Source: an uncultured Clostridia bacterium (GTDB taxonomy: Bacteria > Bacillota > Clostridia > Christensenellales > Borkfalkiaceae). Taken from it: DNA of 64,000 nt. The stretch covers positions 3,413 to 67,412 of the forward strand of contig CAUHGY010000001.1 in assembly GCA_959605945.1 (NCBI GenBank), in the 5' to 3' direction. How positions within the stretch are numbered: the first letter of the stretch is position 1; every line of letters starts with the position of its first letter. Shown piece after piece: positions 1 to 64,000 of this stretch. The position numbers and the translations under genes are program-made. The notes under the pieces were generated by a model. That model saw nothing but the letters and a program-made list of their open reading frames with translations, had not been told where the DNA came from and searched no databases.

Positions 1-2008
1 CGCGATAAAAGATGAAATTCCCGCATTGACCGATGAAATTCTGGCGCTTGCGGAATATATGTGCTCTAAATATTATATAACTCGCGCACAGGCTTTGCGG
101 CTTTTTCTTCCCAGTGAGATGAGAAAAGGAAAAGTACGGGAATTATATGCCGATTTTATATTGACTGCGGAAGATTTTTCTTTGTGCGAAGCTCTCAAAA
201 CCCTTCGGAAATCCGCGCTTAAACAAAAAGAATTGCTTTGTTACGTTTCGGAAAACGGAAAAACGCGAGCATCCGTTTTAAATGAAAAATTCGGAAGAGC
301 TGCGGTAAAAGCTTGCGTTGATAAGGGTTTTTTTAAAATTGTCACAGAAAAAAACATCAGATCTCCTTATAAAGAACTCTGTGCAAGAGATAAAGACGTG
401 ATTCTTACGCCTAAACAGTCCGATGCTGTTAACAGCATAGAAAATACAGATAAGGTTACAACGCTTTTATACGGAGTTACCGGCAGCGGAAAAACGGAAG
501 TTTATCTTAATCTGATAAACAAAGTGATAGAGAAAGGCCGCTCGGCAATTATGATGGTTCCCGAAATTGCTCTTACGCCGCAGATGCTTTCGCAGCTTCG
601 TGCGCGTTTTGGCGACGGCGCTGCAATACTGCACAGCGGTCTTTCCGCCGGAGAACGCTTCGATGAATGGTGGCGTCTAAGAAACGGGGAAGCGGTTATT
701 GCCATCGGTGCGAGAAGCGCGGTATTTGCTCCTGTGGAAAATGTCGGAATCATAATAATCGATGAAGAGCATGACGGCAGTTATACAAGTGAGACCAGTC
801 CGAGATATTCTACTGCCGAAGTTGCGTTGTTCAGGGCAAAATATAACGGGGCAAAGCTCGTTCTCGGAAGCGCAACGCCGTCGGTTGAAAGTTTTATGCT
901 TGCCACAAACGGTATTTATAATCTTGCAGAACTTCCGGACAGAATAAACAAAAAACCTCTTCCGCAAGTAGAGATTGCAGATATGCGGTCGGAAGTCAGG
1001 AGAGGCAATAACACGCCCTTTTCTTCGATATTGAAAGCCGAATTGCAAAATTGTCTCAATAACGGCAATCAGGCAATCATTTTTTTGAACCAGCGCGGAT
1101 ATTCCAAGACGGTAATTTGCACCGAGTGCGGGCACGTGCAGAAATGTTCTTCCTGCGATGTGTCGCTTACATATCATATGGAAGAAAATTCACTGCTCTG
1201 CCACTATTGCGGGGCAAAATATAAGATGATATCGGCGTGTACGGAATGCGGTAGTCCTTTTATTAGGCACGGAGGATTCGGAACGGAAAGAGTCGTTTCG
1301 GAATTGCAAAAATTATTTCCCGGAGCGCGCATTCTGAGAATGGACAGAGATACCACAAAAAACAAGGAGAGTCATTTTAAAATTCTCGGAAGTTTTGCCG
1401 CGAGACAGGCGGATATACTTGTGGGCACGCAGATGATCGCAAAAGGGCACGATTTTCCGTTTGTTACTCTTGTCGGGATACTTGACGCGGACATGAGCCT
1501 GCATTTTTCCGATTATCGCAGCAATGAAAGGACGTTTCAGTTGCTTACGCAGGTTGCGGGAAGAAGCGGCCGTGCGGAAGAAGCGGGAAAAGTGGTTCTT
1601 CAAACTTATTCTCCCGACAATGCGGTTTTAAGGCAAGCTATCCGCTACGATTACGAGAGTTTTTACAGGCATGAGATTTCTGTCAGGAAAGCTACGGCTT
1701 TTCCTCCGTTTACCGATATTGTGAGAGTTCTTATAAAAAGCGAAAACGACGAACAGGCGCTTGCCGTCACCAAAAAAATATACGGGGAGCTGAATATGTT
1801 ATATTTACAGGAAAAGGATAAATTTCGCTTTTTCGGATGTATGAAAGCACCGATAAAAAAATTGCAGAATCAGTTCCGTTATCAGGTGCTTATGCGAATT
1901 AATGCCGGCAACAAGCCGTTGCTTGACAAAATTTTTTCAGCGGTTTCCGATAATAAGACCAGAAACGTTTTTGTTTCGATGGAAGTCAACCCCAATAATC
2001 TGACTTAA
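1..2008 (+). CDS. priA: Primosomal protein N' (replication restart helicase PriA), 5'-truncated by the window edge
   Basis: The frame is open from base 2 with no upstream stop. Walker A GVTGSGKT, DEAH-like IIIDEEH, Cys-rich zinc region CTECGHVQKCSSCDVSLTYH...CHYCG...CTECGS, helicase C motifs GTQMIAKGHDFP and QVAGRSGR. Confidence 0.93.
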   Translation, partial: AIKDEIPALTDEILALAEYMCSKYYITRAQALRLFLPSEMRKGKVRELYADFILTAEDFSLCEALKTLRKSALKQKELLCYVSENGKTRASVLNEKFGRAAVKACVDKGFFKIVTEKNIRSPYKELCARDKDVILTPKQSDAVNSIENTDKVTTLLYGVTGSGKTEVYLNLINKVIEKGRSAIMMVPEIALTPQMLSQLRARFGDGAAILHSGLSAGERFDEWWRLRNGEAVIAIGARSAVFAPVENVGIIIIDEEHDGSYTSETSPRYSTAEVALFRAKYNGAKLVLGSATPSVESFMLATNGIYNLAELPDRINKKPLPQVEIADMRSEVRRGNNTPFSSILKAELQNCLNNGNQAIIFLNQRGYSKTVICTECGHVQKCSSCDVSLTYHMEENSLLCHYCGAKYKMISACTECGSPFIRHGGFGTERVVSELQKLFPGARILRMDRDTTKNKESHFKILGSFAARQADILVGTQMIAKGHDFPFVTLVGILDADMSLHFSDYRSNERTFQLLTQVAGRSGRAEEAGKVVLQTYSPDNAVLRQAIRYDYESFYRHEISVRKATAFPPFTDIVRVLIKSENDEQALAVTKKIYGELNMLYLQEKDKFRFFGCMKAPIKKLQNQFRYQVLMRINAGNKPLLDKIFSAVSDNKTRNVFVSMEVNPNNLT

Positions 2009-2021
2009 AAACGGTGTATTT

Positions 2022-2474
2022 ATGGCAATTAGAAATATTGTTCAGATAGGAGATGAAATTCTCCGCAAAAAAAGTTTTCCCGTGACCGATTTCGGAGAAA
2101 AAACGCATCAGTTGCTTGACGATATGAAACAGACTCTCGATACAACCAACGGACAGGGACTTGCGGCTCCGCAAGCGGGCGTTTTGCGAAGAGCATTTAT
2201 CGTCCATGCCGAAGGTAAGTTTTATGAATGTTTGAATCCCGTGATTGTCAAATCAAGCGGCAAACAGGTCGGTGAGGAGAGATGTTTGTCGGTCCGCGGA
2301 AAATACGGGATAGTGGAGCGGCCCATGGATATAACTCTCGAAGCGCAGGACAGATACGGAAAAAGTTTTACGGTCAGAGCAGAGGGGTTAATGGCGCGTA
2401 TTTTCTGTCACGAATACGATCACCTTGACGGTATTCTGTACGTAGATAAGGCAAATTCCGTTTCGGAGGAGTGA
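2022..2474 (+). CDS. def: Peptide deformylase, copy 1 (motif 2 reads ERCLS instead of EGCLS)
   Basis: 150 aa. PDF motifs GLAAPQ, E-R-C-L-S (Cys88 metal ligand retained, Gly87 replaced by Arg), HEYDH. Confidence 0.9.
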   Translation: MAIRNIVQIGDEILRKKSFPVTDFGEKTHQLLDDMKQTLDTTNGQGLAAPQAGVLRRAFIVHAEGKFYECLNPVIVKSSGKQVGEERCLSVRGKYGIVERPMDITLEAQDRYGKSFTVRAEGLMARIFCHEYDHLDGILYVDKANSVSEE

Positions 2475-2682
2475 TTTTAAGGATGTAAATGTCTGTCAAG
2501 CGGATCTTTTTTCTGCGTTTCAACTATTAGGGAAGTTGAACGTCTAAAATAATTTTTTGTGCCGCAGACATATATTAAATGCTCTAAGGAAGTTGGTAAT
2601 GAGAAATAAACGAGCCGCAGATTAAATCTTTCGATTTTTATGAAAGCTGACCGGCGGTAGACTTATTTTATAAAGGTGTAAA

Positions 2683-3135
2683 ATGGCTATAAGAAATATT
2701 GTTCAGATAGGAGATGAAATTCTCCGCAAAAAAAGTTTTCCCGTGACCGATTTCGGAGAAAAAACACATCAGTTGCTTGACGATATGAGACAGACGCTCG
2801 ACAAGGCTAATGGCGCAGGGCTTGCGGCTCCGCAAGTGGGCATTTTGCGAAGAGCGTTTATCGTTCATGCCGAAGGTAAGTTTTACGAATGTTTGAATCC
2901 CGTGATCGTCAAGACAAGCGGTAAACAGGTCGGTGAAGAGGGGTGTTTGTCTGTTCGCGGCAAGTATGGAATAGTGGAACGCCCCATGAAGGTAACCGTC
3001 AAAGCGCAGAACAGATACGGAAAAAGCTTTACGGTCAAAGCGGAAGGTTTTCTGGCGCGGGCTTTTTGCCATGAAAACGATCATCTTGACGGAGTTTTGT
3101 ATGTTGATAAAGCAACTTCTTTATCGGAGGAATGA
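2683..3135 (+). CDS. def: Peptide deformylase, copy 2 (canonical motifs)
   Basis: 150 aa. GLAAPQ, EGCLS, HENDH. Sits directly upstream of fmt, as in the usual def-fmt pair. Confidence 0.92.
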   Translation: MAIRNIVQIGDEILRKKSFPVTDFGEKTHQLLDDMRQTLDKANGAGLAAPQVGILRRAFIVHAEGKFYECLNPVIVKTSGKQVGEEGCLSVRGKYGIVERPMKVTVKAQNRYGKSFTVKAEGFLARAFCHENDHLDGVLYVDKATSLSEE

Positions 3136-3140
3136 TTTAA

Positions 3141-4073
3141 GTGCTTAAAATAGTCTATCTCGGAACTCCTGAGTTTGCGGTAAAACCTTTTGTGGAGTTA
3201 TTGAGACATAAAGATAAATTCGAAGTATGCGCGGCGGTCACTAATCCGGACAGACCTGTCGGAAGAAAGCAGATAATGACTCCTTCACCGGTAAAACAAG
3301 CGGCGATAAATAACGGCATACGCGTTTTTACTTATGACAAAATAAAGCTCGAAGGCGTCAACGACATGAAAGAACTTTCCCCCGATTTGATGGTTACTTG
3401 CGCGTTCGGGCAGATTCTTTCAAGAGAAATTCTCGATATACCGAGACTCGGGGTAATCAATGTCCATGCTTCGCTTCTTCCTAAGTACAGAGGTGCGTCT
3501 CCCATTCATTACGCCGTTTTAAACGGGGAAAAACAGACCGGTATAACCATTATGAAAACGGATATCGGCATAGATACCGGTGATATTATTTTGCAAAAGA
3601 GTATAGATATAGGCGAACGCGAGACTTGCGGAGAACTTTTCGAAAGGCTTTCGGTTCTGGGGGCAAAATGTTTAATCGATGCGCTGGAACTTATGGAATG
3701 CGGTAAAGCCGTGTATAGAAAACAAGACGATTCTGCCGCCACGCTCACAAAAATGATCAGAAAAGAAGACGCATTAATAGACTGGAATAAATCTGCAGCG
3801 GAAGTTTTTAATGCGATTCGGGCCTTTAACCCCGCGCCGTCGGCGTTCACTTTTCTTGACGGATTGCCGTTAAAGATATTTGAAGCGGAAATAAACTGCG
3901 GAGCAGGTTTGCCGGGCGAAATTATTTGTTGCGACGAAAACAAACTGGAGATTGCCTGCGGAAAAGGGTCGGTTGTCATTAAAAAATTGCAGAAATCGGG
4001 CGGTAAAGAAATGACGGCGCAGGATTTTTTGAGGGGCAATAAACTTGTGAAAGGCAGCTTTTTGGGTAAATGA
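3141..4073 (+). CDS. fmt: Methionyl-tRNA formyltransferase
   Basis: GTG start after a GGAGG. Motif HASLLPKYRGASPI. Conserved def-fmt synteny. Confidence 0.93.
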   Translation: MLKIVYLGTPEFAVKPFVELLRHKDKFEVCAAVTNPDRPVGRKQIMTPSPVKQAAINNGIRVFTYDKIKLEGVNDMKELSPDLMVTCAFGQILSREILDIPRLGVINVHASLLPKYRGASPIHYAVLNGEKQTGITIMKTDIGIDTGDIILQKSIDIGERETCGELFERLSVLGAKCLIDALELMECGKAVYRKQDDSAATLTKMIRKEDALIDWNKSAAEVFNAIRAFNPAPSAFTFLDGLPLKIFEAEINCGAGLPGEIICCDENKLEIACGKGSVVIKKLQKSGGKEMTAQDFLRGNKLVKGSFLGK

Positions 4074-5314
4074 TTAATTATTTTTATGACTGCTATCAAA
4101 TTTTATGTAAGGTATACAGCGACAAAACGTTTTTAAAACAAGCTATTTCCGAAACCGTTATCGAGGAAAAAAACAGAGCTTTGACGGTTAAAACCTGTTA
4201 CGGTGTGCTTGATAAGGACATAGAGCTTTCTTATTACATAAGCTGTCTTACAGAAAAAACTCCCAAACAGGCAATACGAACGGTGCTTAAAATTGCTATG
4301 TATGCGGTTAAGTATCTCGAAAAGCACATATATGCCGTTACGCAAAATGCCGTCGAATTGGTAAAGAAACTGGGTAAGGGCGGTGCTGCGGGATTTGTCA
4401 ATGCGTTTTTGCGGAGATTTTCTTTTGCAAAATTTGTTTTTCCTTCAGATCCGATAAAAAGTTTAAGCATAAGGTATTCTTATCCCGAGTTTGCTATAAA
4501 AAAACTTGCGGATTATTATGGGTTAGAGCGTGCCGAGAAAATTATAGCGGCTGAAAACGTGGCAACTTGTTTGTCTTTTTTTGAAACGGACGGCGAAGAA
4601 TATCTAAAAAAATTAAATATAAATTATGAAAATACTCCTTTTGATAATGTATTTACGGCGAAAAATTTTGTAAGAAACAGCGATTACGACAAAGGTATAT
4701 ATACATTCCAGGCGTTGGGATCGGTTGCTATATGCGATGTGGTGGAAAGAGGGGGCTCTCTTTTGGACAGCTGTGCCGCTCCCGGGGGCAAAAGCGTAAG
4801 ATTGTCTTATAAATTCGACAAAGTTACTTCATGGGATATTCATCCGCATAGGGTGGAGCTTATACGTGAATACAAAGAAAGAATGAGGCGCGATAATATT
4901 TTTGCGGAAGTCAGAGATGCGAAAATTTATGACGCAAAATATGAAAAAGCTTTCGATGCCGTTTTGTGCGATGCGCCGTGCAGCGGGTTCGGGGTCGTGG
5001 GGGATAATCCGGATATTAAACTGAACAGGGAAGAAAAAAATGTAAATTCGCTTATAAAAGAGCAGCTTGCAATACTTAAAACAGTGTCCCGATATGTAAA
5101 AAAAGGCGGCAGCCTTTATTATTCTACGTGTTCGATTTTCCCTTGTGAAAATATAATGATTATCGATAAGTTTATGTCTGACATAAAAGGATTTGAATTG
5201 CAGGATATATCAAGTCCGCTGGCAAATATCAAAATTAACGGCAGTTTGCAGTTCTTGCCGGATATTTCCGAAGGACAAGGTTTTTATATAGCTAAGCTAA
5301 AGAGAGTAAAGTGA
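4070..5314 (+). CDS. rsmB: 16S rRNA (cytosine967-C5)-methyltransferase RsmB/Sun
   Basis: ATGA overlap with fmt. SAM and catalytic motifs DSCAAPGGKS, DAPCSGFGV, YSTCS. Confidence 0.88.
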   Translation: MINYFYDCYQILCKVYSDKTFLKQAISETVIEEKNRALTVKTCYGVLDKDIELSYYISCLTEKTPKQAIRTVLKIAMYAVKYLEKHIYAVTQNAVELVKKLGKGGAAGFVNAFLRRFSFAKFVFPSDPIKSLSIRYSYPEFAIKKLADYYGLERAEKIIAAENVATCLSFFETDGEEYLKKLNINYENTPFDNVFTAKNFVRNSDYDKGIYTFQALGSVAICDVVERGGSLLDSCAAPGGKSVRLSYKFDKVTSWDIHPHRVELIREYKERMRRDNIFAEVRDAKIYDAKYEKAFDAVLCDAPCSGFGVVGDNPDIKLNREEKNVNSLIKEQLAILKTVSRYVKKGGSLYYSTCSIFPCENIMIIDKFMSDIKGFELQDISSPLANIKINGSLQFLPDISEGQGFYIAKLKRVK

Positions 5315-6381
5315 TTTTGAAAGAATGTCTTTTAGATTTCGGAAAAGAAAAAGTTAAAGAAACGTTGCTTGAGGAAGGTGAAAAAGGTTATCGCGCGGAT
5401 CAGATTTTTAAATCGATTCACGCGGGTCTTGAATTTGCCGATATGACGGACTTGCCCCTTAAACTTCGCCGAAAACTTTCTGAAAAATATATTGCGCAGC
5501 CTGCAGTCATTATTAAAATTCTGAAATCATCGGACGGCACGGAAAAATTTCTCTATAAACTCTGCGACGGCAACGTGGTCGAAGGCGTTCTTATGAAGTA
5601 TAAATACGGGCATACGCTTTGTGTTTCCACTCAGGTAGGGTGCCGCATGAATTGCGCTTTTTGCGCTTCGGGACTCAGCGGCCTCATTAGAAACCTTTCG
5701 TCAGGAGAAATATTGGGTCAAATTGTTGCGGCAAATGCCTATTGCGGCGGAGGGCTCGGTGATAAAAGGGCAATAGTCAACGTTGTGCTGATGGGTAGCG
5801 GCGAGCCTTTTGACAATTACCGCAACACGGTTGATTTTATAAGATCGGCGTCTGAAAAAGGAGGCATAAATATCAGTCCGCGAAATATCAGCCTTTCTAC
5901 ATGCGGGCTTGTCCCCGAGATGAAAAAATTTGCTGACGAGAATTTAGCGGTCAATTTGACGGTTTCGTTGCACTCGCCGTTTGACGAAGAGCGAAAATTG
6001 ATTATGCCGGTTGCGAAAAAGTATAAAATTGACGATATTTTGTCGGCTTGTTCCTATTATTTTGATAAGACGGGCCGCAGATATATTTTCGAATACGTGT
6101 TAATAAAAGGGCGGAACGACTCTCAAAGGCATTCCGAAATGTTGATAAAACTTCTCAAAGGCAGACCCTGTCATGTAAATTTGATAAGACTTAATGAAGT
6201 TAAAGAACGAAATCTTATCGCGGCGGATGATAAAGCGGCTTACAGGTTTCTCGGCATGCTTGAAAAAGGCGGGCTTTCGGCCACGCTCAGAAGGCGCATG
6301 GGCGCCGATATAGACGGCGCTTGCGGGCAGCTGCGCCAAAGATATATAGAGGAGAACGGCATTGACGGGGCAGGTTTATGA
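5311..6381 (+). CDS. rlmN: Radical-SAM 23S rRNA/tRNA (adenine-C2)-methyltransferase RlmN
   Basis: CRMNCAFCAS radical-SAM cluster motif, GSGEP. Synteny after rsmB. Confidence 0.92.
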   Translation: MILKECLLDFGKEKVKETLLEEGEKGYRADQIFKSIHAGLEFADMTDLPLKLRRKLSEKYIAQPAVIIKILKSSDGTEKFLYKLCDGNVVEGVLMKYKYGHTLCVSTQVGCRMNCAFCASGLSGLIRNLSSGEILGQIVAANAYCGGGLGDKRAIVNVVLMGSGEPFDNYRNTVDFIRSASEKGGINISPRNISLSTCGLVPEMKKFADENLAVNLTVSLHSPFDEERKLIMPVAKKYKIDDILSACSYYFDKTGRRYIFEYVLIKGRNDSQRHSEMLIKLLKGRPCHVNLIRLNEVKERNLIAADDKAAYRFLGMLEKGGLSATLRRRMGADIDGACGQLRQRYIEENGIDGAGL

Positions 6382-7213
6382 AATTCAGTCATCAAAATAT
6401 ACTGTTTTTTGTGACGGAAAGTTTTATCTATGCGTGGCAAGGGGGCTTTTAAAAATTAAAAGCCGGGGAATTGCCGTCGGCGATTTCGTGGAGTTTGACG
6501 GCGAAATAATCGCCCGCGTTCTTCCGCGTAAAAATCTTTTAACCCGCCCGCTTCTCGCCAATGCCGATCAGGTTATCATTGTTGTTTCTCCCGTACCTAA
6601 ACCCGATTTCTATCTTATAGACAAATTGATTGTCAATGCGGAATATTCGGGACTGAAAGTTTTGATTGCTGTGAACAAATCCGATTTATCGGGCGATCTT
6701 TACGATATCGTTAAAAATGAGTACGGGGAATGCGGTATGCCGATTTTAAAAATCAGCAGCAAAGACTGTTGCGGAATTGAAGAATTAAAACGGTTCGCTT
6801 TAGGGAAATTAAGTCTCCTTGCGGGGCAAAGCGCTGCCGGTAAGACTTCGATAGTCAATGCTTTGTTCGGAACTTTTCTGAAAACCGGTGACGTAAGCAG
6901 CAAAACGGAAAGAGGAAAGCATACGACGACTTTTTCGAAAATTTATGAAAAGGGCGGTGTAATGGTAGCGGATACGCCGGGTTTCGCAGTTATCGACGCG
7001 GCGGTTAAATCTCATGAGCTGCCTGCGTTTTATCCCGAATACGCTAAGCTTGAATCACATTGTAAGTTCAGAGGATGCAGCCATATAACCGAACCCGATT
7101 GCGCCGTAATATCCGCAGTGGAGCGCGGCGATCTGTCACGGCGGAGATATGAAAGATATAAAGAAATGATAAAAGAATTGAAATTAAAGGAGAAATATTA
7201 TGAAAAAAATTAA
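6362..7213 (+). CDS. rsgA: Ribosome small-subunit-dependent GTPase A (RsgA/CpgA)
   Basis: TTG start overlapping the rlmN end by 20 nt. Circularly permuted GTPase motifs VNKSDL then GQSAAGKTS. C-terminal zinc knuckle CKFRGCSHITEPDC. Confidence 0.9.
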   Translation: MTGQVYEIQSSKYTVFCDGKFYLCVARGLLKIKSRGIAVGDFVEFDGEIIARVLPRKNLLTRPLLANADQVIIVVSPVPKPDFYLIDKLIVNAEYSGLKVLIAVNKSDLSGDLYDIVKNEYGECGMPILKISSKDCCGIEELKRFALGKLSLLAGQSAAGKTSIVNALFGTFLKTGDVSSKTERGKHTTTFSKIYEKGGVMVADTPGFAVIDAAVKSHELPAFYPEYAKLESHCKFRGCSHITEPDCAVISAVERGDLSRRRYERYKEMIKELKLKEKYYEKN

Positions 7214-7856
7214 AATTGCCCCGTCTATACTGTCGGCGGATTTTGCGCGTGCGGGCGAAGAAGTCAAAAATATTACGATAAACGGCGCAGACGTGATTCA
7301 CATCGACGTTATGGACGGCAGTTTCGTAAAAAATATTTCCTTCGGCCCCAAATTCGTAAAAGAAATAAGACCGTATTCGTCTGCCGTGTTCGACACCCAT
7401 CTGATGATAGTAAAACCGTGGAATTATATAAATCAGTTTGCCGATGCGGGTGCGGATATAATAACGGTACATTATGAAGCCTGCGGAGACAGACTTAAAG
7501 AGACTTTAAGAGCCATAAAAAATTTGGGAATCAGGTGCGGCGCCGTCATTAATCCCGATACGCCGGTCAGTGCAATAGAAAATGTAATCGATGAGTGCGA
7601 CATGCTTCTGTTGATGAGTGTTTTTCCCGGTTTCGGAGGACAGAAATTCATTCCTGAAGTTCTGAAAAAAATAGAAGAAGCGGCAGAGTTGATAGTGAAA
7701 ACCGGAAAAGATATAGATCTTGAAATTGACGGCGGAATCACTAAAGAAAATGTGAGAGCTTGCAAAAATGCCGGAGCGAACGTCATAGTGGCGGGGAGCA
7801 CGGTTTTTAATGAAAAGGACAGAGCGAAAATTATAAAAGAACTGCGCGAGATTTAA
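7200..7856 (+). CDS. rpe: Ribulose-phosphate 3-epimerase
   Basis: IHIDVMDG, MSVFPGFGGQKF, EIDGGI. RBS AAAGGAG upstream. Confidence 0.93.
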   Translation: MKKIKIAPSILSADFARAGEEVKNITINGADVIHIDVMDGSFVKNISFGPKFVKEIRPYSSAVFDTHLMIVKPWNYINQFADAGADIITVHYEACGDRLKETLRAIKNLGIRCGAVINPDTPVSAIENVIDECDMLLLMSVFPGFGGQKFIPEVLKKIEEAAELIVKTGKDIDLEIDGGITKENVRACKNAGANVIVAGSTVFNEKDRAKIIKELREI

Positions 7857-7910
7857 TTTTAAGTTATCACTTTCGGTTTTTTCGGCATATAATATGAATG
7901 TGAGGTATAT

Positions 7911-7997
7911 ATGAAGATTATTTGTATTAAACCGCCAGCGGTTATCAGAAAATTTTTACGCCTTATTTTCCATAAAAAACTGAAAGAAGAGATTTGA
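7911..7997 (+). CDS. Unannotated 28-aa basic micro-ORF (MKIICIKPPAVIRKFLRLIFHKKLKEEI), hypothetical
   Basis: GAGGT RBS 5 nt upstream of the ATG, a TATAAT at 7888-7893, and a perfect 19-bp terminator hairpin starting 10 nt after the stop. It falls below the ORF-track length cutoff. Confidence 0.3.
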   Translation: MKIICIKPPAVIRKFLRLIFHKKLKEEI

Positions 7998-8007
7998 AAT
8001 ACTTAAC

Positions 8008-8049
8008 ACCAGCAAAAAGACCGCTTATTAAAGCGGTCTTTTTGCTGGT
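8008..8049. terminator. Bidirectional rho-independent terminator between convergent genes
   Basis: Perfect 19-bp inverted repeat ACCAGCAAAAAGACCGCTT / AAGCGGTCTTTTTGCTGGT with a 4-nt loop. A/T runs lie inside both arms. Confidence 0.85.
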
Positions 8050-8135
8050 CAAAATATTATTTTTGTTTTTATAATTAAGTTAAACGCAGCGCTCTCGGCG
8101 TCGATGCATCTGCCATTAATTACAGGATTTTGCAA

Positions 8136-9155
8136 CTATATAAGATCTACTATAGTTTCGTAGATTTTACCGTCTTTGTCGAGTTTTTCTTTCATTTTAT
8201 CAAAAGTGTCCGGTATGTTTTCATAGGACGACGCATCGAGCTTGAGATGTGAAAAATCGAGAGCTTTATTGGCAATTATATTTATGCTGGCCGCAGTATT
8301 CCCGAAACCGTTGTTTATACAGTGAATATCAAGCTGTTTTTTGACTGCCTGAGAAAAGGAGATAGGGTTGTTTTTGTAGGAAACGCCGGTGAAAGCGACT
8401 TTTGCATTGAATGCCGCCGCGGCAAAGGCTTTGCTTGTGGGAATATTACAATCCGAAATATAAACAACGCTTCCCGTCATTCTGCCGCCTGTGATCGAAG
8501 TAACTTCTTTTTGCCAGTTGTCTTCTGCGCCGAGCACGTAATAAATCCCCGAATCTTTGGCTATTTTAAAGTCTTCTTCGTCGGTTGTCATAACAATGGG
8601 GACCGCCTGATAATAGATAAGCAGCTGTGCGAGAATATTTCCGAAGTTGTTTGCGCCTATTATGGCAACATAATCTCCTTTCTGAACATTCAGCTTGTCG
8701 ACAACCGACAGCGCGAGAGAAATGTGACTTATAAATAACGCTTCGAAATCGGAAACGCTTTCGGGCAGAATAAACAGTTTATCAGGTTCAAGAGAGGTAA
8801 AATCGCATAAAAATCCGTCAAAATCTTCTCCTGCAACCATCAGTGCGGTGCATTTATTCTTTTCGCCGTTTTTGCAATTGTAGCAATTTCCGCACGGGCG
8901 CGTAGGCTCGATATATACATGTTTGCCTTTTTCCAAACCGAAAAGGTTGGTGTTGGTTTCGCTGACTATTCCTATCCCGTAACTTCCTAAAACAACGTTT
9001 TCGGCAAAAATGTCTCCCGTATACCTTAAAATATCCGAGAGGGTAATCAACACCTTGGTAATTTTGACTTTGGAACAAGCAAGTTCCGATTTTTCTGCGT
9101 CGGCAATCTCGCTTTCAGACAAGGTCAAAGGTTTTAAAATTTTCCAGCCTTTCAT
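8136..9155 (-). CDS. Medium-chain dehydrogenase/reductase (zinc-ADH-like) family protein with a degenerate active site
   Basis: MDR fold layout. Structural-Zn Cys cluster CGNCYNCKNGEKNKC is present. The catalytic Cys/His positions read LSDILRY and GSYGIG instead of C..H and GHE. The Rossmann glycine motif reads GANNFG. Confidence 0.6.
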   Translation of the reverse strand: MKGWKILKPLTLSESEIADAEKSELACSKVKITKVLITLSDILRYTGDIFAENVVLGSYGIGIVSETNTNLFGLEKGKHVYIEPTRPCGNCYNCKNGEKNKCTALMVAGEDFDGFLCDFTSLEPDKLFILPESVSDFEALFISHISLALSVVDKLNVQKGDYVAIIGANNFGNILAQLLIYYQAVPIVMTTDEEDFKIAKDSGIYYVLGAEDNWQKEVTSITGGRMTGSVVYISDCNIPTSKAFAAAAFNAKVAFTGVSYKNNPISFSQAVKKQLDIHCINNGFGNTAASINIIANKALDFSHLKLDASSYENIPDTFDKMKEKLDKDGKIYETIVDLI

Positions 9156-9320
9156 AATATCTCCGTAAAATTTCTTGCGGCTTCAGTTAAACCGCAGTAC
9201 GTACAGTCAAGCCGAAACTTACTACATTATATTATATTTCTGAAAAAAATGCAAGCAATTTAAATACGGGATAAGTTTTAAAAGAATTTCAAAAAATGCA
9301 GAAATTACCGTCGTTTATAG

Positions 9321-9349
9321 TTGACTAAACCTTTAAAATATAATATAAT
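9321..9349 (+). promoter_or_regulatory. Sigma-70-type promoter for rpmE
   Basis: TTGACT (9321-9326), 17-nt spacer, TATAAT (9344-9349). Confidence 0.6.
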
Positions 9350-9378
9350 AACCGAGTAAATTAAAAAAGAGGTGCGTT

Positions 9379-9588
9379 ATGAAACAGGGTATACATCCTA
9401 ATTATCACGAAGTGACTGTTGTTTGCGCTTGTGGTGAGACTTTCAAAACCGGCTCGACCAAAAATACCGACGTTATAAAGGTGGATATTTGCAGTAAATG
9501 TCACCCGTTTTTTACCGGTAAACAAAAATTGGTTGATACCGGCGGCCGTGTTGATAAGTTCAACAAGAGATATAGCAAAGCAAAATAG
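9379..9588 (+). CDS. rpmE: 50S ribosomal protein L31 (Cys-containing, Zn-type)
   Basis: [12 protein letters not shown]...CACGE...[13 protein letters not shown], a near-textbook L31 sequence. RBS AGAGGTG. Confidence 0.95.
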
Positions 9589-9602
9589 TTGGCTGTATTC
9601 AT

Positions 9603-9641
9603 GGCTTTAAGGGTATAATTTACGCTTAAAGCCGTTTTTTT
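9603..9641 (+). terminator. Rho-independent terminator after rpmE
   Basis: GGCTTTAAG / CTTAAAGCC stem with a 13-nt loop, followed by G plus T7. Confidence 0.6.
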
Positions 9642-9652
9642 AAATTCTTTCG

Positions 9653-11452
9653 GTGTTTAAGATGGGTAAAAAACAGGAAAAACGCACTTCGATAGGCGGT
9701 CAGGCTGTTTTGGAAGGCGTTATGATGCGCGGCGAAACGTCTATGGCAACTGCCGTAAGAGACGCCGACGGCATAATAAGAATTGAATCGAAACGCGTTA
9801 TATCTCCGAAGAAACGCAATGTTTTTTTCAGACTTCCCATCGTTCGCGGCGTATATTCTTTTGTGCAGTCGCTTGTAGGGGGAACGAAAGTATTGATGCG
9901 TTCTGCCGAAGTTTACGGGGAAGGAGAACCTTCGAAATTTGAAAAATGGATGGCGGAAAAACTGAAAATTAACGTTATGAGCGTAGTCACAACCCTTTCC
10001 GTGGTTTTAGGACTTGCACTTGCTGTAGTGCTGTTCATGTTTTTGCCGCAGCTTATCAGAACGGGAATTGAAAGATTATGCGGTCGGGATTTTAAATTTT
10101 CTCTGCTTGCCAAAAACTTTATAGAAGGCGGCATAAAACTTCTTATTTTCATAGGTTACATCCTTTTGTGTTCGTTGCTTAAAGATATTCGCCGTACGTT
10201 TATGTATCACGGAGCAGAGCATAAAACTATTTCGTGCTATGAAAGAGGGCTTGAGCTGACTGTTGAGAACGCAAAAAAGTGTCCGCGGGTTCACGACCGC
10301 TGCGGAACGACATTTCTTGTATTCGTGATGCTGATAAGCATTCTCGTGTTTGCACTTGTCGAAGCGCTTATCGGTACAGGGGTTGAGAAATTTTATCGCA
10401 TTTTATTAAAGATAGCCCTTCTGCCGGTTGTTGCAGGGCTTTCCTACGAACTGTTGAAAGCGCTTTCGAAAACCGATAGCCCGGTTGTTTATCCTTTAAA
10501 ACTTCCCGGACTTCTTTTGCAGAGAATTACAACGAAAGAACCGGATGATAAAATGCTGGAAGTCGCTATCGCCGCTTTCAAAACAGTGCAGGAGATGGAT
10601 TCAGACCCGTCCGTTCCGGAAAAGCAATTCGACCTTCCTAAAAAGCGAAGAGAAGTGCTGGCATTGATTGCCGGGAAATTAAACGCGGCGGGAATAAATG
10701 AAAAAGCTGAGGCCGAATGGATTTTATCCATAGTTTTGGGCGTCAAGCGCGATGAACTCGACAGCGACAAACTTGTATCTCCTGAAAAAATTGCCGCTGC
10801 GGAAAAAATTGTGTCCGATCGCGTGACCGGCAGACCGCTTTGGTATTGTATCGGAGATACTGATTTTTACGGTTATAAAATCAAGGTTGACGAGCGTGTT
10901 CTTATACCCCGGCCGGAAACTGAGTTGCTTGCCGAAAGCGCTATGAAAGAAATAACCGAAGAAAAAACGGTGCTCGACCTTTGTACGGGCAGCGGCGCAA
11001 TAGCCATTGCGGTAAAAAAGAAGACCGGCGCAACGGTAACGGCGTCAGACGTCAGTGCGGACGCACTGTCTCTTGCCGGAGAAAACGCCGCGATTAACGG
11101 AGCAGATATAGAATTTATAGAAAGCGACATATTTTCTGCTCTTAAAGGCAGAAAATTCGACGTTATCATTTCAAATCCGCCATACGTTAAGAGCGGAGAT
11201 ATAAGCAGTTTACAGAATGAAATTAAAAATTTCGAGCCGATTTCTGCGCTCGACGGCGGTGAAGACGGGCTTGATTTTTATCGTATAATAGCAAAACGCG
11301 TGACAAAACATCTGAACAAAGGCGGAATGCTTTTTTTGGAATGCGGTATGGGGCAGGCGGAGAAAATAAAAGAAATGCTCGGCAAATTCGCTAGCGTAAA
11401 AATAATAAAAGATTACGAAAAAGTGGACAGAATAATTAAGGCGGTGCTTTGA
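9653..11452 (+). CDS. prmC: Fusion protein: DUF1385 membrane domain (N-terminal) plus release-factor glutamine N5-methyltransferase PrmC/HemK (C-terminal)
   Basis: The N-terminal ~320 aa have the DUF1385 hallmarks YHGAEHKTI and HDRCGTTF plus TM helices. The C-terminal part has the PrmC N-domain ([17 protein letters not shown]), VLIPRPETE, the SAM motif [10 protein letters not shown] and the catalytic NPPY. It is one uninterrupted ORF. The start may be the ATG at 9662. Confidence 0.85.
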
Positions 11453-12528
11453 TGTTTAAAAAACTGGACAAAATGCTCGAGCGATACGATAAACTTAACG
11501 AGTTGGTATCCAGCAGCGAAGTATTATCAAATATCGACGAATGGAAATCCTATACCAAAGAGCTTGCCGAAATAAGCGAAACGGTTGAAAAATATACGGA
11601 ATACAAAAAAACGGTCAAAGAATTGCAGGATATAACCGAAATGCTTAAAACTGAAAGCGACCGTGATATGAAAGCCCTGATGGAAGAAGAGCTTGAAACG
11701 TGCAGAGAAAAAACCGAAAAAATCGCGGAAGAACTGCGTATATTGCTTTTGCCGAAAGATCCTAACGACGAAAAGAACGTAATTATGGAAATACGCGCGG
11801 GCGCCGGCGGAGAAGAAGCAAGTTTGTTTGCTTACGAGCTGTACCGGATGTATGTGAAATATGCCGAGAAAAATCGCTGGAAAACCGAAGAAATAGATAA
11901 TAATTCGACCGAGCTCGGGGGCATAAAGGAAGTTGTTTTTTCAATATCCGGCAAAGGCGCTTACAGCAGGCTTAAATTTGAAAGCGGCGTTCACAGAGTG
12001 CAGCGGGTTCCTGAAACCGAGTCGCAGGGCAGGGTGCATACGTCGACCGCAACCGTAGCGGTGCTGCCAGAGGTGGAAGACGTTGAAGTCAATATTGACG
12101 AAAAAGATCTCCGCGTGGATACTTTGAGAAGCAGCGGAGCCGGAGGTCAGCACATCAATAAAACCGAATCCTGCATCAGATTGACGCATATTCCGACCGG
12201 TATAGTTGTTTTATGTCAGGATGAACGGTCTCAGACCAAAAATCGTGAAAAAGCCATGCGCGTTCTTAAAAGCAGACTTTACGACTATTACCGTTCTCAG
12301 TACGATAAAGAATATTCGGAAAACAGAAGAAATCAAGTAGGAACGGGTGACCGATCCGAACGTATCAGAACTTATAATTTCCCACAAGGCCGTGTAACCG
12401 ACCACAGGATCGGACTTACCCTGCATTCGATTGACGCTTTTATGCTCGGAGATCTTGACGAGATGTTAGACGCGTTGGCGATAGCAGACCGCGAAACGAG
12501 GCTTTCGGAAGGTATAGACGAAGAATAA
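11452..12528 (+). CDS. prfA: Peptide chain release factor 1
   Basis: The ATG shares one base with the prmC stop (TGATG). GGQ motif [16 protein letters not shown] tripeptide region [12 protein letters not shown]. Confidence 0.94.
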
Positions 12529-12564
12529 AAAGAATAGCCGCAGAATAACAAAGGAGAGCAAAAA

Positions 12565-13761
12565 ATGAGCGTATCTAAAAAAGTAAGAGAAATTGCACCG
12601 TCTTTGACACTTGAAATTACTGCCAAAGCCAAAAAAATGAAAGCCGAAGGCATATCCGTCATCGGGTTCGGTGCTGGCGAACCCGACTTCAATACACCCG
12701 ATTACATAATAGATTCGGCTAAAAAAGCACTTGATACGGGTTTTACCAAATATACGCCGGCATCCGGAACGGCAGAGTTGAAGAAAGCGATTTGTGAGAA
12801 ATTTCTTAAAGATAACGGCTTGAAATATGATCCCGCGCAGATAGTTGTTTCTTCGGGAGCGAAGAGCTCGCTTTATCACGCGATATGCGCTATCGTGGAC
12901 GAAGGCGATGAAGTGATATTGCCGTCGCCGTACTGGCTTACTTATCCCGAGTTGATAAAACTTGCCGGCGGAACGGTAGTTTATGTTAAGGCAGAGAGAG
13001 AAAACGGTTATAAAATGACTGCGTCTCAGCTTGAAAAAGCAATTACTCCGAAAACGAAATGCCTTATACTTAACAGCCCTAATAATCCGACCGGTGCGGT
13101 TTACACCGAATCTGAATTAAAGGCTATTGCGGCTGTTGTCGAGAAAGCGGGAATCTACGTCGTTTCCGACGAGATTTATGAAAAACTTGTTTACGGGGGC
13201 GAAAAACACTGTTCCATTGCGTCTTTCGGCAGTTATATGAAAGACCATACGGTGATAGTCAACGGCATGTCCAAAACATATTCCATGACGGGTTGGCGCA
13301 TAGGTTACCTTGCAGCGCCCGTTGATATCGCCAAAGCGGTGTCCGGTATGCAGAGTCATACCACAAGCAACGCTTGTTCCATTGCGCAGTACGCATCCGT
13401 AGCCGCCCTTTGCGATCCGGAAGGCGAAATATTCATTGCAAAAATGCAGAAGGTATTCGATGAAAGAAGAAAGTATATGGTCGAAAGACTTCAAAAAATG
13501 GATGGCGTTATTTGCATAGAACCAAAAGGCGCATTCTACGTTTTTGCCGATGTTTCCGCTCTTTACGGTAAAACCTACGAAGGCGAAAAAATTACGGGTT
13601 CTCTCTCTTTTGCCGATTGTGCGCTGAAGAAAGGGGTTGCTCTTATTCCCGGCATTGCTTTCGGTGACGATAATTGCATAAGGCTTTCTTACGCTATATC
13701 AATAGAAGACATAAAAGAAGGGCTGGACAGACTGGATAAATTTATCAAGGAGCTGAAATAA
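12565..13761 (+). CDS. Aspartate aminotransferase-type class I PLP aminotransferase
   Basis: NSPNNPTG, SKTYSMTGWRIGY (PLP lysine). RBS AAAGGAG. Confidence 0.85.
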   Translation: MSVSKKVREIAPSLTLEITAKAKKMKAEGISVIGFGAGEPDFNTPDYIIDSAKKALDTGFTKYTPASGTAELKKAICEKFLKDNGLKYDPAQIVVSSGAKSSLYHAICAIVDEGDEVILPSPYWLTYPELIKLAGGTVVYVKAERENGYKMTASQLEKAITPKTKCLILNSPNNPTGAVYTESELKAIAAVVEKAGIYVVSDEIYEKLVYGGEKHCSIASFGSYMKDHTVIVNGMSKTYSMTGWRIGYLAAPVDIAKAVSGMQSHTTSNACSIAQYASVAALCDPEGEIFIAKMQKVFDERRKYMVERLQKMDGVICIEPKGAFYVFADVSALYGKTYEGEKITGSLSFADCALKKGVALIPGIAFGDDNCIRLSYAISIEDIKEGLDRLDKFIKELK

Positions 13762-13762
13762 T

Positions 13763-15154
13763 ATGATCGAAAGAAATAAAAAAACCAATCTTCTTGAAGA
13801 AAAATATTACAGTTATAGCCTGCAGGATGTCGAGAAGCCGCAATTATTCAGAGATATTTTCGATTATGAAAGCGTTCCGAAAGTTATATTCAACGAGCGC
13901 CACGTGCCTATGTCGATGCCGGATGAAATTTGGATAACCGATACTACTTTTCGTGACGGGCAGCAATCAACTTCGCCGTTTACAGTCGGGCAGATTGTGG
14001 AAATTTTCAAATTAATGTCAAGATTGGGCGGCAAAAAGGGAATAATCCGTCAGTCTGAATTCTTTTTATATTCGGATAAGGACAGGCAGGCTGTCAGAGC
14101 ATGTCAGGAACTCGGCCTTGAATTTCCCGAAGTTACAAGTTGGATACGTGCCAATAAAAAAGATTTTCAGCTTGTAAAAGAAATGGGACTAAAAGAGACA
14201 GGGGTGCTTGTAAGCTGTTCGGACTATCATATCTTCAAAAAAATGAATCTCACCCGCGCTCAGGCACTTGATAAATATCTCGGCATCGTGAAAGATGCGC
14301 TTGACGCCGGGATAAGGCCGAGATGCCATTTTGAAGATATCACAAGAGCGGACTTTTACGGTTTTGTGGTGCCGTTTGCAAGCGAGCTTATGAAGCTTTC
14401 AAAAGAGAGCAAAATGCCTATAAAAATCCGTGCCTGCGACACAATGGGGTTTGGCGTAAATTATGTGGGAGCGGCGCTTCCGAGAAGTGTTCCGGGCATT
14501 ATTTACGGGCTGCATCATTATGCGGAAGTTCCCAGCGAACTGCTTGAATGGCACGGACATAACGATTTTTATAAGGTCGTCACTAATGCTGCCACAGCTT
14601 GGCTATACGGCTGCGCCGCAGTTAACTGTTCTCTCCTCGGAATCGGCGAGAGGACGGGAAACTGCCCGCTTGAAGCTATGGCAATAGAATACGCATCATT
14701 GAAAGGAACTGACGACGGAATGGATTTTACGGCAATTACCGATATTGCCAATTATTTTGAAAACGAGGTCGGATACGTAATTCCTCCGCGGACGCCTTTT
14801 GTGGGCAGAGCGTTCAATTCCACCCGTGCCGGTATTCATGCGGACGGCATGTTGAAAGACGAAGAGATATATAATATTTTCGACACGTCGAAATTACTTA
14901 ACCGTCCTATGCGCGTTTCTATCAATAATACAAGCGGACTTGCCGGGATAGCGTATTGGATAAATCAATATTATGAGCTTCCCAAGGATCACCGTATAGA
15001 AAAAACACATGAGATAGTTGCGAAAATCAAAGTTTTGATCGATAAAGAATATGAAAACGGGCGCTGCAGCGTAATGGGTGACGACGAACTTGACGCCATG
15101 ATCATGATGTGCGATAAGGAACTGCATAAAAAATTATTGATTTTCGCAGGTTAA
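13763..15154 (+). CDS. DRE-TIM metallolyase of the homocitrate synthase / Re-citrate synthase type
   Basis: Intact catalytic motifs DTTFRDGQQS and HGHNDFY. About 460 aa with no LeuA C-terminal regulatory domain. Assignment to the Re-citrate synthase subtype is from family knowledge plus the adjacent oxaloacetate-forming aminotransferase, and is not proven. Confidence 0.6.
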   Translation: MIERNKKTNLLEEKYYSYSLQDVEKPQLFRDIFDYESVPKVIFNERHVPMSMPDEIWITDTTFRDGQQSTSPFTVGQIVEIFKLMSRLGGKKGIIRQSEFFLYSDKDRQAVRACQELGLEFPEVTSWIRANKKDFQLVKEMGLKETGVLVSCSDYHIFKKMNLTRAQALDKYLGIVKDALDAGIRPRCHFEDITRADFYGFVVPFASELMKLSKESKMPIKIRACDTMGFGVNYVGAALPRSVPGIIYGLHHYAEVPSELLEWHGHNDFYKVVTNAATAWLYGCAAVNCSLLGIGERTGNCPLEAMAIEYASLKGTDDGMDFTAITDIANYFENEVGYVIPPRTPFVGRAFNSTRAGIHADGMLKDEEIYNIFDTSKLLNRPMRVSINNTSGLAGIAYWINQYYELPKDHRIEKTHEIVAKIKVLIDKEYENGRCSVMGDDELDAMIMMCDKELHKKLLIFAG

Positions 15155-15230
15155 TTTTAAAAAACTATTGTAATTTCATAAAAAGTGTTATACAATATAG
15201 ATAAGAAAAATTCAGGAGGGAATTTTCTAA

Positions 15231-15638
15231 ATGAAAATTATCTACGGACCTAAAGGAACAGGCAAGACCAAAGCGATTATCGATTGCGCCAATAAAGCGC
15301 TTGACGAAGCAAAAGGTCACGTCATTTTTATTACCGATACAAAGAGATATACATATGACCTTAAATACAGGATACGTTTTTTGGATGTGACGCAGTTTGC
15401 TATTCAGGGTGAAGACGGCTTGCGCGGGTTCTTGAAAGGTATCGTTGCATCCAGCGGCGACAACGAGTATATTTTTCTCGATGGAATTGCAAGGATTGCA
15501 GATAAAAAATTATCCGAACTCGGCAACATTTTTGCGGCAATGGAGAAGCTTGAAAAGGATTTCGGCGTGAAATTTGTCGTTACATGCAGTGCAGCCAAAG
15601 AAGATTTGCCTGAGTTTGTATTAAAGTACCTGGATTAA
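15231..15638 (+). CDS. Stand-alone 135-aa P-loop ATPase, function unknown
   Basis: Walker A GPKGTGKT at residues 6-13 and a Walker-B-like YIFLDG. RBS AGGAGGG. It has its own terminator. Confidence 0.55.
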   Translation: MKIIYGPKGTGKTKAIIDCANKALDEAKGHVIFITDTKRYTYDLKYRIRFLDVTQFAIQGEDGLRGFLKGIVASSGDNEYIFLDGIARIADKKLSELGNIFAAMEKLEKDFGVKFVVTCSAAKEDLPEFVLKYLD

Positions 15639-15669
15639 CTTGTTTTTATAATAAAAATAGTGTAAAATA

Positions 15670-15700
15670 GAAGTCGGAAGAATTTCCGGCTTCTGTTTTA
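15670..15700 (+). terminator. Rho-independent terminator
   Basis: GAAGTCGGAA / TTCCGGCTTC 10-bp stem with a GAAT loop, then a T-rich tail. Confidence 0.6.
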
Positions 15701-15815
15701 AATAAACGAAATAACTAAAAACGGTTTAAAATAATCTGAATAAAAAATCGCGGCAGTGAATGCATTAAAGCGCATGCAGACACTAAAACAATCAAACCGT
15801 TACGGAGTTTATAAT

Positions 15816-17297
15816 ATGAAATTTATAAGCACAAGAGGAAAATCGGCGGCGGCAAACGCTGCAGAAGCAATTGTAAAAGGTCTTGCCGATGACGGCGGAC
15901 TGTTTGTGCCCGAAAGTTTTCCTTCGCTTGCAAGAGAGCTTGAAAAAATGCTTTCTATGGATTATGCCGAAAGGGCATGCTTTATATTGAGTAGGTATTT
16001 GGAAGAATATGATTTCGGCGAATTGCTTGAAGCATGCAAAAGCGCATATTCGAAATTTGACGACGGCGATGCGGCTCCGTTAGTTAAAACCGGCGACGGT
16101 TTTTTCGTGCTGGAACTTTTTCATGGTCCCACTCTTGCGTTTAAAGATATCGCGTTGACATTGCTTCCGTATTTATTGAGAAAGGGTGCCGATATATGCG
16201 GAATAAAGGAAAAGATTCTCATACTTGTTGCTACCAGCGGTGATACCGGTAAGGCCGCGCTCGAAGGGTTTAAGAATGCGGAAGGTATAAAAATAATGGT
16301 GTTTTATCCCAGCGAAGGCGTAAGCGACATGCAGAAACTGCAAATGCAAACGCAGGAAGGGGATAACGTTAACGTCGTAGCGGTTGACGGCAATTTCGAT
16401 GATTGCCAGACGGCGGTGAAGAAGATATTTTCCGGCGATGAAATACAGAATACTCTTAAAAAATCGGGGGTTATTCTGTCGAGCGCCAATTCCATCAATT
16501 TCGGCAGGCTTGTTCCGCAGATAGTTTATTATTTTTCTGCTTATTGCGACCTTTGCACCAGCGGAGAGATAGAACTCGGGGAGAAAGTAAATTTCGTTGT
16601 TCCGACCGGAAATTTCGGCAATATTCTTGCGGGATATTATGCAAAGAAGATGGGGCTTCCCATCGGGAAACTTGTATGTGCGTCCAATTCAAACAACGTT
16701 CTGACCGAATTTTTTGCCAGCGGAGAGTATGACGCTAACAGAGAGTTTTTCAAAACTATGTCGCCGTCAATGGATATTTTGATATCCAGCAATCTCGAAC
16801 GATTGCTGTTCGAAATAAACGGCAGAGATCCGGTTGTTACGGAAAAAGAGATGTCGGAATTAAAGAAATTCGGCAAGTATTCGGTATCGAAAGACAAAAT
16901 TTTGAAACTTTCCGCCGACTTTTACGCAGATTGTTGCGACGAAGATGAGTGTGTTGCCGCCATTTCGGGTTTTTACGATGAATACGGATATATTCTCGAC
17001 CCGCACACGGCGGTTGCGGTAGACGTTGCGGACGGATTTATAAGCTATACCGGAAACAAAGATGCAACTGTCGTTTTGTCGACCGCAAGTCCTTATAAGT
17101 TTTCTCAGAATGTTCTTAAGGCCATCACCGGCAAATATGAACAGGATGCTTTTAAGGCTGCGGAAAAACTTTTCAAACACACGGCGGAACCTGTCCCGCA
17201 ACAGATTGCCGGACTGAAAGATAAAAAAATAAGATTTTCGAAAACAGTTGCGAAGGAAGATGCGGAAAGAACCGTTATAGAATTTGCGATAAAATAG
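15816..17297 (+). CDS. thrC: Threonine synthase (long form)
   Basis: MKFISTRG N-terminus and the PLP-lysine motif FHGPTLAFKD. The start is set at the internal ATG, which has an ACGGAG RBS. The ORF-track start at 15756 has no RBS. Confidence 0.9.
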   Translation: MKFISTRGKSAAANAAEAIVKGLADDGGLFVPESFPSLARELEKMLSMDYAERACFILSRYLEEYDFGELLEACKSAYSKFDDGDAAPLVKTGDGFFVLELFHGPTLAFKDIALTLLPYLLRKGADICGIKEKILILVATSGDTGKAALEGFKNAEGIKIMVFYPSEGVSDMQKLQMQTQEGDNVNVVAVDGNFDDCQTAVKKIFSGDEIQNTLKKSGVILSSANSINFGRLVPQIVYYFSAYCDLCTSGEIELGEKVNFVVPTGNFGNILAGYYAKKMGLPIGKLVCASNSNNVLTEFFASGEYDANREFFKTMSPSMDILISSNLERLLFEINGRDPVVTEKEMSELKKFGKYSVSKDKILKLSADFYADCCDEDECVAAISGFYDEYGYILDPHTAVAVDVADGFISYTGNKDATVVLSTASPYKFSQNVLKAITGKYEQDAFKAAEKLFKHTAEPVPQQIAGLKDKKIRFSKTVAKEDAERTVIEFAIK

Positions 17298-17336
17298 TTT
17301 TTCAATCGGTTTTTAAGGAAAAAACGGTAAAATAAT

Positions 17337-18344
17337 ATGGAAAATGATAAAAAAATATTATTCAGCGCGATACAGCCGAGCGGTATACTTACTATAGGAA
17401 ACTATCTCGGAGCGCTGCGAAATTTTAAAAAATTACAGGATGATTATAAAAGTATTTTTTCTATAGCCGATCTGCACACGCTTACCGTGCGTCAGGAACC
17501 GGCAATGCTTCGTAAAAATACTTATGAACTTACGGCGCTTTATCTTGCTTGCGGAATAGATCCGGAAAAATCAGTGCTGTTTGCGCAGTCGCATGTGCCG
17601 GCGCATGCCGAACTTTGCTGGATACTGAATACGGTTAGTTATCCCGGCGAACTTTCACGCATGACTCAGTTTAAGGATAAAAGCGCCAAACACGAAGATA
17701 ATATAAATATGGGGCTCATGGACTATCCCGTGCTGATGGCTGCCGATATTTTGCTGTATCAGACAGAACTTGTGCCTATAGGAGAAGATCAGCGTCAGCA
17801 TCTCGAGTTGTCGAGAGACCTGGCGATAAGATTCAACAACCGTTACGGCGAAACTTTTAAAGTCCCCGAAGCATATATCGGAAAAACCGCGGCTCGTATT
17901 AAATCTCTTGCCGAACCTGAGCGCAAAATGAGCAAATCCGACGCCAACTTAAACGCGTTTATCTCTATCGACGATGATCCGGATACGGTTATAAGAAAAT
18001 TTAAAAGAGCGGTTACCGACAGCGGCAGTTACGTAAAATGCTCTCCGGACAAACCGGGTATTACGAATCTTCTTACTATTTATTCGGCGTTTACGGGCAT
18101 AGATATCGAGCAGGCGGAAAAGGATTTTGAAGGAATCGGTTACGGCGATTTTAAGCTGAAAGTAGGCGAGGCGGTCGTTGCTGTTTTAGAACCTATACGC
18201 CGAGAAAAGAACAGATTGCTTCAGAATAAAGATTATTTAGACGATGTTTTAAAAGACGGGGCGGAAAGGGCAGCTTCGCTTGCCTATAGGACGCTGGGCA
18301 AAGTCTATAAAAAAGTCGGCTTACTCGCTAAAAAAAGAGGATAA
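17337..18344 (+). CDS. trpS: Tryptophan--tRNA ligase
   Basis: Class I signatures TIGN (HIGH-like) and KMSKS. Confidence 0.93.
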   Translation: MENDKKILFSAIQPSGILTIGNYLGALRNFKKLQDDYKSIFSIADLHTLTVRQEPAMLRKNTYELTALYLACGIDPEKSVLFAQSHVPAHAELCWILNTVSYPGELSRMTQFKDKSAKHEDNINMGLMDYPVLMAADILLYQTELVPIGEDQRQHLELSRDLAIRFNNRYGETFKVPEAYIGKTAARIKSLAEPERKMSKSDANLNAFISIDDDPDTVIRKFKRAVTDSGSYVKCSPDKPGITNLLTIYSAFTGIDIEQAEKDFEGIGYGDFKLKVGEAVVAVLEPIRREKNRLLQNKDYLDDVLKDGAERAASLAYRTLGKVYKKVGLLAKKRG

Positions 18345-18345
18345 A

Positions 18346-19212
18346 ATGTTTGGCTACGTCAAAACGGATTTGCCCAACATGTACGTTAAAGATACGGTTC
18401 TTTACCGTGCAATGTATTGCAGCCTTTGCAAAGGAATAGGAAGAACCTGCGGTCAAACAGGCAGGTTAGCTTTGAATTACGACATGACTTTTTTGTCAGT
18501 GTTCGTTCATAATTTAGCGGGTACAGACGTAAAAATAACAAAACAGCGATGCGCCGTGCATTGGTTTGTCGGAAAGCCGATTGCCGAACCCGACGATATT
18601 ACAGATAAAATTGCTGCTCTTAATATTATTCTGGCATATTATAAACTCAGCGACGATGTGATTGACGGGGGAAAAGGTAGGTTGAAGCGTTCCTTTTTCA
18701 AAAAAGCTTATAAAAGAGCTAAAAAGGCTCAACCTGAACTTGAAAATATTGTAAAGGGAAGATATAACGAGCTGCTGGCATATGAAAAAATCGCCGGTGA
18801 CAGCATAGATATGGCTGCCGACCCGTTCGGCAACATGATAAGAGACGTCGTTGCGGAATTGTTGAAAGAAAAAGCCGATCAGTCTGTGCTGTCGATAGCA
18901 TATAATCTCGGAAAATGGATTTATCTGATTGATGCGCTCGACGATTTTGATAAAGATTTGAAAAAGAAAAATTATAACGTACTGGTAAACGCTTATCCGG
19001 GATTTTCCTGCAGAGATGAATTGATGAATAAAAAACGGCAGGATATTGAGTTTGTTTTTACCACTTTACTTGCCGAAATCAGCAGGGAGGCAACCCGTTT
19101 AAAATATAATTTCAATCACGATCTTACAGACAATATTCTGCTGTTCGGATTGAAACAACAAACATTAAGTATTATGGAGAACAAAAAATGCAAGAGTACT
19201 ACAAAATTTTAG
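18346..19212 (+). CDS. DUF5685-like conserved hypothetical protein
   Basis: N-terminus MFGYVKTDL...YRAMYCSLCK, recognised from memory as the DUF5685 family. All-helical look. Asp-rich motifs DDVID and DDFDKD. The ATG is 1 nt after the trpS stop. Confidence 0.55.
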   Translation: MFGYVKTDLPNMYVKDTVLYRAMYCSLCKGIGRTCGQTGRLALNYDMTFLSVFVHNLAGTDVKITKQRCAVHWFVGKPIAEPDDITDKIAALNIILAYYKLSDDVIDGGKGRLKRSFFKKAYKRAKKAQPELENIVKGRYNELLAYEKIAGDSIDMAADPFGNMIRDVVAELLKEKADQSVLSIAYNLGKWIYLIDALDDFDKDLKKKNYNVLVNAYPGFSCRDELMNKKRQDIEFVFTTLLAEISREATRLKYNFNHDLTDNILLFGLKQQTLSIMENKKCKSTTKF

Positions 19213-19799
19213 GCGTGTCCGAAAACGCCAGCGCAGAAGAAATCGACGAGGCGTACCGCAGACTAAAAGAAAAATACTCACGTGAACGTTTTTATGAGGG
19301 GGAACTCGGAAACGAAGCCGCAAAAAATCTTACAAAACTCGAAACGGCTTATACCGAGTTGAAATCCATGCGTCACAGCAGTAATCAAACCGAAAGCGCC
19401 GAGGTGGATTTTTCGGATATCGAGCAGTTTATAAAAGACAATAAAATGGATAAGGCTCAGAACCGTCTTGATGATATTTCTGACAGAAATGCAGAATGGC
19501 ATTATCTTCAGTCTGTTGTTTTTTATAAAAAGAATTGGACCAACGAGAGTAAAAAGCAGCTTGAAATTGCCATGAATATGGATCCTTATAATACAAAATA
19601 TAAGGAAGCTTACACGAAACTTAAACAGAAAATGGAATTCAACGAGAAAGCTTTTCATTCCGGCAATGCGGGTTATAACCAAAACGCAAACGCTCAACCC
19701 AATGACAGGCAGATGGGCGGCAGCGACTGCGGAAGTTTTGCCGAGTGCTGCAGCACCTGGTGTTGTATCAATTTGCTTTGCAACGGATGTTGCAGATAA
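19188..19799 (+). CDS. J-domain-like protein lacking HPD, with a Cys-rich C-terminal tail
   Basis: YYKILGV...EEIDEAYRRLKEKY matches J-domain helices I-II, but the HPD position reads SRE. The C-terminus CGSFAECCSTWCCINLLCNGCC has 8 Cys in the last 23 residues. It overlaps the upstream gene by 25 nt. Confidence 0.6.
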   Translation: MQEYYKILGVSENASAEEIDEAYRRLKEKYSRERFYEGELGNEAAKNLTKLETAYTELKSMRHSSNQTESAEVDFSDIEQFIKDNKMDKAQNRLDDISDRNAEWHYLQSVVFYKKNWTNESKKQLEIAMNMDPYNTKYKEAYTKLKQKMEFNEKAFHSGNAGYNQNANAQPNDRQMGGSDCGSFAECCSTWCCINLLCNGCCR

Positions 19800-20333
19800 A
19801 TGAGAAGCAAGATTATTGCGATTTCAGCTATTTCCGCGGGATTTATTGCCTTATCGCTTACATTAGGCGCTTATTTTTCCGTACTTGACCTTGCATCCGT
19901 GGTGCTTGCTTCTGTTTTTGTCATTCTTCCGCTTTACTATAAGTCCTACGCAGGATGCTTTCTTTGTTATCTTGCCGGAGGTGTGATCGCTTTTCTGTTT
20001 AGCGGATTTAATATTATGTCGATTGTTTTTCCTTCGTATTTTGCATTTTTCGGTATTTTTCCTATTATAAAATGTATTATGCGCGAAAAAAAATTCAATA
20101 AATATATCGGCATGCTTATAGGTCTGGTGTGGTGTGTGGCGGTTTGTTTTGGAATTTATTTTTACTATTCGGAAATTATGGGACAGCCGTTTAACGATTT
20201 ACCTGATTGGATAACGAATAATATATTATATTTTGTGGCGTTGCTCGGGATAATTTTTTATTTTGTTTTCGACAGATTTATCGTTGTGGGAAAAATGCTG
20301 GCAGACAGATTTTTAGGAAAAATTTTAAAGTAG
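19800..20333 (+). CDS. Polytopic membrane protein, function unknown
   Basis: 177 aa with 5-6 hydrophobic segments. The ATG immediately follows the TAA of the J-like gene. Confidence 0.5.
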   Translation: MRSKIIAISAISAGFIALSLTLGAYFSVLDLASVVLASVFVILPLYYKSYAGCFLCYLAGGVIAFLFSGFNIMSIVFPSYFAFFGIFPIIKCIMREKKFNKYIGMLIGLVWCVAVCFGIYFYYSEIMGQPFNDLPDWITNNILYFVALLGIIFYFVFDRFIVVGKMLADRFLGKILK

Positions 20334-20345
20334 AGCAGACGACCA

Positions 20346-21746
20346 ATGAATAAAAACGAAATATATACGGCATTTGTTTCCGCAACGGGAATGAACGGAG
20401 AAGGCATTATAAAGCAGGACGGCACGGCGGTGTTTGTGCCGTTTGCAATGACCGGCGAAAAAATTAAGTATAAAGTTCTCAAAGTAGCGTCGAAAGCCGC
20501 ATACGGTAAAATTGTGGAAGTTATTGCGCCCGCTGAAGAGAGAGTGCGGCCAAAATGCAAAGTTTTCGGCAAATGCGGCGGATGCAGACTGCAGCATGTA
20601 TCTTATTCTTATCAGCTTAAAATGAAGGAGGACATAGTCCGTCTTTGTTTTAAGAAAATCGCAGGGCTTGACGTTTCCGTCAGGCATGCGGTCAGAAGTC
20701 CTAAAGAATACGGTTACAGAAATAAATTGCAACTGCCCGTACAAAACACCGAATCGGGTACCCAGATAGGCTTTTATGCGGAAAATTCTCATAGGATAGT
20801 ACCGGTTGATTCATGCCCGATCAATCCCGAATGGACGGAAAGTATAATTTCTTCATTCAAAAAATATATCGGCGAATTTAATATAAAGGGGTACGATAGT
20901 TTAGGAAAGTGGGATTTAAGAGAGATTACCGCCAAGGAAATAAGCGGGAAACTCATCATAACCGCTGTTGTTTCAGATGAAAATATAAAGGGAATCGATA
21001 GGCTTGTTGAAATATTGAAACAAATGCTGAAATGCGAGTTTTCGCTTTTCCTTAACATAAACAATTCTTCTTCCAACGTAATATACGGCGATAAATTTAT
21101 TTTGAAGTATGGACAGCCCTATTATTCTGCGGAGTGGAAAGGCATAAAACATAATGTTGGCGTTTTAAGCTTTATGCAGGTTAATTCCGAAGTTGCGGCA
21201 AAATTATATACGTGTGTAAAAGAACTTGTTGCCGCTGACGACAAAACCGTAGTAATAGATGCTTACAGCGGGGCAGGGCTTTTGACGGCGTATTTGGCAA
21301 AGGATGCAAAAAAAGTCGTCGGCATTGAGATTGTGAAAGAGGCTGTCGATTGCGCCGACCGGGTAATGTCAGATAACGGATTGCAGGGAAAAGTAAGTAA
21401 TTATCTTGGAAAATGCGAGGATATTCTGCCAGACATAATAAAACATGAAAAGAGCTGCGGACAAAAGGTATGCGTAGTTCTTGATCCTCCGAGAAAAGGT
21501 TGCGATCAAAAGGTTATAAAAACTTTATCCGACAGCGAAGTAGATAAAATTATATACATATCCTGTAAACCGTCTACGTTGGCGAGAGATATCGGACTTC
21601 TTACGGGTTCTCTTTATATTGATGGCGGCGAAATCAGAAGAGTTCATGACCCGGAATATAAATATAAAATAACTTATGCAGGAGTATTCGATATGTTCCC
21701 TCAGACTAAACATGTCGAAACGGTTGTCTGTCTTGAGAGGAAATAA
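20346..21746 (+). CDS. rlmD: 23S rRNA (uracil-C5)-methyltransferase RlmD/RumA family
   Basis: TRAM-like N-terminus, Fe-S motif CKVFGKCGGCRLQH, LDPPRKG, catalytic ISCKPSTLARD. Confidence 0.88.
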   Translation: MNKNEIYTAFVSATGMNGEGIIKQDGTAVFVPFAMTGEKIKYKVLKVASKAAYGKIVEVIAPAEERVRPKCKVFGKCGGCRLQHVSYSYQLKMKEDIVRLCFKKIAGLDVSVRHAVRSPKEYGYRNKLQLPVQNTESGTQIGFYAENSHRIVPVDSCPINPEWTESIISSFKKYIGEFNIKGYDSLGKWDLREITAKEISGKLIITAVVSDENIKGIDRLVEILKQMLKCEFSLFLNINNSSSNVIYGDKFILKYGQPYYSAEWKGIKHNVGVLSFMQVNSEVAAKLYTCVKELVAADDKTVVIDAYSGAGLLTAYLAKDAKKVVGIEIVKEAVDCADRVMSDNGLQGKVSNYLGKCEDILPDIIKHEKSCGQKVCVVLDPPRKGCDQKVIKTLSDSEVDKIIYISCKPSTLARDIGLLTGSLYIDGGEIRRVHDPEYKYKITYAGVFDMFPQTKHVETVVCLERK

Positions 21747-21752
21747 AGCAAG

Positions 21753-22169
21753 ATGTCGGAAGAAAAATCAATAGATAAATCAATTCCGCATTCTACGGAA
21801 GAGTTATATGATCTGTTAATACATAACAGTGATATGGCGGGAAAAATTGAATTTGTTGATGACGGAATTTTTTGGAATTTTAAAGATTTTTGGATTTATG
21901 CCTTTTTAGATTGCAATGAAGGATATATATCGGTCAACAGGAAGAAAAAACATTGGTGGGAGTCTGAACAGTTATTGCATTGGCATCCTATGAAAGACGA
22001 GATTTACAAAGATCTAAGTGATATCGGAAATAAAAACAACGTGCTTGTTATACGTAACGGATATTTATTTGCCGATATTTTTTATCTTGGAAATGTATCC
22101 GGCTATAAATATCTGCCGTCTAAAAAATGGCATTGGGGTAAATTGTATTACTTAAAACCGCAAGATTAA
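21753..22169 (+). CDS. Hypothetical protein (Trp-rich, 138 aa)
   Basis: ORF only. No recognisable motif and a weak RBS. Confidence 0.35.
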   Translation: MSEEKSIDKSIPHSTEELYDLLIHNSDMAGKIEFVDDGIFWNFKDFWIYAFLDCNEGYISVNRKKKHWWESEQLLHWHPMKDEIYKDLSDIGNKNNVLVIRNGYLFADIFYLGNVSGYKYLPSKKWHWGKLYYLKPQD

Positions 22170-22267
22170 AGTGAATTTTATTTTTTGAAAAGAATATTCA
22201 GGGACTTATTTAATGGAATAAAATGTCATTAATCGGTTTTTTAAATATACTATAAATCAGGTAAAAT

Positions 22268-22852
22268 ATGAGTAAACAGCAAGCTTTTTTAGAAATTTAC
22301 GATAAATATATCTTGCGTGACGGAGCTGAAAATCTGAGAAACTATCTTCTCAGATCGGATTTTTTTGTTGCTCCGGCAAGCAGTAAATATCATTGTGCCT
22401 ATGAGGGCGGCTTATGCGAACACAGTGTAAACACTTATCTTCGTTTATTGGATAACATAACAAGGCAGTATGGCAATGATTGGGAGAGCGTTTGTCCGCA
22501 TGAAACGGTAGCCATAAGTGCGCTTTTGCACGATATATGTAAAGTGAATTACTATAAAACAGATTACCGTAACGTAAAAGAAAACGGAGAATGGGTGAAA
22601 AGACCTTATTATGCGGTCGAAGAAGATTTGCCTTACGGGCACGGAGAGAAATCTGTTTACATAATTCAGAGTTTCATGAACCTTACTCGCGAAGAAGCAG
22701 TTGCCATTAATTGGCACATGGGCGGGTTTGACGCGCGCGTCAAGGGCGGAGACGGATCTATAAGTCAGGCTTTTTGTAAGTTTCCGCTTGCGGTTTTGCT
22801 TCATGTGAGCGACCTTCAGGCAACTTATATTGATGAAAAACGCGGGGTGTAA
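22268..22852 (+). CDS. HD-superfamily phosphohydrolase
   Basis: YHCAYEGGLCEHS, LLHDICK, GHGEKS: the H...HD...D metal-ligand pattern. Confidence 0.65.
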   Translation: MSKQQAFLEIYDKYILRDGAENLRNYLLRSDFFVAPASSKYHCAYEGGLCEHSVNTYLRLLDNITRQYGNDWESVCPHETVAISALLHDICKVNYYKTDYRNVKENGEWVKRPYYAVEEDLPYGHGEKSVYIIQSFMNLTREEAVAINWHMGGFDARVKGGDGSISQAFCKFPLAVLLHVSDLQATYIDEKRGV

Positions 22853-23602
22853 CTTAACAGGAGAACTTAGTTTATAAGGTTCGCCGCTTCGACTGAGTTT
22901 CTGTCGGCCATAAAAACCATAGACAATAATTTTAGTAAGTAAAATCGTATTTTATGTCTGTGTCGCAGACGGCATTTAAAGCGTAATTATGGGGGATATA
23001 AGTATTTTCACGGTACGGCATAATCCTTTCTCTGTAACTATTTTAACGGAGTGCGGACTTACGAGAAAGTTTTAATGAATATTATAAAATCAGAAATTCC
23101 GTGTTAGATATATTTTGTCGCTAAATATTTTTTAGATATTTTTTTTATAAAGAATAGCCGGACATGAGCAAAATTCGGCAAAGATTAAAATAAAATTTCC
23201 GCAGCGCTTTTTTGCAGCGTCTCGGAGAATTGTTTGCTTCGCTTACGTTTGCCGTCAATGATGCTTGTATGCGTTTTGATGCCAGAATAAACGAGAAAGC
23301 CGCGGAGGATTGCGTGTGAGATTATATCGTTTTATAGATAAAAAGGCGCGCAATCGATTTGAAATGAATTAAAATTTTCGTCATATTTCCGACCGCCGAT
23401 AACGGTTAAAGCTTATTAAAACATGCTTTGTACGGAACGGCGGCATAAGTTTATAAACCTGTTTATGCAGCTCTTTAATCAATTTGCCGTTAAACGACTG
23501 TTACGAGAAATAAATTTAATTGAAATAAGTATATAATTTAAACCGTTTTGAATAGCAGGTTTATTTTTTTAAGTTTTTCAAAGATGTTTTTTGCTGATTT
23601 CG

Positions 23603-23631
23603 TTGACAACGGTATTTATTGAGTTTACAAT
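23603..23631 (+). promoter_or_regulatory. Sigma-70-type promoter for the MFS/FGGY operon
   Basis: TTGACA (23603-23608), 17-nt spacer, TACAAT (23626-23631). Confidence 0.6.
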
Positions 23632-23683
23632 ATATAAAGTCTGAAATTAAAATTTTTAAAGTATACGAAACGGAGTGTGTGCT

Positions 23684-24973
23684 ATGGATGGGAAATTGAG
23701 AAAAAATTGCAATATGTTTTTGGCAGCATGCTGGTTCACGTACTTTATATCAATAGCCGTCAAGATTACGTATTCGGCAGAAATGGTTGTAATAATCGAG
23801 TTTTTTTCCAGCACCAAAGCGCAGGTAAGTTTAGGACTCACAATCTATTATATTATTTATGCGGCGGCGCAGGCGGTGCTTGCAGCAATAGTCAAAAAGT
23901 TGAATTTAAGGCTTTACCTTACAGTAACCCTTTCTTTATCGGCATTATTATTTGCTCTTGTAGTATTTGTACAGGTTCTCTGGCAGTTGTGGCTTATTAT
24001 GGCTGTTAACGGTATTCTGCAAGCAGGAATCTGGGTCGGATGTCTGTATCTTTTCGGCAAATATATGCCGGACGAATTTTCCGGCAACATTACAAAAACG
24101 ATGGGCATGGGAATGGCTTTCGGTACCGCGGCAGGCTACGGAGCTTCAGCGCTTTTTTCAGCGATTTTATCATGGCAATATACATTCTTATTTTTTGCGG
24201 TGTTGACAATAGCGGGGCTGATTTGGTTTTTATTTGCGGAAAAAAGTATTCGTAAGTTATATATTGAAAAAGGTGTTGCGACGGAGCGGGAAACCGTGCC
24301 TGCGGGCGATGAGCCGGATAGTCCCGCAGCAGAAAACCTGACGGTAAAAGGAAAAACTAAGAATAATTTCCTTTTCTTTACATATCTGATATTTGTCATG
24401 TTTTTAATTTCTGCCGTCTATTTTGCGCTTTCAAATTGGTTGCCGTCGCTTTTTTTCGATATTTACGGCGTGGACAGTTCATATTCGATGCTTATTTCGG
24501 TATTGATACCGATATGTATGATGTTCGGTCCGTTTTTAACCAGTTATTCTTGCGCCAGGCACGAAAACTATTTTGCAGTGACCATGTTTTATTTGCTGGC
24601 AGTGATGATTTGTCCTATAATACTTATTTTTTTCTATGATGCAAACATAATATTGGCATTGGGGCTCTCATTGATATTTCTTGTTGTCGCGAATGGACTG
24701 CGAAGCGTTTTTTCGACTTTTTTGCCGTTGAAACTAAAACATAAAATCAATTCCGGCACATCGGCAGCAATGATCAATGTTTCAGCATCTGCAGCTGCAT
24801 CTCTGATGCCGTTTATAAGCGGCTTGATTCTGGATAATTTCGGGTGGCAGGCAAATTATATTGTGATAACTTTGTTATGCGCCGTCTGCGTTGCCGCATT
24901 AGTTCCGTTTGCATTGAAAAGAAAGCGAGCGATAAAAAATAAAAAAACACCTTTTGCCGGGAGACAACAATGA
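23684..24973 (+). CDS. MFS transporter
   Basis: About 12 hydrophobic segments with a charged central loop. ATG at 23684 with a GGAG 9 nt upstream. Confidence 0.75.
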   Translation: MDGKLRKNCNMFLAACWFTYFISIAVKITYSAEMVVIIEFFSSTKAQVSLGLTIYYIIYAAAQAVLAAIVKKLNLRLYLTVTLSLSALLFALVVFVQVLWQLWLIMAVNGILQAGIWVGCLYLFGKYMPDEFSGNITKTMGMGMAFGTAAGYGASALFSAILSWQYTFLFFAVLTIAGLIWFLFAEKSIRKLYIEKGVATERETVPAGDEPDSPAAENLTVKGKTKNNFLFFTYLIFVMFLISAVYFALSNWLPSLFFDIYGVDSSYSMLISVLIPICMMFGPFLTSYSCARHENYFAVTMFYLLAVMICPIILIFFYDANIILALGLSLIFLVVANGLRSVFSTFLPLKLKHKINSGTSAAMINVSASAAASLMPFISGLILDNFGWQANYIVITLLCAVCVAALVPFALKRKRAIKNKKTPFAGRQQ

Positions 24974-26397
24974 AACATTTACTTGGAATCGATATAGGAA
25001 CTACATCGCTTAAGGGCTGTGTTTTTGATGAAAAAGGAAACGAATTATGCTCGGTTACAAAAGCATATTCGCTAATAACCGAAGGCAATTTCGTGGAGTT
25101 TCCTGCGGAGCGTTATTATGAACTGTTTTTAGAGGCATTTGAAGAACTGTCGCAAAAAACCGTTATAGACGCTTTTGCAATAGACACTCAGGGAGAAACT
25201 ATAGTTTTTCTTGATAAAACCGGCAAGCCGCTGATGAATGCCGTCGTATGGCTGGATAATCGCGCTCAGAAACAGGCTGAAAAAATTCAGGAACATTTCG
25301 GTTTGCAAAAAGTTTATGAAATAACGGGGCAGACGGAAGTTTCCGCAGGATATCCTGCTCCCAAAATAATGTGGCTGAAAGAAAACAGACCGGAACTTTT
25401 TGCAAAAACAGACAGGATAGTTCTTCTTGAGGATTATCTTCTTTACAGAATAACCGGTAAATTTGTTTGTGACAGAGCGCTTTATTCATCATCTTTGTGC
25501 ATTGACGTAAACACAGGCGATTATTGGCAGGATATGCTTGAATTTATCGGTATATCCGAAAAGAATCTTCCGGAGCTTAAAGAAAGCGGTGTGGCCGTGG
25601 GAAAATTTAAAGGAGCAATTGTTTCTACCGGCACGCTTGACCAGATTGCCGGATTTATCGGCGCCGGAATCATACGAGAAGGAATGATAAGCGAAATGAC
25701 CGGTACGGCGCTTGCCGTATGTGCGCTTTCGAATAAGGTTCCCGCATATTTTGACGGAATAAAAGTTCCTGCCCACTATGTAGCAAAAGGAAAGTTCTGC
25801 CTGCTGATGTGGGCGCCTACTGCCGGTATGGCGATGGAGTGGTATAAAAGTAATTTTTGTCCGGAAATAAGTTTTAAAGAAATAGACAGTAGCGCCGAAA
25901 AAATACCGTTCGGCAGCGAAGGACTTATTTTTGCGCCAAATTTATGCGGAAGCGTAATGCCGGAAAAAGATAACGGGCAAAAGGGCGGCTTTTACGGCAT
26001 AGAACTGAAACACACCCGCGCACATTTTGCAAGGGCGATAATGGAATCGGTGGCCTGTCTTTTAAAACAGTTTTTAAATGGACTCGATATTCCCGTGGAT
26101 GAAATAATATCTATCGGAGGCGGAGCAAAGAGCAAAGTGTGGGGACAGATCAAAGCCGATGTTACGGGTAAAAAAATTATGACGCTGAAAAATAAAGAAA
26201 CGGCATGTTTGGGGGCGGCTATTCTGGCAGGAGTAGGAGCGGGCGTTTACAAAGACGTTGAAAATGCGGTTAAAAACGCGGTGGAAATTGCAAGCGTTAC
26301 GGAACCGAAAACGGACGGAAAAGACGCCGATACGCTTTTTGAAAAATTTTCGGCTTTTTGCACAATGATTTTAGAAAGAGATAAATCTATTCTTTAA
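24970..26397 (+). CDS. FGGY-family carbohydrate kinase (xylulokinase-like)
   Basis: N-terminal GIDIGTTSLK, VWLDNRA, C-terminal GGGAKS...ACLGAAILAG. ATGA overlap with the MFS gene. Confidence 0.8.
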   Translation: MKHLLGIDIGTTSLKGCVFDEKGNELCSVTKAYSLITEGNFVEFPAERYYELFLEAFEELSQKTVIDAFAIDTQGETIVFLDKTGKPLMNAVVWLDNRAQKQAEKIQEHFGLQKVYEITGQTEVSAGYPAPKIMWLKENRPELFAKTDRIVLLEDYLLYRITGKFVCDRALYSSSLCIDVNTGDYWQDMLEFIGISEKNLPELKESGVAVGKFKGAIVSTGTLDQIAGFIGAGIIREGMISEMTGTALAVCALSNKVPAYFDGIKVPAHYVAKGKFCLLMWAPTAGMAMEWYKSNFCPEISFKEIDSSAEKIPFGSEGLIFAPNLCGSVMPEKDNGQKGGFYGIELKHTRAHFARAIMESVACLLKQFLNGLDIPVDEIISIGGGAKSKVWGQIKADVTGKKIMTLKNKETACLGAAILAGVGAGVYKDVENAVKNAVEIASVTEPKTDGKDADTLFEKFSAFCTMILERDKSIL

Positions 26398-26452
26398 CTA
26401 GCGGAGATCTGCCGCAAACATACAAAAAATTTTATAAAACGTTTTAATTTTA

Positions 26453-26481
26453 TTGACATTGAAAAATTAAAATGATAAAAT
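26453..26481 (+). promoter_or_regulatory. Sigma-70-type promoter of T-box operon 1
   Basis: TTGACA (26453-26458), 17-nt spacer ending in TGA, TAAAAT (26476-26481). Confidence 0.65.
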
Positions 26482-26494
26482 ATGACAAAATAAA

Positions 26495-26747
26495 AACGAT
26501 GACGAAGAGTACCCGTTCTAAAAATTTTTCAGAGAGACGGCGGCGGGTGAAAGCCGTTAAAATGTTTGTTCGGGTTTGTAGCTTCCGAGTTGGGAGAAAG
26601 AAAGCTTTCTGCGAGTAGAATTTCCCCGTGCTGACGCGTTAAGTCATAAGGATTGATAGATCCTGAGAGGCAGATTTATCTGCAATTTGAGTGGTACCGC
26701 GGATATTTATTATCCGTCTCAAAGTTATTTTTGAGACGGATTTTTTT
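26495..26747 (+). promoter_or_regulatory. T-box riboswitch leader 1 (transcription attenuation type), putative specifier GUA (Val)
   Basis: K-turn (AAC-GAU-GA...GA-GUU), S-turn AGUA, AG bulge AGAGA, distal loop GGCGGGUGAAA, stem III GCAGAU/AUCUGC, T-box sequence AAUUUGAGUGGUACCGCGG (26684-26702). Terminator CCGTCTCAAA/TTTGAGACGG plus T7 (26714-26747) is mutually exclusive with the antiterminator GAG-UGGUACC-GCGGAUA...UAUCCGU-CUC. Confidence 0.88.
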
Positions 26748-26766
26748 ATCCGTCGAGGAGGTATAA

Positions 26767-28500
26767 ATGCAAAATATTGCCCGCAACAAAGCAGAAAATC
26801 TCAGTTTTTCAAAAATTCTTACTGACAAAAAGAATATGCTCTGCGATAATTTTTATGACAATCAACATAATTGGGTTTACGATAAATTTATAGACGCCGA
26901 AGTCGATCAAAACGGAACTCCCGTATCGGTGACTTTTAAAAATGAAGATAAGTTTAATTTTGCATTTGACATAGTCGATGAACTTGCAGACCGTTATCCG
27001 GATAAACCGGCGCTTCTGCACGTTACCGAAGACGGCGTTGAAACCAGATTTTCATTCCGGGATATGAAGGAACTTTCAGCCCGAGCTGCGAATTATTTCA
27101 AAGCGATCGGGATAAAAAAAGGCGACAGAGTAATGTTGGTTCTCGGAAGGCGTTATCAGTTCTGGTACGCGATGTTGGGCCTTCATAAAATCGGGGCGAT
27201 AGCGCTTCCTGCAATGTGCCAGCTTTTAGAGCATGATTTCGAGTACAGATTTAATTCGGCGGGAGTGTGTGCCGTTATATGTACCGACGGCGGTGACGTC
27301 GCCCTTCACGCTGAACGCGCTGCCGAAAATTGTCCGTGCGTAAAATATAAGTTTATAGTAGGGGCCGAACGAGACGGCTGGCGCAGCTTTGACAGCGAAA
27401 TTTTTAAATATTCGCCTGTTTATGAAAGATCGGAAAATTCGCCTTGCGGGAAAGACATAATGCTGATGTTTTTCACTTCCGGTACAACCGGCTATCCTAA
27501 AATAGCTGCACACAATTACAAATATGCACTCGGGCATTTCCACACTGCCAAATACTGGCATTGCGTGCAGCGTGACGGTCTTCACTTCACTATTTCCGAC
27601 ACCGGTTGGGCAAAAGCCATGTGGGGGAAATTCTACGGTCAATGGATATGCGAATCTGCAATTTTTGTATATGATTTCGATAGATTCAATGCGGCAGATA
27701 TCCTTTCGTTGTTTGCAAAATATAAGATAACCACTTTTTGTGCGCCGCCGACGATGTTGAGAATGATGGTTAAAGAAAATCTCGGAAAATACGATTTATC
27801 ATCCGTAAAACATATGTCGACAGCGGGAGAAGCTCTGAACCCCGAAGTTTACCGCAAGTTTGAAAGTGCAACCGGACTGAAGATTATGGAAGGATTCGGT
27901 CAGACCGAAACGACGATGGTTATAGGCAATATGGCAGGGGCGCCGCACAAGATAGGATCTATGGGCAAACCGGCGCCGATTTATAAAGTAGAACTTTTGA
28001 ATTCCGACGGCAAAAAGGTTGCAGACGGAGAAGCCGGCGAAATAGTTATCAACGTCAAAAACGGTGCTCCGTGCGGATTGTTTTGCGGATATTATAACGA
28101 TAAGGAAAAAACAGACGAAGTATGGCATAACGGTTATTACCATACAGGCGACATGGCATGGAAAGACGAAAGCGGATTTTACTGGTATGTCGGCAGAGCG
28201 GATGACGTCATAAAATCGTCGGGCTACAGAATAGGTCCTTTTGAAATTGAGAGCGTGATAATGGAATTGCCCTACGTTCTTGAATGCGGAGTATCGCCTT
28301 ACCCCGATGAAGTGCGCGGACAGATAGTAAAGGCCAGTGTCGTTTTGACTGCAGGTACAGAGCCTACCGACCAATTGAAAAAAGAAATTCAAAACTATGT
28401 CAAGACGCACACGGCGCCTTATAAATATCCGAGAATAGTGGAGTTTAAAAAAGAACTGCCTAAAACGGTAAGTGGGAAAATACAGAGAAGCAAACTTTAA
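26767..28500 (+). CDS. AMP-forming acyl-CoA synthetase, medium-chain (ACSM-like) subfamily
   Basis: Adenylate-forming motifs FFTSGTTGYPK, EGFGQTET, YHTGD, GRADDVIKSSGYRIGPFEIE, PKTVSGKIQR. GGAGG RBS. Confidence 0.85.
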   Translation: MQNIARNKAENLSFSKILTDKKNMLCDNFYDNQHNWVYDKFIDAEVDQNGTPVSVTFKNEDKFNFAFDIVDELADRYPDKPALLHVTEDGVETRFSFRDMKELSARAANYFKAIGIKKGDRVMLVLGRRYQFWYAMLGLHKIGAIALPAMCQLLEHDFEYRFNSAGVCAVICTDGGDVALHAERAAENCPCVKYKFIVGAERDGWRSFDSEIFKYSPVYERSENSPCGKDIMLMFFTSGTTGYPKIAAHNYKYALGHFHTAKYWHCVQRDGLHFTISDTGWAKAMWGKFYGQWICESAIFVYDFDRFNAADILSLFAKYKITTFCAPPTMLRMMVKENLGKYDLSSVKHMSTAGEALNPEVYRKFESATGLKIMEGFGQTETTMVIGNMAGAPHKIGSMGKPAPIYKVELLNSDGKKVADGEAGEIVINVKNGAPCGLFCGYYNDKEKTDEVWHNGYYHTGDMAWKDESGFYWYVGRADDVIKSSGYRIGPFEIESVIMELPYVLECGVSPYPDEVRGQIVKASVVLTAGTEPTDQLKKEIQNYVKTHTAPYKYPRIVEFKKELPKTVSGKIQRSKL

Positions 28501-28515
28501 TCAGGAGTGGTTTTT

Positions 28516-29316
28516 ATGGAAATAATAGACGCTCACGCACATATTTATCCGCAGAAAATAGCCGCGAAAGCGACTGAGGCTATAGGTGATTTTTACGATA
28601 TAACCATGGAGATGCCTGCAGGCACACCAGAAAAACTTATAGAAATAGGTGCTTCCGCGGGAATAAGCGGTTATCTGGTTCATTCAGTGGCGACCAAAGC
28701 AGGGCAAGTTAAATCCATAAACGATTTTATCATCGAAGAGACCCGTCTTCACAGAGAATTTATCGGATTCATGACTTTGCATCAGGACATGTCGGAAGAA
28801 GAAATATTTTCCGAAATAGAACGTTGCAAAGCTGCGGGGCTGAGAGGCATAAAATTGCATCCGGATTTTCAGAAATTTTATATTGACGGTAAAGATGCGG
28901 AAAAATTTTACCGCGCGCTTTCAATGATTAACGGCGTTTTTCCCGTTCTTTTTCATACCGGAGACAACAGATATGAATTTTCGCGCCCGGAAAGGTTGGC
29001 CAAAGTAGCTGCAAAATATAAAAAACTATATTTTATTGGTGCTCATTTCGGCGGTTACCGATGCTGGGACGATGCGTGGGTATATAAGGGGCTTGATAAC
29101 GTTTATTTTGATACAAGCTCATCTCTTCCGTTTATTTCATCGGAAAGAGCGCGTGAAATTATAGACATGCTTGGTTATGAAAAGTTTTTTTTCGGCGACG
29201 ATTTTCCCATGTGGGATGCAAAAAAAGAACTTGAAAGATTTTTTAAACTAAAACTGTCGGAGAAACAGAATTCTGCCATATTATCCGGAAATTTAAAAAA
29301 TTTACTGGAATTATAA
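28516..29316 (+). CDS. Metal-dependent TIM-barrel amidohydrolase (PF04909-like)
   Basis: N-terminal IIDAHAHIYP (HxH), GIKLHPD, FHTG, GAHFGG, YFDTS, FGDDFPMW. The ATG at 28516 has a GGAG 8 nt upstream. Confidence 0.7.
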   Translation: MEIIDAHAHIYPQKIAAKATEAIGDFYDITMEMPAGTPEKLIEIGASAGISGYLVHSVATKAGQVKSINDFIIEETRLHREFIGFMTLHQDMSEEEIFSEIERCKAAGLRGIKLHPDFQKFYIDGKDAEKFYRALSMINGVFPVLFHTGDNRYEFSRPERLAKVAAKYKKLYFIGAHFGGYRCWDDAWVYKGLDNVYFDTSSSLPFISSERAREIIDMLGYEKFFFGDDFPMWDAKKELERFFKLKLSEKQNSAILSGNLKNLLEL

Positions 29317-29334
29317 ATTTTTGTGGCCAAACAA

Positions 29335-29363
29335 TTGACAAATCAAAGTAAAAGCATTAGAAT
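29335..29363 (+). promoter_or_regulatory. Sigma-70-type promoter of T-box operon 2
   Basis: TTGACA (29335-29340), 17-nt spacer, TAGAAT (29358-29363). Confidence 0.65.
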
Positions 29364-29384
29364 ATATAAAAATTATCATATAAA

Positions 29385-29638
29385 TGCAGTGATGGAAAAT
29401 ACTCGTCAAATTGCGTTTCAGAGAGCCGGCGGCAGGTGAAAGCCGGTATCGCGTTGATGCGTTCTCGTTCCGGAGCAGGAGTTGCGAAAACCGAGATTAC
29501 GTTTTATCAGGTAATATTTGTCGATAGTTACTCCCGGCGGCGCCGTTATACGTTTAAATGAGAGATTGCATATCGCAATAATATGGGTGGTACCGCGGTC
29601 ATTCCGTCCCTGACTTATAAAAAGTCAGGGATTTTTTT
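29385..29638 (+). promoter_or_regulatory. T-box riboswitch leader 2 (transcription attenuation type), putative specifier CUC (Leu)
   Basis: K-turn (UGC-AGU-GA...GA-GCA), AG bulge AGAGA, distal loop GGCAGGUGAAA, stem III AUUGC/GCAAU, T-box AUAUGGGUGGUACCGCGG (29581-29598). Terminator CCCTGACTT/AAGTCAGGG plus T7 (29608-29638) competes with the antiterminator GGG-UGGUACC-GCGG...CCGU-CCC. Confidence 0.88.
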
Positions 29639-29670
29639 AAATATAAAATACTGTTATTTGAGGTTCTGAT

Positions 29671-31080
29671 ATGAAGGAAATAATTGTTAGCGACGTAACG
29701 CTTAAAGAATTAAACCGATCGGACGTTTTGTCGCTCGGGTTTAAAGAGAAGCTGGAGATAGCAAAAAAAATAAGCGAACTTTCCGTAGACGTTATCGAAC
29801 TGTTTCCCGCAGCAGGAAATAAAGCGGATGAAATATTGGTCAAGACCATTTCCGCTTGCATAAATAACAGAATAATTGCCTGTACGGCAGGTTATACCGA
29901 AAACGATCTTAAAAACAATTACGCGCTTATAAGCGGAGCGAAAAATAAACGCATCATAATAAGCATTCCGGTTTCGCCCGTGCAGATAGAATATGTTTTA
30001 AACAAAAAGCCTCAAGCAGTATTGGATTTGCTTGCAGAGCTCACCGAAAAAGCTGCGGAGCTTTGTTCGGATGTGGAAGTCTCGCTCGAAGACGCTACGC
30101 GCGCCGAAACGTCTTTTTTGCAACAGGCACTAAAAACGGCAATCTGCCGCGGAGCTAAAACCGTTACTCTGACAGATGCTGCGGGGCAGATGCTTCCGTC
30201 TGAATTCAAGGAATTCTTAGAGGATATGTATAATGCGGTGCCCGAACTGAAAGACGTGAAACTTGCGGTAATGATTTCCGATGCATATTCTATGGCAAAC
30301 GCCGGCCTTTTTAATGCGGTTGCCGCAGGCGCTGCCGAAGTAAAGGTCTCGGCCGTTGCAAGCCTCGGCGTTGCCAAAACCGAAAATTTCATAAGATCTA
30401 TGGAAACTATCGGCGTTAAAAAAGGCTATGCATGCAACCTGAACAAGACCGGTGCAATGCGAATAATAAAGCAAATAGCTCAAATCGCTGCGGAAAAAAG
30501 CGCTTATACGGCATTCGGCAGCGTAGTTGGCGAAAAAAATGAAGATATAGATAAAAACGTTTCCGAAGTAGAACTCAGCGAAATAATACAGCGGTTAGGT
30601 TATGATCTTGCGCCTGAAGATATTAAAAAGGTTTATTCTGAATTTTCTCTTCTTGCCGAGAAAAAGCAAGTCGGCATAAAGGAACTTGATGCCATAATCG
30701 CGAATACCGCGTTGCAAGTTCCCGCAACTTATTCCATCGAAAATTTTTCTGTCAGCATAAACAATACAGGCGCGGCCATGGCAGGAGTGACTCTTTTGTC
30801 GGACGGTAAACTCACGAGCGGCCTGTCTTACGGCAACGGCTCCATCGACGCGGCTTTTCTGGCTATAGAAAACATAACGGGAAGGCATTTCGATCTTGAC
30901 GATTTTGAAGTTACGGCAGTTACCGAAGGGAAGGAAGCCATGGGGCAGACGGTGATTAAACTCCGCAGCGGCGGAAAACTTTATTCCGGCCGCGGTATAT
31001 CAACCGATATAGTCGGTGCAAGCATAAAAGCTTATGTAAACGCACTCAACAAAATAGTATATGAGGAACAGCACAGATGA
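29671..31080 (+). CDS. 2-isopropylmalate synthase (LeuA) homolog with a degenerate catalytic barrel and a conserved LeuA-dimer/regulatory domain
   Basis: Aligns by eye with LeuA along its full length (EDATR retained). RDGEQ is replaced by KELNR (res 12-16), HxH by M-I-S (res 201-203), and HESGIH is absent. The C-terminal GNGSIDAAFLAIENITG...VTEGKEAMGQ...GRGISTDIVGASIKAYVNALNK is highly LeuA-like. Confidence 0.75.
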   Translation: MKEIIVSDVTLKELNRSDVLSLGFKEKLEIAKKISELSVDVIELFPAAGNKADEILVKTISACINNRIIACTAGYTENDLKNNYALISGAKNKRIIISIPVSPVQIEYVLNKKPQAVLDLLAELTEKAAELCSDVEVSLEDATRAETSFLQQALKTAICRGAKTVTLTDAAGQMLPSEFKEFLEDMYNAVPELKDVKLAVMISDAYSMANAGLFNAVAAGAAEVKVSAVASLGVAKTENFIRSMETIGVKKGYACNLNKTGAMRIIKQIAQIAAEKSAYTAFGSVVGEKNEDIDKNVSEVELSEIIQRLGYDLAPEDIKKVYSEFSLLAEKKQVGIKELDAIIANTALQVPATYSIENFSVSINNTGAAMAGVTLLSDGKLTSGLSYGNGSIDAAFLAIENITGRHFDLDDFEVTAVTEGKEAMGQTVIKLRSGGKLYSGRGISTDIVGASIKAYVNALNKIVYEEQHR

Positions 31081-33590
31081 AACTTTCTTTTTCGACTAAC
31101 GGATGGAATCTGGGATTTTCCCAGCTCGTCAGATTATGCGGCGAAAATAAGATTTCGGGGCTTGAAATACACGATGTGGATTCGCCTTGTTTTCAAAAAG
31201 AGAATCCTTTCGGAAAAAATAATCTGCCAAAAACAAAAAGAATTCTTTTTGAAAGCGGAATAAGCATTTCTTGCCTTGATTCGGTCGGTAACTTCGCTAA
31301 TTTTTCTGCCGAAGAAGAGAATATTGCGGAAATCGTAAAACTTATAGAACTATCAAAAGAACTCGGCTGTAAATACGTCAGACTTCACGCTTACAATATA
31401 GAGGGTTCAGAGATTTCTGCAGAAGATTGTAATTCCCGTTTGATGATAATTTTGCCGCGGCTTATAGAGTCTGCAAAGAAAAACGATGTGACGCTGCTTT
31501 TTGAATCAATGGGCATTTATGCGGATACCGCAAAACTTGCAGGATTATTGAATTCTTTTGCCAGCGATAACTTTGCGGCGCTGTGGGATATTCACCATAC
31601 TAATTTTTATGCAAAAGAAAGTCCGGAATCGTCGGTTAAAAATCTTGGAAAGCACATAAAACATCTGCACATTAAAGACAGCTCTCTGATTGGCGGAAAA
31701 CTTTCCTTTTGCCTGTTGGGTGAAGGCGATTTGCCCATAAAACAGGTATTTAACAGCCTGCGCTCTATAAATTACGAAGGGTTCGTATCGCTTGAACTTA
31801 TGCAGGAATGGTTGGAAACCATCGGCGAACCGGACATCGTTTTACCGCAGTTTGCAAGCTATATGGGAACATTCGAGAGCGTGCCTTCCTGGCAGAATAA
31901 GCTCTATGACAATAAGAGAAAGACGGGTAAATTTATATGGGAGAAAGAAACGCTTATCGAACGCACTTTTTCTCAGGTTCTTGATAAAGTAACGGAAGAA
32001 TTTCCCGACCAGATAGCTTTTAAATACACTACGCTCGATTATACCCGAACATATTCGGAATTCCGCGACGAAGTAGATATTGTTGCGAGAGCGCTGATGG
32101 CTATAGGCGTTCGTAAAGGCGACCACGTTGCGGTGTGGGCAACAAATGTTCCTGAATGGTATCTTACGTTTTGGGCGACAACCAAAATCGGCGCCGTGCT
32201 TGTTACCGTGAACACCGCTTATAAAGTACATGAGGCGGAATATCTGTTGAAACAGTCGGATACTCACACGCTGGTTATGATTAAGGGCTGGAGAGATTCC
32301 GATTACGCCGGTATAATAAACGAACTCTGTCCCGAACTGAAAGATTTGAAAAAAGGCGAATCCCTGCACGCAAAGAGACTTCCGTTTCTTCGCAATGTCG
32401 TGACGGTGGGATTCAGGCAGAAAGGGTGTCTTGAATTTTCCGAAATGATGGAGTTAGCGAAAAACGTTCCGCAGGAAAAAATGCAGATGGTTGCAAATAC
32501 CGTAGGGGTGAACGACGTCTGTAATATGCAGTATACTTCCGGTACCACGGGATTTCCTAAAGGCGTCATGCTGACGCATTATAATATTGTTAATAACGGG
32601 AAATGCATAGGCGACAGAATGGATCTTTCGACAGCCGACAGAATGATGATACAGGTTCCTATGTTCCACTGTTTCGGAATGGTACTTGCCATGACGGCGT
32701 CAATCACGCACGGAGTTTCCATATATCCGTTGCCGTATTTTTCGCCGAAGCCTGCGCTTGCATGCATAAATCAGGAGCAGATAACGTGTTTCCACGGCGT
32801 TCCGACTATGTTTATAGCTATGCTCGCCCATGACGATTTCCCGAAAACAGACTTTTCCCATATGCGTACGGGCATAATGGCGGGAAGTCCCTGTCCGGTA
32901 GCCGTAATGCAGGATGTAATAGATAAAATGCATATGACGGAGATAACTATAGTCTACGGGCAGACCGAAGCATCGCCCGGGTGCACGATGTCGAGCACGG
33001 AAGACAGTATAGAAGTCCGTGTTGAAACGGTCGGCAGACCCCTTCCGAGCATAGAATGTAAAATCGTTGATCCGGAAACCAACAGAGAAGTGCCTGATAA
33101 CACGGTCGGAGAGTTTGTTGCACGCGGTTATAACCTTATGAAAGGCTATTATAAAATGCCTAACGAGACGGCAAAAGCAATAGACTCGGAAGGGTGGCTG
33201 CACACAGGCGACCTTGCTCTCAGAATGCCGGACGGCAATTTCCGAATAACCGGCAGACTTAAGGATATGATAATCCGTGGCGGGGAGAATCTTTATCCGA
33301 AAGAAATAGAAGATTTTCTCTATACTCACCCAAAGGTGTCGGACGTGCAGGTTGTCGGCGTGCCTGACGAAAAATACGGTGAAGAGGCGTATGCCTATGT
33401 AATTCTGAAAGAGGGCGAAACCCTTACGGAAAATGAATTGCGCGAATATTGCGTAGCAAGCATTGCAAAACATAAAGTACCGAGATATTTTGATTTTGTA
33501 AGCAGTTTTCCGATGAACGTCGCAGGGAAAATATTGAAATATAAAATGCGGGAAGACGCTGCGGAAAAAATAAAGAATTTAAAAAAATAA
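31077..33590 (+). CDS. Fusion: xylose-isomerase-like TIM barrel (sugar phosphate isomerase/epimerase family) plus AMP-dependent acyl-CoA ligase (FadD-like)
   Basis: Residues 1 to ~270 show the PF01261-type pattern (LFES, WDIHH, HLHIKD, GEGDLP, GFVSLEL). Residues ~290-837 have YTSGTTGFPKGVMLTH, YGQTE, GWLHTGDLA, GRLKDMIIRGGENLYPKEIE, GKILK. Single ORF with an ATGA overlap with the upstream gene. Confidence 0.8.
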   Translation: MKLSFSTNGWNLGFSQLVRLCGENKISGLEIHDVDSPCFQKENPFGKNNLPKTKRILFESGISISCLDSVGNFANFSAEEENIAEIVKLIELSKELGCKYVRLHAYNIEGSEISAEDCNSRLMIILPRLIESAKKNDVTLLFESMGIYADTAKLAGLLNSFASDNFAALWDIHHTNFYAKESPESSVKNLGKHIKHLHIKDSSLIGGKLSFCLLGEGDLPIKQVFNSLRSINYEGFVSLELMQEWLETIGEPDIVLPQFASYMGTFESVPSWQNKLYDNKRKTGKFIWEKETLIERTFSQVLDKVTEEFPDQIAFKYTTLDYTRTYSEFRDEVDIVARALMAIGVRKGDHVAVWATNVPEWYLTFWATTKIGAVLVTVNTAYKVHEAEYLLKQSDTHTLVMIKGWRDSDYAGIINELCPELKDLKKGESLHAKRLPFLRNVVTVGFRQKGCLEFSEMMELAKNVPQEKMQMVANTVGVNDVCNMQYTSGTTGFPKGVMLTHYNIVNNGKCIGDRMDLSTADRMMIQVPMFHCFGMVLAMTASITHGVSIYPLPYFSPKPALACINQEQITCFHGVPTMFIAMLAHDDFPKTDFSHMRTGIMAGSPCPVAVMQDVIDKMHMTEITIVYGQTEASPGCTMSSTEDSIEVRVETVGRPLPSIECKIVDPETNREVPDNTVGEFVARGYNLMKGYYKMPNETAKAIDSEGWLHTGDLALRMPDGNFRITGRLKDMIIRGGENLYPKEIEDFLYTHPKVSDVQVVGVPDEKYGEEAYAYVILKEGETLTENELREYCVASIAKHKVPRYFDFVSSFPMNVAGKILKYKMREDAAEKIKNLKK

Positions 33591-33603
33591 AAGGAGAACG
33601 GTC

Positions 33604-34668
33604 ATGGAGATAAAAATACAGAAAGCCGAAAAACTGAAAGAAAAACCCGATTTTTCGAATCTGGGTTTCGGTAAATATTTTACCGATCATATGTTTGTTA
33701 TGGATTATTCGGACAAGGAAGGCTGGCACGACGCGAGAATAATTCCTTTCGGGTATATTCCGATTCATCCTGCAAGTACCGTACTGCACTACGGTGCGGA
33801 AATATTTGAGGGTATGAAGGCATATAAGACCGAAGACGGTTATCAGATGTTCAGACCTTATGAAAATGCAAAGCGTTTCAACAATTCCGCAGAGAGAATG
33901 TGTTTGCCGCAGATTGACGAGGAATTATTCGTTAAATCGATAACCGAGCTTATAAACATCGATTACAGCTGGATTCCCGACTCCGAAGGCGCATCGCTTT
34001 ATATTCGCCCCTTCATGTTCGGAAATGACGAAAGCCTTGGAGTTCACGCTGTTCACAATGCGACTTATGTTGTCATTCTTTCGCCGGTCGGAAGCTATTA
34101 TAAAGAAGGTCTGAATCCCGTGAAAATCACTATAGAAGATGAAGACGTGAGAGCAGTCCGCGGCGGTACAGGCTATGCAAAGTGCGGCGGCAATTATGCG
34201 GCCAGCATGCGTGCGGGGCAGCGCGCCGAGAAAAAAGGTTTTACTCAGGTGCTTTGGCTTGACGGCGTGGAAAGAAAATATATCGAAGAAGTCGGCGCCA
34301 TGAACGTTATGTTCAAAATAGACGGGGAAATCGTTACTCCCAAACTTACGGGATCGGTTCTTCCCGGCATAACGAGAAAATCTTGCATTGAAATGCTCAG
34401 AAGCTGGGGTTATAATGTTAATGAAAGATTGTTGTCTGTCGACGAACTTATAGGCGCTGCCGAAAACGGAAAGCTTGAAGAAGCCTGGGGAACAGGCACG
34501 GCTGCAGTGGTTTCTCCCATAGGATTGCTGTCGTATAAAGGCAAAGATCACGTGGTGTCGCAAAATAAAATAGGCGCGCTTACGCAGAAACTTTATGATG
34601 AGCTTACGGGAATGCAGTGGGGTAAAAAACCCGATGCTTTCGGCTGGTGTTATAAGGTAAAAATTTGA
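33604..34668 (+). CDS. ilvE: Branched-chain amino acid aminotransferase (fold-type IV, long form)
   Basis: 354 aa. Typical IlvE blocks FGKYFTDHMF, LHYGAEIFEGMKAY, YIRPFMFG, GGTGYAKCGGNYA, EVGAMNVMF, VLPGITR, GTAAVVSPI. Confidence 0.9.
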   Translation: MEIKIQKAEKLKEKPDFSNLGFGKYFTDHMFVMDYSDKEGWHDARIIPFGYIPIHPASTVLHYGAEIFEGMKAYKTEDGYQMFRPYENAKRFNNSAERMCLPQIDEELFVKSITELINIDYSWIPDSEGASLYIRPFMFGNDESLGVHAVHNATYVVILSPVGSYYKEGLNPVKITIEDEDVRAVRGGTGYAKCGGNYAASMRAGQRAEKKGFTQVLWLDGVERKYIEEVGAMNVMFKIDGEIVTPKLTGSVLPGITRKSCIEMLRSWGYNVNERLLSVDELIGAAENGKLEEAWGTGTAAVVSPIGLLSYKGKDHVVSQNKIGALTQKLYDELTGMQWGKKPDAFGWCYKVKI

Positions 34669-35336
34669 TGAACGCAAAACGGATAACGCTGTTTGCCGGG
34701 CACTACGGCAGCGGCAAAACCAATGTGGCGGTAAACTTTGCGTGCAGCCTTGCGAAAGACGGTAAGAGAACGGTAATTTACGATCTCGATATAGTAAATC
34801 CGTATTTCAGGACGATAGACGCGAAAAAATTTCTCGACGAATGCGGCGTTGAACTTGTTGTATCGCCGTACGCCGAAACTAATGTGGATATACCGGCAAT
34901 GAATGCCGCGTCTTACCGTATGGTGGACGATCTTGAAAGTTATGCCGTCGTGGATATCGGGGGCGACGACCGCGGTGCGTATGCACTCGGCAGATTTTCC
35001 GAAAAGATAAAAGCCGAAAATAATTATGATATGCTGCTTGTAATCAACAGATTTCGCCCTGAAACACGTACTGTTGAAAACCTTGCGGAAATTAAAGACG
35101 AAATAGAAAGAGCAGCGAAAATAAAATTTACGGGTATTGTGGATAATTCCAATCTCGGAGCCGAAACAACGCTGGAAACGATTGAAGAAAACAGGGCTTT
35201 TGCCCTTGAATCGTCGGAAAAATTCATGTTACCTGTTGTGTTTACTTCGATAAACAGCGAGCTGTTAAAAAATCGAAAAAATATCAGAGAAGACATATTG
35301 CCCGTCAGTTTGATAAAGTACGGCGATTGGCAATAG
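34668..35336 (+). CDS. P-loop NTPase of unknown function (SIMIBI-like)
   Basis: Walker A GHYGSGKT near the N-terminus and a Walker-B-like VVDIGGDD. TGATG overlap with the ilvE stop. Sits immediately upstream of the OFOR genes. Confidence 0.55.
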   Translation: MNAKRITLFAGHYGSGKTNVAVNFACSLAKDGKRTVIYDLDIVNPYFRTIDAKKFLDECGVELVVSPYAETNVDIPAMNAASYRMVDDLESYAVVDIGGDDRGAYALGRFSEKIKAENNYDMLLVINRFRPETRTVENLAEIKDEIERAAKIKFTGIVDNSNLGAETTLETIEENRAFALESSEKFMLPVVFTSINSELLKNRKNIREDILPVSLIKYGDWQ

Positions 35337-35346
35337 AGGAGAAAAA

Positions 35347-35553
35347 ATGGCGAAAGTTACTTTTAACGTTGAACGCTGCAAGGGATGCGGACTGTGTGAA
35401 ATGGTTTGTCCGAAACATATTATTTCTCTTGCACAGGAAAAGATTAACACGAAGGGCTATCATCCTGCTGAAGTTACAGATGCAAATAAGTGCATAGGGT
35501 GCGCATTTTGCGCCACTATGTGTCCGGACAGCGTAATTACGGTGGAAAAATAG
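35347..35553 (+). CDS. 2-oxoacid:ferredoxin oxidoreductase delta subunit (2x[4Fe-4S] ferredoxin)
   Basis: CKGCGLCEMVCP and CIGCAFCATMCP. 68 aa. Positioned before the alpha subunit. Confidence 0.85.
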   Translation: MAKVTFNVERCKGCGLCEMVCPKHIISLAQEKINTKGYHPAEVTDANKCIGCAFCATMCPDSVITVEK

Positions 35554-35562
35554 AGGTGAAAT

Positions 35563-36633
35563 ATGTCAGATAAAGTTTTAATGAAAGGAAACGAGGCGCT
35601 GGCAGAAGCTGCCATTATGGCGGGATGCAGATATTATTTCGGCTATCCTATAACTCCGCAGACCGAAGTCGCCGCATATATGTCAAGACGCATGCCTAAA
35701 ATCGGCGGAACGTTCTTGCAGGCGGAATCGGAAATTGCCGCTATCAACATGGTTATAGGCGTATCGTCATGCGGAAAACGCGTCATGACGTCGAGTTCAA
35801 GTCCAGGAATATCTTTAAAAAGCGAAGGCATTTCTTATCTTGCCGGCTGTGAACTTCCCGCACTGATCGTAAATGTGCAGAGAGGAGGTCCGGGGCTCGG
35901 TGGAATTCAACCTTCTCAGTCAGACTATTTCCAGGCAACAAAAGGCGGCGGGCACGGAGACTATAAACTTATAGTTCTTGCACCGGCCTCCATCCAGGAA
36001 ATGGTCGACCTTACATTCAAAGGTTTTGACCTTGCGGATAAATACAGAATGCAGACCATGATTCTTGCGGACGGAACTATGGGGCAGATGATGGAGCCGG
36101 TAAGCTTAAATCTCGGCGAAGTGAAAGAATACGATAAAAGTTGGGCTACGACGGGAACGGCTAACCACGACGGCAGAAACGTAGTGAATTCACTCTCGCT
36201 TTCGCCTGCGCAGCTTGAAGAATGGAATATTTCGAGATACGAAAGATATAAAATAGTCGAACGCGACGAGGTTATGTTTGAAGAATTCATGATGGATGAT
36301 GCCGATTATTGCATAGTTGCATTCGGAATAGCCGCAAGAATTTCCAAAAACGCTATTCTCGAAGCGAGAAAACAAGGTCTTAAAGCGGGAATGATCCGTC
36401 CTATTACTTTATGGCCGTTCCCCAAAAACGTTCTCAAAAAAGCGGCAGAAAAAGTCAAGGCGTTTTTATCGGTCGAACTCAATATGGGGCAGATGATCGA
36501 TGATGTGAAACTTGCCGTTGAATGTTCAAAACCCGTTTATCTTTGCAACCGCACCGGCGGAATGCTTGTTTCCCCGCAGGAAGTGCTTGATAAACTTAAA
36601 GAAATTGACAAAGGAGAAGCAAAACAATGGTAG
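35563..36633 (+). CDS. vorB: 2-oxoacid:ferredoxin oxidoreductase alpha subunit, VorB-like
   Basis: LMKGNEALAEAAIMAGCRYYFGYPITPQTE, QAESEIAAINM, SSSSPGISL, RGGPGLGGIQPSQSDYFQATKGGGHGDY. Substrate assignment rests on context only. Confidence 0.8.
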   Translation: MSDKVLMKGNEALAEAAIMAGCRYYFGYPITPQTEVAAYMSRRMPKIGGTFLQAESEIAAINMVIGVSSCGKRVMTSSSSPGISLKSEGISYLAGCELPALIVNVQRGGPGLGGIQPSQSDYFQATKGGGHGDYKLIVLAPASIQEMVDLTFKGFDLADKYRMQTMILADGTMGQMMEPVSLNLGEVKEYDKSWATTGTANHDGRNVVNSLSLSPAQLEEWNISRYERYKIVERDEVMFEEFMMDDADYCIVAFGIAARISKNAILEARKQGLKAGMIRPITLWPFPKNVLKKAAEKVKAFLSVELNMGQMIDDVKLAVECSKPVYLCNRTGGMLVSPQEVLDKLKEIDKGEAKQW

Positions 36634-37373
36634 TTTTCGGAAAAACAAAGGGACTTACCGATAATCCGTTGCATTATTGTCCGGGTTGTACGCATGGTAT
36701 AATTCACAGACTTGTGGCGGAAGTTCTCGAAGAACTCGGCGTGCTCGGAAAAACGGTCGGAGTTGCGTCGGTAGGATGTTCGGTCTTTTCCTATAATTAT
36801 TTTAATTGCGATATGATACAGGCGGCTCACGGAAGAGCGCCGGCCGTTGCGACAGGGGCCAAAAGAGCAAATCCCGACAACATAGTTTTTACCTATCAGG
36901 GTGACGGCGATCTCGCTGCGATAGGTACGGCTGAAACCGTTCATTCGGCTGCCCGCAACGAAAATATAACGGTGATTTTTGTCAACAACGCCATTTACGG
37001 CATGACCGGCGGACAGATGGCGCCTACCACGCTTCCGAATCAGGTCACTCAGACTTCGCCTTACGGCAGAGATGTCACAGTGGTAGGTTACCCTGTAAAG
37101 GTATGTGAGATGCTTTCTCAGGTCGACGGTGCATCTTATCTCGAACGCGTGGCAGTAAACAATATCGCTAATATCAGGAAAGCTAAAAAAGCTATTTATC
37201 ACGCTTTTAAAAATCAGATGGAAGGTAAAGGATTTTCTCTTATAGAAGTTCTTTCAACATGTCCCACCAACTGGGGGCTTTCTCCTAAGGAAGCAATAAA
37301 ATGGCTTGACGACAATCTTGAAACTTATTATCCTCTCGGAGTATATAAGGACAAATACAAGGAGGAAAAGTAA
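36627..37373 (+). CDS. vorA: 2-oxoacid:ferredoxin oxidoreductase beta subunit (TPP-binding)
   Basis: YCPGCTHG, GDGD...NNAIYGMTGGQ (TPP/Mg motif). Overlaps the alpha-subunit gene. Confidence 0.85.
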   Translation: MVVFGKTKGLTDNPLHYCPGCTHGIIHRLVAEVLEELGVLGKTVGVASVGCSVFSYNYFNCDMIQAAHGRAPAVATGAKRANPDNIVFTYQGDGDLAAIGTAETVHSAARNENITVIFVNNAIYGMTGGQMAPTTLPNQVTQTSPYGRDVTVVGYPVKVCEMLSQVDGASYLERVAVNNIANIRKAKKAIYHAFKNQMEGKGFSLIEVLSTCPTNWGLSPKEAIKWLDDNLETYYPLGVYKDKYKEEK

Positions 37374-37913
37374 ATGGCAAAAACCACCAAGATTCTGATT
37401 GCCGGTTTCGGCGGACAGGGGATTCTGTTTGCGGGAAAAGCCTTGGCGTATACCGGGCTTAAAGCCGACATGGAAGTCAGCTGGCTTCCTTCTTACGGCC
37501 CCGAAATGCGCGGGGGAACGGCAAATTGCAGCGTGACGCTTTCAGATACTGCTATCGGATCTCCTATAGTCGATAAACCCGATATTCTGATAGCTATGAA
37601 TCTGCCTTCGCTTGAAAAATATTTTTACGAAACGGAAAAAGGCGGATACATTATATTCGACAGTTCACTGATTATCAAGCAGGATACCAGAGACGATGTT
37701 ATCACCGTTGGTATTCCTGCGACAAAGATGGCAAGTGATAACGGGCTTGATGGACTGGCGAATATGATAATGTTGGGTAAGGTAATCAAAGAAACCGGCA
37801 TCCTTACATTAGAACAGGTAAAAAACAGTCTATCGCAAATGGTTCCGGCTAAAAAGGCGGACCTTTTACAAAAAAATATCAAGGCGATAGAATTGGGTTA
37901 TAATTTTCAATAG
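37374..37913 (+). CDS. 2-oxoacid:ferredoxin oxidoreductase gamma subunit
   Basis: [29 protein letters not shown]. The start abuts the beta-subunit stop. Confidence 0.85.
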
Positions 37914-37922
37914 GGGGTTATT

Positions 37923-38474
37923 ATGAAAGAGCAGTTGAAGGCAATGGGCCAAAGGCTTACGGAGTTAAGGGAAATAAACGGCGTTTCTGTCAAAGAAATT
38001 GCCGAAAGACTCAAAATGACCGAAGAAGAATATACCGCATATGAAAACGGCGACAGAGATTTTTCTTTCAGTTTCATGTTTAATGTTGCCACGATTTTCG
38101 GTGTTGACGTATTCAATCTGCTTTCAGGTAACTCTCCTAAATTGAGCGATTGCGCTGTAGTAAGGAAAGGGCAGGAATTTTTTATTAAAAAGGAAGGCTC
38201 ATATAACTACAAACATCTCGCTTATACGTTTAAGAATAAAAAAGCGGAACCGTTTTTCGTCGTGAGTATGCCGGGCGAGGAAGATACTGACCTTCACAGC
38301 CATGAAGGACAGGAATTTAATTTCGTTCTTTCCGGCAGCATGCTTTTCAAGATCGGAGATATGTCGTACGAATTGAATAAAGGCGACAGCGTTTATTTCA
38401 ATTCGTCGCTCAAACACGGCATAAAAGTGCTCGGCGACAAACCCGTTAAATTTCTTGCAGTCGTAATGAAATAA
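37923..38474 (+). CDS. XRE-family HTH plus cupin-domain transcriptional regulator
   Basis: N-terminal HTH (LTELREINGVSVKEIAERLKMTEEEYTAYENG). C-terminal cupin (HSHEGQEFNFVLSG...GDSVYFNSSLKHG). Confidence 0.8.
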   Translation: MKEQLKAMGQRLTELREINGVSVKEIAERLKMTEEEYTAYENGDRDFSFSFMFNVATIFGVDVFNLLSGNSPKLSDCAVVRKGQEFFIKKEGSYNYKHLAYTFKNKKAEPFFVVSMPGEEDTDLHSHEGQEFNFVLSGSMLFKIGDMSYELNKGDSVYFNSSLKHGIKVLGDKPVKFLAVVMK

Positions 38475-38502
38475 TTCAATTGACGCCGTTACGGAGTTAA
38501 AT

Positions 38503-40197
38503 ATGGTTATTTACGAAAAATATACGGGAAGAAACAGGGATTCATTTAAAGATTTAAAAGATTTAAGAGAAAACTTCAAAATAACGTACGGCGAAGATTT
38601 TAACTTTGCCTATGACGTGATGGATGTGTTGGCAAAAGAAAAACCGGACAAACTTGCCATGCTTTGGCTTTCCGATAAGAAAGAAGAAAAGCGTTTTACT
38701 TTTGCCGATATGAAATATTGGTCGGATAAAACCGCATGCTATCTCAAGAGCATGGGCATAAAGAAAGGGGACAAGGTCCTGCTTGTACTGAAGCGCAGCT
38801 ATTTATTTTGGTTTTGTATGCTTGCCATGCATAAAATAGGTGCGATACCCATTCAAGCGACCAATATGCTTGTGGGAAAAGACTTTACTTACCGATGTAA
38901 TAAAGCCGGTATACGTGCGGTCATCATTACCGGTGACGGCGATGTCAGCGAACATTTTGACACGGTTGAAGCTCAATGCACAACCGTAGAGATGAAATTT
39001 GTCACAAAACATAAGGATGCCGGAAAAGGCTGGATTGATTTTGAAAGCGGGCTTATGGCTGCATCGTCTGATTGGAAAAAACCTGTCGGAAAAGATGCTG
39101 TCAAAGCAAAAGACATTATGTTTATGGCGTTTTCGTCAGGCACAACGGGTTATCCCAAAATGATAATGCACGATTTTACTTATCCGTTAGGGCATATCGT
39201 GACGGGATTGTTCTGGCATCGCGTGGAAGACGGAGGACTTCACTTCACTATATCCGACACGGGGTGGCTGAAATCGCTTTGGGGTAAATTTTATGGACAA
39301 TGGTTCGGCGAATCGGCAATACTCGTGTACGATTTCAATAAATTTGACGGGGCCGATATATTGGATGTGCTGTCAAAATATAAAGTCACCACTTTCTGTG
39401 TTCCGCCTACCATGTATAGATTTATGCTGCAAAACGACGTCAAATCTTACGACCTGTCATCGCTTAAACATTGTTGTTCTGCGGGAGAGGCCCTCAATGC
39501 GGATATTTTTAACAAGTGGAAAGATGCTACCGGGTTGGAAATATACGAGGGATTCGGTCAGACCGAAACGACGCTTTGTCTCGGCACTCTTTACGGTTTT
39601 TCAAAGCCGATTTCGGGTTTTATAGGCAAACCCGTTGCGGGATACGATTTAATGGTGGCGGGAAAAGACGGTAAAGAATGTCTTCCCGGCGAAGCCGGAG
39701 AAATCTGCATAAAAGCAAGTCCGGAAAACAAACCGTGCGGTTTGATGTGCGGTTATTATAACGACGAAGAGTCAACTGCGTACAGTTGGCGCGGCGGGTG
39801 TTTCCATACGGGCGACACCGCATATGTAGACGAATACGGCAACTATAAATATATCGGTCGTAACGATGACGTCATAAAGTCGTCAGGATACCGCATCGGA
39901 CCTTTCGAAGTGGAAAGCGTTCTCATGGAACATCCCGCGGTTCTCGAAGTGGCCGTTACCGGAGTGCCTGACGAAAAAAGAGGTTTCAGCGTAAAGGCAA
40001 CGATAGTTCTTAAAAAAGGTTATGTTCCGAGCAGCGAGCTTGTTGTTGAGCTTCAAAATTACGTCAAAACAAACACGGCGCCTTATAAATATCCGCGAGT
40101 GGTGGAATTTGTAGAATCACTTCCAAAAACTATCAGCGGCAAAATAAGACGTACTGAAATACGTGAGAATGACATGTTGAAATACGGAAAAAAATAA
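38503..40197 (+). CDS. AMP-forming acyl-CoA synthetase, ACSM-like (paralog of 26767-28500)
   Basis: FSSGTTGYPK, EGFGQTET, FHTGD, GRNDDVIKSSGYRIGPFEVE, PKTISGKIRR. Roughly half the residues are identical to the first ligase by eye. Confidence 0.85.
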   Translation: MVIYEKYTGRNRDSFKDLKDLRENFKITYGEDFNFAYDVMDVLAKEKPDKLAMLWLSDKKEEKRFTFADMKYWSDKTACYLKSMGIKKGDKVLLVLKRSYLFWFCMLAMHKIGAIPIQATNMLVGKDFTYRCNKAGIRAVIITGDGDVSEHFDTVEAQCTTVEMKFVTKHKDAGKGWIDFESGLMAASSDWKKPVGKDAVKAKDIMFMAFSSGTTGYPKMIMHDFTYPLGHIVTGLFWHRVEDGGLHFTISDTGWLKSLWGKFYGQWFGESAILVYDFNKFDGADILDVLSKYKVTTFCVPPTMYRFMLQNDVKSYDLSSLKHCCSAGEALNADIFNKWKDATGLEIYEGFGQTETTLCLGTLYGFSKPISGFIGKPVAGYDLMVAGKDGKECLPGEAGEICIKASPENKPCGLMCGYYNDEESTAYSWRGGCFHTGDTAYVDEYGNYKYIGRNDDVIKSSGYRIGPFEVESVLMEHPAVLEVAVTGVPDEKRGFSVKATIVLKKGYVPSSELVVELQNYVKTNTAPYKYPRVVEFVESLPKTISGKIRRTEIRENDMLKYGKK

Positions 40198-40203
40198 ATA
40201 TCG

Positions 40204-40230
40204 GCCGCCATATATGGCGGCTGTATTTTT
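40204..40230 (+). terminator. Rho-independent terminator ending T-box operon 2
   Basis: Palindrome GCCGCCATATATGGCGGC followed by TGTATTTTT. Confidence 0.75.
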
Positions 40231-40269
40231 ATAAGTTTTGATTTTTCAGATATAAATTTATTTTTTTGC

Positions 40270-40298
40270 TTGACATATATTTTATAATATGCTACTAT
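40270..40298 (+). promoter_or_regulatory. Sigma-70-type promoter of the his operon
   Basis: TTGACA (40270-40275), 17-nt spacer, TACTAT (40293-40298). Confidence 0.6.
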
Positions 40299-40390
40299 AT
40301 TAGCGTGTTAAAGTGATAAAGCAAATGACGATGCAAGGAAAGACATAAGAGAGTTCAAGCATTTAATAAGAATAGCAGGTAATAACAGTC

Positions 40391-41485
40391 ATGGAAATTA
40401 AAAACAAATTACTCACCGGAGAAGAAAAAATTTCTTTTCGTTTAAGAAGCCTTTATGCGGGTTTCGGCTATTCATGTTTTAAGATGAGTAAATTCGAAGA
40501 ATACGATCTGTACAGTCGGAACAAAGATTTTCTTGTTTCCGACAGGGTGCTTACGTTTACAGATACTGACGGAAAACTTATGGCCTTAAAACCCGACGTT
40601 ACGTTATCGATTGTAAAAAATTACGACGGAACGGCCGGCGATGTACAGCGTGTTTACTATAATGAAAACGTTTACAGAGTATCGGAGAACACAAAAAAGT
40701 ATAAAGAGATTATGCAGGCGGGTCTCGAATGTATCGGCGCCCTGACAGATTATAATCTTTTCGAGGTTCTGTTTCTTGCCGCAGAAAGTCTTAATGTTAT
40801 ATCCGAGAGAAGTGTTCTTATATTGTCGCATCTCGGCGTTATATCCGCAATTTTGGAAAAAGTCGGATGCGCTGAAGATGAGCTTCTTTTAAATATTTCG
40901 GAAAAAAATCTCCACGGAGTGGATGAAATATGCAAACGATGCGCTATCGACGGAAGTATTTATGAGATTCTGAAGCTTGTAACCGCATCTTCCTGGGAAG
41001 CGGATGATATATTGCAGAAATTAAGAAAACTTTCTTCCGATAAACTTCTTTTAAAATCTCTTGACGAAATAGAACGTGCGGCACGGTTTTTAAAATCCAA
41101 TTCAAAAGTGCCGGTACGCGTGGATTTTTCCGTAGTAAATGATATGAATTACTATAACGGTCTTGTTTTCAGAGGATATGTCAAAGAAATTCCCGCGCGT
41201 GTTCTTAGCGGCGGACAATACGATAAACTTATGGATAAAATGTCCAAAAATGCCAAAGCTGCAGGTTTTGCCGTTTATCTCGACCTTGCGGAAAGATTAA
41301 AGACCGAAGATTATCCCGATGTTGACGCCGTTCTGCTTTATGACGAGAACATCGACGCGGAAGACATAATTAAAGAAGTAAAAAAATACAGAGAAGCAGG
41401 CAAAAGCGTTGCGGTTTGCGCTGACGTACCGAATAAAATAACCTTTGGGGAAATTATTCGTATAAGCGAGAAAAAATTATCATGA
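40391..41485 (+). CDS. hisZ: ATP phosphoribosyltransferase regulatory subunit
   Basis: HisRS-like catalytic-core paralog without an anticodon-binding domain. Directly precedes a short-form hisG. Confidence 0.85.
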   Translation: MEIKNKLLTGEEKISFRLRSLYAGFGYSCFKMSKFEEYDLYSRNKDFLVSDRVLTFTDTDGKLMALKPDVTLSIVKNYDGTAGDVQRVYYNENVYRVSENTKKYKEIMQAGLECIGALTDYNLFEVLFLAAESLNVISERSVLILSHLGVISAILEKVGCAEDELLLNISEKNLHGVDEICKRCAIDGSIYEILKLVTASSWEADDILQKLRKLSSDKLLLKSLDEIERAARFLKSNSKVPVRVDFSVVNDMNYYNGLVFRGYVKEIPARVLSGGQYDKLMDKMSKNAKAAGFAVYLDLAERLKTEDYPDVDAVLLYDENIDAEDIIKEVKKYREAGKSVAVCADVPNKITFGEIIRISEKKLS

Positions 41486-42138
41486 AAGAGATATTGAACG
41501 TTGCTCTTCCCAAGGGGAGACTTGGAGAAAAAGTATATAAACTTTTTGAAAAATCAGGATATTCCTGTCCGGAAATATTAGATTCATCCACAAGAAAGCT
41601 TATATTTGAAAATCCGGAAAAAGGTATAAGATATTTTTGGGTTAAACCTTCCGATGTAAGCATATATGTTGAACGCGGAGCGGCCGATATAGGAATTGCG
41701 GGTAAAGATATTCTGATGGAATATAAACCGCGGGTTTTTGAATTGCTCGATCTGAAACTCGGTAAATGCCGCCTTGCGGTTGCCGCAAAAAAAGGTTTTA
41801 GGGACAAACGTGAATATACCCTTCGTGTGGCTACAAAATTTCCAAATATAACTACGGAATACTACGCCGAAAAATGCCGCGATGTCGACATAATAAAACT
41901 CAACGGATCTATAGAACTTGCACCTATTCTTAATTTGTCGGATGTTATATTGGATATAGTCGAAACAGGCACTACTCTTTTGGAAAATAATCTTGAACCT
42001 ATCGAGAAAGTAGCTGACGTTTCCGCAAGGCTTATCGCAAATACCGCGTCGTTTCAGTTTAAAAACGGAGAAATAACCGAAATACTTGACAATCTGAGAA
42101 AATATACGGAGGGAAGCGGCGTTGATAAAAATTTTTAA
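41482..42138 (+). CDS. hisG: ATP phosphoribosyltransferase, short form
   Basis: 218 aa. LALPKGRL-type N-terminus (VALPKGRLGE), DIVETGTTL. Confidence 0.92.
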   Translation: MKEILNVALPKGRLGEKVYKLFEKSGYSCPEILDSSTRKLIFENPEKGIRYFWVKPSDVSIYVERGAADIGIAGKDILMEYKPRVFELLDLKLGKCRLAVAAKKGFRDKREYTLRVATKFPNITTEYYAEKCRDVDIIKLNGSIELAPILNLSDVILDIVETGTTLLENNLEPIEKVADVSARLIANTASFQFKNGEITEILDNLRKYTEGSGVDKNF

Positions 42139-43399
42139 AACAGAAGACGGAAATTACGGCGGAATATTTGAGAGAGCAGACTTAAAAAGCAGTGTAGGAA
42201 ATGCCGTTTCCGAAATAATTGAAAACGTCAGAAAAAACGGAGACAAAGCCCTTTTTGAATATACGGAGAAATTCGACGGCGTAAAACTTACTTCTCTTAA
42301 AGTGGAAAAAGAAGAAATAGACGAGGCAATTAACCTTTCGGATAAAGGCTTTCAGGAAGTGCTTAAAAGCGCGGCTGCGAATATAAGAGCATTCCATGAA
42401 GAGCAAAGACGGCAAGGTTTTTCCTTCGTGAATGCCGACGGTATAACAGTGGGGCAGAAAATAATTCCTATTGAAAGAGTCGGAGTATATGTTCCCGGCG
42501 GCACGGCGGCGTATCCTTCTACCGTACTGATGGATGTTATACCCGCAAAAATTGCCGGGTGCAACAAGATAGTTATGGTGTCTCCGCCCGACAAAAACGG
42601 AAAGATTGCGCCGGAGATTCTTGTTGCCGCCTTTATTGCAGGCGTGGACGAAATATATAAGATAGGCGGTGCTCAGGCAATAGCGGCGCTCGCTTACGGC
42701 ACGAAAAGCGTTCCTGCAGTTTATAAAATAGTCGGACCCGGAAACGCTTATGTTGCGGAAGCTAAAAGGCAGGTTTTCGGACAAGTTTCAATAGATATGA
42801 TAGCGGGACCGAGCGAAATTTTAATTGTATCGGACGATAAAACATCTCCGCAATGCGTTGCCGCCGATTTGCTTTCACAGGCGGAACACGATAAAAACGC
42901 GAGCGCGGTGCTGGTTACCGACAGTTATGATTTTGCGCTTAAAGTGAGCGAGGCGATTGAAACGAGAATAAACTCGCTTTCACGCAGAGATATTGCACGC
43001 GCATCGATAGATAATAACGGAAAAATTATTGTCGTTGAAAATATTCTAAAGGCAATTGAAATCGCAAACGAACTTGCCCCCGAACATCTTGAATTGTGTA
43101 TTGACGACGCCATGGAGTATCTGCCGTTCGTTAAAAACGCAGGTTCGGTATTCATCGGCAGATATACTCCCGAGGCGTTGGGAGATTATTATGCAGGTCC
43201 TAATCATACGCTGCCTACGAGCGGTACTGCGAAATTTTCCAGCCCGCTTTCGGTAGACGATTTTATTAAAAAAACTCAGTTTATTTGTGCTACGGAAGGC
43301 GCCGTAAAAAACGTTGCCGCAAACGTTGCGCTCTTTGCCCGCAGAGAAGGTCTTACCGCGCATGCGGAAAGTGCGGAAATCAGATTGGAGAAGTTTTAA
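42122..43399 (+). CDS. hisD: Histidinol dehydrogenase
   Basis: TTG start. Blocks YVPGGTAAYPSTVLM, IAGPSEI, QAEHD, GDYYAGPNHTLPT. Confidence 0.93.
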   Translation: MIKIFKTEDGNYGGIFERADLKSSVGNAVSEIIENVRKNGDKALFEYTEKFDGVKLTSLKVEKEEIDEAINLSDKGFQEVLKSAAANIRAFHEEQRRQGFSFVNADGITVGQKIIPIERVGVYVPGGTAAYPSTVLMDVIPAKIAGCNKIVMVSPPDKNGKIAPEILVAAFIAGVDEIYKIGGAQAIAALAYGTKSVPAVYKIVGPGNAYVAEAKRQVFGQVSIDMIAGPSEILIVSDDKTSPQCVAADLLSQAEHDKNASAVLVTDSYDFALKVSEAIETRINSLSRRDIARASIDNNGKIIVVENILKAIEIANELAPEHLELCIDDAMEYLPFVKNAGSVFIGRYTPEALGDYYAGPNHTLPTSGTAKFSSPLSVDDFIKKTQFICATEGAVKNVAANVALFARREGLTAHAESAEIRLEKF

Positions 43400-43400
43400 T

Positions 43401-44465
43401 ATGGGGCGATTTTTCAGCGGAAGGTTTAAATTCCTCAAAGAATATGTTCCCGGAGAACAGCCAAAGGACAGAAATTATATCAAACTAAACACAAATGAAA
43501 GTCCGTTTCCGCCGTCCGACGGGGTCAAGAAAGCTGTAGAAAAACAGATAAACAGTCTTAATTTATATTCGGATCCCGAAAGCGCCGTGCTTACTAAAAC
43601 CGTGGCGGATTATTACGGGATTGAAAGCGAAAAAGTTCTTATGACGAACGGTTCGGATGAAATACTGAATTACGCATTCGCTGCATTCGGAGGAAAACGT
43701 AAATTCATTTTTCCTGACATAACTTACGGTTTTTATCCGGTATTTGCGCAAATCAACCGCACGTCTTATAAGACGGTACCTCTTCGCGCCGATTTTTCAA
43801 TAAATATAAAAGATTATATCGGAGGCGGCGCTAACATTGTCATTGCGAATCCTAATGCCCCTACGGGACTTGTCTTGCAAAAGCAGGATGTGGAAAAAAT
43901 CGTTAAAGGAAATCCTGACGGCGTTGTTATAATAGATGAGGCGTATATAGACTTCGGGGGAGAAAGTTGTTTAAGCCTTATCGATGAATACGATAATATT
44001 TTAGTAACCCGCACGTTTTCAAAATCTTTTTCACTTGCCGGAGCAAGATTGGGTTTCGGCGCCGGTTCGGCAGAACTTATCAGAGATTTGAAAAAAATAA
44101 AATATTCCACCAACCCTTATAATGTTAACAGTTTGAGCGCCGCGGCAGGAATAGCAGCGCTAAACGATGCGGAATATTATATGAAAAATTGTAACGAAAT
44201 AAAGCGCGTAAGAGAAAAATATAAAAAACAACTCATCGAATGCGGTTTTTCGGTTACAGATTCCGGCGCTAATTTTCTCTTTGCCGAAAGCGCCGATATA
44301 AACGGCGAAACGCTTTATTTAAAGCTCAAGGAAAACGGAGTGCTTGTAAGACATTTTTCTGCGGACAGAATATCTAACCGTATAAGAATAACAGTCGGAA
44401 CAGACGCACAGATGCAGCGCTTTACGGAAACTGTGGATAAAATCATAAGGAGAAATAATAAATGA
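43401..44465 (+). CDS. hisC: Histidinol-phosphate aminotransferase
   Basis: ATG 1 nt after the hisD stop. LNTNESPFPP, DEAYIDF, RTFSKSFSLAGARLGF. Confidence 0.92.
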   Translation: MGRFFSGRFKFLKEYVPGEQPKDRNYIKLNTNESPFPPSDGVKKAVEKQINSLNLYSDPESAVLTKTVADYYGIESEKVLMTNGSDEILNYAFAAFGGKRKFIFPDITYGFYPVFAQINRTSYKTVPLRADFSINIKDYIGGGANIVIANPNAPTGLVLQKQDVEKIVKGNPDGVVIIDEAYIDFGGESCLSLIDEYDNILVTRTFSKSFSLAGARLGFGAGSAELIRDLKKIKYSTNPYNVNSLSAAAGIAALNDAEYYMKNCNEIKRVREKYKKQLIECGFSVTDSGANFLFAESADINGETLYLKLKENGVLVRHFSADRISNRIRITVGTDAQMQRFTETVDKIIRRNNK

Positions 44466-45049
44466 GAACGAGTAAGATAGAAAGGAATACTAACGAGACA
44501 AAAATTTCGCTTTATCTCGCAATAGACGGAAAAGGTAAATCGGAAATTCAGAGCGGGTGCGGATTTCTTGATCATATGCTGACCCTTTTTGCTGCGCACG
44601 GCAATTTTGATATAAAGTTGCTGTGTCAAGGAGACACCGATGTGGACTATCATCACACTGTGGAAGATATAGGCATCTGTTTGGGAAAGGCATTTTCCGA
44701 ATGTCTCGGAGACAAAAAAGGCATAGAACGCTATGGCGATAAGACCATTCCCATGGATGAAGCATTGATCATGACTGCCGTGGATTTTTCCGGCAGACCG
44801 TTTTTAAATTTCGACGTGGAATTTTACAGCGAAAAAATCGGAAATTTCGATACGGAACTTATACGGGAATTTTTTGCGGGATTTGTACGTTCTGCCGGAA
44901 TGAATCTTCATGTAGTTCAAATAGCGGGAGAAAATTCTCACCACATAGCCGAAGGTATTTTCAAATCTGCGGCGCGCAGCATCGCTGCCGCCTGCAGTTT
45001 ATGTGATAAGAACGCAGGGAAGATACCGTCTACGAAGGGAGTTTTATAA
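44462..45049 (+). CDS. hisB: Imidazoleglycerol-phosphate dehydratase
   Basis: RNTNETKI, DYHHTVEDIG, NSHHIAEGIFK. Confidence 0.94.
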   Translation: MRTSKIERNTNETKISLYLAIDGKGKSEIQSGCGFLDHMLTLFAAHGNFDIKLLCQGDTDVDYHHTVEDIGICLGKAFSECLGDKKGIERYGDKTIPMDEALIMTAVDFSGRPFLNFDVEFYSEKIGNFDTELIREFFAGFVRSAGMNLHVVQIAGENSHHIAEGIFKSAARSIAAACSLCDKNAGKIPSTKGVL

Positions 45050-45054
45050 AGCAA

Positions 45055-45678
45055 ATGGTAACCATAATAGATTATGGAGTAGGCAATCTTTATTCTTTGA
45101 AAAGTTCGTTTGATTTTATAGGGCAGAAAATTAAAGTGAGCGGGGATATAAACGATATTATGATTGCCGAAAAGCTTGTTTTGCCCGGGGTAGGGGCTTT
45201 CGGCGATGCCGCTAAAAAACTGAGCGAAAAGGGCATGGATCTTGCCGTAAAAGAGAAAGCGGCCGCCGGCATTCCCGTACTGGGAATTTGTCTCGGAATG
45301 CAACTTTTTTTCGATTACAGTACAGAATACGGCATACATAAAGGATTGTCGCTTATCGATGGCTGCATAGAACCGATAGGAAACATTATACCGGAAGGAT
45401 TAAAAATACCGCATATCGGCTGGAATTCGTTACAATTCAAAAAAAAACATCCGGTTTTCCGTAATATTACGGACGGTGAATACGTTTATTTTGTACATTC
45501 TTTTTATGCAAAACCGAAAAATTTATCGGATGTAGCCGCAACATGCAATTACGGGGCAGATTTAACCGCCGCAGTTGCTCATAAAAATATCGTCGGATGT
45601 CAGTTCCACCCGGAAAAAAGCGGTAAGACGGGTCTGAATATACTGAAAGGTTTTTGCGAATGGGATGGTGAAATATGA
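45055..45678 (+). CDS. hisH: Imidazole glycerol phosphate synthase, glutaminase subunit
   Basis: LPGVGAFG, ICLGMQ (catalytic Cys), QFHPEKS. Confidence 0.94.
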   Translation: MVTIIDYGVGNLYSLKSSFDFIGQKIKVSGDINDIMIAEKLVLPGVGAFGDAAKKLSEKGMDLAVKEKAAAGIPVLGICLGMQLFFDYSTEYGIHKGLSLIDGCIEPIGNIIPEGLKIPHIGWNSLQFKKKHPVFRNITDGEYVYFVHSFYAKPKNLSDVAATCNYGADLTAAVAHKNIVGCQFHPEKSGKTGLNILKGFCEWDGEI

Positions 45679-46388
45679 AAATTTTTCCGGCAATAGATAT
45701 ATTTGACGGTAAAGCCGTGCGCCTTTATAAAGGAAATTACAATAGTATGACCATTTACAGCAGCGATCCCGTCGGGGTAAGCGAGCGTTTTAAGGAATCA
45801 GGAGCGGAATATATTCATGTGGTAGATTTGCAGGGGGCAAAAGACGGTGAAAGCAAAAATTTGCATATCGTTGAAGAAATAATAAAAAAAACAGCTCTTT
45901 TTGTGCAAATTGGCGGCGGAATACGGAATATGGATTCAATAAAGAGATGTTTGGACGCGGGTGTTTCTCGTGTTATTCTCGGGACTTCGGCAGTGACGGA
46001 CGAAAAGTTTCTGGCAACCGCAATTTCGGAATATAATGATAAAATAGCCGTGGGGGCAGACATTAAAGACGGCTATGTAGCTATAAAGGGCTGGACGGAA
46101 AACAGTGCGCTCTCATATGATGAATTTTTTGAAAAGATGGTTGATGTCGGCGTTAAAACAATGATTTGTACGGATATTTCGCGTGACGGAGCTATGAAAG
46201 GAACAAATCTCGGATTGTATGGAGAGTTGAAAAAATATAAAGAGATCAATGTTATAGCTTCAGGCGGCGTTTCATCGCTTGACGATGTTACGGCATTAAA
46301 AAATATCGGTGTTTACGGAGCCATAATAGGAAAAGCATACTATACCGGCGCTGTCGATCTTAAAAAAGCCATTGAGGTGGCAAAATGA
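45675..46388 (+). CDS. hisA: ProFAR isomerase
   Basis: IFPAIDI..GK.VRL, VVDL.GA, QIGGGIR, ASGGVSS. Confidence 0.93.
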   Translation: MKIFPAIDIFDGKAVRLYKGNYNSMTIYSSDPVGVSERFKESGAEYIHVVDLQGAKDGESKNLHIVEEIIKKTALFVQIGGGIRNMDSIKRCLDAGVSRVILGTSAVTDEKFLATAISEYNDKIAVGADIKDGYVAIKGWTENSALSYDEFFEKMVDVGVKTMICTDISRDGAMKGTNLGLYGELKKYKEINVIASGGVSSLDDVTALKNIGVYGAIIGKAYYTGAVDLKKAIEVAK

Positions 46389-47143
46389 TAACAAAACGCA
46401 TAATCCCGTGTCTCGACGTTAAAGACGGTAAGGTAGTAAAAGGGGTTAACTTTGAAAATTTAAATGAGGTGTCTTCTCCTGTAGAGCTTGCGGCGTATTA
46501 CAGTGACGGAGGAGCAGACGAATTGGTATTTTATGATATCACCGCATCCTATGAAGGCAGAGCGCTTTTTACGGACATTTTAAAAAAAGTCGCTTCGCGC
46601 ATATTTATTCCGCTTACTGTCGGCGGCGGCATAAACGACGTCAGCGATTTTGAAAGAGTTTTAAAATGCGGGGCCGACAAGGTCAGCGTGAATTCCGGCG
46701 CTATAAAAAATCCGTTCATGATCCGAGATGCTGCTGCCAAATACGGCAGCCAGTGCGTTGTTATATCCGTAGACATTAAACGGGTTAACGGTATTTTTAC
46801 CGTTTTTTCAAAAGGCGGAAGAATAAATACCGGTATGGAGGCGATAGGCTGGATAAAGAAATGCGTCGGCCTCGGAGCCGGTGAGGTTGTTGTGAACTCT
46901 ATTGATACCGACGGCGTCCGGAAGGGATTCGATATTGAAATGTTATCAGCCGTGGCGGATGCCGTTGATGTCCCGGTGATAGCTTCCGGCGGAGCCGGTT
47001 CTGCAGATGATTTTGTCGAACTTTTTCGCAACGTGCCTAAGATAGATGCTGGCCTTGCCGCATCGGTGTTCCACTTCGGCCAGATTAAAATAAATGAACT
47101 TAAACATAAACTTCGTAAAAACAATATTCCTGTGAGGTTATGA
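46385..47143 (+). CDS. hisF: Imidazole glycerol phosphate synthase, cyclase subunit
   Basis: RIIPCLDVKDGKVVKG, TVGGGI, KVSVNSGA, ASGGAG. Confidence 0.94.
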   Translation: MITKRIIPCLDVKDGKVVKGVNFENLNEVSSPVELAAYYSDGGADELVFYDITASYEGRALFTDILKKVASRIFIPLTVGGGINDVSDFERVLKCGADKVSVNSGAIKNPFMIRDAAAKYGSQCVVISVDIKRVNGIFTVFSKGGRINTGMEAIGWIKKCVGLGAGEVVVNSIDTDGVRKGFDIEMLSAVADAVDVPVIASGGAGSADDFVELFRNVPKIDAGLAASVFHFGQIKINELKHKLRKNNIPVRL

Positions 47144-47146
47144 TCT

Positions 47147-47797
47147 ATGAATCTTGATAATTTGAATTTTGACAAAAACGGGCTTATCCCTGCAATCGTT
47201 GTAGACGCCGTCAGTAAAAAAGTGCTTACGCTTGCCTATATGAATAAAGAAAGCCTTGAAATTTCCATGAAAAAAGGGCTTACGTGTTTTTGGAGCAGGT
47301 CAAGGCAAAAATTATGGCTTAAAGGTGAAACGAGCGGCAATTATCAGCATATTGTTTCCATAACGGCCGATTGCGACGGAGACGCGCTTATGATCCTGGT
47401 TGAGAAGGACGGCCCTGCATGTCACAGAGGAACGGACAGCTGTTTTAACGATGTTGTTTGGCATAGTTCCGAATTGAACGAATTTTCTTATCAACAGCTT
47501 TTTGAGCTTATTAAAGGACGGAAAACGGAAAAAAAAGAAGGATCGTATACGACATATCTCTTTGAAAAGGGGCTTGACAAGATCCTTAAAAAAATAGGCG
47601 AAGAGAGCACTGAAGTAATAATAGCGGCAAAAGATAAAGATAAAAAGGAAACAATTTATGAAATTGCAGATTTACTTTATCATCTGACCGTATTGATGGT
47701 TGAAGCTGATATTACGCTTGACGACGTTCAATGCGAGCTTGCGTCGCGTCATGTGATAGACAAAAAAATCAAACAGGAGAAAATGACGGGTGATTAA
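47147..47797 (+). CDS. hisI: Bifunctional phosphoribosyl-AMP cyclohydrolase / phosphoribosyl-ATP pyrophosphatase
   Basis: HisI block [17 protein letters not shown]...DCDGDAL...GPACHRG. HisE block [25 protein letters not shown]...LLYHL. Confidence 0.92.
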
Positions 47798-48599
47798 ATC
47801 CGATTATCATGTTCATACTACTTTTGTTGACGGAAAAAGCGATGCAGAAAAAATAGTTCAAAAGGCAATTGAACTTGGTATGAGTGAAATAGGTTTTTCC
47901 GAACATGCTCACGTTGCTTTCGATACAGAGTGCTCTCTTTCTTCCGAGAACACTAAAGTATATCGTAAAACAATAAAGCAGTTAAAAGAAAAATATGCAG
48001 ATAAGATAAGTATTTTGTGCGGAATAGAAATGGACAGATTTTCCGATGACGATCCTTCCGAATATGAATATGTTATCGGTTCCGTGCATTATCTTAAAGT
48101 GCATGATGAATATTATGCCATCGATTTGTCGCCTGAGGAAACATTGAGGTGTATAAATTGCGGTTTTAGCGGAAATATAAAAAATTTTGTGAAAGCTTAT
48201 TATGATACTGTTTCTGAACTTAAAGATGTTACCGAGGCTAATATAATCGGGCATTTTGATATTATTACCAAATTTGAAAACAGGGGAATCGTTCTGGCGG
48301 ATAGCGAAGAGTTTTATTCATCGTGCAGTAAAAAAGCTATGCTTTATCTTTATAAGAGCAGCGCTTTTGAAATAAACACCGGCGGAATGATAAGGGGTTA
48401 TAAGTTTCATCCGTATCCGTGTGCGGATATCCTTAAAAATCTTGCGGAACTAGGCGGCCGTGCAGTTATTAACAGCGATTCTCACTCTAAAGACAGTTTA
48501 ATGAAATATTTTGGAAACGCTGAAAATTACGCTTCGGAATGCGGTTTTTTAAGCTTGTCTTTTACGGACAGGCAGGGAAGGCTTCATCGGCAAAAATAA
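47790..48599 (+). CDS. hisK: Histidinol-phosphatase, PHP family
   Basis: GTG start overlapping his[14 protein letters not shown] and GFSEHAH PHP metal motifs. Last gene of the his operon. Confidence 0.82.
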
Positions 48600-48734
48600 T
48601 TGTTTGCCAAACAATTTTAATTTTATATATATTATAAAAAACATGTCGAAAATATTAAAATGTGAGAGATAGTGTCGCACACAAAGGCTCATTTCGTAGT
48701 ACAATTATATTGCGCTTACGAAAGGAGAATACTT

Positions 48735-48959
48735 ATGAAACTGTGCGATAAACTGAAGTTATTGAGGAAGAGCAATAACCTTACGCAGGACGAAATGGCA
48801 GAAAAATTGTATGTAACGAGGACTGCCGTTTCAAAATGGGAAACAGATAAAGGATATCCCAGTATCGATAGTCTTAAAATTATTTCGCATATATTTCATG
48901 TAAGTTTAGATGAGTTGATTTCGGAAACCGATTCGGAAGGAACAAAAAACGGCAATTGA
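48735..48959 (+). CDS. Small XRE-family HTH transcriptional regulator (74 aa)
   Basis: LRKSNNLTQDEMAEKLYVTRTAVSKWETDKGYPSIDSL. AAAGGAG RBS 7 nt upstream of the ATG at 48735. Confidence 0.8.
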   Translation: MKLCDKLKLLRKSNNLTQDEMAEKLYVTRTAVSKWETDKGYPSIDSLKIISHIFHVSLDELISETDSEGTKNGN

Positions 48960-49041
48960 TTATATGCGTAAATCTTATATTTAAAATTTTAATATAGAAA
49001 GACATATTTATAAAATTTAAGTTTTTTGCTTTGTTTTTAGC

Positions 49042-49070
49042 TTGACAACGCCTGAATGTAATTGTAAAAT
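49042..49070 (+). promoter_or_regulatory. Sigma-70-type promoter upstream of the chrA pair
   Basis: TTGACA (49042-49047), 17-nt spacer, TAAAAT (49065-49070). Confidence 0.55.
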
Positions 49071-49105
49071 TATTGCTGGAAATAAAAAGGTGAATAAGTT
49101 ATAAG

Positions 49106-49786
49106 ATGAAGAAACTGAAAGAATTGTGGAACTTATTTTTTATAATGTTCAAAATCGGCCTTTTTACATTCGGCGGCGGATATGCGATGGTTGCTATTAT
49201 CGAACGTGAATTGGTGGATAAGAGAAAGTGGATCGAACATGATGAATTTCTTGACGTAATGGCAATTTCTGAATCGACTCCGGGACCGCTTGCGATAAAC
49301 AGTGCTACTTTTATAGGTTATAAAGTGAGCGGTGTTCTGGGTTCCGTAGCGGCAACGCTTGGCGTTGTTTTGCCGGCGTTTATCGTTATTTTTATAATCT
49401 CGTTGTTTTTTGACAGATTTCTGGAACTTGAATATGTAGCATATGCTTTTAAGGGCATACAGGCATGCGTTGTTTTTCTTATCGGATCCGCAGGAATAAA
49501 GATGTTAAAACATATAAAATTTAATTTTTTGAACATCTTTTTTATGATAGCGACTGCAGGATGTATGATAGGTTTCGCGCTTTTTTCCGTTAATTTTTCA
49601 AGTATATTCTATATTCTCATCGGCGGCGGAATCGGTGTATTTATTTATCTGATTTCTTTGTGTAAGAAAAAAATAACCACAAAAAAGGCTTCGCTTAAAA
49701 ATACGGATAATGTCAAAACGTCTGAATTGACGGAGAAAGAAACCGAAATTAATTCCGAAAGCAAGGAGAACGACAAAGATGCCTGA
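49106..49786 (+). CDS. chrA: Chromate transporter family protein (short ChrA, first half)
   Basis: FTFGGGYAMVAIIE...ESTPGPLAINSATFIGY signature. Confidence 0.8.
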   Translation: MKKLKELWNLFFIMFKIGLFTFGGGYAMVAIIERELVDKRKWIEHDEFLDVMAISESTPGPLAINSATFIGYKVSGVLGSVAATLGVVLPAFIVIFIISLFFDRFLELEYVAYAFKGIQACVVFLIGSAGIKMLKHIKFNFLNIFFMIATAGCMIGFALFSVNFSSIFYILIGGGIGVFIYLISLCKKKITTKKASLKNTDNVKTSELTEKETEINSESKENDKDA

Positions 49787-50366
49787 ACTCCTTCTTTTAT
49801 TTCTGACGTTTTTGAAAATCGGCGCAGTATCTTTTGGCGGAGGCTATGCCATGATACCATTGGTTCAAGAGGCGGTAATTAACAATAACTGGCTGACAGA
49901 AGATGAATTTATAAATTTTATTGCCGTTGCCGAATCAACTCCGGGCCCCATTGCTGTAAATATGGCTACTTTTATCGGAGCCACGCAGTGCGGGTTTATA
50001 GGGGCTGTCGTAGCTACGATTGGCGTTGTGCTTCCGGCTTTCATAATTATTTTGATAATTGCCGCACTCATAAGGGGACTCATGCAGTTTGCAGGCGTAA
50101 AAGCTTTTTTAAGCGGCGTTCGCCCCGTTGTTATAGGCCTTATTATTGCTACTGCGGTGAGTTTATTTATTTCCGTCATTTTCGGTTTATCGGCAATCGG
50201 AGAAGAATTTATTTTTGACTGGAAAGCACTGGTCATACTTGCGATAATTACAGCGCTTTCGATAACAATTAAATTAGTTTTCAAAAAGGATATTTCGCCG
50301 TTTTTGTTGATTTTGATTTCGGCTGCACTGGGTATAGTTTTTTACGGTTTTTTAGGTTTTGTGTGA
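49779..50366 (+). CDS. chrA: Chromate transporter family protein (short ChrA, second half)
   Basis: VSFGGGYAMIPLVQ...ESTPGPIAVNMATFIG. Overlaps the first half-gene by 8 nt. Confidence 0.8.
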   Translation: MPELLLLFLTFLKIGAVSFGGGYAMIPLVQEAVINNNWLTEDEFINFIAVAESTPGPIAVNMATFIGATQCGFIGAVVATIGVVLPAFIIILIIAALIRGLMQFAGVKAFLSGVRPVVIGLIIATAVSLFISVIFGLSAIGEEFIFDWKALVILAIITALSITIKLVFKKDISPFLLILISAALGIVFYGFLGFV

Positions 50367-50379
50367 TTAAAGGGATAAA

Positions 50380-51603
50380 ATGGCTACGCTTTTACTGTTT
50401 GTTATATTCAGCGCTTTTATAGGACTCGGAATACCGGATTCTATTTTCGGGCCTGCATGGCCGGCTATTAACGAAGAATTACAACTTCCTATTTCTTATG
50501 CAAATTTTGTAACGACCATAATATCAGTCTTTACGGTTATTTCCAGCATAATGAGCTCAAAAGTAATAAATTTTCTCGGAACAGGACTGGTCACGGCTTT
50601 AAGCACTCTGATGACGGCGCTTGCACTGTTAGGCTTTTCTTATGCGGACAATATTATTTATTTATGCCTTCTGGCTATACCGTTGGGACTTGGAGCAGGG
50701 TCTATAGACTCGGCGTTGAACAACTATGTGACGTTGAACTATAAAGCGTCTCACATGAGTTTTTTACATTGTTTTTACGGGATAGGTGTCGCGGCAAGTC
50801 CGTTTCTGATGTCAATGGCGCTTTCCGGAGATGAGGGCTGGCGCGGGGGATACAGAATTGTTTTCTTGGTACAATCGGTAATAACGGCTATAACGTTTAT
50901 TGCAATACCGCTGTGGAAAAAAGTAAACAAAGATAATCAACAATCCGCTGAAGAAAAACAGAGATCTCTTTCTATTAAAGAAATATTTTCGATTCCTTCA
51001 TTAAAATATATTTGGTTGATATTTTTTGCCTCATGTGCGCTTGAATTTACTTGCGGAATATGGGGAAGTTCGTTTATGATAAATTCCCGGGGGCTTTCAA
51101 CGGATAAAGCCGTAATGGTCATGGCATTTTATTATGGAGGCATCGCTGCAGGAAGATTTGTTTCCGGACTTATAGCTACAAAACTAAAAGGGTGGCATAT
51201 TATTATTTGCGGACAGATAATTGTTTTGGCAGCACTTATATTGCTGGCAATGCCGTTTTCTGTGTGGTTCGGATGCGCAGCTTTGTTTCTCGTAGGGTTT
51301 GGAAACGGCCCATTGTTCCCGAATCTCACGCACTTGACGCCGGATAATTTCGGAAAAAATCTTTCCCAGGAAGTTATCGGCACACAGATGGCTGCCTGCA
51401 ATATCGGAATAACGCTTATGCCTCCTGTATTCGGTTTTCTTGCTCAGGAAATCGGGGTAGGACTTTTTCCGTATTATTTGATTGTGATGTATTGTTTTAT
51501 TGTTCTCGGAATCTTTTTATTTCTGCGTACAAAAAATAAAGCTAAACGAAAAATAGCAGCTGACGTTTCGGACGATAAAGAGCAGAGCAACGGTAATTCA
51601 TAA
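50380..51603 (+). CDS. MFS transporter
   Basis: About 12 TM segments with a central charged loop (KKVNKDNQQSAEEKQR). Confidence 0.75.
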   Translation: MATLLLFVIFSAFIGLGIPDSIFGPAWPAINEELQLPISYANFVTTIISVFTVISSIMSSKVINFLGTGLVTALSTLMTALALLGFSYADNIIYLCLLAIPLGLGAGSIDSALNNYVTLNYKASHMSFLHCFYGIGVAASPFLMSMALSGDEGWRGGYRIVFLVQSVITAITFIAIPLWKKVNKDNQQSAEEKQRSLSIKEIFSIPSLKYIWLIFFASCALEFTCGIWGSSFMINSRGLSTDKAVMVMAFYYGGIAAGRFVSGLIATKLKGWHIIICGQIIVLAALILLAMPFSVWFGCAALFLVGFGNGPLFPNLTHLTPDNFGKNLSQEVIGTQMAACNIGITLMPPVFGFLAQEIGVGLFPYYLIVMYCFIVLGIFLFLRTKNKAKRKIAADVSDDKEQSNGNS

Positions 51604-52089
51604 ATTGTTAAATGAATCAAATAATTTCTCGATTTATTTTTATGAATATTTTTTGCACTTATTAGAATAATTTTATTGTAATTCAAAGCGTTTTGCGGTA
51701 TGAATATGTCTGGCATAATAAGTTTTAAATATTTTAATTCCGGGAATAAACGAGTGCCGGCTGTTAATTGATATGTTATTTTTATAAACTGTTTTCAAAG
51801 ATAGCCGAAAATTTTTTATATCAAAGACAGCGTTTTTTATAAAAAATGTCGAACATTAATACAAATTATAAAAGTAAAAAGATATATTAAATATTTGACA
51901 AGGATAAATTTCAAAGTTTATAATGTATTAAAAAGAAAAAACCCGTACTTTTGATTAAAAAGAATCAAAATTTTTTTGCAATATTTGCGGTTTTTCCTTT
52001 TCTAAAAGCGCTTACGCATCGGAGATTATATTTAGTTTTTTCCGATACAGCGGTTTTATGATTACAGTCATTTATAAAGGAGAATATTG

Positions 52090-53388
52090 ATGATCTGGAA
52101 CACCACCAAAGAATGTATGAGCAGAGACGAAATGACTTCTTTACAGAATGCGCGTCTTAAGAAGCTTGTAAATTACGTTTATCACAACGTCGAGTTTTAC
52201 CGTAAAAAAATGCAGGCGCTCGGACTTTTGCCCGGAGATATCGGCGGCATTGAAGATATAACGAAATTACCTTTTATGACTAAAGATGATTTAAGAGACA
52301 ATTATCCTTTCGGACTTTTTGCCGTACCGAAATCGCAGATTGTGCGAATTCATGCTTCCAGCGGTACTACGGGAAAAGCAACGGTCGTCGGTTATACTCG
52401 CAGAGACCTTGAAATTTGGAATGAATGTGTTGCAAGATGTCTTACGATGGCAGGAATAGGCAAAGAAGACATTATTCAGGTCGCTTACGGTTACGGTCTT
52501 TTTACTGGCGGACTCGGTGCTCACGGCGGTGCGGAAGAGATAGGGGCGATGGTTGTTCCCATGAGTACGGGAAATTCCAAAAAACTTACCACAATGATGA
52601 TCGATTTCGGGGTTACTGCAATTGCCTGCACGCCTTCATATCTTTTGCACATATCGGAAATTCTTGCGGAAGAAGGAAAACTCGGCGAATTGAAATTGAG
52701 AACGGCAGTCTGCGGTGCCGAACCGTGGACGGATAAAATGCGTTTAGATATTGAAAATCGTTTAAAGATTACCGCACACGATATATACGGACTTTCAGAA
52801 GTTATGGGACCCGGCGTTGCCTGCGACTGTTCATTCCATAAAGGGTTGCACGTCTGTGAGGATCATTTCTATCCTGAAATTATCAATTCAGCAACCATGC
52901 TTCCTCAAAAAGACGGCGAAACGGGTGAACTTGTTTTCACCACGCTTACAAAGGAAGGGCTTCCGCTTATAAGGTACAGAACAAAAGATCTTACCAGTAT
53001 AGATCGTTCAAAATGCGAATGCGGAAGAACTAGCGCCAGAATAAGCCGTTTCAAAGGGCGCGTAGACGATATGCTTATAATTCGCGGAGTAAACGTTTTC
53101 CCGAGTCAGGTCGAAGCTGCGCTTGTCGACGTAAAAGAAGTGAGTCCGCATTATATGATGATAGTTGACAGAGTAAATAACCTTGACACTTTAGAAATTC
53201 AGGTAGAAGTAAAAAGCGAATATTTTACCGATGAAATAAAAGGAATAGAACAGCTGTCCAAAAAAATTTCGCACGTTGTGAATCAGGCGCTCGGGCTTAA
53301 CGCCAAAATAAAACTTGTTGAGCCTCAGACGCTTGTTCGCAGCGAAGGAAAGGCCGTGCATGTCGTTGACAAACGTAAACTATATTAA
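52090..53388 (+). CDS. paaK: Phenylacetate--CoA ligase (PaaK) family adenylate-forming enzyme
   Basis: MIWNTTKECMSRDEMTSLQNARLKKLV N-terminus, HASSGTTGKATVV, DIYGLSE, YRTKD, GRVDDMLIIRGVNVFPSQVE. AAAGGAG RBS. Confidence 0.85.
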   Translation: MIWNTTKECMSRDEMTSLQNARLKKLVNYVYHNVEFYRKKMQALGLLPGDIGGIEDITKLPFMTKDDLRDNYPFGLFAVPKSQIVRIHASSGTTGKATVVGYTRRDLEIWNECVARCLTMAGIGKEDIIQVAYGYGLFTGGLGAHGGAEEIGAMVVPMSTGNSKKLTTMMIDFGVTAIACTPSYLLHISEILAEEGKLGELKLRTAVCGAEPWTDKMRLDIENRLKITAHDIYGLSEVMGPGVACDCSFHKGLHVCEDHFYPEIINSATMLPQKDGETGELVFTTLTKEGLPLIRYRTKDLTSIDRSKCECGRTSARISRFKGRVDDMLIIRGVNVFPSQVEAALVDVKEVSPHYMMIVDRVNNLDTLEIQVEVKSEYFTDEIKGIEQLSKKISHVVNQALGLNAKIKLVEPQTLVRSEGKAVHVVDKRKLY

Positions 53389-53410
53389 ATCGTTTTTAAG
53401 GAGGAAAAAC

Positions 53411-53842
53411 ATGTATTCGAAACAGCTTTCGGTTTTTATCGAAAACAGAGAAGGAAGGTTAGGTGAAGTATTGAACGTTTTGAAGATAAACAACATCAAT
53501 ATTTTATCTTTAAGTCTTGCAGATACCACTGAATACGGACTTCTGCGGCTAATAGTCAATGATCCGCAGACGGCGAAAGAAAAATTGGCCGAAGCAGGTT
53601 TCTCGACCATGCTGACCGATGTTTTTGTAATAAAAATCAATCATACGGCAGGCAGTTTGCAAAAGCTTCTCGCAAGTCTTTCGAAAGAGCAGATAAACGT
53701 TGAATATATGTACGGATTATCTATCGACGGAATAAAAGCGTTTGTTGTGCTGAAAGCATCGAACGGCGCAAAAACCATAGAGGTTTTAAACAGAGAAGGC
53801 GTAAGCACTCTTTCAAGCGATGAAATTGCCTCTCTTTCATAA
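53411..53842 (+). CDS. ACT-domain protein (PaaK-associated type)
   Basis: Two ACT-like repeats (LSVFIENREGRLGEVLNVL...). AAGGAGG RBS before the ATG at 53411. The ORF-track start at 53315 overlaps paaK and has no RBS. Confidence 0.75.
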   Translation: MYSKQLSVFIENREGRLGEVLNVLKINNINILSLSLADTTEYGLLRLIVNDPQTAKEKLAEAGFSTMLTDVFVIKINHTAGSLQKLLASLSKEQINVEYMYGLSIDGIKAFVVLKASNGAKTIEVLNREGVSTLSSDEIASLS

Positions 53843-53872
53843 TCAATTATAAAAGGATAAAATTATAACCGT

Positions 53873-54688
53873 ATGCTTATAGATTTTCATACTCATATTT
53901 TTCCGGAAAAAATAGCTGCCAGAACAATAGAGATGCTTGCGGCTAATTCTCATGGCAAAGCCCATACTGACGGAACTGCCGAAGGTCTTGTTGCGGCAAT
54001 GATTAAAGCCGATGCCGATATGTGCGTTGCTCTTCCTGTGCTGACTAAACCTTCTCAGTTTGAAAGCGTAGCCCGTTTTGCCGAAGAAATAAACGAAAAA
54101 TATGAGCATGAACCTCATAGAATTCTGTCTTTTGCCGGCATTCATCCCGCTTGCGATGATGTTGACGGAAAAATGAAGTTTTTGAAAGAAAGGGGATTCA
54201 AAGGTGTAAAAATTCATCCCGATTATCAGGATACTTTTATTAACGATGAAGGATATATTAAAATATTGCAGAGCGCTAAAGAGTATGATCTGATAGTCGT
54301 AACTCATGCCGGAGTTGATGACGGTTATCTCGGAAAGCCCGTAAAATGTCCGCCGGAGCTTGTGAGTAAAGTTATCGACAAAGCAGGACACAAAAAATTT
54401 GTTCTTGCTCATTATGGCGGGCATAAACAATGGGATGAGGTTTTAAACTTATTGGCAGGTAAAGACGTTTATTTTGATACGGCTTTCACTATGCACGAAA
54501 TAAGCGAAAGTTTGTTCAAAAAAATAATATCCAGACATGGGGAAGATAAAATTCTTTTTGCAACCGATTGTCCGTGGAGAGATATTGAAACTGATAAAAA
54601 CACGATTTTATCATACAATCTCGGAAAAGATACGTTAGAAAAAATATTTTATAAAAATGCGCTTGAATTACTTGGATTGAAGGAATAA
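53873..54688 (+). CDS. Metal-dependent TIM-barrel amidohydrolase (PF04909-like), paralog of 28516-29316
   Basis: LIDFHTHIFPEKIAA, GVKIHPDYQ, THAG, LAHYGG, VYFDTA, FATDCPW: the same motif series as the first copy. Confidence 0.7.
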   Translation: MLIDFHTHIFPEKIAARTIEMLAANSHGKAHTDGTAEGLVAAMIKADADMCVALPVLTKPSQFESVARFAEEINEKYEHEPHRILSFAGIHPACDDVDGKMKFLKERGFKGVKIHPDYQDTFINDEGYIKILQSAKEYDLIVVTHAGVDDGYLGKPVKCPPELVSKVIDKAGHKKFVLAHYGGHKQWDEVLNLLAGKDVYFDTAFTMHEISESLFKKIISRHGEDKILFATDCPWRDIETDKNTILSYNLGKDTLEKIFYKNALELLGLKE

Positions 54689-54694
54689 TTAATT

Positions 54695-55888
54695 ATGCAG
54701 ATTAACGAAAAAATGTACGGCTTGGGCAGTAACCGTTCGGTCATAAGGGAAATCTTCGAATATGGGAAAGAAAGAGCTAAAGTTGTCGGTAAAGAAAATG
54801 TTTTCGATTTTTCTCTTGGGAATCCCAGCGTTGAACCGCCTTTGAAAATCAAAGAAACTATAAGAAATTTGATAGAAACTTCCGACAGTACCGCTTTACA
54901 CGGCTATACTTCGGCGCAGGGCGACTTTACTACAAGAAAAAACATTGCGGATTATATCAATAAAAGATTTTCCACAACACTTACGGCAGATCATATTTAT
55001 ATTACATGTGGCGCAGCGGCTTCGCTTTCCATTTCTCTTAAAGCTGTTCTGAACAACGGAGATGAATGTATTGTGTTTGCGCCGTTTTTTACCGAATATA
55101 AAATGTTTGTTGACAACGCTGGCGGCAGACTTGTAATTTCAAAACCTCAAAATGATACATTTGAAATAGATCTGGAAGATTTTGCTGCGAAAATAACCGC
55201 TAAAACAAAAGCCGTCATAATCAATTCACCGAACAATCCCAGCGGAGTTGTATATTCTGAGCATACTATCAGACGGATGTGTGATATTCTGCAGGATAAA
55301 AGCATTGAATTCGGTACGGACATATTCGTGATTGCAGACGAGCCTTACAGAGAGCTTGTATACGATAACGTGAAAGTGCCGTACCTTATGAATTATTATA
55401 AAAACACGCTTGTGTGTTATTCGTATTCCAAGAGTTTGTCGTTGCCGGGAGAAAGAATAGGTTATATTGCCGTTAATCCGGAAATGGAAGATGCTTTGAA
55501 GGTTTATCTTGCTGTATGCGGGGCAGGAAGAGCGCTTGGATATGTATGTGCGCCGAGTCTCTTCCAGGCGGTGATCGCACGATGCGTTGACGTCAGCGTC
55601 GATGTTTCCGTTTATAAGGAAAATCGCGATATATTGCTTGACGGGTTGACACGTTTCGGATTTGAGTGCGTGCGTCCTGACGGCGCGTTTTATCTTTTTG
55701 TAAAATCTCCGGCTGCAAGCGCCATGGAATTTTGCGAAAAAGCAAAAAAATACGAAATTCTTTTTGTTCCGTGCGACGATTTCGGCGTTGAAGGATATGT
55801 AAGAATAGCTTATTGTGTAAGTAAAGAAAAAATCGTCAAAGCGTTGCCGAGTTTCAATCTTCTTGCCAAAGAATACGGCTTATGCTGA
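54695..55888 (+). CDS. Class I/II PLP-dependent aminotransferase
   Basis: NSPNNPSG, ADEPYREL, YSYSKSLSLPGERIGY (PLP lysine). Confidence 0.85.
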   Translation: MQINEKMYGLGSNRSVIREIFEYGKERAKVVGKENVFDFSLGNPSVEPPLKIKETIRNLIETSDSTALHGYTSAQGDFTTRKNIADYINKRFSTTLTADHIYITCGAAASLSISLKAVLNNGDECIVFAPFFTEYKMFVDNAGGRLVISKPQNDTFEIDLEDFAAKITAKTKAVIINSPNNPSGVVYSEHTIRRMCDILQDKSIEFGTDIFVIADEPYRELVYDNVKVPYLMNYYKNTLVCYSYSKSLSLPGERIGYIAVNPEMEDALKVYLAVCGAGRALGYVCAPSLFQAVIARCVDVSVDVSVYKENRDILLDGLTRFGFECVRPDGAFYLFVKSPAASAMEFCEKAKKYEILFVPCDDFGVEGYVRIAYCVSKEKIVKALPSFNLLAKEYGLC

Positions 55889-55905
55889 ATATTTTACTCA
55901 ATTAG

Positions 55906-55945
55906 AAAGCAGCCCGCAATTTCAGTTGCGGGCTGCTTTGGTTTT
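55906..55945. terminator. Bidirectional rho-independent terminator between convergent genes
   Basis: 14-bp stem AAAGCAGCCCGCAA / TTGCGGGCTGCTTT with a 6-nt loop. T-rich on the + side and A-rich on the - side. Confidence 0.8.
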
Positions 55946-55951
55946 GAATAA

Positions 55952-56494
55952 TTATTTTGCGGTAAGTACGTAAAGATTCTTTTTATAATTTTCCATCGAT
56001 TGCTTGATTATTTCTATCGCGCTTTCCTTATCGGATGCCACATCAACGCTTGTATTCATATCTTCGAGCTGCTTATATACGGAAAAGAAATGCCGCATTT
56101 CATCAAAAACATGTTTAGGCAGATCGTGAATGCTTTTATACGTATTATAATTAGGGTCGGCAAAAGGAATGGCTATAATTTTTTCATCAACAGAACCGTT
56201 GTCCTCCATAACTATAACGCCGATAGGGTAACATTTGACCAGGCTCATGGGTATAAGACTTTCGGAACATAAAATCAGAACGTCAAGCGGATCGTTGTCT
56301 GCCGCAAGCGTGTGCGGAATAAAACCGTAATTTGCAGGATAATGAGTGGAAGTATAAAGAATTCTGTCAAGACGCAATAATCCTGTTTTTTTGTCCATTT
56401 CATATTTTTGTTTCGAGCCTTTACTGATTTCTACCACGGCAATAAATTCGTCGGGAGTAATTCTTTTGCTTTCAATGTCATGCCAAATATTCAT
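55952..56494 (-). CDS. ppa: Inorganic pyrophosphatase, family I
   Basis: MNIWHDI..., YEMDKKTG, YPANYGFIP, DPLDVL. Start set at the internal Met, which is preceded by a GGAGA RBS. Confidence 0.9.
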   Translation of the reverse strand: MNIWHDIESKRITPDEFIAVVEISKGSKQKYEMDKKTGLLRLDRILYTSTHYPANYGFIPHTLAADNDPLDVLILCSESLIPMSLVKCYPIGVIVMEDNGSVDEKIIAIPFADPNYNTYKSIHDLPKHVFDEMRHFFSVYKQLEDMNTSVDVASDKESAIEIIKQSMENYKKNLYVLTAK

Positions 56495-56656
56495 AAATTT
56501 TCTCCATTTATTCTCTGTTTTATATTTTATCATAAACTTAAGTTTATAACAAGCCTTTTGTGCAATAAAACATTTAAAAAATGCAAATGATTAAAAAAGA
56601 AAAGGATTATCGTTAACATCGTTGCCATTTTTGTAAATATTTGATATAATGTTTCA

Positions 56657-57226
56657 ATGCTTAAAGTTTTTTGGTGCGACGTTTCCGAAGCCGATTATTG
56701 CAATTATAAAGACGTGCAGTGTCTTGTAAGAAAAAAATACATAAACAGCATCCGCGATCCCAAACGGAAAAAACAAAGTTTTTTTGTTTGGAAACTGCTT
56801 GAATATGTTTCAAAAAAACAGTTCGGCTGTGATAAAATAGACGGCGAGGCCGAACAGAACGGAAAATGGCGCATTAAAGGCGTCGATTTCAAATTTTCAC
56901 TTTCCCACTCAGATAATATAGTTGCGGTAGCCGTATCGGATGCTTCGGTAGGAGTTGACGTTGAAAAATATTCTGATACAATTATGAAAGTCAGAAAATT
57001 TTTATTAAAAAACGGGGAAAAAGACTGTTGCTGCGACACGGAAAAACTTATTTTATTGTGGACTGAACGTGAAAGTTTTTTTAAATGCAGCAAAAACAAT
57101 GTCTGTGAAAATTTATATTTTTCAAATAAAAATATTACAGACCGACACGGAAACAATTATTGTTGCGGAGTATGCGGAAAAGAGCATTGTACAGAGTTTT
57201 ACGAAATTCTAAGCAGGGAACTATAA
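56657..57226 (+). CDS. 4'-phosphopantetheinyl transferase, Sfp-type
   Basis: FSLSHSDN, GVDVE, LWTERESFFK motifs. Confidence 0.7.
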   Translation: MLKVFWCDVSEADYCNYKDVQCLVRKKYINSIRDPKRKKQSFFVWKLLEYVSKKQFGCDKIDGEAEQNGKWRIKGVDFKFSLSHSDNIVAVAVSDASVGVDVEKYSDTIMKVRKFLLKNGEKDCCCDTEKLILLWTERESFFKCSKNNVCENLYFSNKNITDRHGNNYCCGVCGKEHCTEFYEILSREL

Positions 57227-58393
57227 ATGTATACGGTTATATTAAAGAAAAACGAAGAAAAAAGAGTGCTTGACGGTTATCCGTGGATCTATGCCAATGA
57301 AGTAAGCAGGACCGAAGGAAAAGATAAGCAGGGCAGCGTTGCCAGAGTGTTATCTTATGACGGAAAGTTTGTGGGGCTTGGATATATAAATCATCTTTCT
57401 AAAATATTTGTAAGGATGTTGTCTTTTAAAGAAGAGCCCATAGACAGAAATTTTTATTTCAACAGAATAAAAAACGCCAACCGGCAAAGGCTTGAATTGG
57501 GTTATTGCAACAATTACCGTGCGGTGTTCGGTGAGTCGGATAAACTTCCGGGCCTGATTGTAGATAAGTACGGCGATTATTTATCTGTTCAGTTTTTATC
57601 TTTGGGAATGGAAGTGATAAAAAAGGAAATTATCGGAATTTTAGTAGAAATTTTCTCGCCGAAAGGTATATATGAACGCAGCGATGTATCCGTACGTCTC
57701 AAAGAAGGACTGAAAGAAACAAAAGGCAGTCTGTACGGGGGAGATTTCGACACCGTGGTAGATATAGAAGAAAACGGCATAAAAATGAAGGTCGATTTAA
57801 AGGAAGGCCAGAAAACAGGGTACTTTCTCGACCAGAAAGAAAACAGAGATAATATTAAATATTATGTCAAAGGAAAAAGCGTTCTTGATTGTTTTTGCAA
57901 CAACGGAGGTTTCTCTCTATGTGCCTGCAAATACGGCGCAACTGATGTTATTGCAGTTGATATCAGCCAAACCGCACTTGATTATGTCAGACATAATGCT
58001 ATCCTTAATGGTTATCGAATTGCTTGTGTTAAAGCCGATGTCTTCGAGTTGTTGAGACAGTACAGGAAAGAAGGCAAAAAATTCGGGGTAGTCATACTTG
58101 ATCCGCCGGCATTTACTAAATCTGCAGATACGGTTAAACAAGCTGTTAAAGGGTATAAAGATATAAATATATGCGGATTAAAGCTTGTGGAAAAGGGCGG
58201 ATATCTGATAACTTGCAGTTGTTCTCAGCATCTTACCGTTCCGAACTTTTTGGATATGATTTCAAAAAGTGTTGCGGAAAGCGGCGTTCAGGCTAAGCTT
58301 TTGGAATTTCGCACTCAAAGCAAAGACCATGCCGCTCTTATCGGTACGGAGCAAAGTTTATATTTAAAAGCAGCAGTGTTGAAAGTTTTGTAA
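57227..58393 (+). CDS. rlmI: Class I SAM-dependent rRNA (cytosine-C5) methyltransferase, RlmI-like with a PUA domain
   Basis: KKNEEKRVLDGYPWIYANEV N-terminus, GYFLDQKENR, LDCFCNNGGFS, ILDPPAF. Confidence 0.82.
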   Translation: MYTVILKKNEEKRVLDGYPWIYANEVSRTEGKDKQGSVARVLSYDGKFVGLGYINHLSKIFVRMLSFKEEPIDRNFYFNRIKNANRQRLELGYCNNYRAVFGESDKLPGLIVDKYGDYLSVQFLSLGMEVIKKEIIGILVEIFSPKGIYERSDVSVRLKEGLKETKGSLYGGDFDTVVDIEENGIKMKVDLKEGQKTGYFLDQKENRDNIKYYVKGKSVLDCFCNNGGFSLCACKYGATDVIAVDISQTALDYVRHNAILNGYRIACVKADVFELLRQYRKEGKKFGVVILDPPAFTKSADTVKQAVKGYKDINICGLKLVEKGGYLITCSCSQHLTVPNFLDMISKSVAESGVQAKLLEFRTQSKDHAALIGTEQSLYLKAAVLKVL

Positions 58394-58422
58394 AAACAAA
58401 GTAATTTTAAGGAGATATAAGA

Positions 58423-59241
58423 ATGAGCGAATGCACGCATGATTGTTCGAATTGTGCTGAAAAATGTTCGGAAAACACAGATTTCAGAGAAAAACTTAAC
58501 GAACTTTCCAAAGTTAAAAAAGTTATCGGCGTTGTCAGCGGGAAAGGCGGTGTAGGTAAGTCGCTTGTTACAGCCATGCTCGCCGTTTTAAAAAGGCGGG
58601 AAGGCTATAAGACTGCTATACTTGATGCCGATATAACAGGCCCTTCCATTCCAAAAATGTTCGGAATAACGGAAAAAGCCCAGGTTATGGACGAAAAATA
58701 TATTCTTCCGGCAATGAGCAAAACGGGGATTTCAGTGATGTCGGTCAATCTTTTACTTGCGTCCGACGACGATCCCGTTATATGGCGAGGTCCTGTAATT
58801 GCAGGAACCGTAAAACAGTTTTGGACGGATGTGGTATGGAATGATGTCGATTATATGTTTGTAGATATGCCTCCGGGAACCGGCGATGTTCCGCTTACGG
58901 TATTTCAATCATTGCCGGTGGACGGAATAATTGTGGTTACATCACCGCAGCAGCTTGTATCCATGATAGTCAAAAAAGCAGTTAAAATGGCTGAAATGAT
59001 GAATATTCCGGTTTTGGGCATTGTTGAAAATATGTCTTACTACGAATGTCCTAATTGCAAAGAAAAAATAAAGGTGTTCGGTGAAAGTCACATAGAGGAG
59101 ATTGCCGGGAGATTCGGAATTGACGTTGTTTGCAAAATACCTATTAATACCGAGTTCTCCGCACAGAGCGATAAGGGTCTCATCGAACTTTTCGAAGGTG
59201 AATTTTTGAAAGCGCTGTGCGAAAAAATTGATAAAATTTAA
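58423..59241 (+). CDS. Mrp/NBP35/ApbC-family Fe-S cluster carrier ATPase
   Basis: Deviant Walker A SGKGGVGKS, CPNCKEK CxxC, N-terminal Cys-rich CTHDCSNCAEKC. Confidence 0.85.
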   Translation: MSECTHDCSNCAEKCSENTDFREKLNELSKVKKVIGVVSGKGGVGKSLVTAMLAVLKRREGYKTAILDADITGPSIPKMFGITEKAQVMDEKYILPAMSKTGISVMSVNLLLASDDDPVIWRGPVIAGTVKQFWTDVVWNDVDYMFVDMPPGTGDVPLTVFQSLPVDGIIVVTSPQQLVSMIVKKAVKMAEMMNIPVLGIVENMSYYECPNCKEKIKVFGESHIEEIAGRFGIDVVCKIPINTEFSAQSDKGLIELFEGEFLKALCEKIDKI

Positions 59242-59267
59242 ACAGTCGGCAAAATTTTTTTTGAAAA

Positions 59268-59303
59268 ACCGCGCCTGTATATTACAGGTGCGGTTAAATT
59301 TTT
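59268..59303 (+). terminator. Rho-independent terminator
   Basis: 12-bp stem ACCGCGCCTGTA / TACAGGTGCGGT with a 3-nt loop, then TAAATTTTT. Confidence 0.7.
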
Positions 59304-59481
59304 AATTTAATAGATAAAATTGAAATTATATTTTATCTTAAAATTATATAATTTTACATATAAAAATTCCAATTTAATCTGTTTTACATATATTGCGCGA
59401 TAAAATTTTAAAAGCTATTGACTAACTTGTTTTTTTATTATATTATTTCTTATAAATAATTCTTATTTGCAAGGAGCAATT

Positions 59482-61377
59482 ATGGAATTTAAATTTAATG
59501 TCGATGAAGAATTGAAAGCGGGGCTTGAGGAACTTAAAAAATTCTATGATATAAAAGAATGTGCAGACGGTTTAAAATTAACCGCTGAAAGGCGCCCCGG
59601 CGGTTTTGAAGTAATCGGTTCGGAAAATGAGATAAAAATATTTTATTCCGACGTATCGAAATTCTTTTATGCTTTTTCGTTTTGCATGGAAAATTACGGA
59701 AAAAATTTTCATATAAAGCGTAATTGTGATATTGAAAGGATGGGAATTATGCGTGATTGCGCAAGAAACGCAATACTTTCGGTGCAGGGCGGGAAAAAAA
59801 TGATTTTGTATATGGTGCTTTTGGGCTATAACTATCTTCAGCTTTACATGGAAGATTTAATGGAGATAGAAAGTTTGCCGTATTTGGGACACAATCGCGG
59901 CAGATATTCCAAAGCAGAAATAAAGGAACTCGATGCCTATGCAAAAATGTTCGGCGTGGAATTGATGCCTTGTATACAGGCACTTGCACATCTTCCGCAT
60001 TTATTCAGACACGACTGTTTTCTGCCTATAAAAGACATTGACGACATACTTCTTGTCGACGAAGAAAAAACTTATGATTTTCTCGATAAAGTAATTTGTT
60101 TTTTGTCGGAATGTTTTTCGTCACGCAGAGTAAATTTGTGTATGGACGAAGCGCATAATATGGGGTTGGGCAAATATCTCGTCAAACACGGATTCCAACC
60201 TGACCGCGGTAAAATTTTTATGCGACACCTGGGAAGAGTTATAGATATATGCAGAAAATATGGATTTGAACCGTCGATTTTCAGCGATATGATATTCCGC
60301 GTCGGACTGGACATAAGGGAAGTGCACAGCTATGTCGGCATGGAAGGGAAATATTTCAGCAAGGAGTTTAAAGAGAATTTTCCGAAAGACGTACAGCTGA
60401 TTTTTTGGGATTATTATCATGACGATACGGATTTTTACGATTCGGTCTTTAAGAAACATTACGAGCTTACCGACAATGTTTGTTTCGGCGGAGGAGCCTG
60501 GACGTGGATAGGCTTTGTACCGTCTTCTTCACGAGCTAAAAGAACGCTTACTCCGGCAATAGAGAGTTTTAAAAAATACGGTTGTAAAGATTTCCTTATG
60601 ACCGTATGGGGCGACGGCGGAGCGGAAGCATCTCCTTTTTCGATTATGAGCACGCTTTTATGGGCGGCAGAAAAACTTTATGCGGGCAACTGTGATGTTG
60701 ACGCGCTTAATAAAAGATCCGAGATTTTGTTCGGGAACACGTACGAAGAATTAAAAAATATAGAAAACGCAAATAAAATGTCGGAAAACAGCATTGAAGC
60801 GGGATTGGATAACGGAGGCGTGACCATAAATCCGACCAAATATGCGCTCTATAATGATCCGCTGATCGGCGTTCTTGACAGTCACATGTATAGCGAAATG
60901 AAAGATTATTTCAAAAGAAATTCCAAAGAAATGAAAAGATATGCAAACAAAAACGGAAAATTTGCTTATTTATTCGAAACTCTTCATAAATTGGCAGAGT
61001 GTCTTATCGTTAAAGCAACTTTGGGGCTCGATATTAAAAAAGCTTATGATGAAAAAGACTTTTCGGCACTAAGAAATATAGCAGAGAAAAGAATACCGCT
61101 TTGTATGGAAAAAACAGAAACTTTTTATCAGGCATACAGAAAACAATATCTTGCAGACAATAAAAGCTTCGGTTTTGAAGTTTTCGATATCCGAATAGGC
61201 GGCTTGCTGTTCAGGCTTAAAGATTGCGCGAGAATTATAAACGAATATCTTGATAAAAAAATTCCTTCGATAGAAGAACTTGAAAGAAAACGCATTCCGG
61301 TTTGTACTTTTATGAAGGAAAAAGAGGATATTTGCTTTAATGATTTCAGCTGGGGAATGTCAGGTTCTTTTATTTGA
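59482..61377 (+). CDS. Putative glycoside hydrolase family 20 (beta-N-acetylhexosaminidase-like)
   Basis: GIMRDCARNA...GYNYLQLYMED and NLCMDEAHN resemble the GH20 catalytic barrel and its D-E pair, recognised from memory only. AAGGAG RBS before the ATG at 59482. Confidence 0.5.
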   Translation: MEFKFNVDEELKAGLEELKKFYDIKECADGLKLTAERRPGGFEVIGSENEIKIFYSDVSKFFYAFSFCMENYGKNFHIKRNCDIERMGIMRDCARNAILSVQGGKKMILYMVLLGYNYLQLYMEDLMEIESLPYLGHNRGRYSKAEIKELDAYAKMFGVELMPCIQALAHLPHLFRHDCFLPIKDIDDILLVDEEKTYDFLDKVICFLSECFSSRRVNLCMDEAHNMGLGKYLVKHGFQPDRGKIFMRHLGRVIDICRKYGFEPSIFSDMIFRVGLDIREVHSYVGMEGKYFSKEFKENFPKDVQLIFWDYYHDDTDFYDSVFKKHYELTDNVCFGGGAWTWIGFVPSSSRAKRTLTPAIESFKKYGCKDFLMTVWGDGGAEASPFSIMSTLLWAAEKLYAGNCDVDALNKRSEILFGNTYEELKNIENANKMSENSIEAGLDNGGVTINPTKYALYNDPLIGVLDSHMYSEMKDYFKRNSKEMKRYANKNGKFAYLFETLHKLAECLIVKATLGLDIKKAYDEKDFSALRNIAEKRIPLCMEKTETFYQAYRKQYLADNKSFGFEVFDIRIGGLLFRLKDCARIINEYLDKKIPSIEELERKRIPVCTFMKEKEDICFNDFSWGMSGSFI

Positions 61378-61410
61378 CGATATAAATTATAAAAAGAGAA
61401 AATTATAAAA

Positions 61411-63963
61411 ATGCAAAGAGATAATCATAAAGATTTTAAACCGATCCCATTTTATTTTATTAACGATACTTTGGAAAAAGAGGAAATAGACCGCCAGCTT
61501 AAACTGATGAAAGAGAGCGGCGTAGGAGGTTTTTTCATTCATTCGCGGTGCGGATTGACCGAATATGGATACGGCAATAAAAGATGGTTCGAAGATATAG
61601 ATTATATATGTTCGAAAGCCGCAGATATGGGATTAACGCCTTATCTTTACGACGAGGATGCATATCCCAGCGGCAATACCGGCGGTTTTATCGCTATGAC
61701 GCATCCCGAATATGTTGCTCAGGAACTAAAAATAGAAAAATTAGAACAAACAAACGGCTGTGTGAAAAAAATACTTCCGGCTTGCAAGCCTTTGCGCGCT
61801 TATCTTGTAGAAAAAAACGGACAAGTTACCGATATAACAGATAATTTCGGCATAATAAGACGGAAATGGTACGGTAAAGAAATGCCGTCCGATTTCTATG
61901 AAGGTCAAAAAAACTTTGACATGAAACGTTCTGCCACCTTTTTCCCTGAAATAGTTTTTGCCGTAGATAATATCCCTCGGGGCGCCGAGATTTATATCGC
62001 ATATACTATAAGACTTTATGTCATTAACAGATTCGGCAGCATGGTCGACAATCTTAACAAGGATTGCATTGATTTATTTAAAAATTATGCGTATAAATCT
62101 TATTTTGATAAGCTGTCCGCAAAATCTTTGTCGGCAATAAAGGGCATTTTTACCGACGAGCCGCAAGCGGGCGGTATGCTTCCCTGGACAGACGCTATAG
62201 AAAAAGTTTTCAGAGACAAAAAAGGATATGATCTTGCCGAACATTATTTTCGTCTGATGACCGAAGGAGAATTTTCCGATAAATTGCGCAAAGATTACTG
62301 GCAGATAACATCCGAAATGTTTAACGAAAACTATGTGAAAAATCTTCAATCATTTTGTCATGAAAAAGGCATAGCGTTTACAGGACATTTAGAATGCGAA
62401 GAATCGCCGTATTATCAGGCGCTAAAAGGGGTGAACGTATATGAAAGCCTGTGGAACTTCGATATTCCTGGGTGCGATCTCGTTTTCAGCAAAGTAGGAA
62501 CTGCTGAAAAAGCCGGGCTTATTTTCGGTTTTAAACTTGTTTCTTCGGTTATGCATCAAAGGGGGTTGAATAAGAGTCTTTGCGAGATGTTTGCGGTTAA
62601 TCCTTTCAATTTCGGTATTGACGGAATGAAAAAAGTTTTAAATTGGGCATATGTTATGGATATAATTCTGTGTGTGCCGCATGCGTTTTTTTACGGATAT
62701 TCGGGAATGCGCAAATATGACGCGGGGAAATCTTTTTTCTTTCAGGACCCTGAGTTCGCAAGATTTAAAGAATTTTCGGATTATGCGGCAAATGTCGGGA
62801 AAATTCTATCTGAAAGCGAGCCTTTTTGCGATACATTGCTAATTTATCCTAATTGGGAATTTGCTGCTGTCGCTCCGATTGACGAGAAGCGCGCCGGGTG
62901 GCTTGAAAATCTTCTTTTTGAAACAGTGGGCACACTCATTAAAAATCATATCGAATTTGATATAACCGACTGTAATTACATAGATAGGTTTGTTACCGGT
63001 GAAAATTTAACGGTGGGGAAAAGAAGTTATAAAAATGTGGTTTATGTATCGTTGGGTTCGAAAGTAATGCTTCCGCTCAAAGACAAATTAACTTCAATAA
63101 ACGCAAATTTTTACGACGCCTCCGAAAGAGATTGGGTAAGCAGAATAAAAAAACATTGTATTTTTACCGACATTATTGCAGTCAGAGGAGATGCCGAAAA
63201 AATTATTTCTCTGAACAAAAAAACCAAGACCGGCAATTACATATTTTTATATAATTGCGATAAAAGCTGCTGTGTATTAAAATTAACTGTTAATCGTAAA
63301 TTTGCTTTTGTTTATAATGCAAATTTAAATACTTTTATGTCTGCCATAATCAATGACGGAACTGTGTGTGTAAGCGTAAAAGGATGGGATATGGCGATAG
63401 TTTACGAAAATGACGAGGCTGTTAAGTCTTCTTGCGAATACGGAATCGAAATTAGCAAAGATACAAAGTTTGAGTTCGATGAGAATCCGCAATTTACTTA
63501 TATGCCGCCTGTATCAGTAAAATCCGTAATTAATAATTATGACGTAAAAATTTTAAAAGACGGACAGGAGAACTTATATAAAAACATAAAATTTACGTTC
63601 TTGCGCGATTTTTACGGAACAGATGTGAAAAAACTTTATGAAAACTCGTTTCATCCGGTTTACGACGGCTCGTTGGCTCCGAAAAACAATTATCCGGTAA
63701 AAGCAGTTTTTAAGACAAAATTTACTTGTGTCGGGGCCAAAGAAATGCTGTTCGAAAAAGAAACTTTTGTTGGAGAAAACGAAATATATCTGAACGGTAA
63801 AATAATTACACCGGAAATTATAAATAATCGTATTATTTACGACAAAAATAATCTTGTTGCCGATATAGAAAATATAGCGACGGACGGTGAAAATACATTG
63901 GAAGTAATTTTTCCGAAAGCATATCAGGACGATGGCATAAATAGCGAAATATACATTATTTAA
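61411..63963 (+). CDS. Large conserved hypothetical protein, possibly glycoside-hydrolase-like
   Basis: 850-aa ORF. The N-terminus PIPFYFINDTLEKEEIDRQLKLMKESGVGGFFIHSRCGL...YLYDEDAYPSGNTGG resembles uncharacterised glycosyl-hydrolase-like proteins. No family could be assigned. Confidence 0.45.
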   Translation: MQRDNHKDFKPIPFYFINDTLEKEEIDRQLKLMKESGVGGFFIHSRCGLTEYGYGNKRWFEDIDYICSKAADMGLTPYLYDEDAYPSGNTGGFIAMTHPEYVAQELKIEKLEQTNGCVKKILPACKPLRAYLVEKNGQVTDITDNFGIIRRKWYGKEMPSDFYEGQKNFDMKRSATFFPEIVFAVDNIPRGAEIYIAYTIRLYVINRFGSMVDNLNKDCIDLFKNYAYKSYFDKLSAKSLSAIKGIFTDEPQAGGMLPWTDAIEKVFRDKKGYDLAEHYFRLMTEGEFSDKLRKDYWQITSEMFNENYVKNLQSFCHEKGIAFTGHLECEESPYYQALKGVNVYESLWNFDIPGCDLVFSKVGTAEKAGLIFGFKLVSSVMHQRGLNKSLCEMFAVNPFNFGIDGMKKVLNWAYVMDIILCVPHAFFYGYSGMRKYDAGKSFFFQDPEFARFKEFSDYAANVGKILSESEPFCDTLLIYPNWEFAAVAPIDEKRAGWLENLLFETVGTLIKNHIEFDITDCNYIDRFVTGENLTVGKRSYKNVVYVSLGSKVMLPLKDKLTSINANFYDASERDWVSRIKKHCIFTDIIAVRGDAEKIISLNKKTKTGNYIFLYNCDKSCCVLKLTVNRKFAFVYNANLNTFMSAIINDGTVCVSVKGWDMAIVYENDEAVKSSCEYGIEISKDTKFEFDENPQFTYMPPVSVKSVINNYDVKILKDGQENLYKNIKFTFLRDFYGTDVKKLYENSFHPVYDGSLAPKNNYPVKAVFKTKFTCVGAKEMLFEKETFVGENEIYLNGKIITPEIINNRIIYDKNNLVADIENIATDGENTLEVIFPKAYQDDGINSEIYII

Positions 63964-64000
63964 ACACTTGTTATCAAACGAATAATTAAAATAAAATTGC

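Follow-up and report, generated by a model that had tools for sequence, protein, structure and literature searches.

Two T-box-gated operons, one of two genes and one of ten, each with its own promoter and terminator, probably constitute a salvage system in which tRNA charging controls the conversion of exogenous branched short-chain acids from gut and rumen fermentation, namely isobutyrate, isovalerate and 2-methylbutyrate, into valine, leucine and isoleucine. Both lie in the window, the whole 64-kb stretch of DNA that was analysed, and what the initial annotation had observed there, gene content included, was borne out in all details by a Rfam scan and by ORF and domain searches. Enzyme direction, ligase substrates and induction by starvation at this locus are predictions from sequence. 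If true, this reading would assign genes to a pathway that since the 1960s has been known from biochemistry alone; no description of a T-box regulon of such composition was found in the searchable literature. The features of the locus are as follows.

26453–26481, + strand: promoter-like site P1, TTGACA-17-TAAAAT with an extended -10 TG (11/12 matches)
26490–26724, + strand: T-box leader 1 (116.1 bits, E 5.5e-25)
26712–26741, + strand: T-box 1 intrinsic terminator, a 13-bp stem plus T run, overlapping the 3' half of the antiterminator
26767–28500, + strand: lig1, MbcS/Macs-like AMP-forming short branched-chain acyl-CoA ligase (MbcS model, 3ETC)
28507–29316, + strand: amh, Amidohydro_2 metal-dependent hydrolase/decarboxylase-fold protein (domain search)
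29335–29363, + strand: promoter-like site P2, TTGACA-17-TAGAAT
29380–29614, + strand: T-box leader 2 (99.0 bits, E 1.3e-20)
29606–29632, + strand: T-box 2 intrinsic terminator (sequence scan)
29671–31080, + strand: leuAx, LeuA-derived pseudoenzyme, HMGL-like plus LeuA_dimer (domain search, alignment)
31077–33590, + strand: fusion of a xylose-isomerase-like TIM barrel (AP_endonuc_2, aa 1-285) to an acyl-CoA ligase (AMP-binding, PRK12583-like; domain search)
33604–34668, + strand: IlvE, class IV branched-chain aminotransferase (PRK13357 NCBIfam equivalog, 474 bits against a cut-off of 307)
34665–35336, + strand: SIMIBI-class P-loop NTPase, Walker A GHYGSGKT
35347–35553, + strand: OFOR delta subunit, 2x[4Fe-4S], two intact CxxCxxCxxxCP motifs
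35563–36633, + strand: OFOR alpha subunit, VorB type (PRK07119, 542 bits against a cut-off of 399)
36627–37373, + strand: OFOR beta subunit, TPP motif GDG...NN and cluster cysteines intact
37374–37913, + strand: OFOR gamma subunit (domain search)
37923–38474, + strand: HTH(XRE)+cupin protein of PuuR-like architecture (domain search)
38503–40197, + strand: lig3, second MbcS/Macs-like ligase, in a separate tree group
40202–40223, + strand: operon-end intrinsic terminator, 9 bp with 7 GC, then a T run

When the whole window was searched against Rfam with cmscan, exactly two matches emerged, both to the T-box family RF00230 and both above its gathering score of 93 bits, in line with the earlier proposal of two T-box leaders. 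The Val and Leu identities then given as putative agree with the specifiers read from the sequence, GUA (Val) at 26578-26580 in leader 1 and CUC (Leu) at 29464-29466 in leader 2, each in the canonical register of codon, purine, 4-bp stem and K-turn GAG. Both leaders carry UGGU (26692-26695 and 29588-29591), which fits the A73 that tRNA-Val, -Leu and -Ile have as discriminator base; as a check on the specifier-reading rule, the Trp T-box in a related locus (L048) has UGG with UGGC. Both T-box terminators overlap the antiterminator. T-box genes serve the supply of the cognate amino acid and are switched on by its uncharged tRNA. The ten genes behind leader 2 are packed as tightly as had been claimed (gaps of at most 28 nt; three overlapping pairs of 4, 4 and 7 nt), the strong terminator expected after the locus is found at 40202-40223, and there is a possible internal promoter at 34388-34416.

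Across Clostridia, at least 80 genomes at species level retain the gene set in modular form. Full-length relatives of the TIM-ligase fusion are encoded in at least 80 species-representative genomes, the search having yielded 593 candidate stretches, and MAGs from rumen and hind gut account for most of the related loci. The ten genes stand in the same order in six loci (L001, L003, L004, L006, L008 and L009); elsewhere they are shuffled as modules, one comprising leuAx, the TIM-ligase and amh, the other the HTH-cupin, ligase, P-loop, vorDABG and ilvE genes, and a common P-loop–VorDABG–IlvE block accompanies the ligases across genomes. The T-box calls in other loci were confirmed with Rfam. T-boxes before leuAx or the TIM-ligase specify a Leu codon in 48 of the 49 T-box-bearing loci, the last being unparsed, and a Leu T-box also precedes stand-alone TIM-ligase genes, for example in Ca. 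Formimonas warabiya (L068). Before MbcS/Macs-like ligases the specifier is AUC (Ile, n = 11) or GUA (Val, n = 7), and a neighbour-joining tree places Val-gated and Ile-gated ligases mostly in separate groups, with L073 as an outlier and lig1 in the Val-T-box group. This covariation of specifier with ligase type agrees with the substrate preferences that have been measured for two homologs, MbcS and MacsMa. In L012, a single Leu T-box precedes the P-loop, vorDABG, ilvE, leuAx, TIM-ligase and amh genes, making a self-contained Leu operon. In the L001/L005 lineage the ten genes are present and no T-box was found, and for about one third of loci, a count that takes in operon-internal modules and divergent leuAx genes, the 400 nt next to the Leu module showed no T-box.

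The earlier recognition of IlvE and of a four-subunit OFOR with a VorB-like alpha subunit withstood closer scrutiny, as IlvE and VorB both pass curated NCBIfam cut-offs; the VorB model confers a subfamily-level name only, and specificity of the OFOR for branched 2-oxoacids is putative. Wherever both were found, the P-loop NTPase gene lies immediately 5' of vorD. VOR and IlvE are encoded in this lineage behind the Leu T-box only, so a shortage of Val by itself would switch on lig1 and amh but leave out the carboxylase, which read-through or an internal promoter could supply. OFORs are reversible, and IlvE plus VOR also make up an oxidative route, by which Stickland-type or fermentative metabolism might oxidise branched-chain amino acids to acyl-CoAs, with the ligases reversed or serving another purpose. 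We regard such catabolism as very improbable: a T-box turns on with uncharged cognate tRNA, the opposite of a degradative operon's need; AMP-forming ligases would waste the thioester energy; neither a phosphotransacylase/kinase nor an ADP-forming synthetase was found among the locus ORFs by domain search; and across genomes each type of ligase comes with an amino-acid specifier of its own. The anabolic use first proposed, in which a ligase, a 2-oxoacid synthase and an aminotransferase stand under starvation control, draws support at the sequence level from the conserved modules and from the specifier/ligase covariation.

The best NCBIfam model for both lig1 and lig3 is MbcS (430 and 415 bits, under the equivalog cut-off of 850), the closest solved structure to lig1 is that of M. 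acetivorans Macs (PDB 3ETC, E 1.5e-184), and the motifs of both ligases are intact, A10 lysine included. S. aureus MbcS activates 2-methylbutyrate and isobutyrate, isovalerate being a poor substrate (PMC10026030), and M. acetivorans Macs prefers 2-methylbutyrate (PMC10455477). The poor performance of MbcS on isovalerate would explain why Leu needs a ligase of another family; we take isobutyrate as the likely substrate of lig1 and isovalerate as that of the TIM-fused ligase, and our guess for lig3 is 2-methylbutyrate. Between the OFOR and lig3 the initial annotation had placed an XRE-cupin regulator: the gene is there, but the role of simple operon regulator fits poorly, since in many other genomes the HTH-cupin is joined in frame to the ligase, which suggests a ligase partner. 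A search around the candidate sites in the window turned up no palindromic operator.

That lig1 and lig3 lie nearest to MbcS, whose shown role is primer supply, raises the alternative that, when branched-chain amino acids are scarce, the ligases capture branched acids from outside to prime membrane fatty-acid synthesis with their acyl-CoAs, sparing the amino acids and leaving VOR and IlvE secondary. Stand-alone Leu-T-box TIM-ligases without adjacent VOR/IlvE (L046, L048, L068 and L072) point the same way, as does the fact that labelled isovalerate enters both leucine and lipids in rumen bacteria. We nevertheless consider this explanation unlikely, because IlvE and the OFOR lie within the T-box unit here and in many genomes, including the Leu-only operon of L012, and because one-to-one pairing of specifier and ligase is what an amino-acid supply role predicts. 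Primer supply is moreover compatible with that role, the acyl-CoA being a branch point.

In the Leu module, the LeuA homolog is indeed degenerate: in an alignment to 3rmj, KELNR stands in place of RDGEQ and MIS in place of HxH. The catalytic metal ligands are lost family-wide and the LeuA_dimer regulatory domain is kept; NCBIfam scores reach about half of the cut-off, and, judged by its motifs, the product cannot be a working LeuA. The TIM domain, of a fold like that of keto-sugar isomerases and epimerases, keeps an E-D-H-E metal site in all close relatives, and the Amidohydro_2 protein, nearest in the PDB to BB4693 and LigW, retains all metal ligands (HxH/H/H/D invariant). Their genes and leuAx make a tight three-gene module behind the Leu T-box in many genomes, amh usually directly 3' of the TIM-ligase. 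Such retention would suit a Leu precursor other than free isovalerate, a compound processed by these three and activated, as product or intermediate, by the ligase before VOR and IlvE act. This idea, to which we give little credence, has to contend with the loss of D171 and E240 of the TIM site in ~15% of orthologs, with a LeuA-like family devoid of its catalytic metal site, with amh following the Val ligase rather than the Leu ligase in the window, and with stand-alone TIM-ligases that lack amh and leuAx; nor could any candidate precursor fitting these folds be named.

In the salvage of branched acids to amino acids that we favour, uncharged tRNA-Val (specifier GUA) or tRNA-Leu (specifier CUC) would cause the matching leader to form its antiterminator and allow read-through. 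The AMP-forming ligases would activate the acids (lig1 isobutyrate, the TIM-fused ligase isovalerate, lig3 probably 2-methylbutyrate), VorDABG would use reduced ferredoxin and CO2 to convert the acyl-CoAs by reductive carboxylation to 2-oxoisovalerate, 2-oxoisocaproate and 3-methyl-2-oxovalerate, and IlvE would transaminate these to Val, Leu and Ile. With low confidence, we suggest that the LeuA-derived pseudoenzyme might sense leucine as a partner to the isovalerate ligase, that the HTH-cupin might be an equivalent sensor/regulator for the MbcS-like ligases, and that the P-loop NTPase might help to mature or assemble VOR. This three-step scheme has no need of the P-loop NTPase, the Amidohydro_2 protein, the TIM domain or the LeuA pseudoenzyme, all four of them conserved, so for Leu at least the actual chemistry may be different.

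The leaders share their architecture with the RF00230 regulons of Firmicutes (ilv-leu, branched-chain amino acid transporters, aminoacyl-tRNA synthetases), namely the K-turn, specifier loop, AGAGA and distal-loop motifs, UGGN bulge and terminator/antiterminator alternatives, and the regulatory logic is alike, uncharged cognate tRNA turning supply genes on. Unlike those regulons, the T-boxes in the window control acyl-CoA ligases, a ferredoxin-dependent 2-oxoacid oxidoreductase and IlvE, and neither the acetolactate/isopropylmalate pathway, transporters nor synthetases; a 2008 in-silico T-box survey does not mention CoA or oxidoreductase genes. MbcS and Macs belong to the same ligase subfamily as lig1 and lig3, which score under the MbcS equivalog cut-off, and the preference measured for MbcS and Macs, which is for alpha-branched acids, agrees with the Val and Ile T-boxes. 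Many lig1 relatives, however, carry an N-terminal HTH-cupin domain that MbcS and Macs lack, and MbcS feeds lipid synthesis, with no T-box control described for it in the literature searched. The HTH-cupin protein has the architecture of PuuR, its DNA binding being putative, and the HTH-cupin-ligases of related genomes resemble BirA in joining an HTH DNA-binding domain to an adenylate-forming enzyme, without sequence relationship. With 2-isopropylmalate synthase, leuAx shares the HMGL-like TIM barrel, a well-conserved LeuA_dimer and a place behind a Leu T-box, where leuA often lies, whereas the catalytic Arg/Asp/Glu motif and HxH ligands are replaced in its whole family.

Rumen organisms make branched-chain amino acids from branched short-chain acids, and Allison, Bryant and co-workers reportedly traced this in rumen bacteria and methanogens to reductive carboxylation. 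One case is M. ruminantium, which needs 2-methylbutyrate to make Ile (PMC2812497). The chemistry proposed here is that of this classical pathway, in which the acid is activated to its acyl-CoA, this is carboxylated to the 2-oxoacid with CO2 and reduced ferredoxin, and the amino acid follows; its rumen habitat is that of most related loci. No gene assignment for it was found in the literature searched. Whereas the classical pathway is known by physiology and enzymology, the window locus, with extra conserved proteins beyond that scheme's needs, offers a proposed gene set and its regulation.

A search of the entire 64-kb window with Rfam covariance models (cmscan, gathering thresholds) returned exactly two matches, both to the T-box family RF00230 and both above its gathering score of 93 bits, bearing out the two T-box leaders proposed in the initial annotation. 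A consensus scan placed a promoter-like site directly 5' of each leader, in line with the promoter suggested for each operon, and the strong terminator described as closing the locus was also found.

Features of the two T-box operons (coordinates, strand, description).
26453-26481, +, promoter-like site P1, TTGACA-17-TAAAAT with extended -10 TG
26490-26724, +, T-box leader 1, RF00230, 116.1 bits, E 5.5e-25
26712-26741, +, intrinsic terminator of leader 1
26767-28500, +, AMP-forming ligase lig1, operon 1
28507-29316, +, Amidohydro_2 protein, operon 1
29335-29363, +, promoter-like site P2, TTGACA-17-TAGAAT
29380-29614, +, T-box leader 2, RF00230, 99.0 bits, E 1.3e-20
29606-29632, +, intrinsic terminator of leader 2
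29671-31080, +, LeuA-like protein, operon 2
31077-33590, +, TIM-barrel::ligase fusion (TIM-ligase), operon 2
33604-34668, +, IlvE, operon 2, PRK13357 473.9 bits against a cut-off of 307
34665-35336, +, P-loop protein, operon 2
35347-37913, +, 2-oxoacid:ferredoxin oxidoreductase (OFOR) delta, alpha, beta and gamma subunits, operon 2
37923-38474, +, HTH+cupin protein, operon 2
38503-40197, +, second ligase lig3, operon 2
40202-40223, +, terminator at the end of the locus, 9 bp, 7 GC

Both leaders show the classical, mutually exclusive arrangement of terminator and antiterminator, the 5' arm of each terminator being the 3' side of the T-box helix. Stem I elements were readable in each: a K-turn (GA motif), a specifier loop, and the AGAGA and distal-loop motifs, as AGAGAG and GGUGAAAG. 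On the 3' side of the specifier loop, the codon is followed by a purine, a 4-bp stem, one base and the K-turn GAG, and a matching UGA-N-stem stands on the 5' side. In this canonical register, leader 1 reads UGA-N-GAAG...GUA-G-CUUC-C-GAG with the valine codon GUA at 26578-26580, and leader 2 reads UGA-U-GGAA...CUC-G-UUCC-G-GAG with the leucine codon CUC at 29464-29466, matching the putative Val and Leu specificities. The T-box bulge is UGGU in both leaders, which fits tRNA-Val and tRNA-Leu because the discriminator base of these tRNAs is A73.

ORF, Pfam and NCBIfam results agree on the gene content and families first described for both operons. The ten genes of operon 2 are tightly packed: three pairs overlap, and no gap exceeds 28 nt. 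The class IV aminotransferase is confirmed as IlvE by PRK13357 and by the equivalog model TIGR01123 (381.6 bits against a cut-off of 250). The OFOR alpha subunit, earlier called VorB-like, matches the subfamily model for VorB at 542 bits, above its cut-off of 399; alpha carries POR_N and PFOR_II domains, beta a TPP-binding domain, gamma POR and delta 2x[4Fe-4S], and the cofactor motifs are intact in delta (two CxxCxxCxxxCP) and beta (GDG...NN plus cysteines). By its domains, cofactor motifs and VorB match, we assign the four-subunit enzyme to the VOR type. The family name and the T-box and IlvE context suggest that it may prefer branched-chain 2-oxoacids or acyl-CoAs and may run reductively.

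These observations suggest a model in which uncharged tRNA-Val or tRNA-Leu would stabilize the antiterminator and allow the operons to be transcribed. Lig1 would then form isobutyryl-CoA, the TIM-ligase isovaleryl-CoA and lig3, assigned by elimination only, probably 2-methylbutyryl-CoA; VorDABG would reductively carboxylate these acyl-CoAs with reduced ferredoxin and CO2, and IlvE would transaminate the resulting 2-oxoacids. Classical rumen labelling work also fits this route, and M. ruminantium requires 2-methylbutyrate, which has been attributed to reductive carboxylation for isoleucine (PMC2812497). Catabolic use of the same genes would be contrary both to T-box logic and to the AMP-forming ligases, and we consider it highly improbable.

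When GTDB species were scanned, each represented by one genome, 593 candidate relatives of the TIM::ligase fusion emerged, and all 80 of the 80 best loci among them encode it at full length. Nearly all 80 belong to uncultured Clostridia of the rumen, hind gut, human gut or digesters, with taxon labels such as Oscillospiraceae, Acutalibacteraceae and 'Ruminococcus sp.'; cultured carriers of the fusion include Anaerobacterium chartisolvens (DSM 27016), a Dehalobacter and Ca. Formimonas warabiya. Assembly GCA_900198705.1 is another carrier of the locus. Outside Clostridia, two contigs binned as Lentisphaeria (L020 and L053) carry a TIM-ligase at 61-63% identity, which could reflect mis-binning or horizontal transfer. 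At least 120 protein clusters at 64% identity or more contain the fusion, all with the identical three Pfam domains, and none of the 120 clusters listed bears an informative name.

The twelve window proteins were mapped onto the 80 loci by tblastn. The ten-gene order of the window recurs identically in L001, L003, L004, L006, L008 and L009. In other loci the genes form two modules of varying order, one holding the LeuA-like gene, the TIM-ligase and usually the Amidohydro_2 gene, and the other HTH-cupin, an MbcS-like ligase, the P-loop gene, vorDABG and ilvE; wherever both were detected, the P-loop gene lies immediately 5' of vorD. Two loci of a digester MAG lineage, L001 and L005, share all ten genes in unchanged order and have no T-box (L001 7672-8615); a DUF4097 gene ends 40 nt 5' of the LeuA-like gene in this lineage.

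T-boxes in all loci were located through a conserved GGUGGUACCGCG core and their specifiers through the K-turn register, with the specifiers of about nine leaders read by eye from the sequence rather than parsed automatically. Rfam agreed with the T-box calls in all loci checked, although some score 85-92 bits (E at most 5e-17), slightly below the gathering score. A link between specifier and ligase type emerged: 48 of the 49 T-boxes directly 5' of LeuA-like or TIM-ligase genes carry a leucine codon (CUC, once CUG), with one leader (L064) unparsed. This count takes in L012, where the T-box precedes an operon of P-loop, vor, ilvE, LeuA-like, TIM-ligase and amidohydrolase genes, as well as stand-alone TIM-ligase genes (L046, L048, L051, L062, L068, L071, L072 and L076). 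T-boxes 5' of MbcS-like ligases instead specify isoleucine (AUC) in 11 loci and valine (GUA) in 7, including the window; one, in L043, is ambiguous between CUG and AUC. The specifier rule has no bias toward branched-chain codons, since in L048 it reads UGG with a UGGC bulge, a Trp T-box, in a leader before unrelated genes (2635-2938). About 7 kb separate that Trp T-box from the Leu-T-box TIM-ligase further downstream in the same locus. In a neighbour-joining tree, Val-gated and Ile-gated ligases form mostly separate groups, with L073 as an outlier; lig1 falls within the Val group, and lig3 belongs to a third group confined to window-type operons.

The precursor acids of isoleucine and valine are alpha-branched, whereas isovalerate, the leucine precursor, is beta-branched. 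Among solved structures, lig1 is closest to 3ETC (E 1.5e-184, residues 61-575), an acyl-CoA synthetase of M. acetivorans that prefers 2-methylbutyrate (PMC10455477). For both lig1 and lig3 the top NCBIfam model is S. aureus MbcS (NF047394), at 429.8 and 414.8 bits respectively, short of the equivalog cut-off of 850 bits; we thus class them as relatives within the MbcS subfamily and not as equivalogs. MbcS itself is selective for 2-methylbutyrate and isobutyrate and accepts isovalerate only poorly (PMC10026030). The A10 adenylation motif PKT(V/I)SGKI is intact in lig1 and lig3. The ligase part of the TIM-ligase belongs to a different family (PRK12583-like, 701 bits). Coupled with the T-box data, these relationships suggest that MbcS/Macs-like ligases serve isoleucine and valine and that the TIM-ligase serves leucine. 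Because T-box regulation and homolog biochemistry are independent and agree, they are our main ground for accepting the anabolic reading of ligase, OFOR and IlvE put forward in the initial annotation, and we regard this core pathway as probable in light of comparative genomics and homolog biochemistry. The ligases might alternatively salvage lipid primers, as MbcS does, and stand-alone T-box ligases are compatible with such a role, but it leaves IlvE and VOR in the same transcription units unexplained; as a replacement for amino acid synthesis it is unlikely, and lipid-primer use of the acyl-CoAs is probably additional to it.

In the window lineage, VOR and IlvE stand behind the Leu switch only, so under the anabolic model valine starvation alone would require leaky read-through or an internal promoter. 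A further strong promoter-like site, TTGAAA-17-TATAAT (11/12 consensus match), lies in the 3'-terminal part of ilvE (34388-34416), from where it is about 250 nt to the P-loop gene; as a candidate promoter, it could drive VOR independently of the T-box.

We then considered the accessory proteins. The LeuA homolog is indeed degenerate: in an alignment with LeuA of N. meningitidis (3rmj), KELNR stands in place of RDGEQ and MIS in place of the HxH metal ligands, and the metal site is lost in all 49 of the 49 orthologs examined. With R-D-x-E-Q and HxH gone and an NCBIfam score of 274 bits against a LeuA equivalog cut-off of 532, we rejected a 2-isopropylmalate synthase function. Across orthologs the N-terminal barrel is poorly conserved and the LeuA_dimer domain highly conserved, including its GDGPIDAAF motif; the stop codon overlaps the start of the TIM-ligase. 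We infer that the protein may be a leucine-sensing partner of the TIM-ligase.

The TIM domain matches PF01261 (xylose-isomerase-like TIM barrel, Pfam E 2.8e-26), and its AF2 model (pLDDT 92) aligns by Foldseek with Art22, UlaE and IolI at TM 0.7-0.8. The 32 close relatives compared all keep a Glu-Asp-His-Glu metal site (E143/D171/H198/E240); when the comparison was widened to 82 orthologs, including more distant ones, D171 was missing from 14 and E240 from 13. PDB sequence, profile and Foldseek searches for the function of the TIM domain found no neighbours other than generic keto-sugar isomerases and epimerases, 14-22% identical, and a literature search on Art22, the top structural match, returned nothing relevant. 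The Amidohydro_2 protein keeps all metal ligands; its nearest structures, one uncharacterised protein and LigW/ACMSD-type decarboxylases, did not assign a function. Its gene follows the TIM-ligase in most genomes and the Val ligase in the window. That the TIM, amidohydrolase and LeuA-like proteins together handle a different leucine precursor seems improbable to us.

The P-loop protein belongs to the SIMIBI NTPases. Its Walker A is of the ordinary kind (GHYGSGKT) and is the only region that matches ArsA, MinD and FleN in the PDB. It was considered as a NifH-like ATP-driven electron donor and rejected, as its Walker A is not deviant and neither of its two cysteines is conserved.

The gene annotated as an XRE-cupin regulator does encode HTH and cupin domains, but a role as a simple operon regulator did not survive comparison: in about 20 loci HTH(XRE)+cupin is fused in frame to the N-terminus of an MbcS-like ligase, in ORFs of 739-787 aa (for instance L025:13631-15901, L031:754, L042:1525 and L011:13972). 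These fusions indicate that HTH-cupin is a functional partner of the ligase and not an operon regulator only; its mode of action may resemble that of BirA. The window lineage encodes HTH-cupin separately, in the gene before lig3, and lig1 has none. A search for operator palindromes near P1, P2 and the candidate site before the HTH-cupin gene found AT-rich repeats at P1 only, and no repeat common to the three.

A broader reading of the locus, which we offer as doubtful, is of a doubly controlled and fidelity-protected salvage system in which each ligase has its own protein sensor, wrong products are removed and the OFOR has a dedicated partner. The sensor of the isovalerate ligase would be a pseudoenzyme derived from LeuA, of which just the leucine-binding regulatory domain is retained, along with the fused TIM barrel, and that of the isobutyrate and 2-methylbutyrate ligases would be an HTH-cupin domain acting in a BirA-like way. 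Butyrate and valerate are abundant in gut and rumen; entering the salvage route, they would yield norvaline and norleucine, and the amidohydrolase, the TIM domain or both would clear such wrong products. The 2-oxoacid synthase would have an ATP-dependent partner of its own in the P-loop NTPase. If this is true, pseudoenzymes recruited to control enzymes of an amino acid salvage pathway would represent a new class of regulation.

Elsewhere in the window, the interval 12565-15154 holds an aspartate-aminotransferase-like gene and, immediately after it, the gene for an HMGL-like protein (13763-15154). We rejected the latter as a canonical LeuA, as it has no LeuA_dimer domain and its best match, homocitrate synthase, is weak (147 bits against 463); it offers no evidence for a canonical leucine pathway and may be an enzyme of the Re-citrate-synthase type. 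Immediately after the locus terminator, at 40270-48599, lies a complete-looking his operon (hisZ, hisG through a PHP-domain phosphatase) with its own promoter-like site and no T-box detected. At 9653-12528, DUF1385 and a PrmC-like methyltransferase domain share a single 599-aa ORF, and the release factor 1 gene follows directly, overlapping it. A DUF5685 protein and then ORFs of 203 and 177 aa occupy 18280-20333, and an ORF of 194 aa lies at 22268-22852; these three ORFs had no Pfam match at E of 1e-8 or below.

For many Clostridia of the rumen and gut, isobutyrate, isovalerate and 2-methylbutyrate are either required or beneficial, and dairy cattle are hence fed these acids. The open-access literature searched does not define, for these bacteria, the genes that account for labelling results now 60 years old. 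Since the T-box specifier names an amino acid for each ligase, the locus yields assignments that can be put directly to the test, covering three ligases, an oxoacid synthase and an aminotransferase, and long-standing physiology becomes testable gene by gene across a large set of uncultured bacteria from gut and rumen. The pair of T-box and TIM-ligase would also serve as a simple genomic marker with which to predict branched-acid cross-feeding in metagenomes. Biochemical work would be worthwhile on four conserved accessory proteins, including the LeuA-derived pseudoenzyme and the two unusual ligase fusions.

Neither T-box regulons nor reductive carboxylation as a route is new. We found no description of a T-box regulon of acyl-CoA ligases, VOR and IlvE in the open-access full-text literature, and a 2008 survey of T-boxes mentions neither CoA genes nor oxidoreductases. 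The unusual parts of the system are the LeuA-derived pseudoenzyme, the TIM::ligase, the HTH-cupin::ligase fusions and the VOR-linked P-loop NTPase. Compared with reductive carboxylation as described, the chemistry is known but the gene set behind it had not been defined; compared with known T-box regulons, the switch is the same but here controls acyl-CoA ligases, VOR and IlvE, extending T-box control to a probable CO2-fixing, ferredoxin-dependent salvage route.

Follow-up and report, generated by a model that had tools for sequence, protein, structure and literature searches.

A valine-type T-box leader in front of a predicted branched-chain acyl-CoA ligase in uncultured Clostridia

Why would a leader RNA that responds to uncharged tRNA stand in front of an acyl-CoA ligase and an amidohydrolase? 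The question is raised by a locus of an uncultured Clostridia bacterium of the Borkfalkiaceae (GCA_959605945.1), in which a stretch of 64,000 nucleotides (contig CAUHGY010000001.1, positions 3,413 to 67,412 of the forward strand) was analyzed. We call this stretch the window, and coordinates given without a locus name are positions in it. An earlier note on this DNA had read a complete T-box attenuator with a likely valine specifier and had called the control of an AMP-forming fatty-acid ligase and an amidohydrolase unusual. Known T-box leaders (RF00230), among them those of Bacillus subtilis tyrS, glyQS, valS and ilv-leu, share with the present one the K-turn, specifier loop and AG bulge/distal loop of stem I, followed by stem II, stem IIA/B, stem III, the T-box sequence with its UGGN bulge and the competing antiterminator and terminator. 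They differ in the target, which is here an acyl-CoA synthetase of a putative salvage-type route and belongs neither to the aminoacyl-tRNA synthetases nor to the canonical biosynthetic genes or the transporters, and in the 3' S-turn motif, GUU here and GAA in theirs.

The Rfam covariance model of the T-box family matches positions 26490..26724 on the plus strand with 116.1 bits (E 5.5e-25), exceeding the gathering score of 93 and covering model positions 1-219 of 219. Such a match is far outside chance, and the element is a genuine and complete T-box. Upstream, also on the plus strand, a sigma-70-type promoter with an extended TG (TTGACA-17 nt-TAAAAT, 26453..26481) is recognized by consensus match only, with 11 of 12 positions matching. 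Stem I (26496..26591), like all parts of the leader on the plus strand, contains the K-turn, with GAUGA (26498-502) opposite GAG (26587-89), the lower helix GAAG (26504-07)/CUUC (26582-85), the AG bulge AGAGA (26531-35) and the distal loop (26542-52), as placed by the model alignment and, for the stem and its lower helix, also by the sequence itself. Both AGAGA (26531-35) and GCGGGUGAAAG match the consensus AGAGA...GgUUGGUGaaAg in this alignment, showing that the elements of the tRNA-elbow platform are present. The region of stem II, stem IIA/B and stem III follows at 26592..26683, and the stem II and stem III hairpins were recovered in a free fold too.

The T-box sequence and antiterminator occupy 26684..26724 according to model alignment and fold, with the conserved T-box sequence AAUUUGAGUGGUACCGCG at 26684-701. 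Two helices, 26686-91/26718-23 and 26699-705/26711-17, enclose the bulge UGGUACC (26692-98), and the whole antiterminator (26686-26723) folds at -12.1 kcal/mol (z -3.05). An intrinsic terminator (26712..26748), with a 13-bp stem (26712-41), a 4-nt loop and seven U, reaches -20.8 kcal/mol against the -12.1 kcal/mol of the antiterminator. The arm 26712-23 is common to both folds, being the 5' arm of the terminator and the 3' arm of the antiterminator, so they are mutually exclusive. With promoter, full-length RF00230 match and competing structures all present, the region 26490-26748 is the complete transcription-attenuation T-box that the earlier note had described, and the RNA itself is an ordinary member of its family.

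Within the specifier loop, the codon GUA (Val) is found at 26578..26580 on the plus strand (model positions 90-92), followed by the purine G at 26581. The Rfam model aligns G-U-U-U-G-U-A-G to the consensus G-A-A-a-u-u-c-a, the last G taking the place of the conserved purine just before CUUC. The earlier note, which had reached GUA by folding stem I by hand, had named exactly such a covariance-model alignment as a possible refutation; the alignment gives the same triplet. A check against the sequence found every coordinate of the hand fold to be correct, namely AAC (26495-97), GAUGA (26498-502), GAAG (26504-07)/CUUC (26582-85), AGUA (26508-11), CCCG (26512-15)/CGGG (26571-74), UUUGUAG (26575-81) and UGGU (26692-95). 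In the Rfam model, the upper helix is two bases out of step with that fold, and the 3' half of the S-turn has GUU in place of the consensus GAA, the only respect in which the specifier loop departs from the canonical form. Neither the shift nor the GUU changes the placement of the codon.

The genes under control are, as had been read before, an AMP-forming ligase and an Amidohydro_2 protein. The ligase gene, here lig1, is found at 26767..28500 on the plus strand, encodes 577 aa and is preceded by the ribosome-binding site GAGGAGG (26755-61, plus strand). The protein contains the AMP-binding (PF00501, E 2.1e-63) and AMP-binding_C (PF13193, E 9.6e-20) domains. By its domains and matches it is an acyl-CoA synthetase of the ANL superfamily and not a long-chain fatty-acid ligase, and the former label of fatty-acid ligase gives way to that of a short branched-chain acyl-CoA synthetase of MacsMa/MbcS type, as indicated by Pfam, NCBIfam and PDB matches. 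The best NCBIfam match is MbcS (NF047394), with 429.8 bits and E 1.4e-128, below the equivalog cut-off of 850; judged by this score, lig1 is related to MbcS and is no orthologue of it. The closest solved structure is MacsMa of Methanosarcina acetivorans (PDB 3ETC, E 1.5e-184, residues 61-575 aligned), which shares with lig1 an N-terminal extension and a critical Trp (W264 in lig1, by alignment). MacsMa is archaeal and has no reported T-box, whereas lig1 is bacterial and lies behind one. In MacsMa this Trp is critical for acyl binding and the preferred substrate is 2-methylbutyrate (PMC10455477). MbcS of Staphylococcus aureus is selective for isobutyrate and 2-methylbutyrate and poor on isovalerate (PMC10026030), and it feeds fatty-acid synthesis with no reported T-box control, unlike lig1 behind its Val T-box.

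To place lig1 among its relatives, 80 loci were taken from more than 590 found in GTDB species representatives encoding a 68-74% identical ligase. The carriers are mostly metagenome-assembled genomes (MAGs) of gut and rumen Clostridia (Acutalibacteraceae, Oscillospiraceae, Saccharofermentans, Christensenellaceae), many of them from ruminants, with assemblies made from faecal, caecal and rumen samples. Still closer relatives of the ligase are 99% (P0001, on a contig of 2.5 kb) and 86% (P0002, GCA_964317965.1, syntenic) identical. Upstream sequence of 1 kb or more was available for 77 loci, and in these a T-box precedes the orthologous ligase with the specifier GUA in 72 and GUC in one. In the remaining 4 (L050, L063, L069 and L074), no T-box was found by an Rfam rescan at E 0.001; the ligase genes of L050 and L069 lie within longer operons, and L063 has been binned as Spirochaetaceae. 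The target was rightly called unusual with respect to textbook T-box regulons, but it is not peculiar to this genome, being kept in more than 70 species.

In 38 loci, the Val T-box has some 2.6 kb upstream of it a second T-box with the specifier AUC (Ile) before a paralogous ligase, and 14 T-boxes, including the second one of the window, have CUC or CUG (Leu), with a leuA-like gene next wherever the locus extends far enough. In a neighbor-joining tree, all 73 ligase domains behind Val T-boxes fall in one clade, the enzyme of the window included, with no Ile-type member among them. The two classes differ cleanly at four alignment columns, where Val-class enzymes have A282, M285, M384 and G387 and Ile-class enzymes G, L, L and A; the ligase of the window has the Val-class residue at all four. 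From the clade and these residues, lig1 is most likely an isobutyrate-CoA ligase. Against this assignment stand the preference of its closest solved relative, MacsMa, for 2-methylbutyrate and the MbcS score of 430 against 850. MacsMa has the Ile-class G and A at the columns where lig1 has A282 and G387, and the Val-class residue at none of the four, which would fit the use of 2-methylbutyrate as an isoleucine precursor.

By their sequences, the Val and Ile leaders are paralogous. In L022, the Ile (2397-2645) and Val (5035-5278) leaders share an almost identical stretch of about 90 nt in the 3' half, their differences being concentrated in stem I and the specifier. Gene conversion between Val and Ile leaders was considered and found no support: the 3' halves of the two average about 80% identity across 37 genomes, but Val leaders of different genomes are equally similar. 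In L083 (~6820-7350), two T-box expression platforms stand in tandem before a leuA-like gene, with cores at 7032 and 7277, and the second appears to have no recognizable stem I.

The second T-box leader of the window (29380..29614, plus strand, Rfam 99 bits) has the specifier CUC (Leu) at 29464-66. Behind it lies a tightly packed operon of about 10.5 kb with almost no intergenic gaps (29671..40197), encoding in this order a leuA-like protein, a fusion of AP_endonuc_2 and a ligase (31077-33590), IlvE (33604-34668, NCBIfam 474 bits against a cut-off of 307), a cbiA-like protein, the small ferredoxin VorD (35347-35553), VorB (35563-36633, NCBIfam 542 bits against a cut-off of 399), VorA (36627-37373), VorC (37374-37913), an HTH-cupin protein and a second Macs-like ligase (38503-40197), all on the plus strand. 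The ligase, a 2-ketoisovalerate:ferredoxin oxidoreductase (VOR) and a branched-chain aminotransferase are therefore encoded together in the window, and the identical set occurs in relatives. The gene order seen most often there behind the Val T-box is ligase, cbiA-like gene, (vorD), vorB, vorA, vorC and ilvE, and at least 30 related genomes have a Val T-box operon that runs on into vorDBAC and ilvE. Besides those of the T-boxes, no strong promoter or terminator was found inside the ligase-to-ilvE stretch of L008. In the window itself, the Val T-box heads just the ligase and Amidohydro_2 genes, while VOR and IlvE follow the Leu T-box. Lack of valine by itself would therefore induce no more than ligase and amidohydrolase, barring read-through or an internal promoter.

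With VOR and IlvE nearby, a ligase makes metabolic sense as the target of a T-box. AMP-forming ligases work from the acid towards the CoA ester, and an anabolic role agrees with induction by uncharged tRNA. Isobutyrate is plentiful in gut and rumen, and 2-keto-acid:ferredoxin oxidoreductases are reversible. For a ligase, a reversible oxidoreductase and a transaminase that are all induced by uncharged tRNA, only one direction fits, from acid to acyl-CoA, keto acid and amino acid. We consider it likely that a tRNA-Val T-box induces here a ligase that activates isobutyrate for the resynthesis of valine through VOR and IlvE. When valine is scarce, the anticodon of uncharged tRNA-Val would pair with GUA in the specifier loop, and its ACCA-3' end with UGGU of the antiterminator bulge. 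The antiterminator would then prevail over the terminator, and the RNA polymerase would continue into the ligase gene. The ligase would convert isobutyrate to isobutyryl-CoA, VorDBAC, acting in the direction that we infer, would form 2-ketoisovalerate by reductive carboxylation, and IlvE would yield valine by transamination. The same chemistry, from branched acid through acyl-CoA and 2-keto acid to amino acid, is reported for rumen bacteria in work of Allison and co-workers (1966-1971; cited in PMC7356843), with isobutyrate, 2-methylbutyrate and isovalerate as the respective precursors of valine, isoleucine and leucine. That work, as represented there, is physiological labelling, whereas here genes and regulation are read from sequence.

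The same Val-specific switch could also serve membrane lipids, with the ligase supplying isobutyryl-CoA as primer for iso-even branched-chain fatty acids. Scarce valine would mean scarce isobutyryl-CoA derived from ketoisovalerate, and external isobutyrate would be activated in its place, as by MbcS in S. aureus. The best NCBIfam match of lig1 is to that enzyme, which has been shown to supply branched-chain fatty-acid primers (PMC10026030, PMC11167679), and the limitation of the Val T-box of the window to ligase and amidohydrolase, leaving out VOR and IlvE, points the same way. On the other hand, the Val T-box operons of the relatives, in at least 30 genomes, include vorDBAC and ilvE, needless for primer supply, and three amino-acid-specific T-boxes on three types of ligase suit the logic of amino-acid supply better. 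We regard a lipid role as the main purpose of the switch as rather unlikely, and the lipid and valine roles can coexist.

A difficulty for valine resynthesis is the second gene of the operon, which has no place in the proposed pathway. It encodes a metal-dependent enzyme with an Amidohydro_2 TIM barrel (28507..29316, plus strand, PF04909), starts 7 nt downstream of the ligase and is probably co-transcribed with it. No NCBIfam match was found for the protein, and a PDB sequence search gave a weak match only. Its AF2 model (pLDDT 95.6) has as closest folds non-oxidative decarboxylases of the ACMSD family, with TM of about 0.75 and 12-17% identity. Ligase and amidohydrolase could act together on another valine-related compound, e.g. 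another acid, the link to VOR and IlvE being an effect of neighborhood. The pair is kept behind a GUA T-box in the closest unfused relatives, L081 (86%) and L082 (74%), L082 has neither vor nor ilvE in the 10 kb downstream of it, and a decarboxylase-like fold is not needed by the simple pathway. [quoted passage not shown] As the ligase clade is otherwise tied to vor and ilvE and the nearest characterized enzymes use small branched acids, we find action on a different compound improbable, and more so than the lipid role.

Both valine resynthesis and these alternatives take GUA as the codon, although another register in UUUGUAG, UGU (Cys) or UUG (Leu), would mean that a different tRNA is sensed. 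The register was taken from Rfam alignments and from a K-turn-anchored parse, which agree, and it is identical for eleven leaders of four loci aligned with Rfam. Across 75 orthologous leaders, G and U of the specifier are invariant (75/75 each), A is kept in 74/75, with GUC as the one exception, and a purine follows in 75/75. A U precedes the codon in 73/75, which makes UGU nearly as conserved as GUA, so conservation alone does not decide against UGU, and the non-canonical S-turn also counts in favor of another register. The lower helix shows compensatory changes in relatives (GAAG/CUUC, GAAA/UUUC, GGAG/CUCC and GGGG/CCUC), and only GUA-G-CUUC has the canonical spacing of codon, purine and helix. 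GUA is further favored by L077, where the change to GUC is synonymous in the same register and would leave a pyrimidine after UGU, and by the paralogous leaders, which have AUC and CUC at exactly the register of GUA, beside BCAA genes. In B. subtilis, GUA, AUC and CUC are the specifiers of valS, ileS and leuS. Given that the covariance model puts GUA at the codon here and in relatives, that the operon has no cysteine-related gene and that UUG is ruled out by the variability of positions -2 and -3 across the 75 leaders, we consider a different register very improbable.

The antiterminator bulge adds nothing to this choice. It had been argued that UGGU would pair with a tRNA whose discriminator is A, as in tRNA-Val; this is true, but every leader of the parsed set, whether Val (75), Ile (40) or Leu (14), has the identical GUGGUAC, so a bulge common to the three classes gives no tRNA discrimination. 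No tRNA genes were found in the window, and tRNA-Val(UAC) is absent from the window and from the 60 loci scanned, in which tRNA-Val(GAC) and tRNA-Val(CAC) are the only Val tRNAs found. Genes for tRNA-Val(GAC)/(CAC), with discriminator A and encoded CCA, adjoin the ligase/vor cluster at L025 11088-11164 and L013 12110-12186.

The new element is the target gene of the T-box, not the RNA. It has been known for sixty years that rumen and gut anaerobes need or use branched short-chain fatty acids for valine, isoleucine and leucine. Our literature searches gave no paper that connects T-boxes with acyl-CoA ligases or VOR, an earlier mention in comparative T-box surveys being possible, and none assigning the branched-acid activating enzymes of the rumen route, or their regulation, to genes. 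The chances seem to us evenly balanced that Val, Ile and Leu T-boxes each control their own type of acyl-CoA ligase in several hundred gut and rumen Clostridia. The poor use of isovalerate by MbcS matches the presence of a different, FadD-like ligase in the Leu operon. If the generalization is true, the specifiers would mark three enzyme clades, in the manner of natural labels, for isobutyrate, 2-methylbutyrate and isovalerate, and the long-missing activation step of the reductive-carboxylation route to BCAA would be revealed together with its regulation. A T-box specifier is an independent, sequence-encoded indication of the amino acid served by each ligase, by which annotations as 'AMP-binding protein' in hundreds of uncultured Clostridia could become testable substrate predictions. 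The T-box regulon would be extended to a salvage route fed by the fermentation acids of neighboring microbes, which matters for cross-feeding, for the use of branched-VFA supplements in ruminant nutrition and for the prediction of amino-acid auxotrophy from MAGs.

Some further features of these loci deserve mention. The ligase of most relatives contains an N-terminal module of HTH_19 and Cupin_2, reaching about 760 aa in total (L008 5242-7626 and 1623-4034), and in the window this HTH-cupin module is a separate gene (37923-38474) in front of the second ligase. The arrangement suggests a regulatory layer at the protein level above the T-box, or enzymes that may be bifunctional as regulators too. 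An AP_endonuc_2 protein (xylose-isomerase-like TIM barrel) follows the Ile-T-box ligase in relatives (L008 4038-4964), and in the Leu operon AP_endonuc_2 forms the N-terminal part of a fusion with the FadD-like ligase; it is a recurrent partner with no obvious role in the pathway. In the window, no further T-boxes were found before the his operon, the PaaK-like ligase or the second Macs-like ligase, nor any other Rfam element upstream of the PaaK-like one. This PaaK-like ligase (AMP-binding_C_2) is encoded near a class I/II aminotransferase (52087-53388 and 54695-55888), and the two may form an analogous route from arylacetate to aromatic amino acids. Another class I/II aminotransferase gene (12565-13761) adjoins that of an HMGL-like protein with no LeuA dimerisation domain (13763-15154), which may be a citramalate or homocitrate-type synthase.

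Follow-up and report, generated by a model that had tools for sequence, protein, structure and literature searches.

Multiple T-boxes are known from the repeated leaders of thrZ and of the trp operons of some Firmicutes. To our knowledge, these tandem T-boxes are adjacent copies of the same specificity that lie within one leader. The archaeal 2-ketoisovalerate:ferredoxin oxidoreductase is known as VOR. In labelling work of the 1960s to 80s, Allison and co-workers reportedly defined a route by which rumen and gut anaerobes reductively carboxylate branched-chain fatty acids to make branched-chain amino acids, and the formation of leucine from isovalerate in this way is established biochemistry for rumen bacteria. 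Among leucine T-boxes, a CUC specifier was shown to give Bacillus subtilis ilv-leu its leucine control (Marta et al., 1996, as listed in PMC2494555). Wels et al. (2008; PMC2494555) place T-boxes upstream of leuA in Geobacter and Pelobacter as well, and describe these as bona fide leuA genes. Of the AMP-forming acyl-CoA synthetases, MacsMa (3ETC) prefers 2-methylbutyrate as substrate (PMC10455477), and MbcS-type enzymes activate isobutyrate and 2-methylbutyrate (PMC10026030).

We analyzed a 64-kb stretch of DNA (the window, in whose numbering all positions are given) that carries two T-box-headed units, operon 1 and operon 2 (Table 1). The leader of operon 2, called leader 2, matches RF00230 (T-box) on the + strand at 29380-29614 and spans model positions 1-219 of 219, with 99.0 bits against a gathering score of 93 (E=1.3e-20), a margin of just 6 bits. 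The preliminary description of this DNA had called the element a T-box; this call holds, and all structural coordinates claimed for it were present when the letters were checked directly. Its T-box identity is supported by the full-model match over the threshold, by competing antiterminator and terminator arms, and by covariation of the helices framing the specifier loop. We consider leader 2 very probably a genuine leucine-sensing class-I transcriptional T-box riboswitch with specificity for tRNA-Leu. A translational T-box reading was considered and rejected. The RNA element itself is of an ordinary, well-known kind and brings nothing new for T-box biology. A search with ARAGORN returned zero tRNA genes in the window, so that the cognate tRNA-Leu(GAG) with A73 is absent from it. 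For comparison we used 80 related loci (GTDB) with enough upstream DNA. A T-box precedes the orthologous first gene in 57 of them, and its absence before the same gene in the other 23 indicates that T-box control is not obligatory for the cluster. The source organisms of the relatives are uncultured gut and rumen Clostridia.

Table 1. Features of the two T-box-headed units in window coordinates
Feature	Position	Strand	Basis
Operon 1 (upstream unit)	26453..29316	+	scans, Rfam, Pfam
Operon 1 promoter	26453-81	+	
Operon 1 T-box, 116 bits, specifier GUA (Val) + G	26490-26724	+	Rfam
Operon 1 terminator	26712-41	+	
Operon 1 Macs/MbcS-like ligase	26767-28500	+	
Operon 1 Amidohydro_2 protein	28507-29316	+	Pfam
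Sigma-70-type promoter: -35 TTGACA 29335-40, 17-nt spacer, -10 TAGAAT 29358-63	29335..29363	+	scan
Stem I	29385..29477	+	Rfam alignment, covariation
Stem I C-stem UGC/GCA	29385-87 / 29475-77	+	sequence
K-turn bulge AGU	29388-90	+	sequence
Tandem G.A pairs, G29391/A29392 vs G29473/A29474	29391-92 / 29473-74	+	sequence
Stem I helix UGGAA/UUCCG	29393-97 / 29468-72	+	sequence
Stem I upper helix CGUCAA/UUGAUG	29404-09 / 29454-59	+	sequence
AG bulge AGAGA	29420-24	+	Rfam alignment
Distal hairpin, loop GGCAGGUGAAA	29425-30 / 29442-47	+	Rfam alignment
3' specifier-loop strand CGUUCUCG	29460-67	+	sequence
Specifier codon CUC (Leu), then G29467	29464..29466	+	Rfam model specifier positions
Stem II, insertion of roughly 28 nt	29478-29534	+	Rfam alignment
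Stem IIA/B element CGGCGGCGCCGUUA	29535-48	+	Rfam alignment
Stem III AUUGC/GCAAU	29565..29579	+	Rfam alignment
Antiterminator with T-box sequence: GGG 29585-87 / CCC 29608-10, GCGG 29595-98 / CCGU 29604-07	29585..29610	+	Rfam alignment
7-nt bulge UGGUACC	29588-94	+	Rfam alignment
T-box bulge UGGU, predicted to pair with tRNA 3' ACCA	29588-91	+	sequence
Intrinsic terminator: 11-bp stem 29606-16/29622-32, loop AUAAA, U7 29633-39	29606..29639	+	scan
Gene 1 RBS GAGG	29660-63	+	
Gene 1, LeuA-like, 469 aa, HMGL-like + LeuA allosteric/dimerisation domains	29671..31080	+	Pfam
Gene 2, xylose-isomerase-like TIM barrel (~27-242) :: acyl-CoA ligase (~290-833) fusion	31077..33590	+	Pfam
Gene 3, branched-chain amino acid aminotransferase IlvE (class II)	33604..34668	+	NCBIfam
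Gene 4, CbiA/MinD-like P-loop NTPase, 223 aa	34665..35336	+	Pfam CbiA
Genes 5-8, four-subunit VOR-type 2-oxoacid:ferredoxin oxidoreductase	35347..37913	+	NCBIfam/Pfam
VOR delta ferredoxin, 2x[4Fe-4S]	35347-35553	+	
VOR alpha	35563-36633	+	NCBIfam VorB PRK07119, 541.8 bits, cut-off 399
VOR beta	36627-37373	+	NCBIfam family-level match only
VOR gamma	37374-37913	+	NCBIfam family-level match only
Gene 9, HTH (XRE-type) + cupin regulator, 183 aa	37923..38474	+	Pfam HTH_19 + Cupin_2
Gene 10, Macs/MbcS-like short branched-chain acyl-CoA synthetase, 564 aa	38503..40197	+	NCBIfam, PDB
Operon terminator (strong)	40202-40223	+	terminator scan

The base of Stem I has a K-turn (GA motif) made up of the C-stem, a bulge of 3 nt, and the tandem G.A pairs. 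Among relatives the C-stem occurs in covarying UA/GC and GC/AU forms, with both sides changed in 19 of 41 sequences, and the AG bulge AGAGA showed no variation in 41 sequences. The distal loop fits the consensus GgUUGGUGaaA and its hairpin stem covaries, so that the elements of the tRNA-elbow platform are present. In the helices flanking the specifier loop, 94.6% of cells are paired and 11 of 14 pairs have changed on both sides. None of 500 shuffles did as well, and slid partners paired in about 35% of cells compared with 94.6%. A covariance-model alignment of 115 sequences gave the same result. From the MAFFT alignment, RNAalifold recovered the distal hairpin alone; since this shortfall is due to misalignment of the middle of Stem I, the named pairs were counted and the covariance-model realignment was made. 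Likewise, the minimum-free-energy fold of the whole leader did not reproduce Stem I (z = -1.4), as one would expect from the non-canonical K-turn and T-loop motifs, and the fold was not used as evidence either way. The S-turn motifs (AGUA / GAA) are unrecognisable in the specifier loop, which reads AAUACU / CGUU and has gaps in the Rfam alignment, and here leader 2 departs from the textbook T-box. The region of Stem II and Stem IIA/B (29478..29548) is kept in the related loci L081, L082, and L023. In L023, the nearest GTDB relative, Stem III occurs as the compensated variant GUCGCC/GGCGGC; the leader of this locus scores below the Rfam gathering score.

The promoter-like site claimed at 29335-29363 was recovered by our scan and matches the consensus at 11 of 12 positions. 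By itself the scan is not significant (36 sites found, 32 expected). A match of at least 10/12 that ends 5-26 nt before Stem I is, however, kept in 56 of the 57 orthologous leaders. An own promoter at a conserved position argues that leader 2 heads an independent transcription unit first and is a read-through checkpoint only secondarily. Further downstream lies the conserved T-box sequence UGGGUGGUACCGCGG at 29584-98. The bulge UGGU, proposed to match the discriminator A, is indeed found there, and U29591 would read A73. Nucleotides 29606-10 belong both to the 3' arm of the antiterminator and to the 5' arm of the terminator, and the two structures are mutually exclusive; evaluated as named structures they reach -6.8 and -17.1 kcal/mol, respectively. 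Termination at 29638 had been expected from the letters, and a terminator hairpin (29606-29632) with U7 was found by the scan. It forms in the minimum-free-energy fold and shows compensatory changes in L023. Transcription would begin at the leader's own promoter, and Stem I would make two contacts to dock tRNA-Leu(GAG), one with the CUC specifier and one with the distal AG-bulge/loop platform. An uncharged tRNA would pair by its free 3' ACCA with UGGU and thereby stabilise the weak antiterminator, and RNA polymerase would continue into the ten-gene operon. With charged tRNA the far more stable terminator would form and transcription would end at about 29639. Read-through from the Val-controlled operon 1 would meet this terminator as well.

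The 3' strand of the specifier loop, CGUUCUCG, holds overlapping UUC, UCU, and CUC, and a reading in another register, as UUC (Phe, 29462-64), UCU (Ser) or UCG, would imply that a different tRNA is sensed. The S-turn, the usual aid in fixing the register, is degenerate in leader 2, and UGGU (discriminator A) would be compatible with tRNA-Phe too. However, the helix directly 3' of the codon is pinned by compensatory changes (GGAA/UUCC, GGAG/CUCC, GAAA/UUUC, GAUA/UAUC, GAUG/CAUC, and GGCG/CGCC), and since the framing helices change compensatorily the register of the specifier is fixed. In this register leader 2 carries CUC followed by the purine G, which is conserved across orthologous leaders. 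The Rfam covariance model agrees and places CUC+G at the specifier positions also in L032, L068, and L081, and CUC+A in L082. The specifier column before gene-1 orthologues contains a Leu codon in 57/57 leaders (CUC 37, CUG 20), so that these specifiers differ at the synonymous wobble position only, whereas the columns before the codon vary freely (G, A, U or C). As a positive control, the same procedure reads CCC for the T-box before a prolyl-tRNA-synthetase-type gene in L082. The Leu (CUC) specifier of the preliminary description is thus borne out by the covariance-model placement and by the orthologous leaders, and the alignment-based call is Leu in the window, in L032, L068, and L081 and in 57/57 orthologous leaders. 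A Phe or Ser register is rejected by helix compensation and by the uniform Leu codons, and we regard another register as extremely improbable. Hardly more credible is the view that leader 2 is a decaying or non-functional T-box and that the operon-encoded HTH-cupin protein regulates instead. It could draw on an Rfam score that is barely over the threshold and on the 23 of 80 loci without T-box, some of which instead carry, at the promoter, an inverted repeat that resembles an operator. Yet K-turn, specifier, AG bulge, distal loop, T-box sequence, and competing helices are all intact, and these elements are kept via compensatory changes in relatives at 53-87% protein identity. The relic reading was rejected on account of both.

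Operon 2 (29671-40197; 10,527 nt) comprises ten genes that all point the same way and are separated by at most 28 nt, in keeping with the ten-gene, 10.5-kb operon described before. Judged by its predicted products, it is neither an ilv-leu operon nor does it encode the usual leucine pathway. In the gene 1 product neither the HxH metal ligands nor the RDGEQ motif is found: aligned to 3rmj, it has MIS in place of HCH and KELNR in place of RDGEQ. Histidine at the two HxH positions was found in 0 of 20 members of its family, and its best NCBIfam LeuA score (273.7 bits) is far under the cut-off of 532. By metal site, RDGEQ, and equivalog score the predicted protein falls outside 2-isopropylmalate synthase (LeuA). 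Pfam does recognise the LeuA allosteric domain (E=5e-31); a PDB sequence search with this C-terminal domain gave no match. Because the catalytic metal site is lost and the leucine-binding allosteric domain is kept, the protein may be a leucine sensor or a regulatory partner of the TIM-barrel::ligase fusion encoded by gene 2. This fusion (AP_endonuc_2, AMP-binding, and AMP-binding_C in Pfam; 701 bits against NCBIfam PRK12583, cut-off 832) always follows the LeuA-like gene in the 80 loci. For its TIM-barrel domain and for the upstream amidohydrolase, PDB sequence searches gave weak, non-specific matches only. Gene 3 passes two NCBIfam cut-offs (NF009897, 473.9 bits, cut-off 307; TIGR01123, 381.6 bits, cut-off 250), and gene 4 always precedes the VOR genes in relatives. 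Gene 10 reaches 414.8 bits against NCBIfam MbcS, under the cut-off of 850, and its best solved relative is 3ETC (MacsMa; 642 bits). In the window, VOR and IlvE stand behind the Leu switch only, which is an awkward fit with the Val-controlled upstream ligase.

The enzyme set of an Allison-type route, namely acid-activating ligases, a VOR-type oxidoreductase, and a branched-chain aminotransferase, is found in one regulated unit, and we lean, by a small measure, toward the reading that the products of operon 2 turn isovalerate and related branched acids, taken up from outside, into leucine. The ligases would activate the branched acid to its CoA ester in an ATP-dependent step, VOR run in reverse would convert the acyl-CoA to the 2-oxo acid by ferredoxin-dependent reductive carboxylation, and IlvE would transaminate the 2-oxo acid. 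IlvE and VOR alpha pass curated NCBIfam cut-offs, and the ligases match at family level. In related loci, HTH-cupin and ligase pairs lie behind separate T-boxes with Ile (AUC, n=33) or Val (GUC or GUA, n=16) specifiers, and Val T-boxes additionally precede bare ligase genes (n=2). The Macs-like ligases behind those T-boxes fall into two clades, one for Ile and one for Val. Genes under a T-box are switched on by scarcity of the amino acid, which fits synthesis and not breakdown. This induction logic and clades that follow the specifier lend indirect support to a putative carboxylating direction of VOR and to the predicted ligase specificity.

A Leu-specific switch could also control genes that make no leucine. 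VOR-type enzymes are best known running oxidatively, and IlvE followed by VOR in this direction would break branched-chain amino acids down to acyl-CoA. Inducing such a breakdown on uncharged cognate tRNA would, however, be the reverse of T-box logic. Alternatively, exogenous acids would serve as source of branched acyl-CoA primers for membrane fatty acids, sparing leucine when it is scarce, like MbcS in S. aureus. MbcS supports branched-chain fatty-acid synthesis (PMC10026030 and PMC11167679), and AMP-forming ligases would be sufficient by themselves for primer supply. IlvE and VOR, which lie within T-box-controlled units here and in relatives, would be superfluous for primers made from free acids. 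One ligase module per Leu, Ile, and Val T-box, with clades tracking the specifier, fits amino-acid supply, and we consider the two variants together unlikely. Somewhat less probable still is a two-input circuit in which transcripts made under Val limitation must pass the Leu checkpoint and VOR and IlvE need both signals. Our scan revealed no terminator-like site between the amidohydrolase stop codon (29316) and leader 2, as the preliminary description had noted, and the stop codon is only 19 nt away from the -35 hexamer. The layout is identical in L081, the closest relative (87% identical). The 70% relatives L082 and L083 do not have it and carry leuS upstream on the opposite strand; its absence there argues against a selected Val-then-Leu logic, and it occurs in 0 of the 80 GTDB loci. 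Moreover, the 11/12 promoter of leader 2 is its own and is family-wide. Elsewhere, the amidohydrolase gene follows the ligase fusion or directly precedes the LeuA-like gene, and this varying position speaks for shuffled gene order rather than a circuit. Hence, of the in-series claim the missing inter-operon terminator stands, whereas a selected logic, for which the layout is shared with L081 only, is unlikely; the arrangement is probably incidental, a by-product of gene order.

Returning to leucine synthesis from branched acids, a broader scheme seems to us evenly balanced between right and wrong. In gut and rumen Oscillospirales, Leu, Ile, and Val T-boxes would each gate a dedicated acid-activating module that feeds a shared VOR and IlvE core. 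Leu T-boxes would control the LeuA-like protein and the TIM-barrel::ligase fusion, and Ile and Val T-boxes an HTH-cupin protein with a Macs-like ligase of one clade each. If true, this cluster would supply the genetic basis, missing for so long, of Allison-type Leu, Ile, and Val synthesis from isovalerate, 2-methylbutyrate, and isobutyrate, a LeuA-derived pseudoenzyme would have been reused as leucine sensor, and the Leu T-box operon of the window would be one compact version of the three-module system. The regulon, rather than the RNA element, is the interesting part. A T-box is a readable codon label of the amino acid that its genes serve, and this label ties leucine to a conserved, poorly annotated cluster and Ile and Val to similar genes in relatives. 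It yields testable assignments: the pairing of ligases with branched acids, VOR as a carboxylase, and a LeuA relative that is no synthase but carries the annotation “2-isopropylmalate synthase” or “hypothetical”. That fibre-degrading bacteria use branched-chain volatile fatty acids is relevant to ruminant nutrition and to cross-feeding in the human gut.

Compared with the ilv-leu and leuS T-boxes of B. subtilis, leader 2 is alike in RNA family, CUC codon, UGGU bulge matching A73, and transcriptional terminator/antiterminator mechanism, and differs in its unrecognisable S-turn motifs. The genes behind it are different: B. subtilis ilv-leu encodes the keto-acid elongation pathway (ilvBHC-leuABCD), whereas operon 2 has none of those enzymes and carries acyl-CoA ligases, VOR, IlvE, and a LeuA derivative that looks inactive. 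The leuA T-boxes of Geobacter and Pelobacter are likewise Leu-type and immediately precede a member of the isopropylmalate-synthase family, but the gene 1 family has no HxH histidines (0/20) and scores far under the NCBIfam LeuA cut-offs. As in the thrZ and trp tandems, more than one T-box may lie on one potential transcript in the window; here, however, two complete units, each with promoter, leader, and genes, have the specificities Val and then Leu. Both Macs/MbcS-like ligases of the window belong to the same AMP-forming acyl-CoA synthetase group as MacsMa and S. aureus MbcS, with 415-430 bits against the MbcS equivalog cut-off of 850, and their substrates are predicted. They have an amino-acid-specific T-box linkage, which is unreported for MacsMa or MbcS in the literature searched. 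In that literature the Allison-type route is connected neither with this gene cluster nor with T-box control, and T-boxes, surveys of them included, are not linked to VOR or branched-acid ligases; coverage was partial, and an earlier mention is possible. The enzymes expected for the Allison-type route, that is acid activation, a four-subunit VOR, and IlvE, are present in operon 2, and the hosts of its relatives are gut and rumen Clostridia.

An Rfam scan of the whole window at gathering thresholds produced two hits, which both belong to T-box leader family RF00230 and lie on the forward strand. Each coordinate assigned to leader 2 in the preliminary description matches the sequence, and one deviation from the standard T-box fold is that its specifier loop shows no recognisable S-turn motifs in the Rfam alignment. 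Upper Stem I, Stem III and the terminator all show compensated changes across relatives with 87%, 70% and 53% protein identity. The T-box sequence can form a canonical antiterminator with a 7-nt bulge (UGGUACC), evaluated at -6.8 kcal/mol. Downstream, the consensus scan found an 11-bp terminator hairpin followed by U7, whose arms (-17.1 kcal/mol) are present in the minimum-free-energy fold. Since 29606-10 is common to both structures, they are mutually exclusive, and since ribosome binding site and start codon lie beyond the U-tract, control is transcriptional.

Features of the two leaders and the genes that they precede (window positions)
Feature	Position	Strand	Details
Upstream unit, promoter	26453-81		
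Leader 1 T-box	26490-26724	+	RF00230, 116.1 bits
Upstream unit, ligase	26767-28500		
Upstream unit, Amidohydro_2 protein	28507-29316		
Leader 2 promoter-like site	29335-63		TTGACA-17-TAGAAT; consensus scan
Leader 2 T-box	29380-29614	+	RF00230, 99.0 bits, gathering score 93, E=1.3e-20, model 1-219 of 219
C-stem UGC/GCA	29385-87 / 29475-77	+	sequence
Bulge AGU	29388-90	+	sequence
Tandem G.A pairs	29391-92 vs 29473-74	+	sequence
Helix UGGAA/UUCCG	29393-97 / 29468-72	+	sequence
Upper helix CGUCAA/UUGAUG	29404-09 / 29454-59	+	sequence
3' specifier-loop strand CGUUCUCG	29460-67	+	CUC 29464-66, G29467
T-box sequence UGGGUGGUACCGCGG	29584-98	+	can form antiterminator
Antiterminator GGG/CCC	29585-87 / 29608-10		
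UGGU	29588-91	+	sequence
Antiterminator GCGG/CCGU	29595-98 / 29604-07		
Terminator hairpin	29606-32		arms 29606-16 / 29622-32
U-tract end	29639		
RBS	29660-63		GAGG
Start codon	29671		ATG
Ten-gene operon	29671-40197		closely packed
LeuA-like protein	29671-31080		HMGL-like + LeuA allosteric domain
Fusion	31077-33590		xylose-isomerase-like TIM barrel + acyl-CoA ligase
IlvE			score above curated cut-offs
P-loop protein			CbiA/MinD-like
2x[4Fe-4S] ferredoxin, three 2-oxoacid:ferredoxin oxidoreductase (VOR) subunits			alpha passes VorB cut-off
HTH-cupin regulator			
Last gene			Macs/MbcS-like acyl-CoA synthetase
Operon terminator	40202-23		strong

The structure-aware Rfam alignment places CUC and then G at the specifier and following-purine positions of leader 2; leader 1 has GUA+G (Val) at the same positions. 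An independent test used relatives of the first operon gene, namely 80 loci from species-representative genomes and three closer contigs. When 41 Stem I regions were aligned with MAFFT, one column triplet proved to be C-U-[C/G] in each of the 40 orthologous leaders. The helices framing the specifier loop are paired in 94.6% of cells, 11 of 14 pairs are altered on both sides, and none of 500 shuffles covaried as well; sliding the 3' partners by 1-3 columns lowered pairing to about 25-42%. Immediately 3' of the codon, the helix takes the forms GGAA/UUCC, GGAG/CUCC, GAAA/UUUC, GAUA/UAUC, GAUG/CAUC and GGCG/CGCC. A Stem I covariance model found 115 elements in 84 sources, and its alignment gives a leucine codon in 57/57 leaders before orthologues of the first gene (CUC 37, CUG 20). 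As a control, the T-box ahead of a prolyl-tRNA-synthetase-type gene in L082, a 70% relative, reads CCC. The proposed leucine specifier thus holds in the alignment. UGGU had been taken to match the discriminator of tRNA-Leu; the implied A73 fits, but it also fits several other tRNAs and therefore adds little.

The promoter scan alone was not above chance (36 sites observed, 32 expected), and we therefore base the leader 2 promoter on conservation: a sigma-70 consensus match of at least 10/12, ending 5-26 nt before Stem I, precedes 56 of 57 orthologous Leu leaders. Leader 2 therefore heads a transcription unit of its own. The unit upstream ends 19 nt before the -35 hexamer of leader 2. As originally described, no terminator-like site lies between the stop codon at 29316 and leader 2 in the consensus scan, and read-through, then subject to the leucine decision, is therefore plausible. 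The idea of two operons in series stands to this extent, and L081, the 87% relative, has the layout too. However, the layout is absent from both 70% relatives (L082, L083), which have leuS upstream on the other strand, and from 80/80 GTDB loci. We read the arrangement as probably a by-product of how the genes happen to be ordered, not as a two-input circuit under selection. The leucyl-tRNA-synthetase-type genes (L082 7087-9516(-), L083 2639-5068(-)) are divergent from the Leu T-box operon and gave no T-box match at the Rfam gathering score. L081 also has the unit behind leader 1, which codes for a Macs/MbcS-like acyl-CoA synthetase as well as an Amidohydro_2 protein; elsewhere the gene for the amidohydrolase follows the ligase fusion or directly precedes the LeuA-like gene, under a Leu T-box.

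The LeuA-like protein, labelled 2-isopropylmalate synthase in some sources, scores far under every LeuA cut-off. Relative to N. meningitidis LeuA, HCH is replaced by MIS and RDGEQ by KELNR; His is absent from both HxH metal-ligand positions in 20 of 20 family members, and RDGEQ is lost in 20/20 relatives checked. The C-terminal allosteric domain is its best-conserved part. The protein is likely a pseudoenzyme or leucine sensor. Its gene adjoins the fusion gene in all 80 loci; in the PDB the TIM-barrel domain of the fusion has only weakly similar relatives, which are sugar epimerases. Another HMGL-like protein (13763-15154), which resembles homocitrate/isopropylmalate synthases and lacks the LeuA allosteric domain, is encoded between aspartate aminotransferase (12565-13761) and thrC (15756-17297). 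The commonest T-box targets are tRNA-synthetase genes; at the Rfam gathering score, no such leader precedes trpS (17337-18344, 40 nt after thrC). A his operon (hisZ, hisG, hisD ...; 40270-43399) begins immediately beyond the terminator of the ten-gene operon, with a promoter-like site at 40270-98; neither a T-box nor a His leader was detected there.

The ten-gene operon lacks leuBCD and ilvBHCD. The closest solved relative of its last gene product is MacsMa (3ETC, 642 bits), which prefers 2-methylbutyrate (PMC10455477). The operon also contains internal promoter-like sites, ahead of the P-loop/VOR genes (34388-34416, 11/12) and of the HTH-cupin gene (37865-37893, 10/12). The number of such sites in the region is not above chance; they could allow expression of VOR, IlvE or the last ligase independently of the leucine switch.

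The cluster occurs widely among uncultured Oscillospiraceae, Acutalibacteraceae, Faecousia and Ruminococcus, in genomes from the guts of humans and ruminants. In many of these the Leu T-box governs just the LeuA-like and fusion genes, and separate T-boxes precede HTH-cupin and ligase pairs: AUC (Ile) ahead of the first of two such pairs, and GUC or GUA (Val), or AUC, ahead of a pair followed by P-loop-VOR-IlvE. Many of the loci L004-L080 carry all three T-boxes, each with its own ligase module (e.g. L008 6809-6917(-), 9428-9537(-), 9701-9808(+)), and the ligases under Ile and under Val T-boxes each have a clade of their own. The T-box is missing from 23 of the 80 loci with enough upstream DNA. 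Four of these loci (L009, L024, L037, L073) keep the ten-gene order and share, some 60-90 nt before the start of the LeuA-like gene (~9900-9950 in the locus), a strong promoter followed by an inverted repeat, CTTAT-AGTGC-ATAAG. This repeat may be an operator replacing the riboswitch, with the HTH-cupin protein as the obvious suspect for its binding partner. Two loci (L002, L078) have yet another leader type with a terminator at its end.

A T-box switches genes on when its amino acid runs short. Taken together with the specifiers, ligase clades and gene content, this logic suggests, as the simplest reading, that the related clusters convert isovalerate, 2-methylbutyrate and isobutyrate into Leu, Ile and Val. 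The branched acid would be activated with CoA, the acyl-CoA reductively carboxylated and the product transaminated to the amino acid, a route established by labelling in rumen bacteria. That T-boxes of three specificities control such salvage, with a LeuA-derived sensor, we consider an evenly balanced proposition. This regulon appears undescribed in the literature searched, which covers T-box surveys incompletely. The RNA itself is a member of a thoroughly known family and its specifier is likewise known: CUC is the triplet shown to give the B. subtilis ilv-leu operon leucine control, according to a passage of PMC2494555 citing Marta et al. (1996).

Follow-up and report, generated by a model that had tools for sequence, protein, structure and literature searches.

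Within the 64,000-nt stretch of DNA analysed here (the window), a gene positioned behind a leucine T-box encodes a protein laid out like 2-isopropylmalate synthase (IPMS, LeuA) but apparently without the residues on which catalysis by LeuA depends. What does such a protein do at the head of this transcription unit? A first-pass annotation, made from the sequence alone, had offered two answers: a pseudoenzyme acting as a leucine-sensing regulatory subunit of the downstream ligase or pathway, or a barrel repurposed for different chemistry. We examined the protein, its family and its genomic setting, and weighed these and other readings. The features discussed are collected in Table 1.

Table 1. 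Features of the window around the LeuA-like gene, in order of position
Feature	Position	Strand	Evidence or remark
Val T-box leader	26490..26724	+	116 bits; specifier GUA 26578-26580
MbcS-like acyl-CoA synthetase, Val T-box unit	26767..28500	+	
Amidohydro_2 protein, Val T-box unit	28507..29316	+	
Sigma-70-like promoter, TTGACA-17-TAGAAT	29335..29363	+	11/12 consensus matches; consensus match only
Leu T-box leader	29380..29614	+	RF00230, 99 bits against a gathering threshold of 93; specifier CUC 29464-29466
Intrinsic terminator of Leu T-box leader	29606..29632	+	11-bp stem, then T run
LeuA-like gene	29671..31080	+	ORF, 469 aa, ATG start, TGA stop
LeuA-like protein, residues 1-255	29671..30435	+	HMGL-like (DRE-TIM) barrel minus catalytic residues
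LeuA-like protein, residues 256-336	30436..30678	+	Remnant linker (subdomain I deleted, 276-289 disordered), then helical subdomain II
LeuA-like protein, residues 337-469, and stop codon	30679..31080	+	LeuA_dimer regulatory domain; Pfam match, conservation
TIM::ligase, residues 1-285, xylose-isomerase-like TIM domain	31077..31931	+	AF2 pLDDT 93.8
TIM::ligase, residues 290-837, AMP-forming acyl-CoA ligase domain	31944..33590	+	AMP-binding E 7.8e-92; NF009233 701 bits
BCAT (ilvE, type II)	33604..34668	+	NF009897 474 bits, cut-off 307
CbiA/MinD-like P-loop NTPase	34665..35336	+	Conserved beside oxidoreductase genes
VOR-type 2-oxoacid:ferredoxin oxidoreductase, four subunits	35347..37913	+	VorDABG
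VOR delta subunit	35347-35553	+	
VOR alpha subunit	35563-36633	+	
VOR beta subunit	36627-37373	+	
VOR gamma subunit	37374-37913	+	
XRE-HTH/cupin transcription regulator	37923..38474	+	
Second MbcS-like short branched-chain acyl-CoA synthetase	38503..40197	+	NF047394 MbcS top match, 415 bits, below cut-off
First strong terminator downstream of cluster	40202..40223	+	9-bp stem, 7 G-C pairs
HisZ-like gene, then short hisG	40391-42138		Same window

The LeuA-like protein keeps the architecture of LeuA but not its active site

The proposed colinearity with 2-isopropylmalate synthase was borne out by Pfam, which matched PF00682 (HMGL-like) to residues 4–254 (E = 8.4e-34) and PF08502 (LeuA_dimer) to residues 337–462 (E = 5.4e-31, profile positions 5–130 of 131); given these E-values, the homology is far above chance. 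The protein did not pass the NCBIfam models for LeuA itself: the best LeuA equivalog, NF002086, scored 273.7 bits against a cut-off of 532, and TIGR00973 scored 244.7 bits against a cut-off of 598.7. In the AF2 model the barrel had a block-mean pLDDT of >84 over most of its length, with 70 for residues 11–20, and residues 276–289 were disordered. The top Foldseek matches for this model were IPMS and MAM synthase; DmpG/DmpF-type matches were also present.

To locate the active-site positions, we used alignments to the characterised N. meningitidis IPMS, L. monocytogenes IPMS and E. coli LeuA. The motifs reported in the first-pass annotation all lie where it had placed them (KELNR at 12, M-I-S at 201–203, SLGVAKTEN at 231, GNGSIDAAF at 388, VTEGKEAMGQ at 417 and GRGISTDIVGASIKAYVNALNK at 440), and the alignments to all three enzymes confirm both the replacement of the catalytic motifs and the absence of the HESGIH block. 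RDGEQ has become KELNR, H202 and H204 have become M and S, PDTVG has become TDAAG, and GIGERAGN is gone. The three metal-ligand positions, Asp in RDGxQ and both His in HxH for LeuA, thus read E13, M201 and S203. The residues that serve the 2-oxoacid and catalysis are not kept either: the Arg is K, the Thr of PDT is A and the His of HxF is I, whilst the position of the Glu of EDA is variable across the family. The HxxGIH subdomain of ~30 residues, which completes the active site in LeuA, is deleted, and where E. coli LeuA has residues 285–335 (containing HSSGIH) only 19 residues are left.

These losses are common to the family. All of the ~108–115 representatives at 50% identity lack the Asp/His/His triad, the Arg/Thr/Glu set and subdomain I; the stretch left in its place measures 14–32 residues in nearly all members (9 in one) against 50 in E. 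coli LeuA. His was found at both HxH positions in none of ~108 representatives. The former catalytic positions of the LeuA-like family are hypervariable and take almost any residue; the true LeuAs aligned with them read RDEQEHFSENPTHH there. The first-pass annotation had allowed that a proper alignment might show the metal triad and the Arg to be conserved after all; they are not. Judged from these alignments, we firmly conclude that the LeuA-like protein is a paralogue of the bacterial type of 2-isopropylmalate synthase that has lost catalysis. Its barrel fold and helical subdomain II are kept, and its LeuA-type regulatory domain (dimerisation and effector) is intact.

A second gene, at 13763–15154, had been put forward as a genuine family member for comparison. 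Its DTTFRDGQQS (residue 60) and HGHND (residue 264) motifs are indeed intact, but it has no LeuA_dimer domain and is not a genuine LeuA. Its product scores highest with homocitrate synthase (nifV) models, below their cut-off, and belongs, as an intact enzyme, to the wider DRE-TIM family of condensing enzymes.

Constraint in the family lies on the regulatory domain

The LeuA-like family comprises ~115 clusters at 50% identity from at least 589 species-level genomes, mostly of uncultured gut and rumen Oscillospirales, and a reading frame of ~460–470 aa is intact throughout. We found no description of the family in literature searches; some sources label its members 2-isopropylmalate synthase.

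Within the family, regulatory domains are on average 56% identical in pairwise comparison and barrels 33%, the opposite of the pattern in true LeuAs (38% and 44%, respectively). Likewise, 40% of the columns of the regulatory domain are ≥90% conserved and only 17% of those of the barrel, which is the fastest-evolving folded part of the protein. The LeuA_dimer domain, described earlier as very well conserved, is therefore the best-conserved part of the family. The family-wide loss of the active site, the hypervariability of its former positions and the regulatory domain as the most constrained part together give strong support to the suggestion of a pseudoenzyme.

The two most invariant motifs are G388-N-G-x-x-D393 and G440-x-G-x-S-T-D446, which come before helices 391–403 and 447–468. 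In M. tuberculosis LeuA, the leucine carboxylate is flanked at the dimer interface by two helix N-termini (PMC11057210), and a PF08502 domain is able to sense its ligand outside its native enzyme (PMC13381585). By NCBIfam, the C-terminal domain of the LeuA-like protein matches LeuA models and not CimA models; a sequence search of the PDB with the regulatory domain alone returned no match. Conservation in the barrel is confined to scattered positions: the second-shell residues D8, E43, E136, D141, R144 and D169 are kept, and K51, K58, K113, T143 and K225 are family-specific and ≥90% conserved. With these second-shell residues and K225, the barrel may retain a residual ligand-binding role.

We also considered whether the domain occurs as a shuffled sensor module, with LeuA_dimer paired with MFS, DctM, MBOAT or 7TMR N-termini (P0318, P0321, P0324, P0346 and P0347). 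These cases were rejected for their abrupt junctions, their short contigs and N-termini that are fragmentary or resemble translation in a wrong frame. A further short match in the search of representatives (P0331) belongs to a frameshifted gene, of which it is the second half.

The LeuA-like gene is coupled to a TIM::ligase gene

The 4-nt ATGA overlap noted earlier between the LeuA-like gene and the TIM::ligase gene (31077..33590) is present. Both genes could be located in 76 related GTDB loci, and in all of them TIM::ligase lies directly downstream of the LeuA-like gene; the pairs share 4 nt in 35 loci and 1 nt in 6, and stand 1–12 nt apart in 27. In the related loci, a GAGGAG ribosome-binding site for TIM::ligase lies inside conserved C-terminal YEE codons of the LeuA-like gene; the window has YEE(Q) codons at the matching site, the Shine-Dalgarno sequence itself being read in the related loci rather than in the window.

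The association is asymmetric. A LeuA-like gene without TIM::ligase was never found in the loci surveyed, but about half of the metagenome-sampled TIM::ligase loci whose upstream sequence was long enough have no LeuA-like gene. Such a distribution is what an accessory subunit would show, not an obligate catalytic one. No natural fusion of the LeuA-like protein with the ligase was seen among the best 150 representatives.

The core motifs of an AMP-forming ligase can be read in the ligase domain (TSGTTGFPKG, YGQTE, TGD and GKILK). For the TIM domain, sequence, profile and fold (Foldseek) searches returned generic sugar epimerase/isomerase relatives only, at 13–22% identity. Its E-D-H-E metal tetrad is kept in the window protein but only partly conserved among relatives, 24 of 69 having Lys in place of E143. 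In a mirror-tree analysis, the dead barrel and the TIM domain formed the highest-correlated pair (r = 0.81–0.94; partial r = 0.69 given the ligase domain), and the correlation of the barrel with the ligase domain was also high (0.81–0.94). The barrel–TIM correlation may perhaps reflect co-inheritance of one operon module, and as evidence of a partnership it offers weak support.

The cluster is under leucine T-box control and probably makes leucine from isovalerate

The LeuA-like gene is, as had been claimed, the first gene behind the Leu T-box: the leader is above the RF00230 gathering threshold and has both a CUC specifier and a terminator. The specifier of this leader was placed by model alignment and by comparison with the leaders of related loci. 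Of 79 loci, 61 have a T-box upstream of the LeuA-like gene, and all specifiers that could be parsed are leucine codons (CUC in 24, CUG in 15), with CTC or CTG visible in the remaining T-boxes. Many TIM::ligase genes without a LeuA-like gene also have a Leu T-box, with leucine as the specifier in 8 of 8 parsed cases. T-box specifiers agree with gene function wherever this has been tested (PMC2494555).

Downstream, an acyl-CoA ligase, a VOR-type oxidoreductase and BCAT are encoded together, an arrangement conserved across loci. The VOR alpha subunit passes the NF005507 VorB model (542 bits against a cut-off of 399) and the delta subunit (VorD) has two CxxCxxCxxxCP motifs. With BCAT, VorDABG and MbcS-like ligases as neighbours, the genes suggest a route from isovalerate via isovaleryl-CoA and ketoisocaproate to leucine, and the cluster probably makes leucine in this way. 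Labelling experiments have shown since the 1960s that fibre-degrading anaerobes of the rumen and gut make leucine from isovalerate. The reverse, catabolic direction (fermentation of branched-chain amino acids) was rejected; the AMP-forming ligases and the starvation-induced T-boxes favour biosynthesis.

The cluster has three AMP-forming ligases. MbcS-type enzymes accept isobutyrate and 2-methylbutyrate, whereas isovalerate is a poor substrate for them (PMC10026030); this would leave isovalerate to a different, leucine-regulated enzyme, the TIM::ligase. We therefore propose that its ligase domain (31944–33590) is an isovalerate-CoA ligase, the substrate being suggested by this context. In other loci, the gene for the Amidohydro_2 protein is often directly downstream of TIM::ligase.

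A proposed role for the dead LeuA

The reading that we favour, on circumstantial evidence, is the first of those originally suggested: a leucine-sensing regulatory subunit of the downstream ligase. The cluster would serve amino-acid salvage, with a branched-chain pathway run in reverse. The first gene of the transcription unit switched by the Leu T-box would supply the dead LeuA, translationally coupled to TIM::ligase. TIM::ligase would convert isovalerate, ATP and CoA to isovaleryl-CoA, VOR would carry out the reductive carboxylation to 4-methyl-2-oxopentanoate, and BCAT would transaminate this to leucine. The dead LeuA and TIM::ligase would form a complex, probably with the barrel against the TIM domain; leucine would bind in the conserved pocket where the regulatory domains meet in the dimer, and would lower ligase activity. 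The result would be rapid feedback by the end product on the committed step, which consumes ATP, in addition to the slower T-box control, by the same logic as that of HisZ acting on HisG. We put at roughly even the chance that the dead LeuA is an optional allosteric subunit that gives the isovalerate-activating ligase leucine feedback, with leucine binding, complex formation and an inhibitory direction as its presumed elements. The fuller account, in which hundreds of Oscillospirales species of gut and rumen have recycled LeuA into a dead leucine receptor on an enzyme of an unrelated class, an ANL acyl-CoA ligase with a TIM docking domain, and feedback was so moved from de novo synthesis to isovalerate salvage, is plausible at somewhat less than even chances.

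Alternative roles

The invariant adjacency and coupling would also be expected of a non-regulatory structural partner, a scaffold or chaperone-like protein that stabilises TIM::ligase or docks it to the VOR complex for channelling of isovaleryl-CoA, in which the regulatory domain would serve dimerisation only. LeuA_dimer is a dimerisation domain in true LeuA as well, as its Pfam name says, and HMGL-like barrels are known in channelling complexes, of which the DmpG/DmpF-type fold matches are a reminder. We nevertheless regard this as unlikely: the most invariant positions are the glycine-rich loops at helix N-termini that correspond to the effector site in M. tuberculosis LeuA (PMC11057210), the tie to Leu T-boxes would be left unexplained, and TIM::ligase works without the LeuA-like protein in many lineages.

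A sensor need not bind leucine. The specificity of PF08502 can differ, being for Ile in CimA (PMC13381585), and M. tuberculosis LeuA binds KIC (entry 3hps), so the LeuA-like protein might instead sense 4-methyl-2-oxopentanoate, isovalerate, isovaleryl-CoA or Ile/Val and adjust the pathway to the supply of precursors instead of to its end product. Several polar residues conserved around the C-terminal mouth of the barrel, together with the family-specific K225, could be read in this way. That the C-terminal domain fits the LeuA rather than the CimA models, that the parsed T-boxes are all for leucine, and that the residues known to hold the 2-oxoacid and the metal are all lost and variable make such a ligand improbable.

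The other original suggestion, a repurposed barrel that alone or with the TIM domain catalyses a new step towards leucine via new residues, we consider very unlikely. The barrel fold is kept with high model confidence, five residues (K51 to K225, above) are highly conserved, and the TIM domain and the Amidohydro_2 gene travel with the module; but the barrel evolves fastest, its former active-site positions accept almost any residue, and the subdomain that completes the active site is deleted. Apart from K225 and a few others, no new constellation of conserved residues has replaced the old one. Moreover, TIM::ligase without the LeuA-like protein is under the same Leu T-box control, so the pathway needs no extra catalytic step from that protein. 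Finally, a decaying, functionless remnant of LeuA, as the lost catalytic residues alone might suggest, is refuted: the family is broad and conserved, with an intact frame, strong purifying constraint on the regulatory domain and conserved translational coupling.

Implications

Whatever their role, LeuA-like proteins should not be annotated as 2-isopropylmalate synthase; counted as LeuA, they would lead to a false prediction of leucine prototrophy via the classical pathway. If the favoured leucine-sensing role is correct, the cluster would provide the genes and control logic for the long-known synthesis of leucine from isovalerate, and would for the first time define the isovalerate-to-leucine step at the level of genes, together with a control circuit of its own, T-box plus pseudoenzyme. 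This would be relevant to ruminant nutrition (branched-chain VFA supplements) and to models of amino-acid cross-feeding in the gut. The protein pair would be a heteromeric allosteric ligase of a new type and a case of natural domain recycling, in which an allosteric module and its old catalytic scaffold moved between pathways as a pseudoenzyme, in parallel with HisZ but from a different ancestry. A naturally stand-alone leucine-binding protein would also be a possible biosensor scaffold.

Comparison with known systems

The closest relatives of the dead LeuA, as its top sequence and fold matches, are the LeuA-family enzymes. [quoted passage not shown] Both keep GNGxxDA, GxxTD(I/V) and the Gly of ALGQ, which we take to be G462 of E. 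coli LeuA, a site of feedback resistance. Unlike LeuA, the dead LeuA has no Asp/His/His metal site, no Arg/Thr/Glu and no HxxGIH subdomain I, reaches half the curated cut-off score, shows an inverted conservation pattern and has an acyl-CoA ligase as its genomic partner in place of leuBCD.

In gene content, the cluster resembles the reductive carboxylation route from branched-chain volatile fatty acids to branched-chain amino acids in rumen and gut anaerobes, with acid activation, ferredoxin-dependent carboxylation and transamination, as known from labelling (PMC7356843). Rumen bacteria are known to make leucine by carboxylating isovalerate (PMC7356843). The literature searched describes the route in terms of labelling and physiology, and no dedicated TIM::ligase under Leu T-box control and no LeuA-derived subunit was found assigned to it.

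A precedent for the proposed arrangement lies in the same window, where a HisZ-like gene is followed by a short hisG. HisZ, which regulates the short form of ATP phosphoribosyltransferase (HisG), and the dead LeuA are both catalysis-less paralogues of an enzyme in the same amino-acid system, and the gene for each lies directly upstream of, and overlaps, the catalytic gene. The regulatory function of HisZ is experimentally established, and the end-product feedback on the committed step that it provides is what we propose for the dead LeuA. Both are optional: long HisG has no need of HisZ, and TIM::ligase occurs without the LeuA-like gene. They differ in fold and ancestry, HisZ being of class II aaRS descent and the dead LeuA combining DRE-TIM with LeuA_dimer, and the proposed target of the latter is an ANL-family ligase.

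A second parallel is IlvN/IlvH, the small, regulatory ACT-domain subunit of acetohydroxyacid synthase, a separate polypeptide that binds branched-chain amino acids and conveys feedback to a catalytic partner, as the dead LeuA would. IlvH, which has been used as a Val sensor (PMC13381585), differs in fold and in partner enzyme, and does not descend from a pathway enzyme as the dead LeuA does.

Loss of the active site in the LeuA-like protein

The product of the LeuA-like gene consists of an HMGL-like barrel (residues 4-254, E 8.4e-34) and a LeuA_dimer regulatory domain (PF08502; residues 337-462, E 5.4e-31) by Pfam. Bacterial 2-isopropylmalate synthase (IPMS, LeuA) models were its top NCBIfam matches, at about half the curated cut-offs (273.7 bits versus 532). 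Aligned with E. coli LeuA and with IPMS of solved structure, the protein shows the substitutions read by the first-pass annotation: RDGEQ is KELNR at residues 12-16, the HxH metal ligands H202 and H204 are M201 and S203, GIGERAGN is gone, and the HSSGIH block is absent, 19 residues standing against residues 285-335 of E. coli LeuA. PDTVG of IPMS reads TDAAG. The quoted C-terminal motifs lie at residues 388, 417 and 440, and the next gene does overlap by 4 nt (ATGA). In an AlphaFold2 model (pLDDT 85.7) the barrel, a helical subdomain and a double beta-beta-beta-alpha domain are seen, with residues 276-289 disordered; its closest structures are MAM synthase, M. tuberculosis LeuA and N. meningitidis IPMS.

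The DRE-TIM gene listed in the table had been put forward as a genuine LeuA-family comparison. Its motifs are indeed intact, but the product lacks LeuA_dimer and is closest to homocitrate synthase models. This 463-aa protein (HMGL-like plus HCS_D2, with an N-terminal extension of 55 residues) falls below every curated cut-off, its top match being nifV homocitrate synthase, and its gene adjoins one for a class I/II aminotransferase. It belongs, in intact form, to the DRE-TIM condensing enzymes and is not LeuA; it may be Re-citrate-synthase-like.

Features of the cluster and its surroundings in the window
Feature	Position	Strand	Details
DRE-TIM condensing enzyme gene	13763-15154
Val T-box unit	26490-29316
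T-box leader, Val	26490-26724		specifier GUA at 26578-26580; Rfam gathering score reached
T-box leader, Leu	29380-29614		specifier CUC at 29464-29466; Rfam gathering score reached
LeuA-like ORF	29671..31080	+	469 residues
1, TIM::AMP-ligase fusion	31077..33590	+	TIM domain 31077-31931
2, type II BCAT			above curated cut-off
3, CbiA/MinD-like P-loop protein	34665-35336
4, 2x[4Fe-4S] delta subunit			68 residues
5, alpha, beta, gamma of 2-oxoacid:ferredoxin oxidoreductase (VOR)			alpha passes VorB model, 542 bits vs 399
6, XRE/cupin regulator
7, second MbcS-like ligase
First strong terminator past LeuA-like gene	40202-40223
HisZ-like gene with overlapping short-form hisG	40391-42138		with hisD, 40391-43399
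Short-form hisG	41482-42138
Two large ORFs	59467-63963		636, 850 aa; zero NCBIfam matches at E <= 1e-10

Inverted conservation across the family

A word-indexed search gave 120 full-length relatives of 45-100% identity, named in their sources 'hypothetical', 'alpha-isopropylmalate synthase regulatory domain-containing protein' or '2-isopropylmalate synthase'; the last label is wrong. Exhaustive search of 1.84 billion representatives yielded ~115 clusters at 50% identity (450-480 aa, 511 down to ~220 bits), with true LeuAs (~500-516 aa) starting at ~209 bits. Scanning GTDB at one genome per species gave at least 589 carriers, and those listed are nearly all uncultured gut or rumen Oscillospirales (Acutalibacteraceae, Oscillospiraceae, Faecousia, Ruminococcaceae).

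We aligned ~108 LeuA-like representatives with E. coli LeuA and seven true LeuAs. None of the ~108 has His at both metal positions, the metal-ligand Asp position is seldom Asp, and the deletion of subdomain I, the LeuA segment with HxxGIH, is common to all. Fourteen active-site positions that read RDEQEHFSENPTHH in true LeuAs can be nearly any residue here. The pseudoenzyme suggestion made for the window protein extends to its aligned relatives, all of which share the loss of metal and active-site residues. Subdomain I is retained in two full-length LeuA-like representatives (P0329 and P0335; 503 and 511 aa), whose active sites are degenerate in part, the 14 positions reading CEEREKFALCTSHQ and CDEQEHYSESPTRY; they may show LeuA decay at an intermediate stage or separate instances of it.

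Within the LeuA-like family, mean pairwise identity is higher in the regulatory domain (56%) than in the barrel (33%), whereas in true LeuAs the barrel leads (44% versus 38%); the pattern is the inverse of the parent enzyme's. The strong conservation of the regulatory domain remarked on earlier holds family-wide, with 40% of its columns at least 90% conserved as against 17% in the barrel. The most invariant residues form two glycine-rich loops (G388-N-G-x-x-D393 and G440-x-G-x-S-T-D446), both of which stand before the domain's two long helices. In M. tuberculosis LeuA, the Leu carboxylate lies between two helix N-termini in a dimer-interface pocket (PMC11057210), and a PF08502 domain removed from its enzyme retained amino-acid sensing (PMC13381585). 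Active-site loss, inverted conservation and effector-loop invariance together make it a pseudoenzyme whose selected function lies in the sensor half; that the protein is a non-catalytic LeuA derivative under selection we regard as very nearly certain.

Cluster organization and pathway

The LeuA-like gene is the first behind the Leu T-box, and a promoter-like site and a terminator of its own accompany each of the two T-box leaders. The Val T-box leads genes for an MbcS-like acyl-CoA synthetase (MbcS, short branched-chain acyl-CoA synthetase) and an Amidohydro_2 protein, which points to an isobutyrate-to-valine arm in parallel. An Amidohydro_2 gene accompanies the LeuA-like/TIM::ligase module and in many other genomes is directly 3' of TIM::ligase. 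The AMP-forming ligases and starvation-induced T-boxes indicate an anabolic direction, from branched-chain acid to acyl-CoA, by reductive carboxylation to the 2-oxoacid, and on to the amino acid. Conversion of isovalerate to leucine by this route is known from rumen bacteria (PMC7356843). Since isovalerate is a poor substrate for S. aureus MbcS, which activates isobutyrate and 2-methylbutyrate (PMC10026030), the third, Leu-controlled ligase, of a different family from the MbcS-like enzymes, can reasonably be inferred to be the isovalerate enzyme. Many related loci (L003, L005, L009, L020, L043 and others) have two tandem XRE/cupin and MbcS-like ligase pairs besides the LeuA-like gene and TIM::ligase, giving three differently regulated ligases per cluster, which fits three branched-chain acids. 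In most loci the P-loop NTPase gene stands immediately 5' of the VOR genes (delta, alpha, beta, gamma); its product may serve in maturation of the oxidoreductase or in cluster insertion into it.

TIM::ligase directly follows the LeuA-like gene in all 76 GTDB loci where both could be placed, and is one ORF in 72 of 73. The junction is a 4-nt overlap in 35 of these 76, a 1-nt overlap in 6 and a gap of 1-12 nt in 27, and in these loci the GAGGAG ribosome-binding site of TIM::ligase lies within the conserved C-terminal Y-E-E codons of the LeuA-like gene. Of 38 loci spanning 18 kb or more, VOR alpha occurs in 29, the P-loop gene in 28, XRE/cupin in 26 and at least one MbcS-like gene in 26. A T-box core motif was found within 420 nt 5' of the LeuA-like gene in 61/79 loci; a pattern parse gave specifiers CUC (24) and CUG (15), and CTC or CTG is visible at the corresponding place in leaders that did not parse.

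One-way association with TIM::ligase

We queried metagenome contigs with the TIM domain, which returned 80 loci. The fusion to the ligase was present in every one with sufficient downstream sequence. The LeuA-like gene is directly 5' in 36 and absent from ~34 with sufficient upstream sequence; 16 of 35 LeuA-less loci examined have a T-box directly before TIM::ligase, with CUC or CUG specifiers (8/8 parsed). A split variant without the LeuA-like gene has a 555-aa ligase (53% identical), then a stand-alone 270-aa TIM protein; the TIM protein is detached and placed after the ligase in two loci, L083 and L084. TIM plus ligase is thus the functional catalytic unit and a member of the Leu regulon in its own right. 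In the loci sampled, the LeuA-like protein was never seen without this unit, and the unit was often seen without it, as expected of an accessory regulatory subunit; the pattern argues against an indispensable catalytic role.

The TIM domain, of xylose-isomerase-like type, is confidently modelled (pLDDT 93.8) and resembles only generic sugar epimerases and isomerases. The window copy has an E-D-H-E metal tetrad, whose first ligand, Glu143, is Lys in 24/69 relatives; the domain may be for docking or an enzyme. Pairwise distances of the LeuA-like barrel and the TIM domain correlate (r 0.81-0.94; partial r 0.69 given the ligase domain) more closely than those of either domain with the neighbour to which it is covalently joined or with control proteins. 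This weakly hints at a barrel-to-TIM contact, as co-inheritance of one module could yield much of the correlation.

Proposed role and known systems

We propose that dead LeuA would dimerize via its regulatory domains, bind leucine there and contact TIM::ligase, so that plentiful leucine would lower isovalerate activation. This would supplement transcriptional T-box control with fast feedback on the committed, ATP-consuming step. We give about an even chance to the specific reading in which the protein senses Leu as a regulatory subunit of the ligase. It could instead be a structural partner only, which the unbroken adjacency to TIM::ligase would fit and the effector-loop invariance speaks against, or sense another metabolite, which the Leu specifiers of all parsed T-boxes speak against. 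A repurposed catalyst, although the barrel is kept, accords poorly with the eroded active site and the one-way occurrence.

Our literature search found no description of the LeuA-like family or TIM::ligase. The kinds of component are already known (T-box, pseudoenzyme regulatory subunit, reductive carboxylation route), and it is the combination, in which a salvage pathway's ANL ligase has a pseudoenzyme derived from LeuA attached to it, that appears undescribed. The classical case of a pseudoenzyme serving as regulatory subunit is HisZ with short HisG. Some 200 nt past the cluster terminator, the window itself carries a HisZ-like gene (364 aa; top match TIGR00443, 182 bits, below cut-off) overlapping a short-form hisG, then hisD. 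Dead LeuA acting on TIM::ligase as proposed would follow a logic like that of HisZ acting on short HisG.
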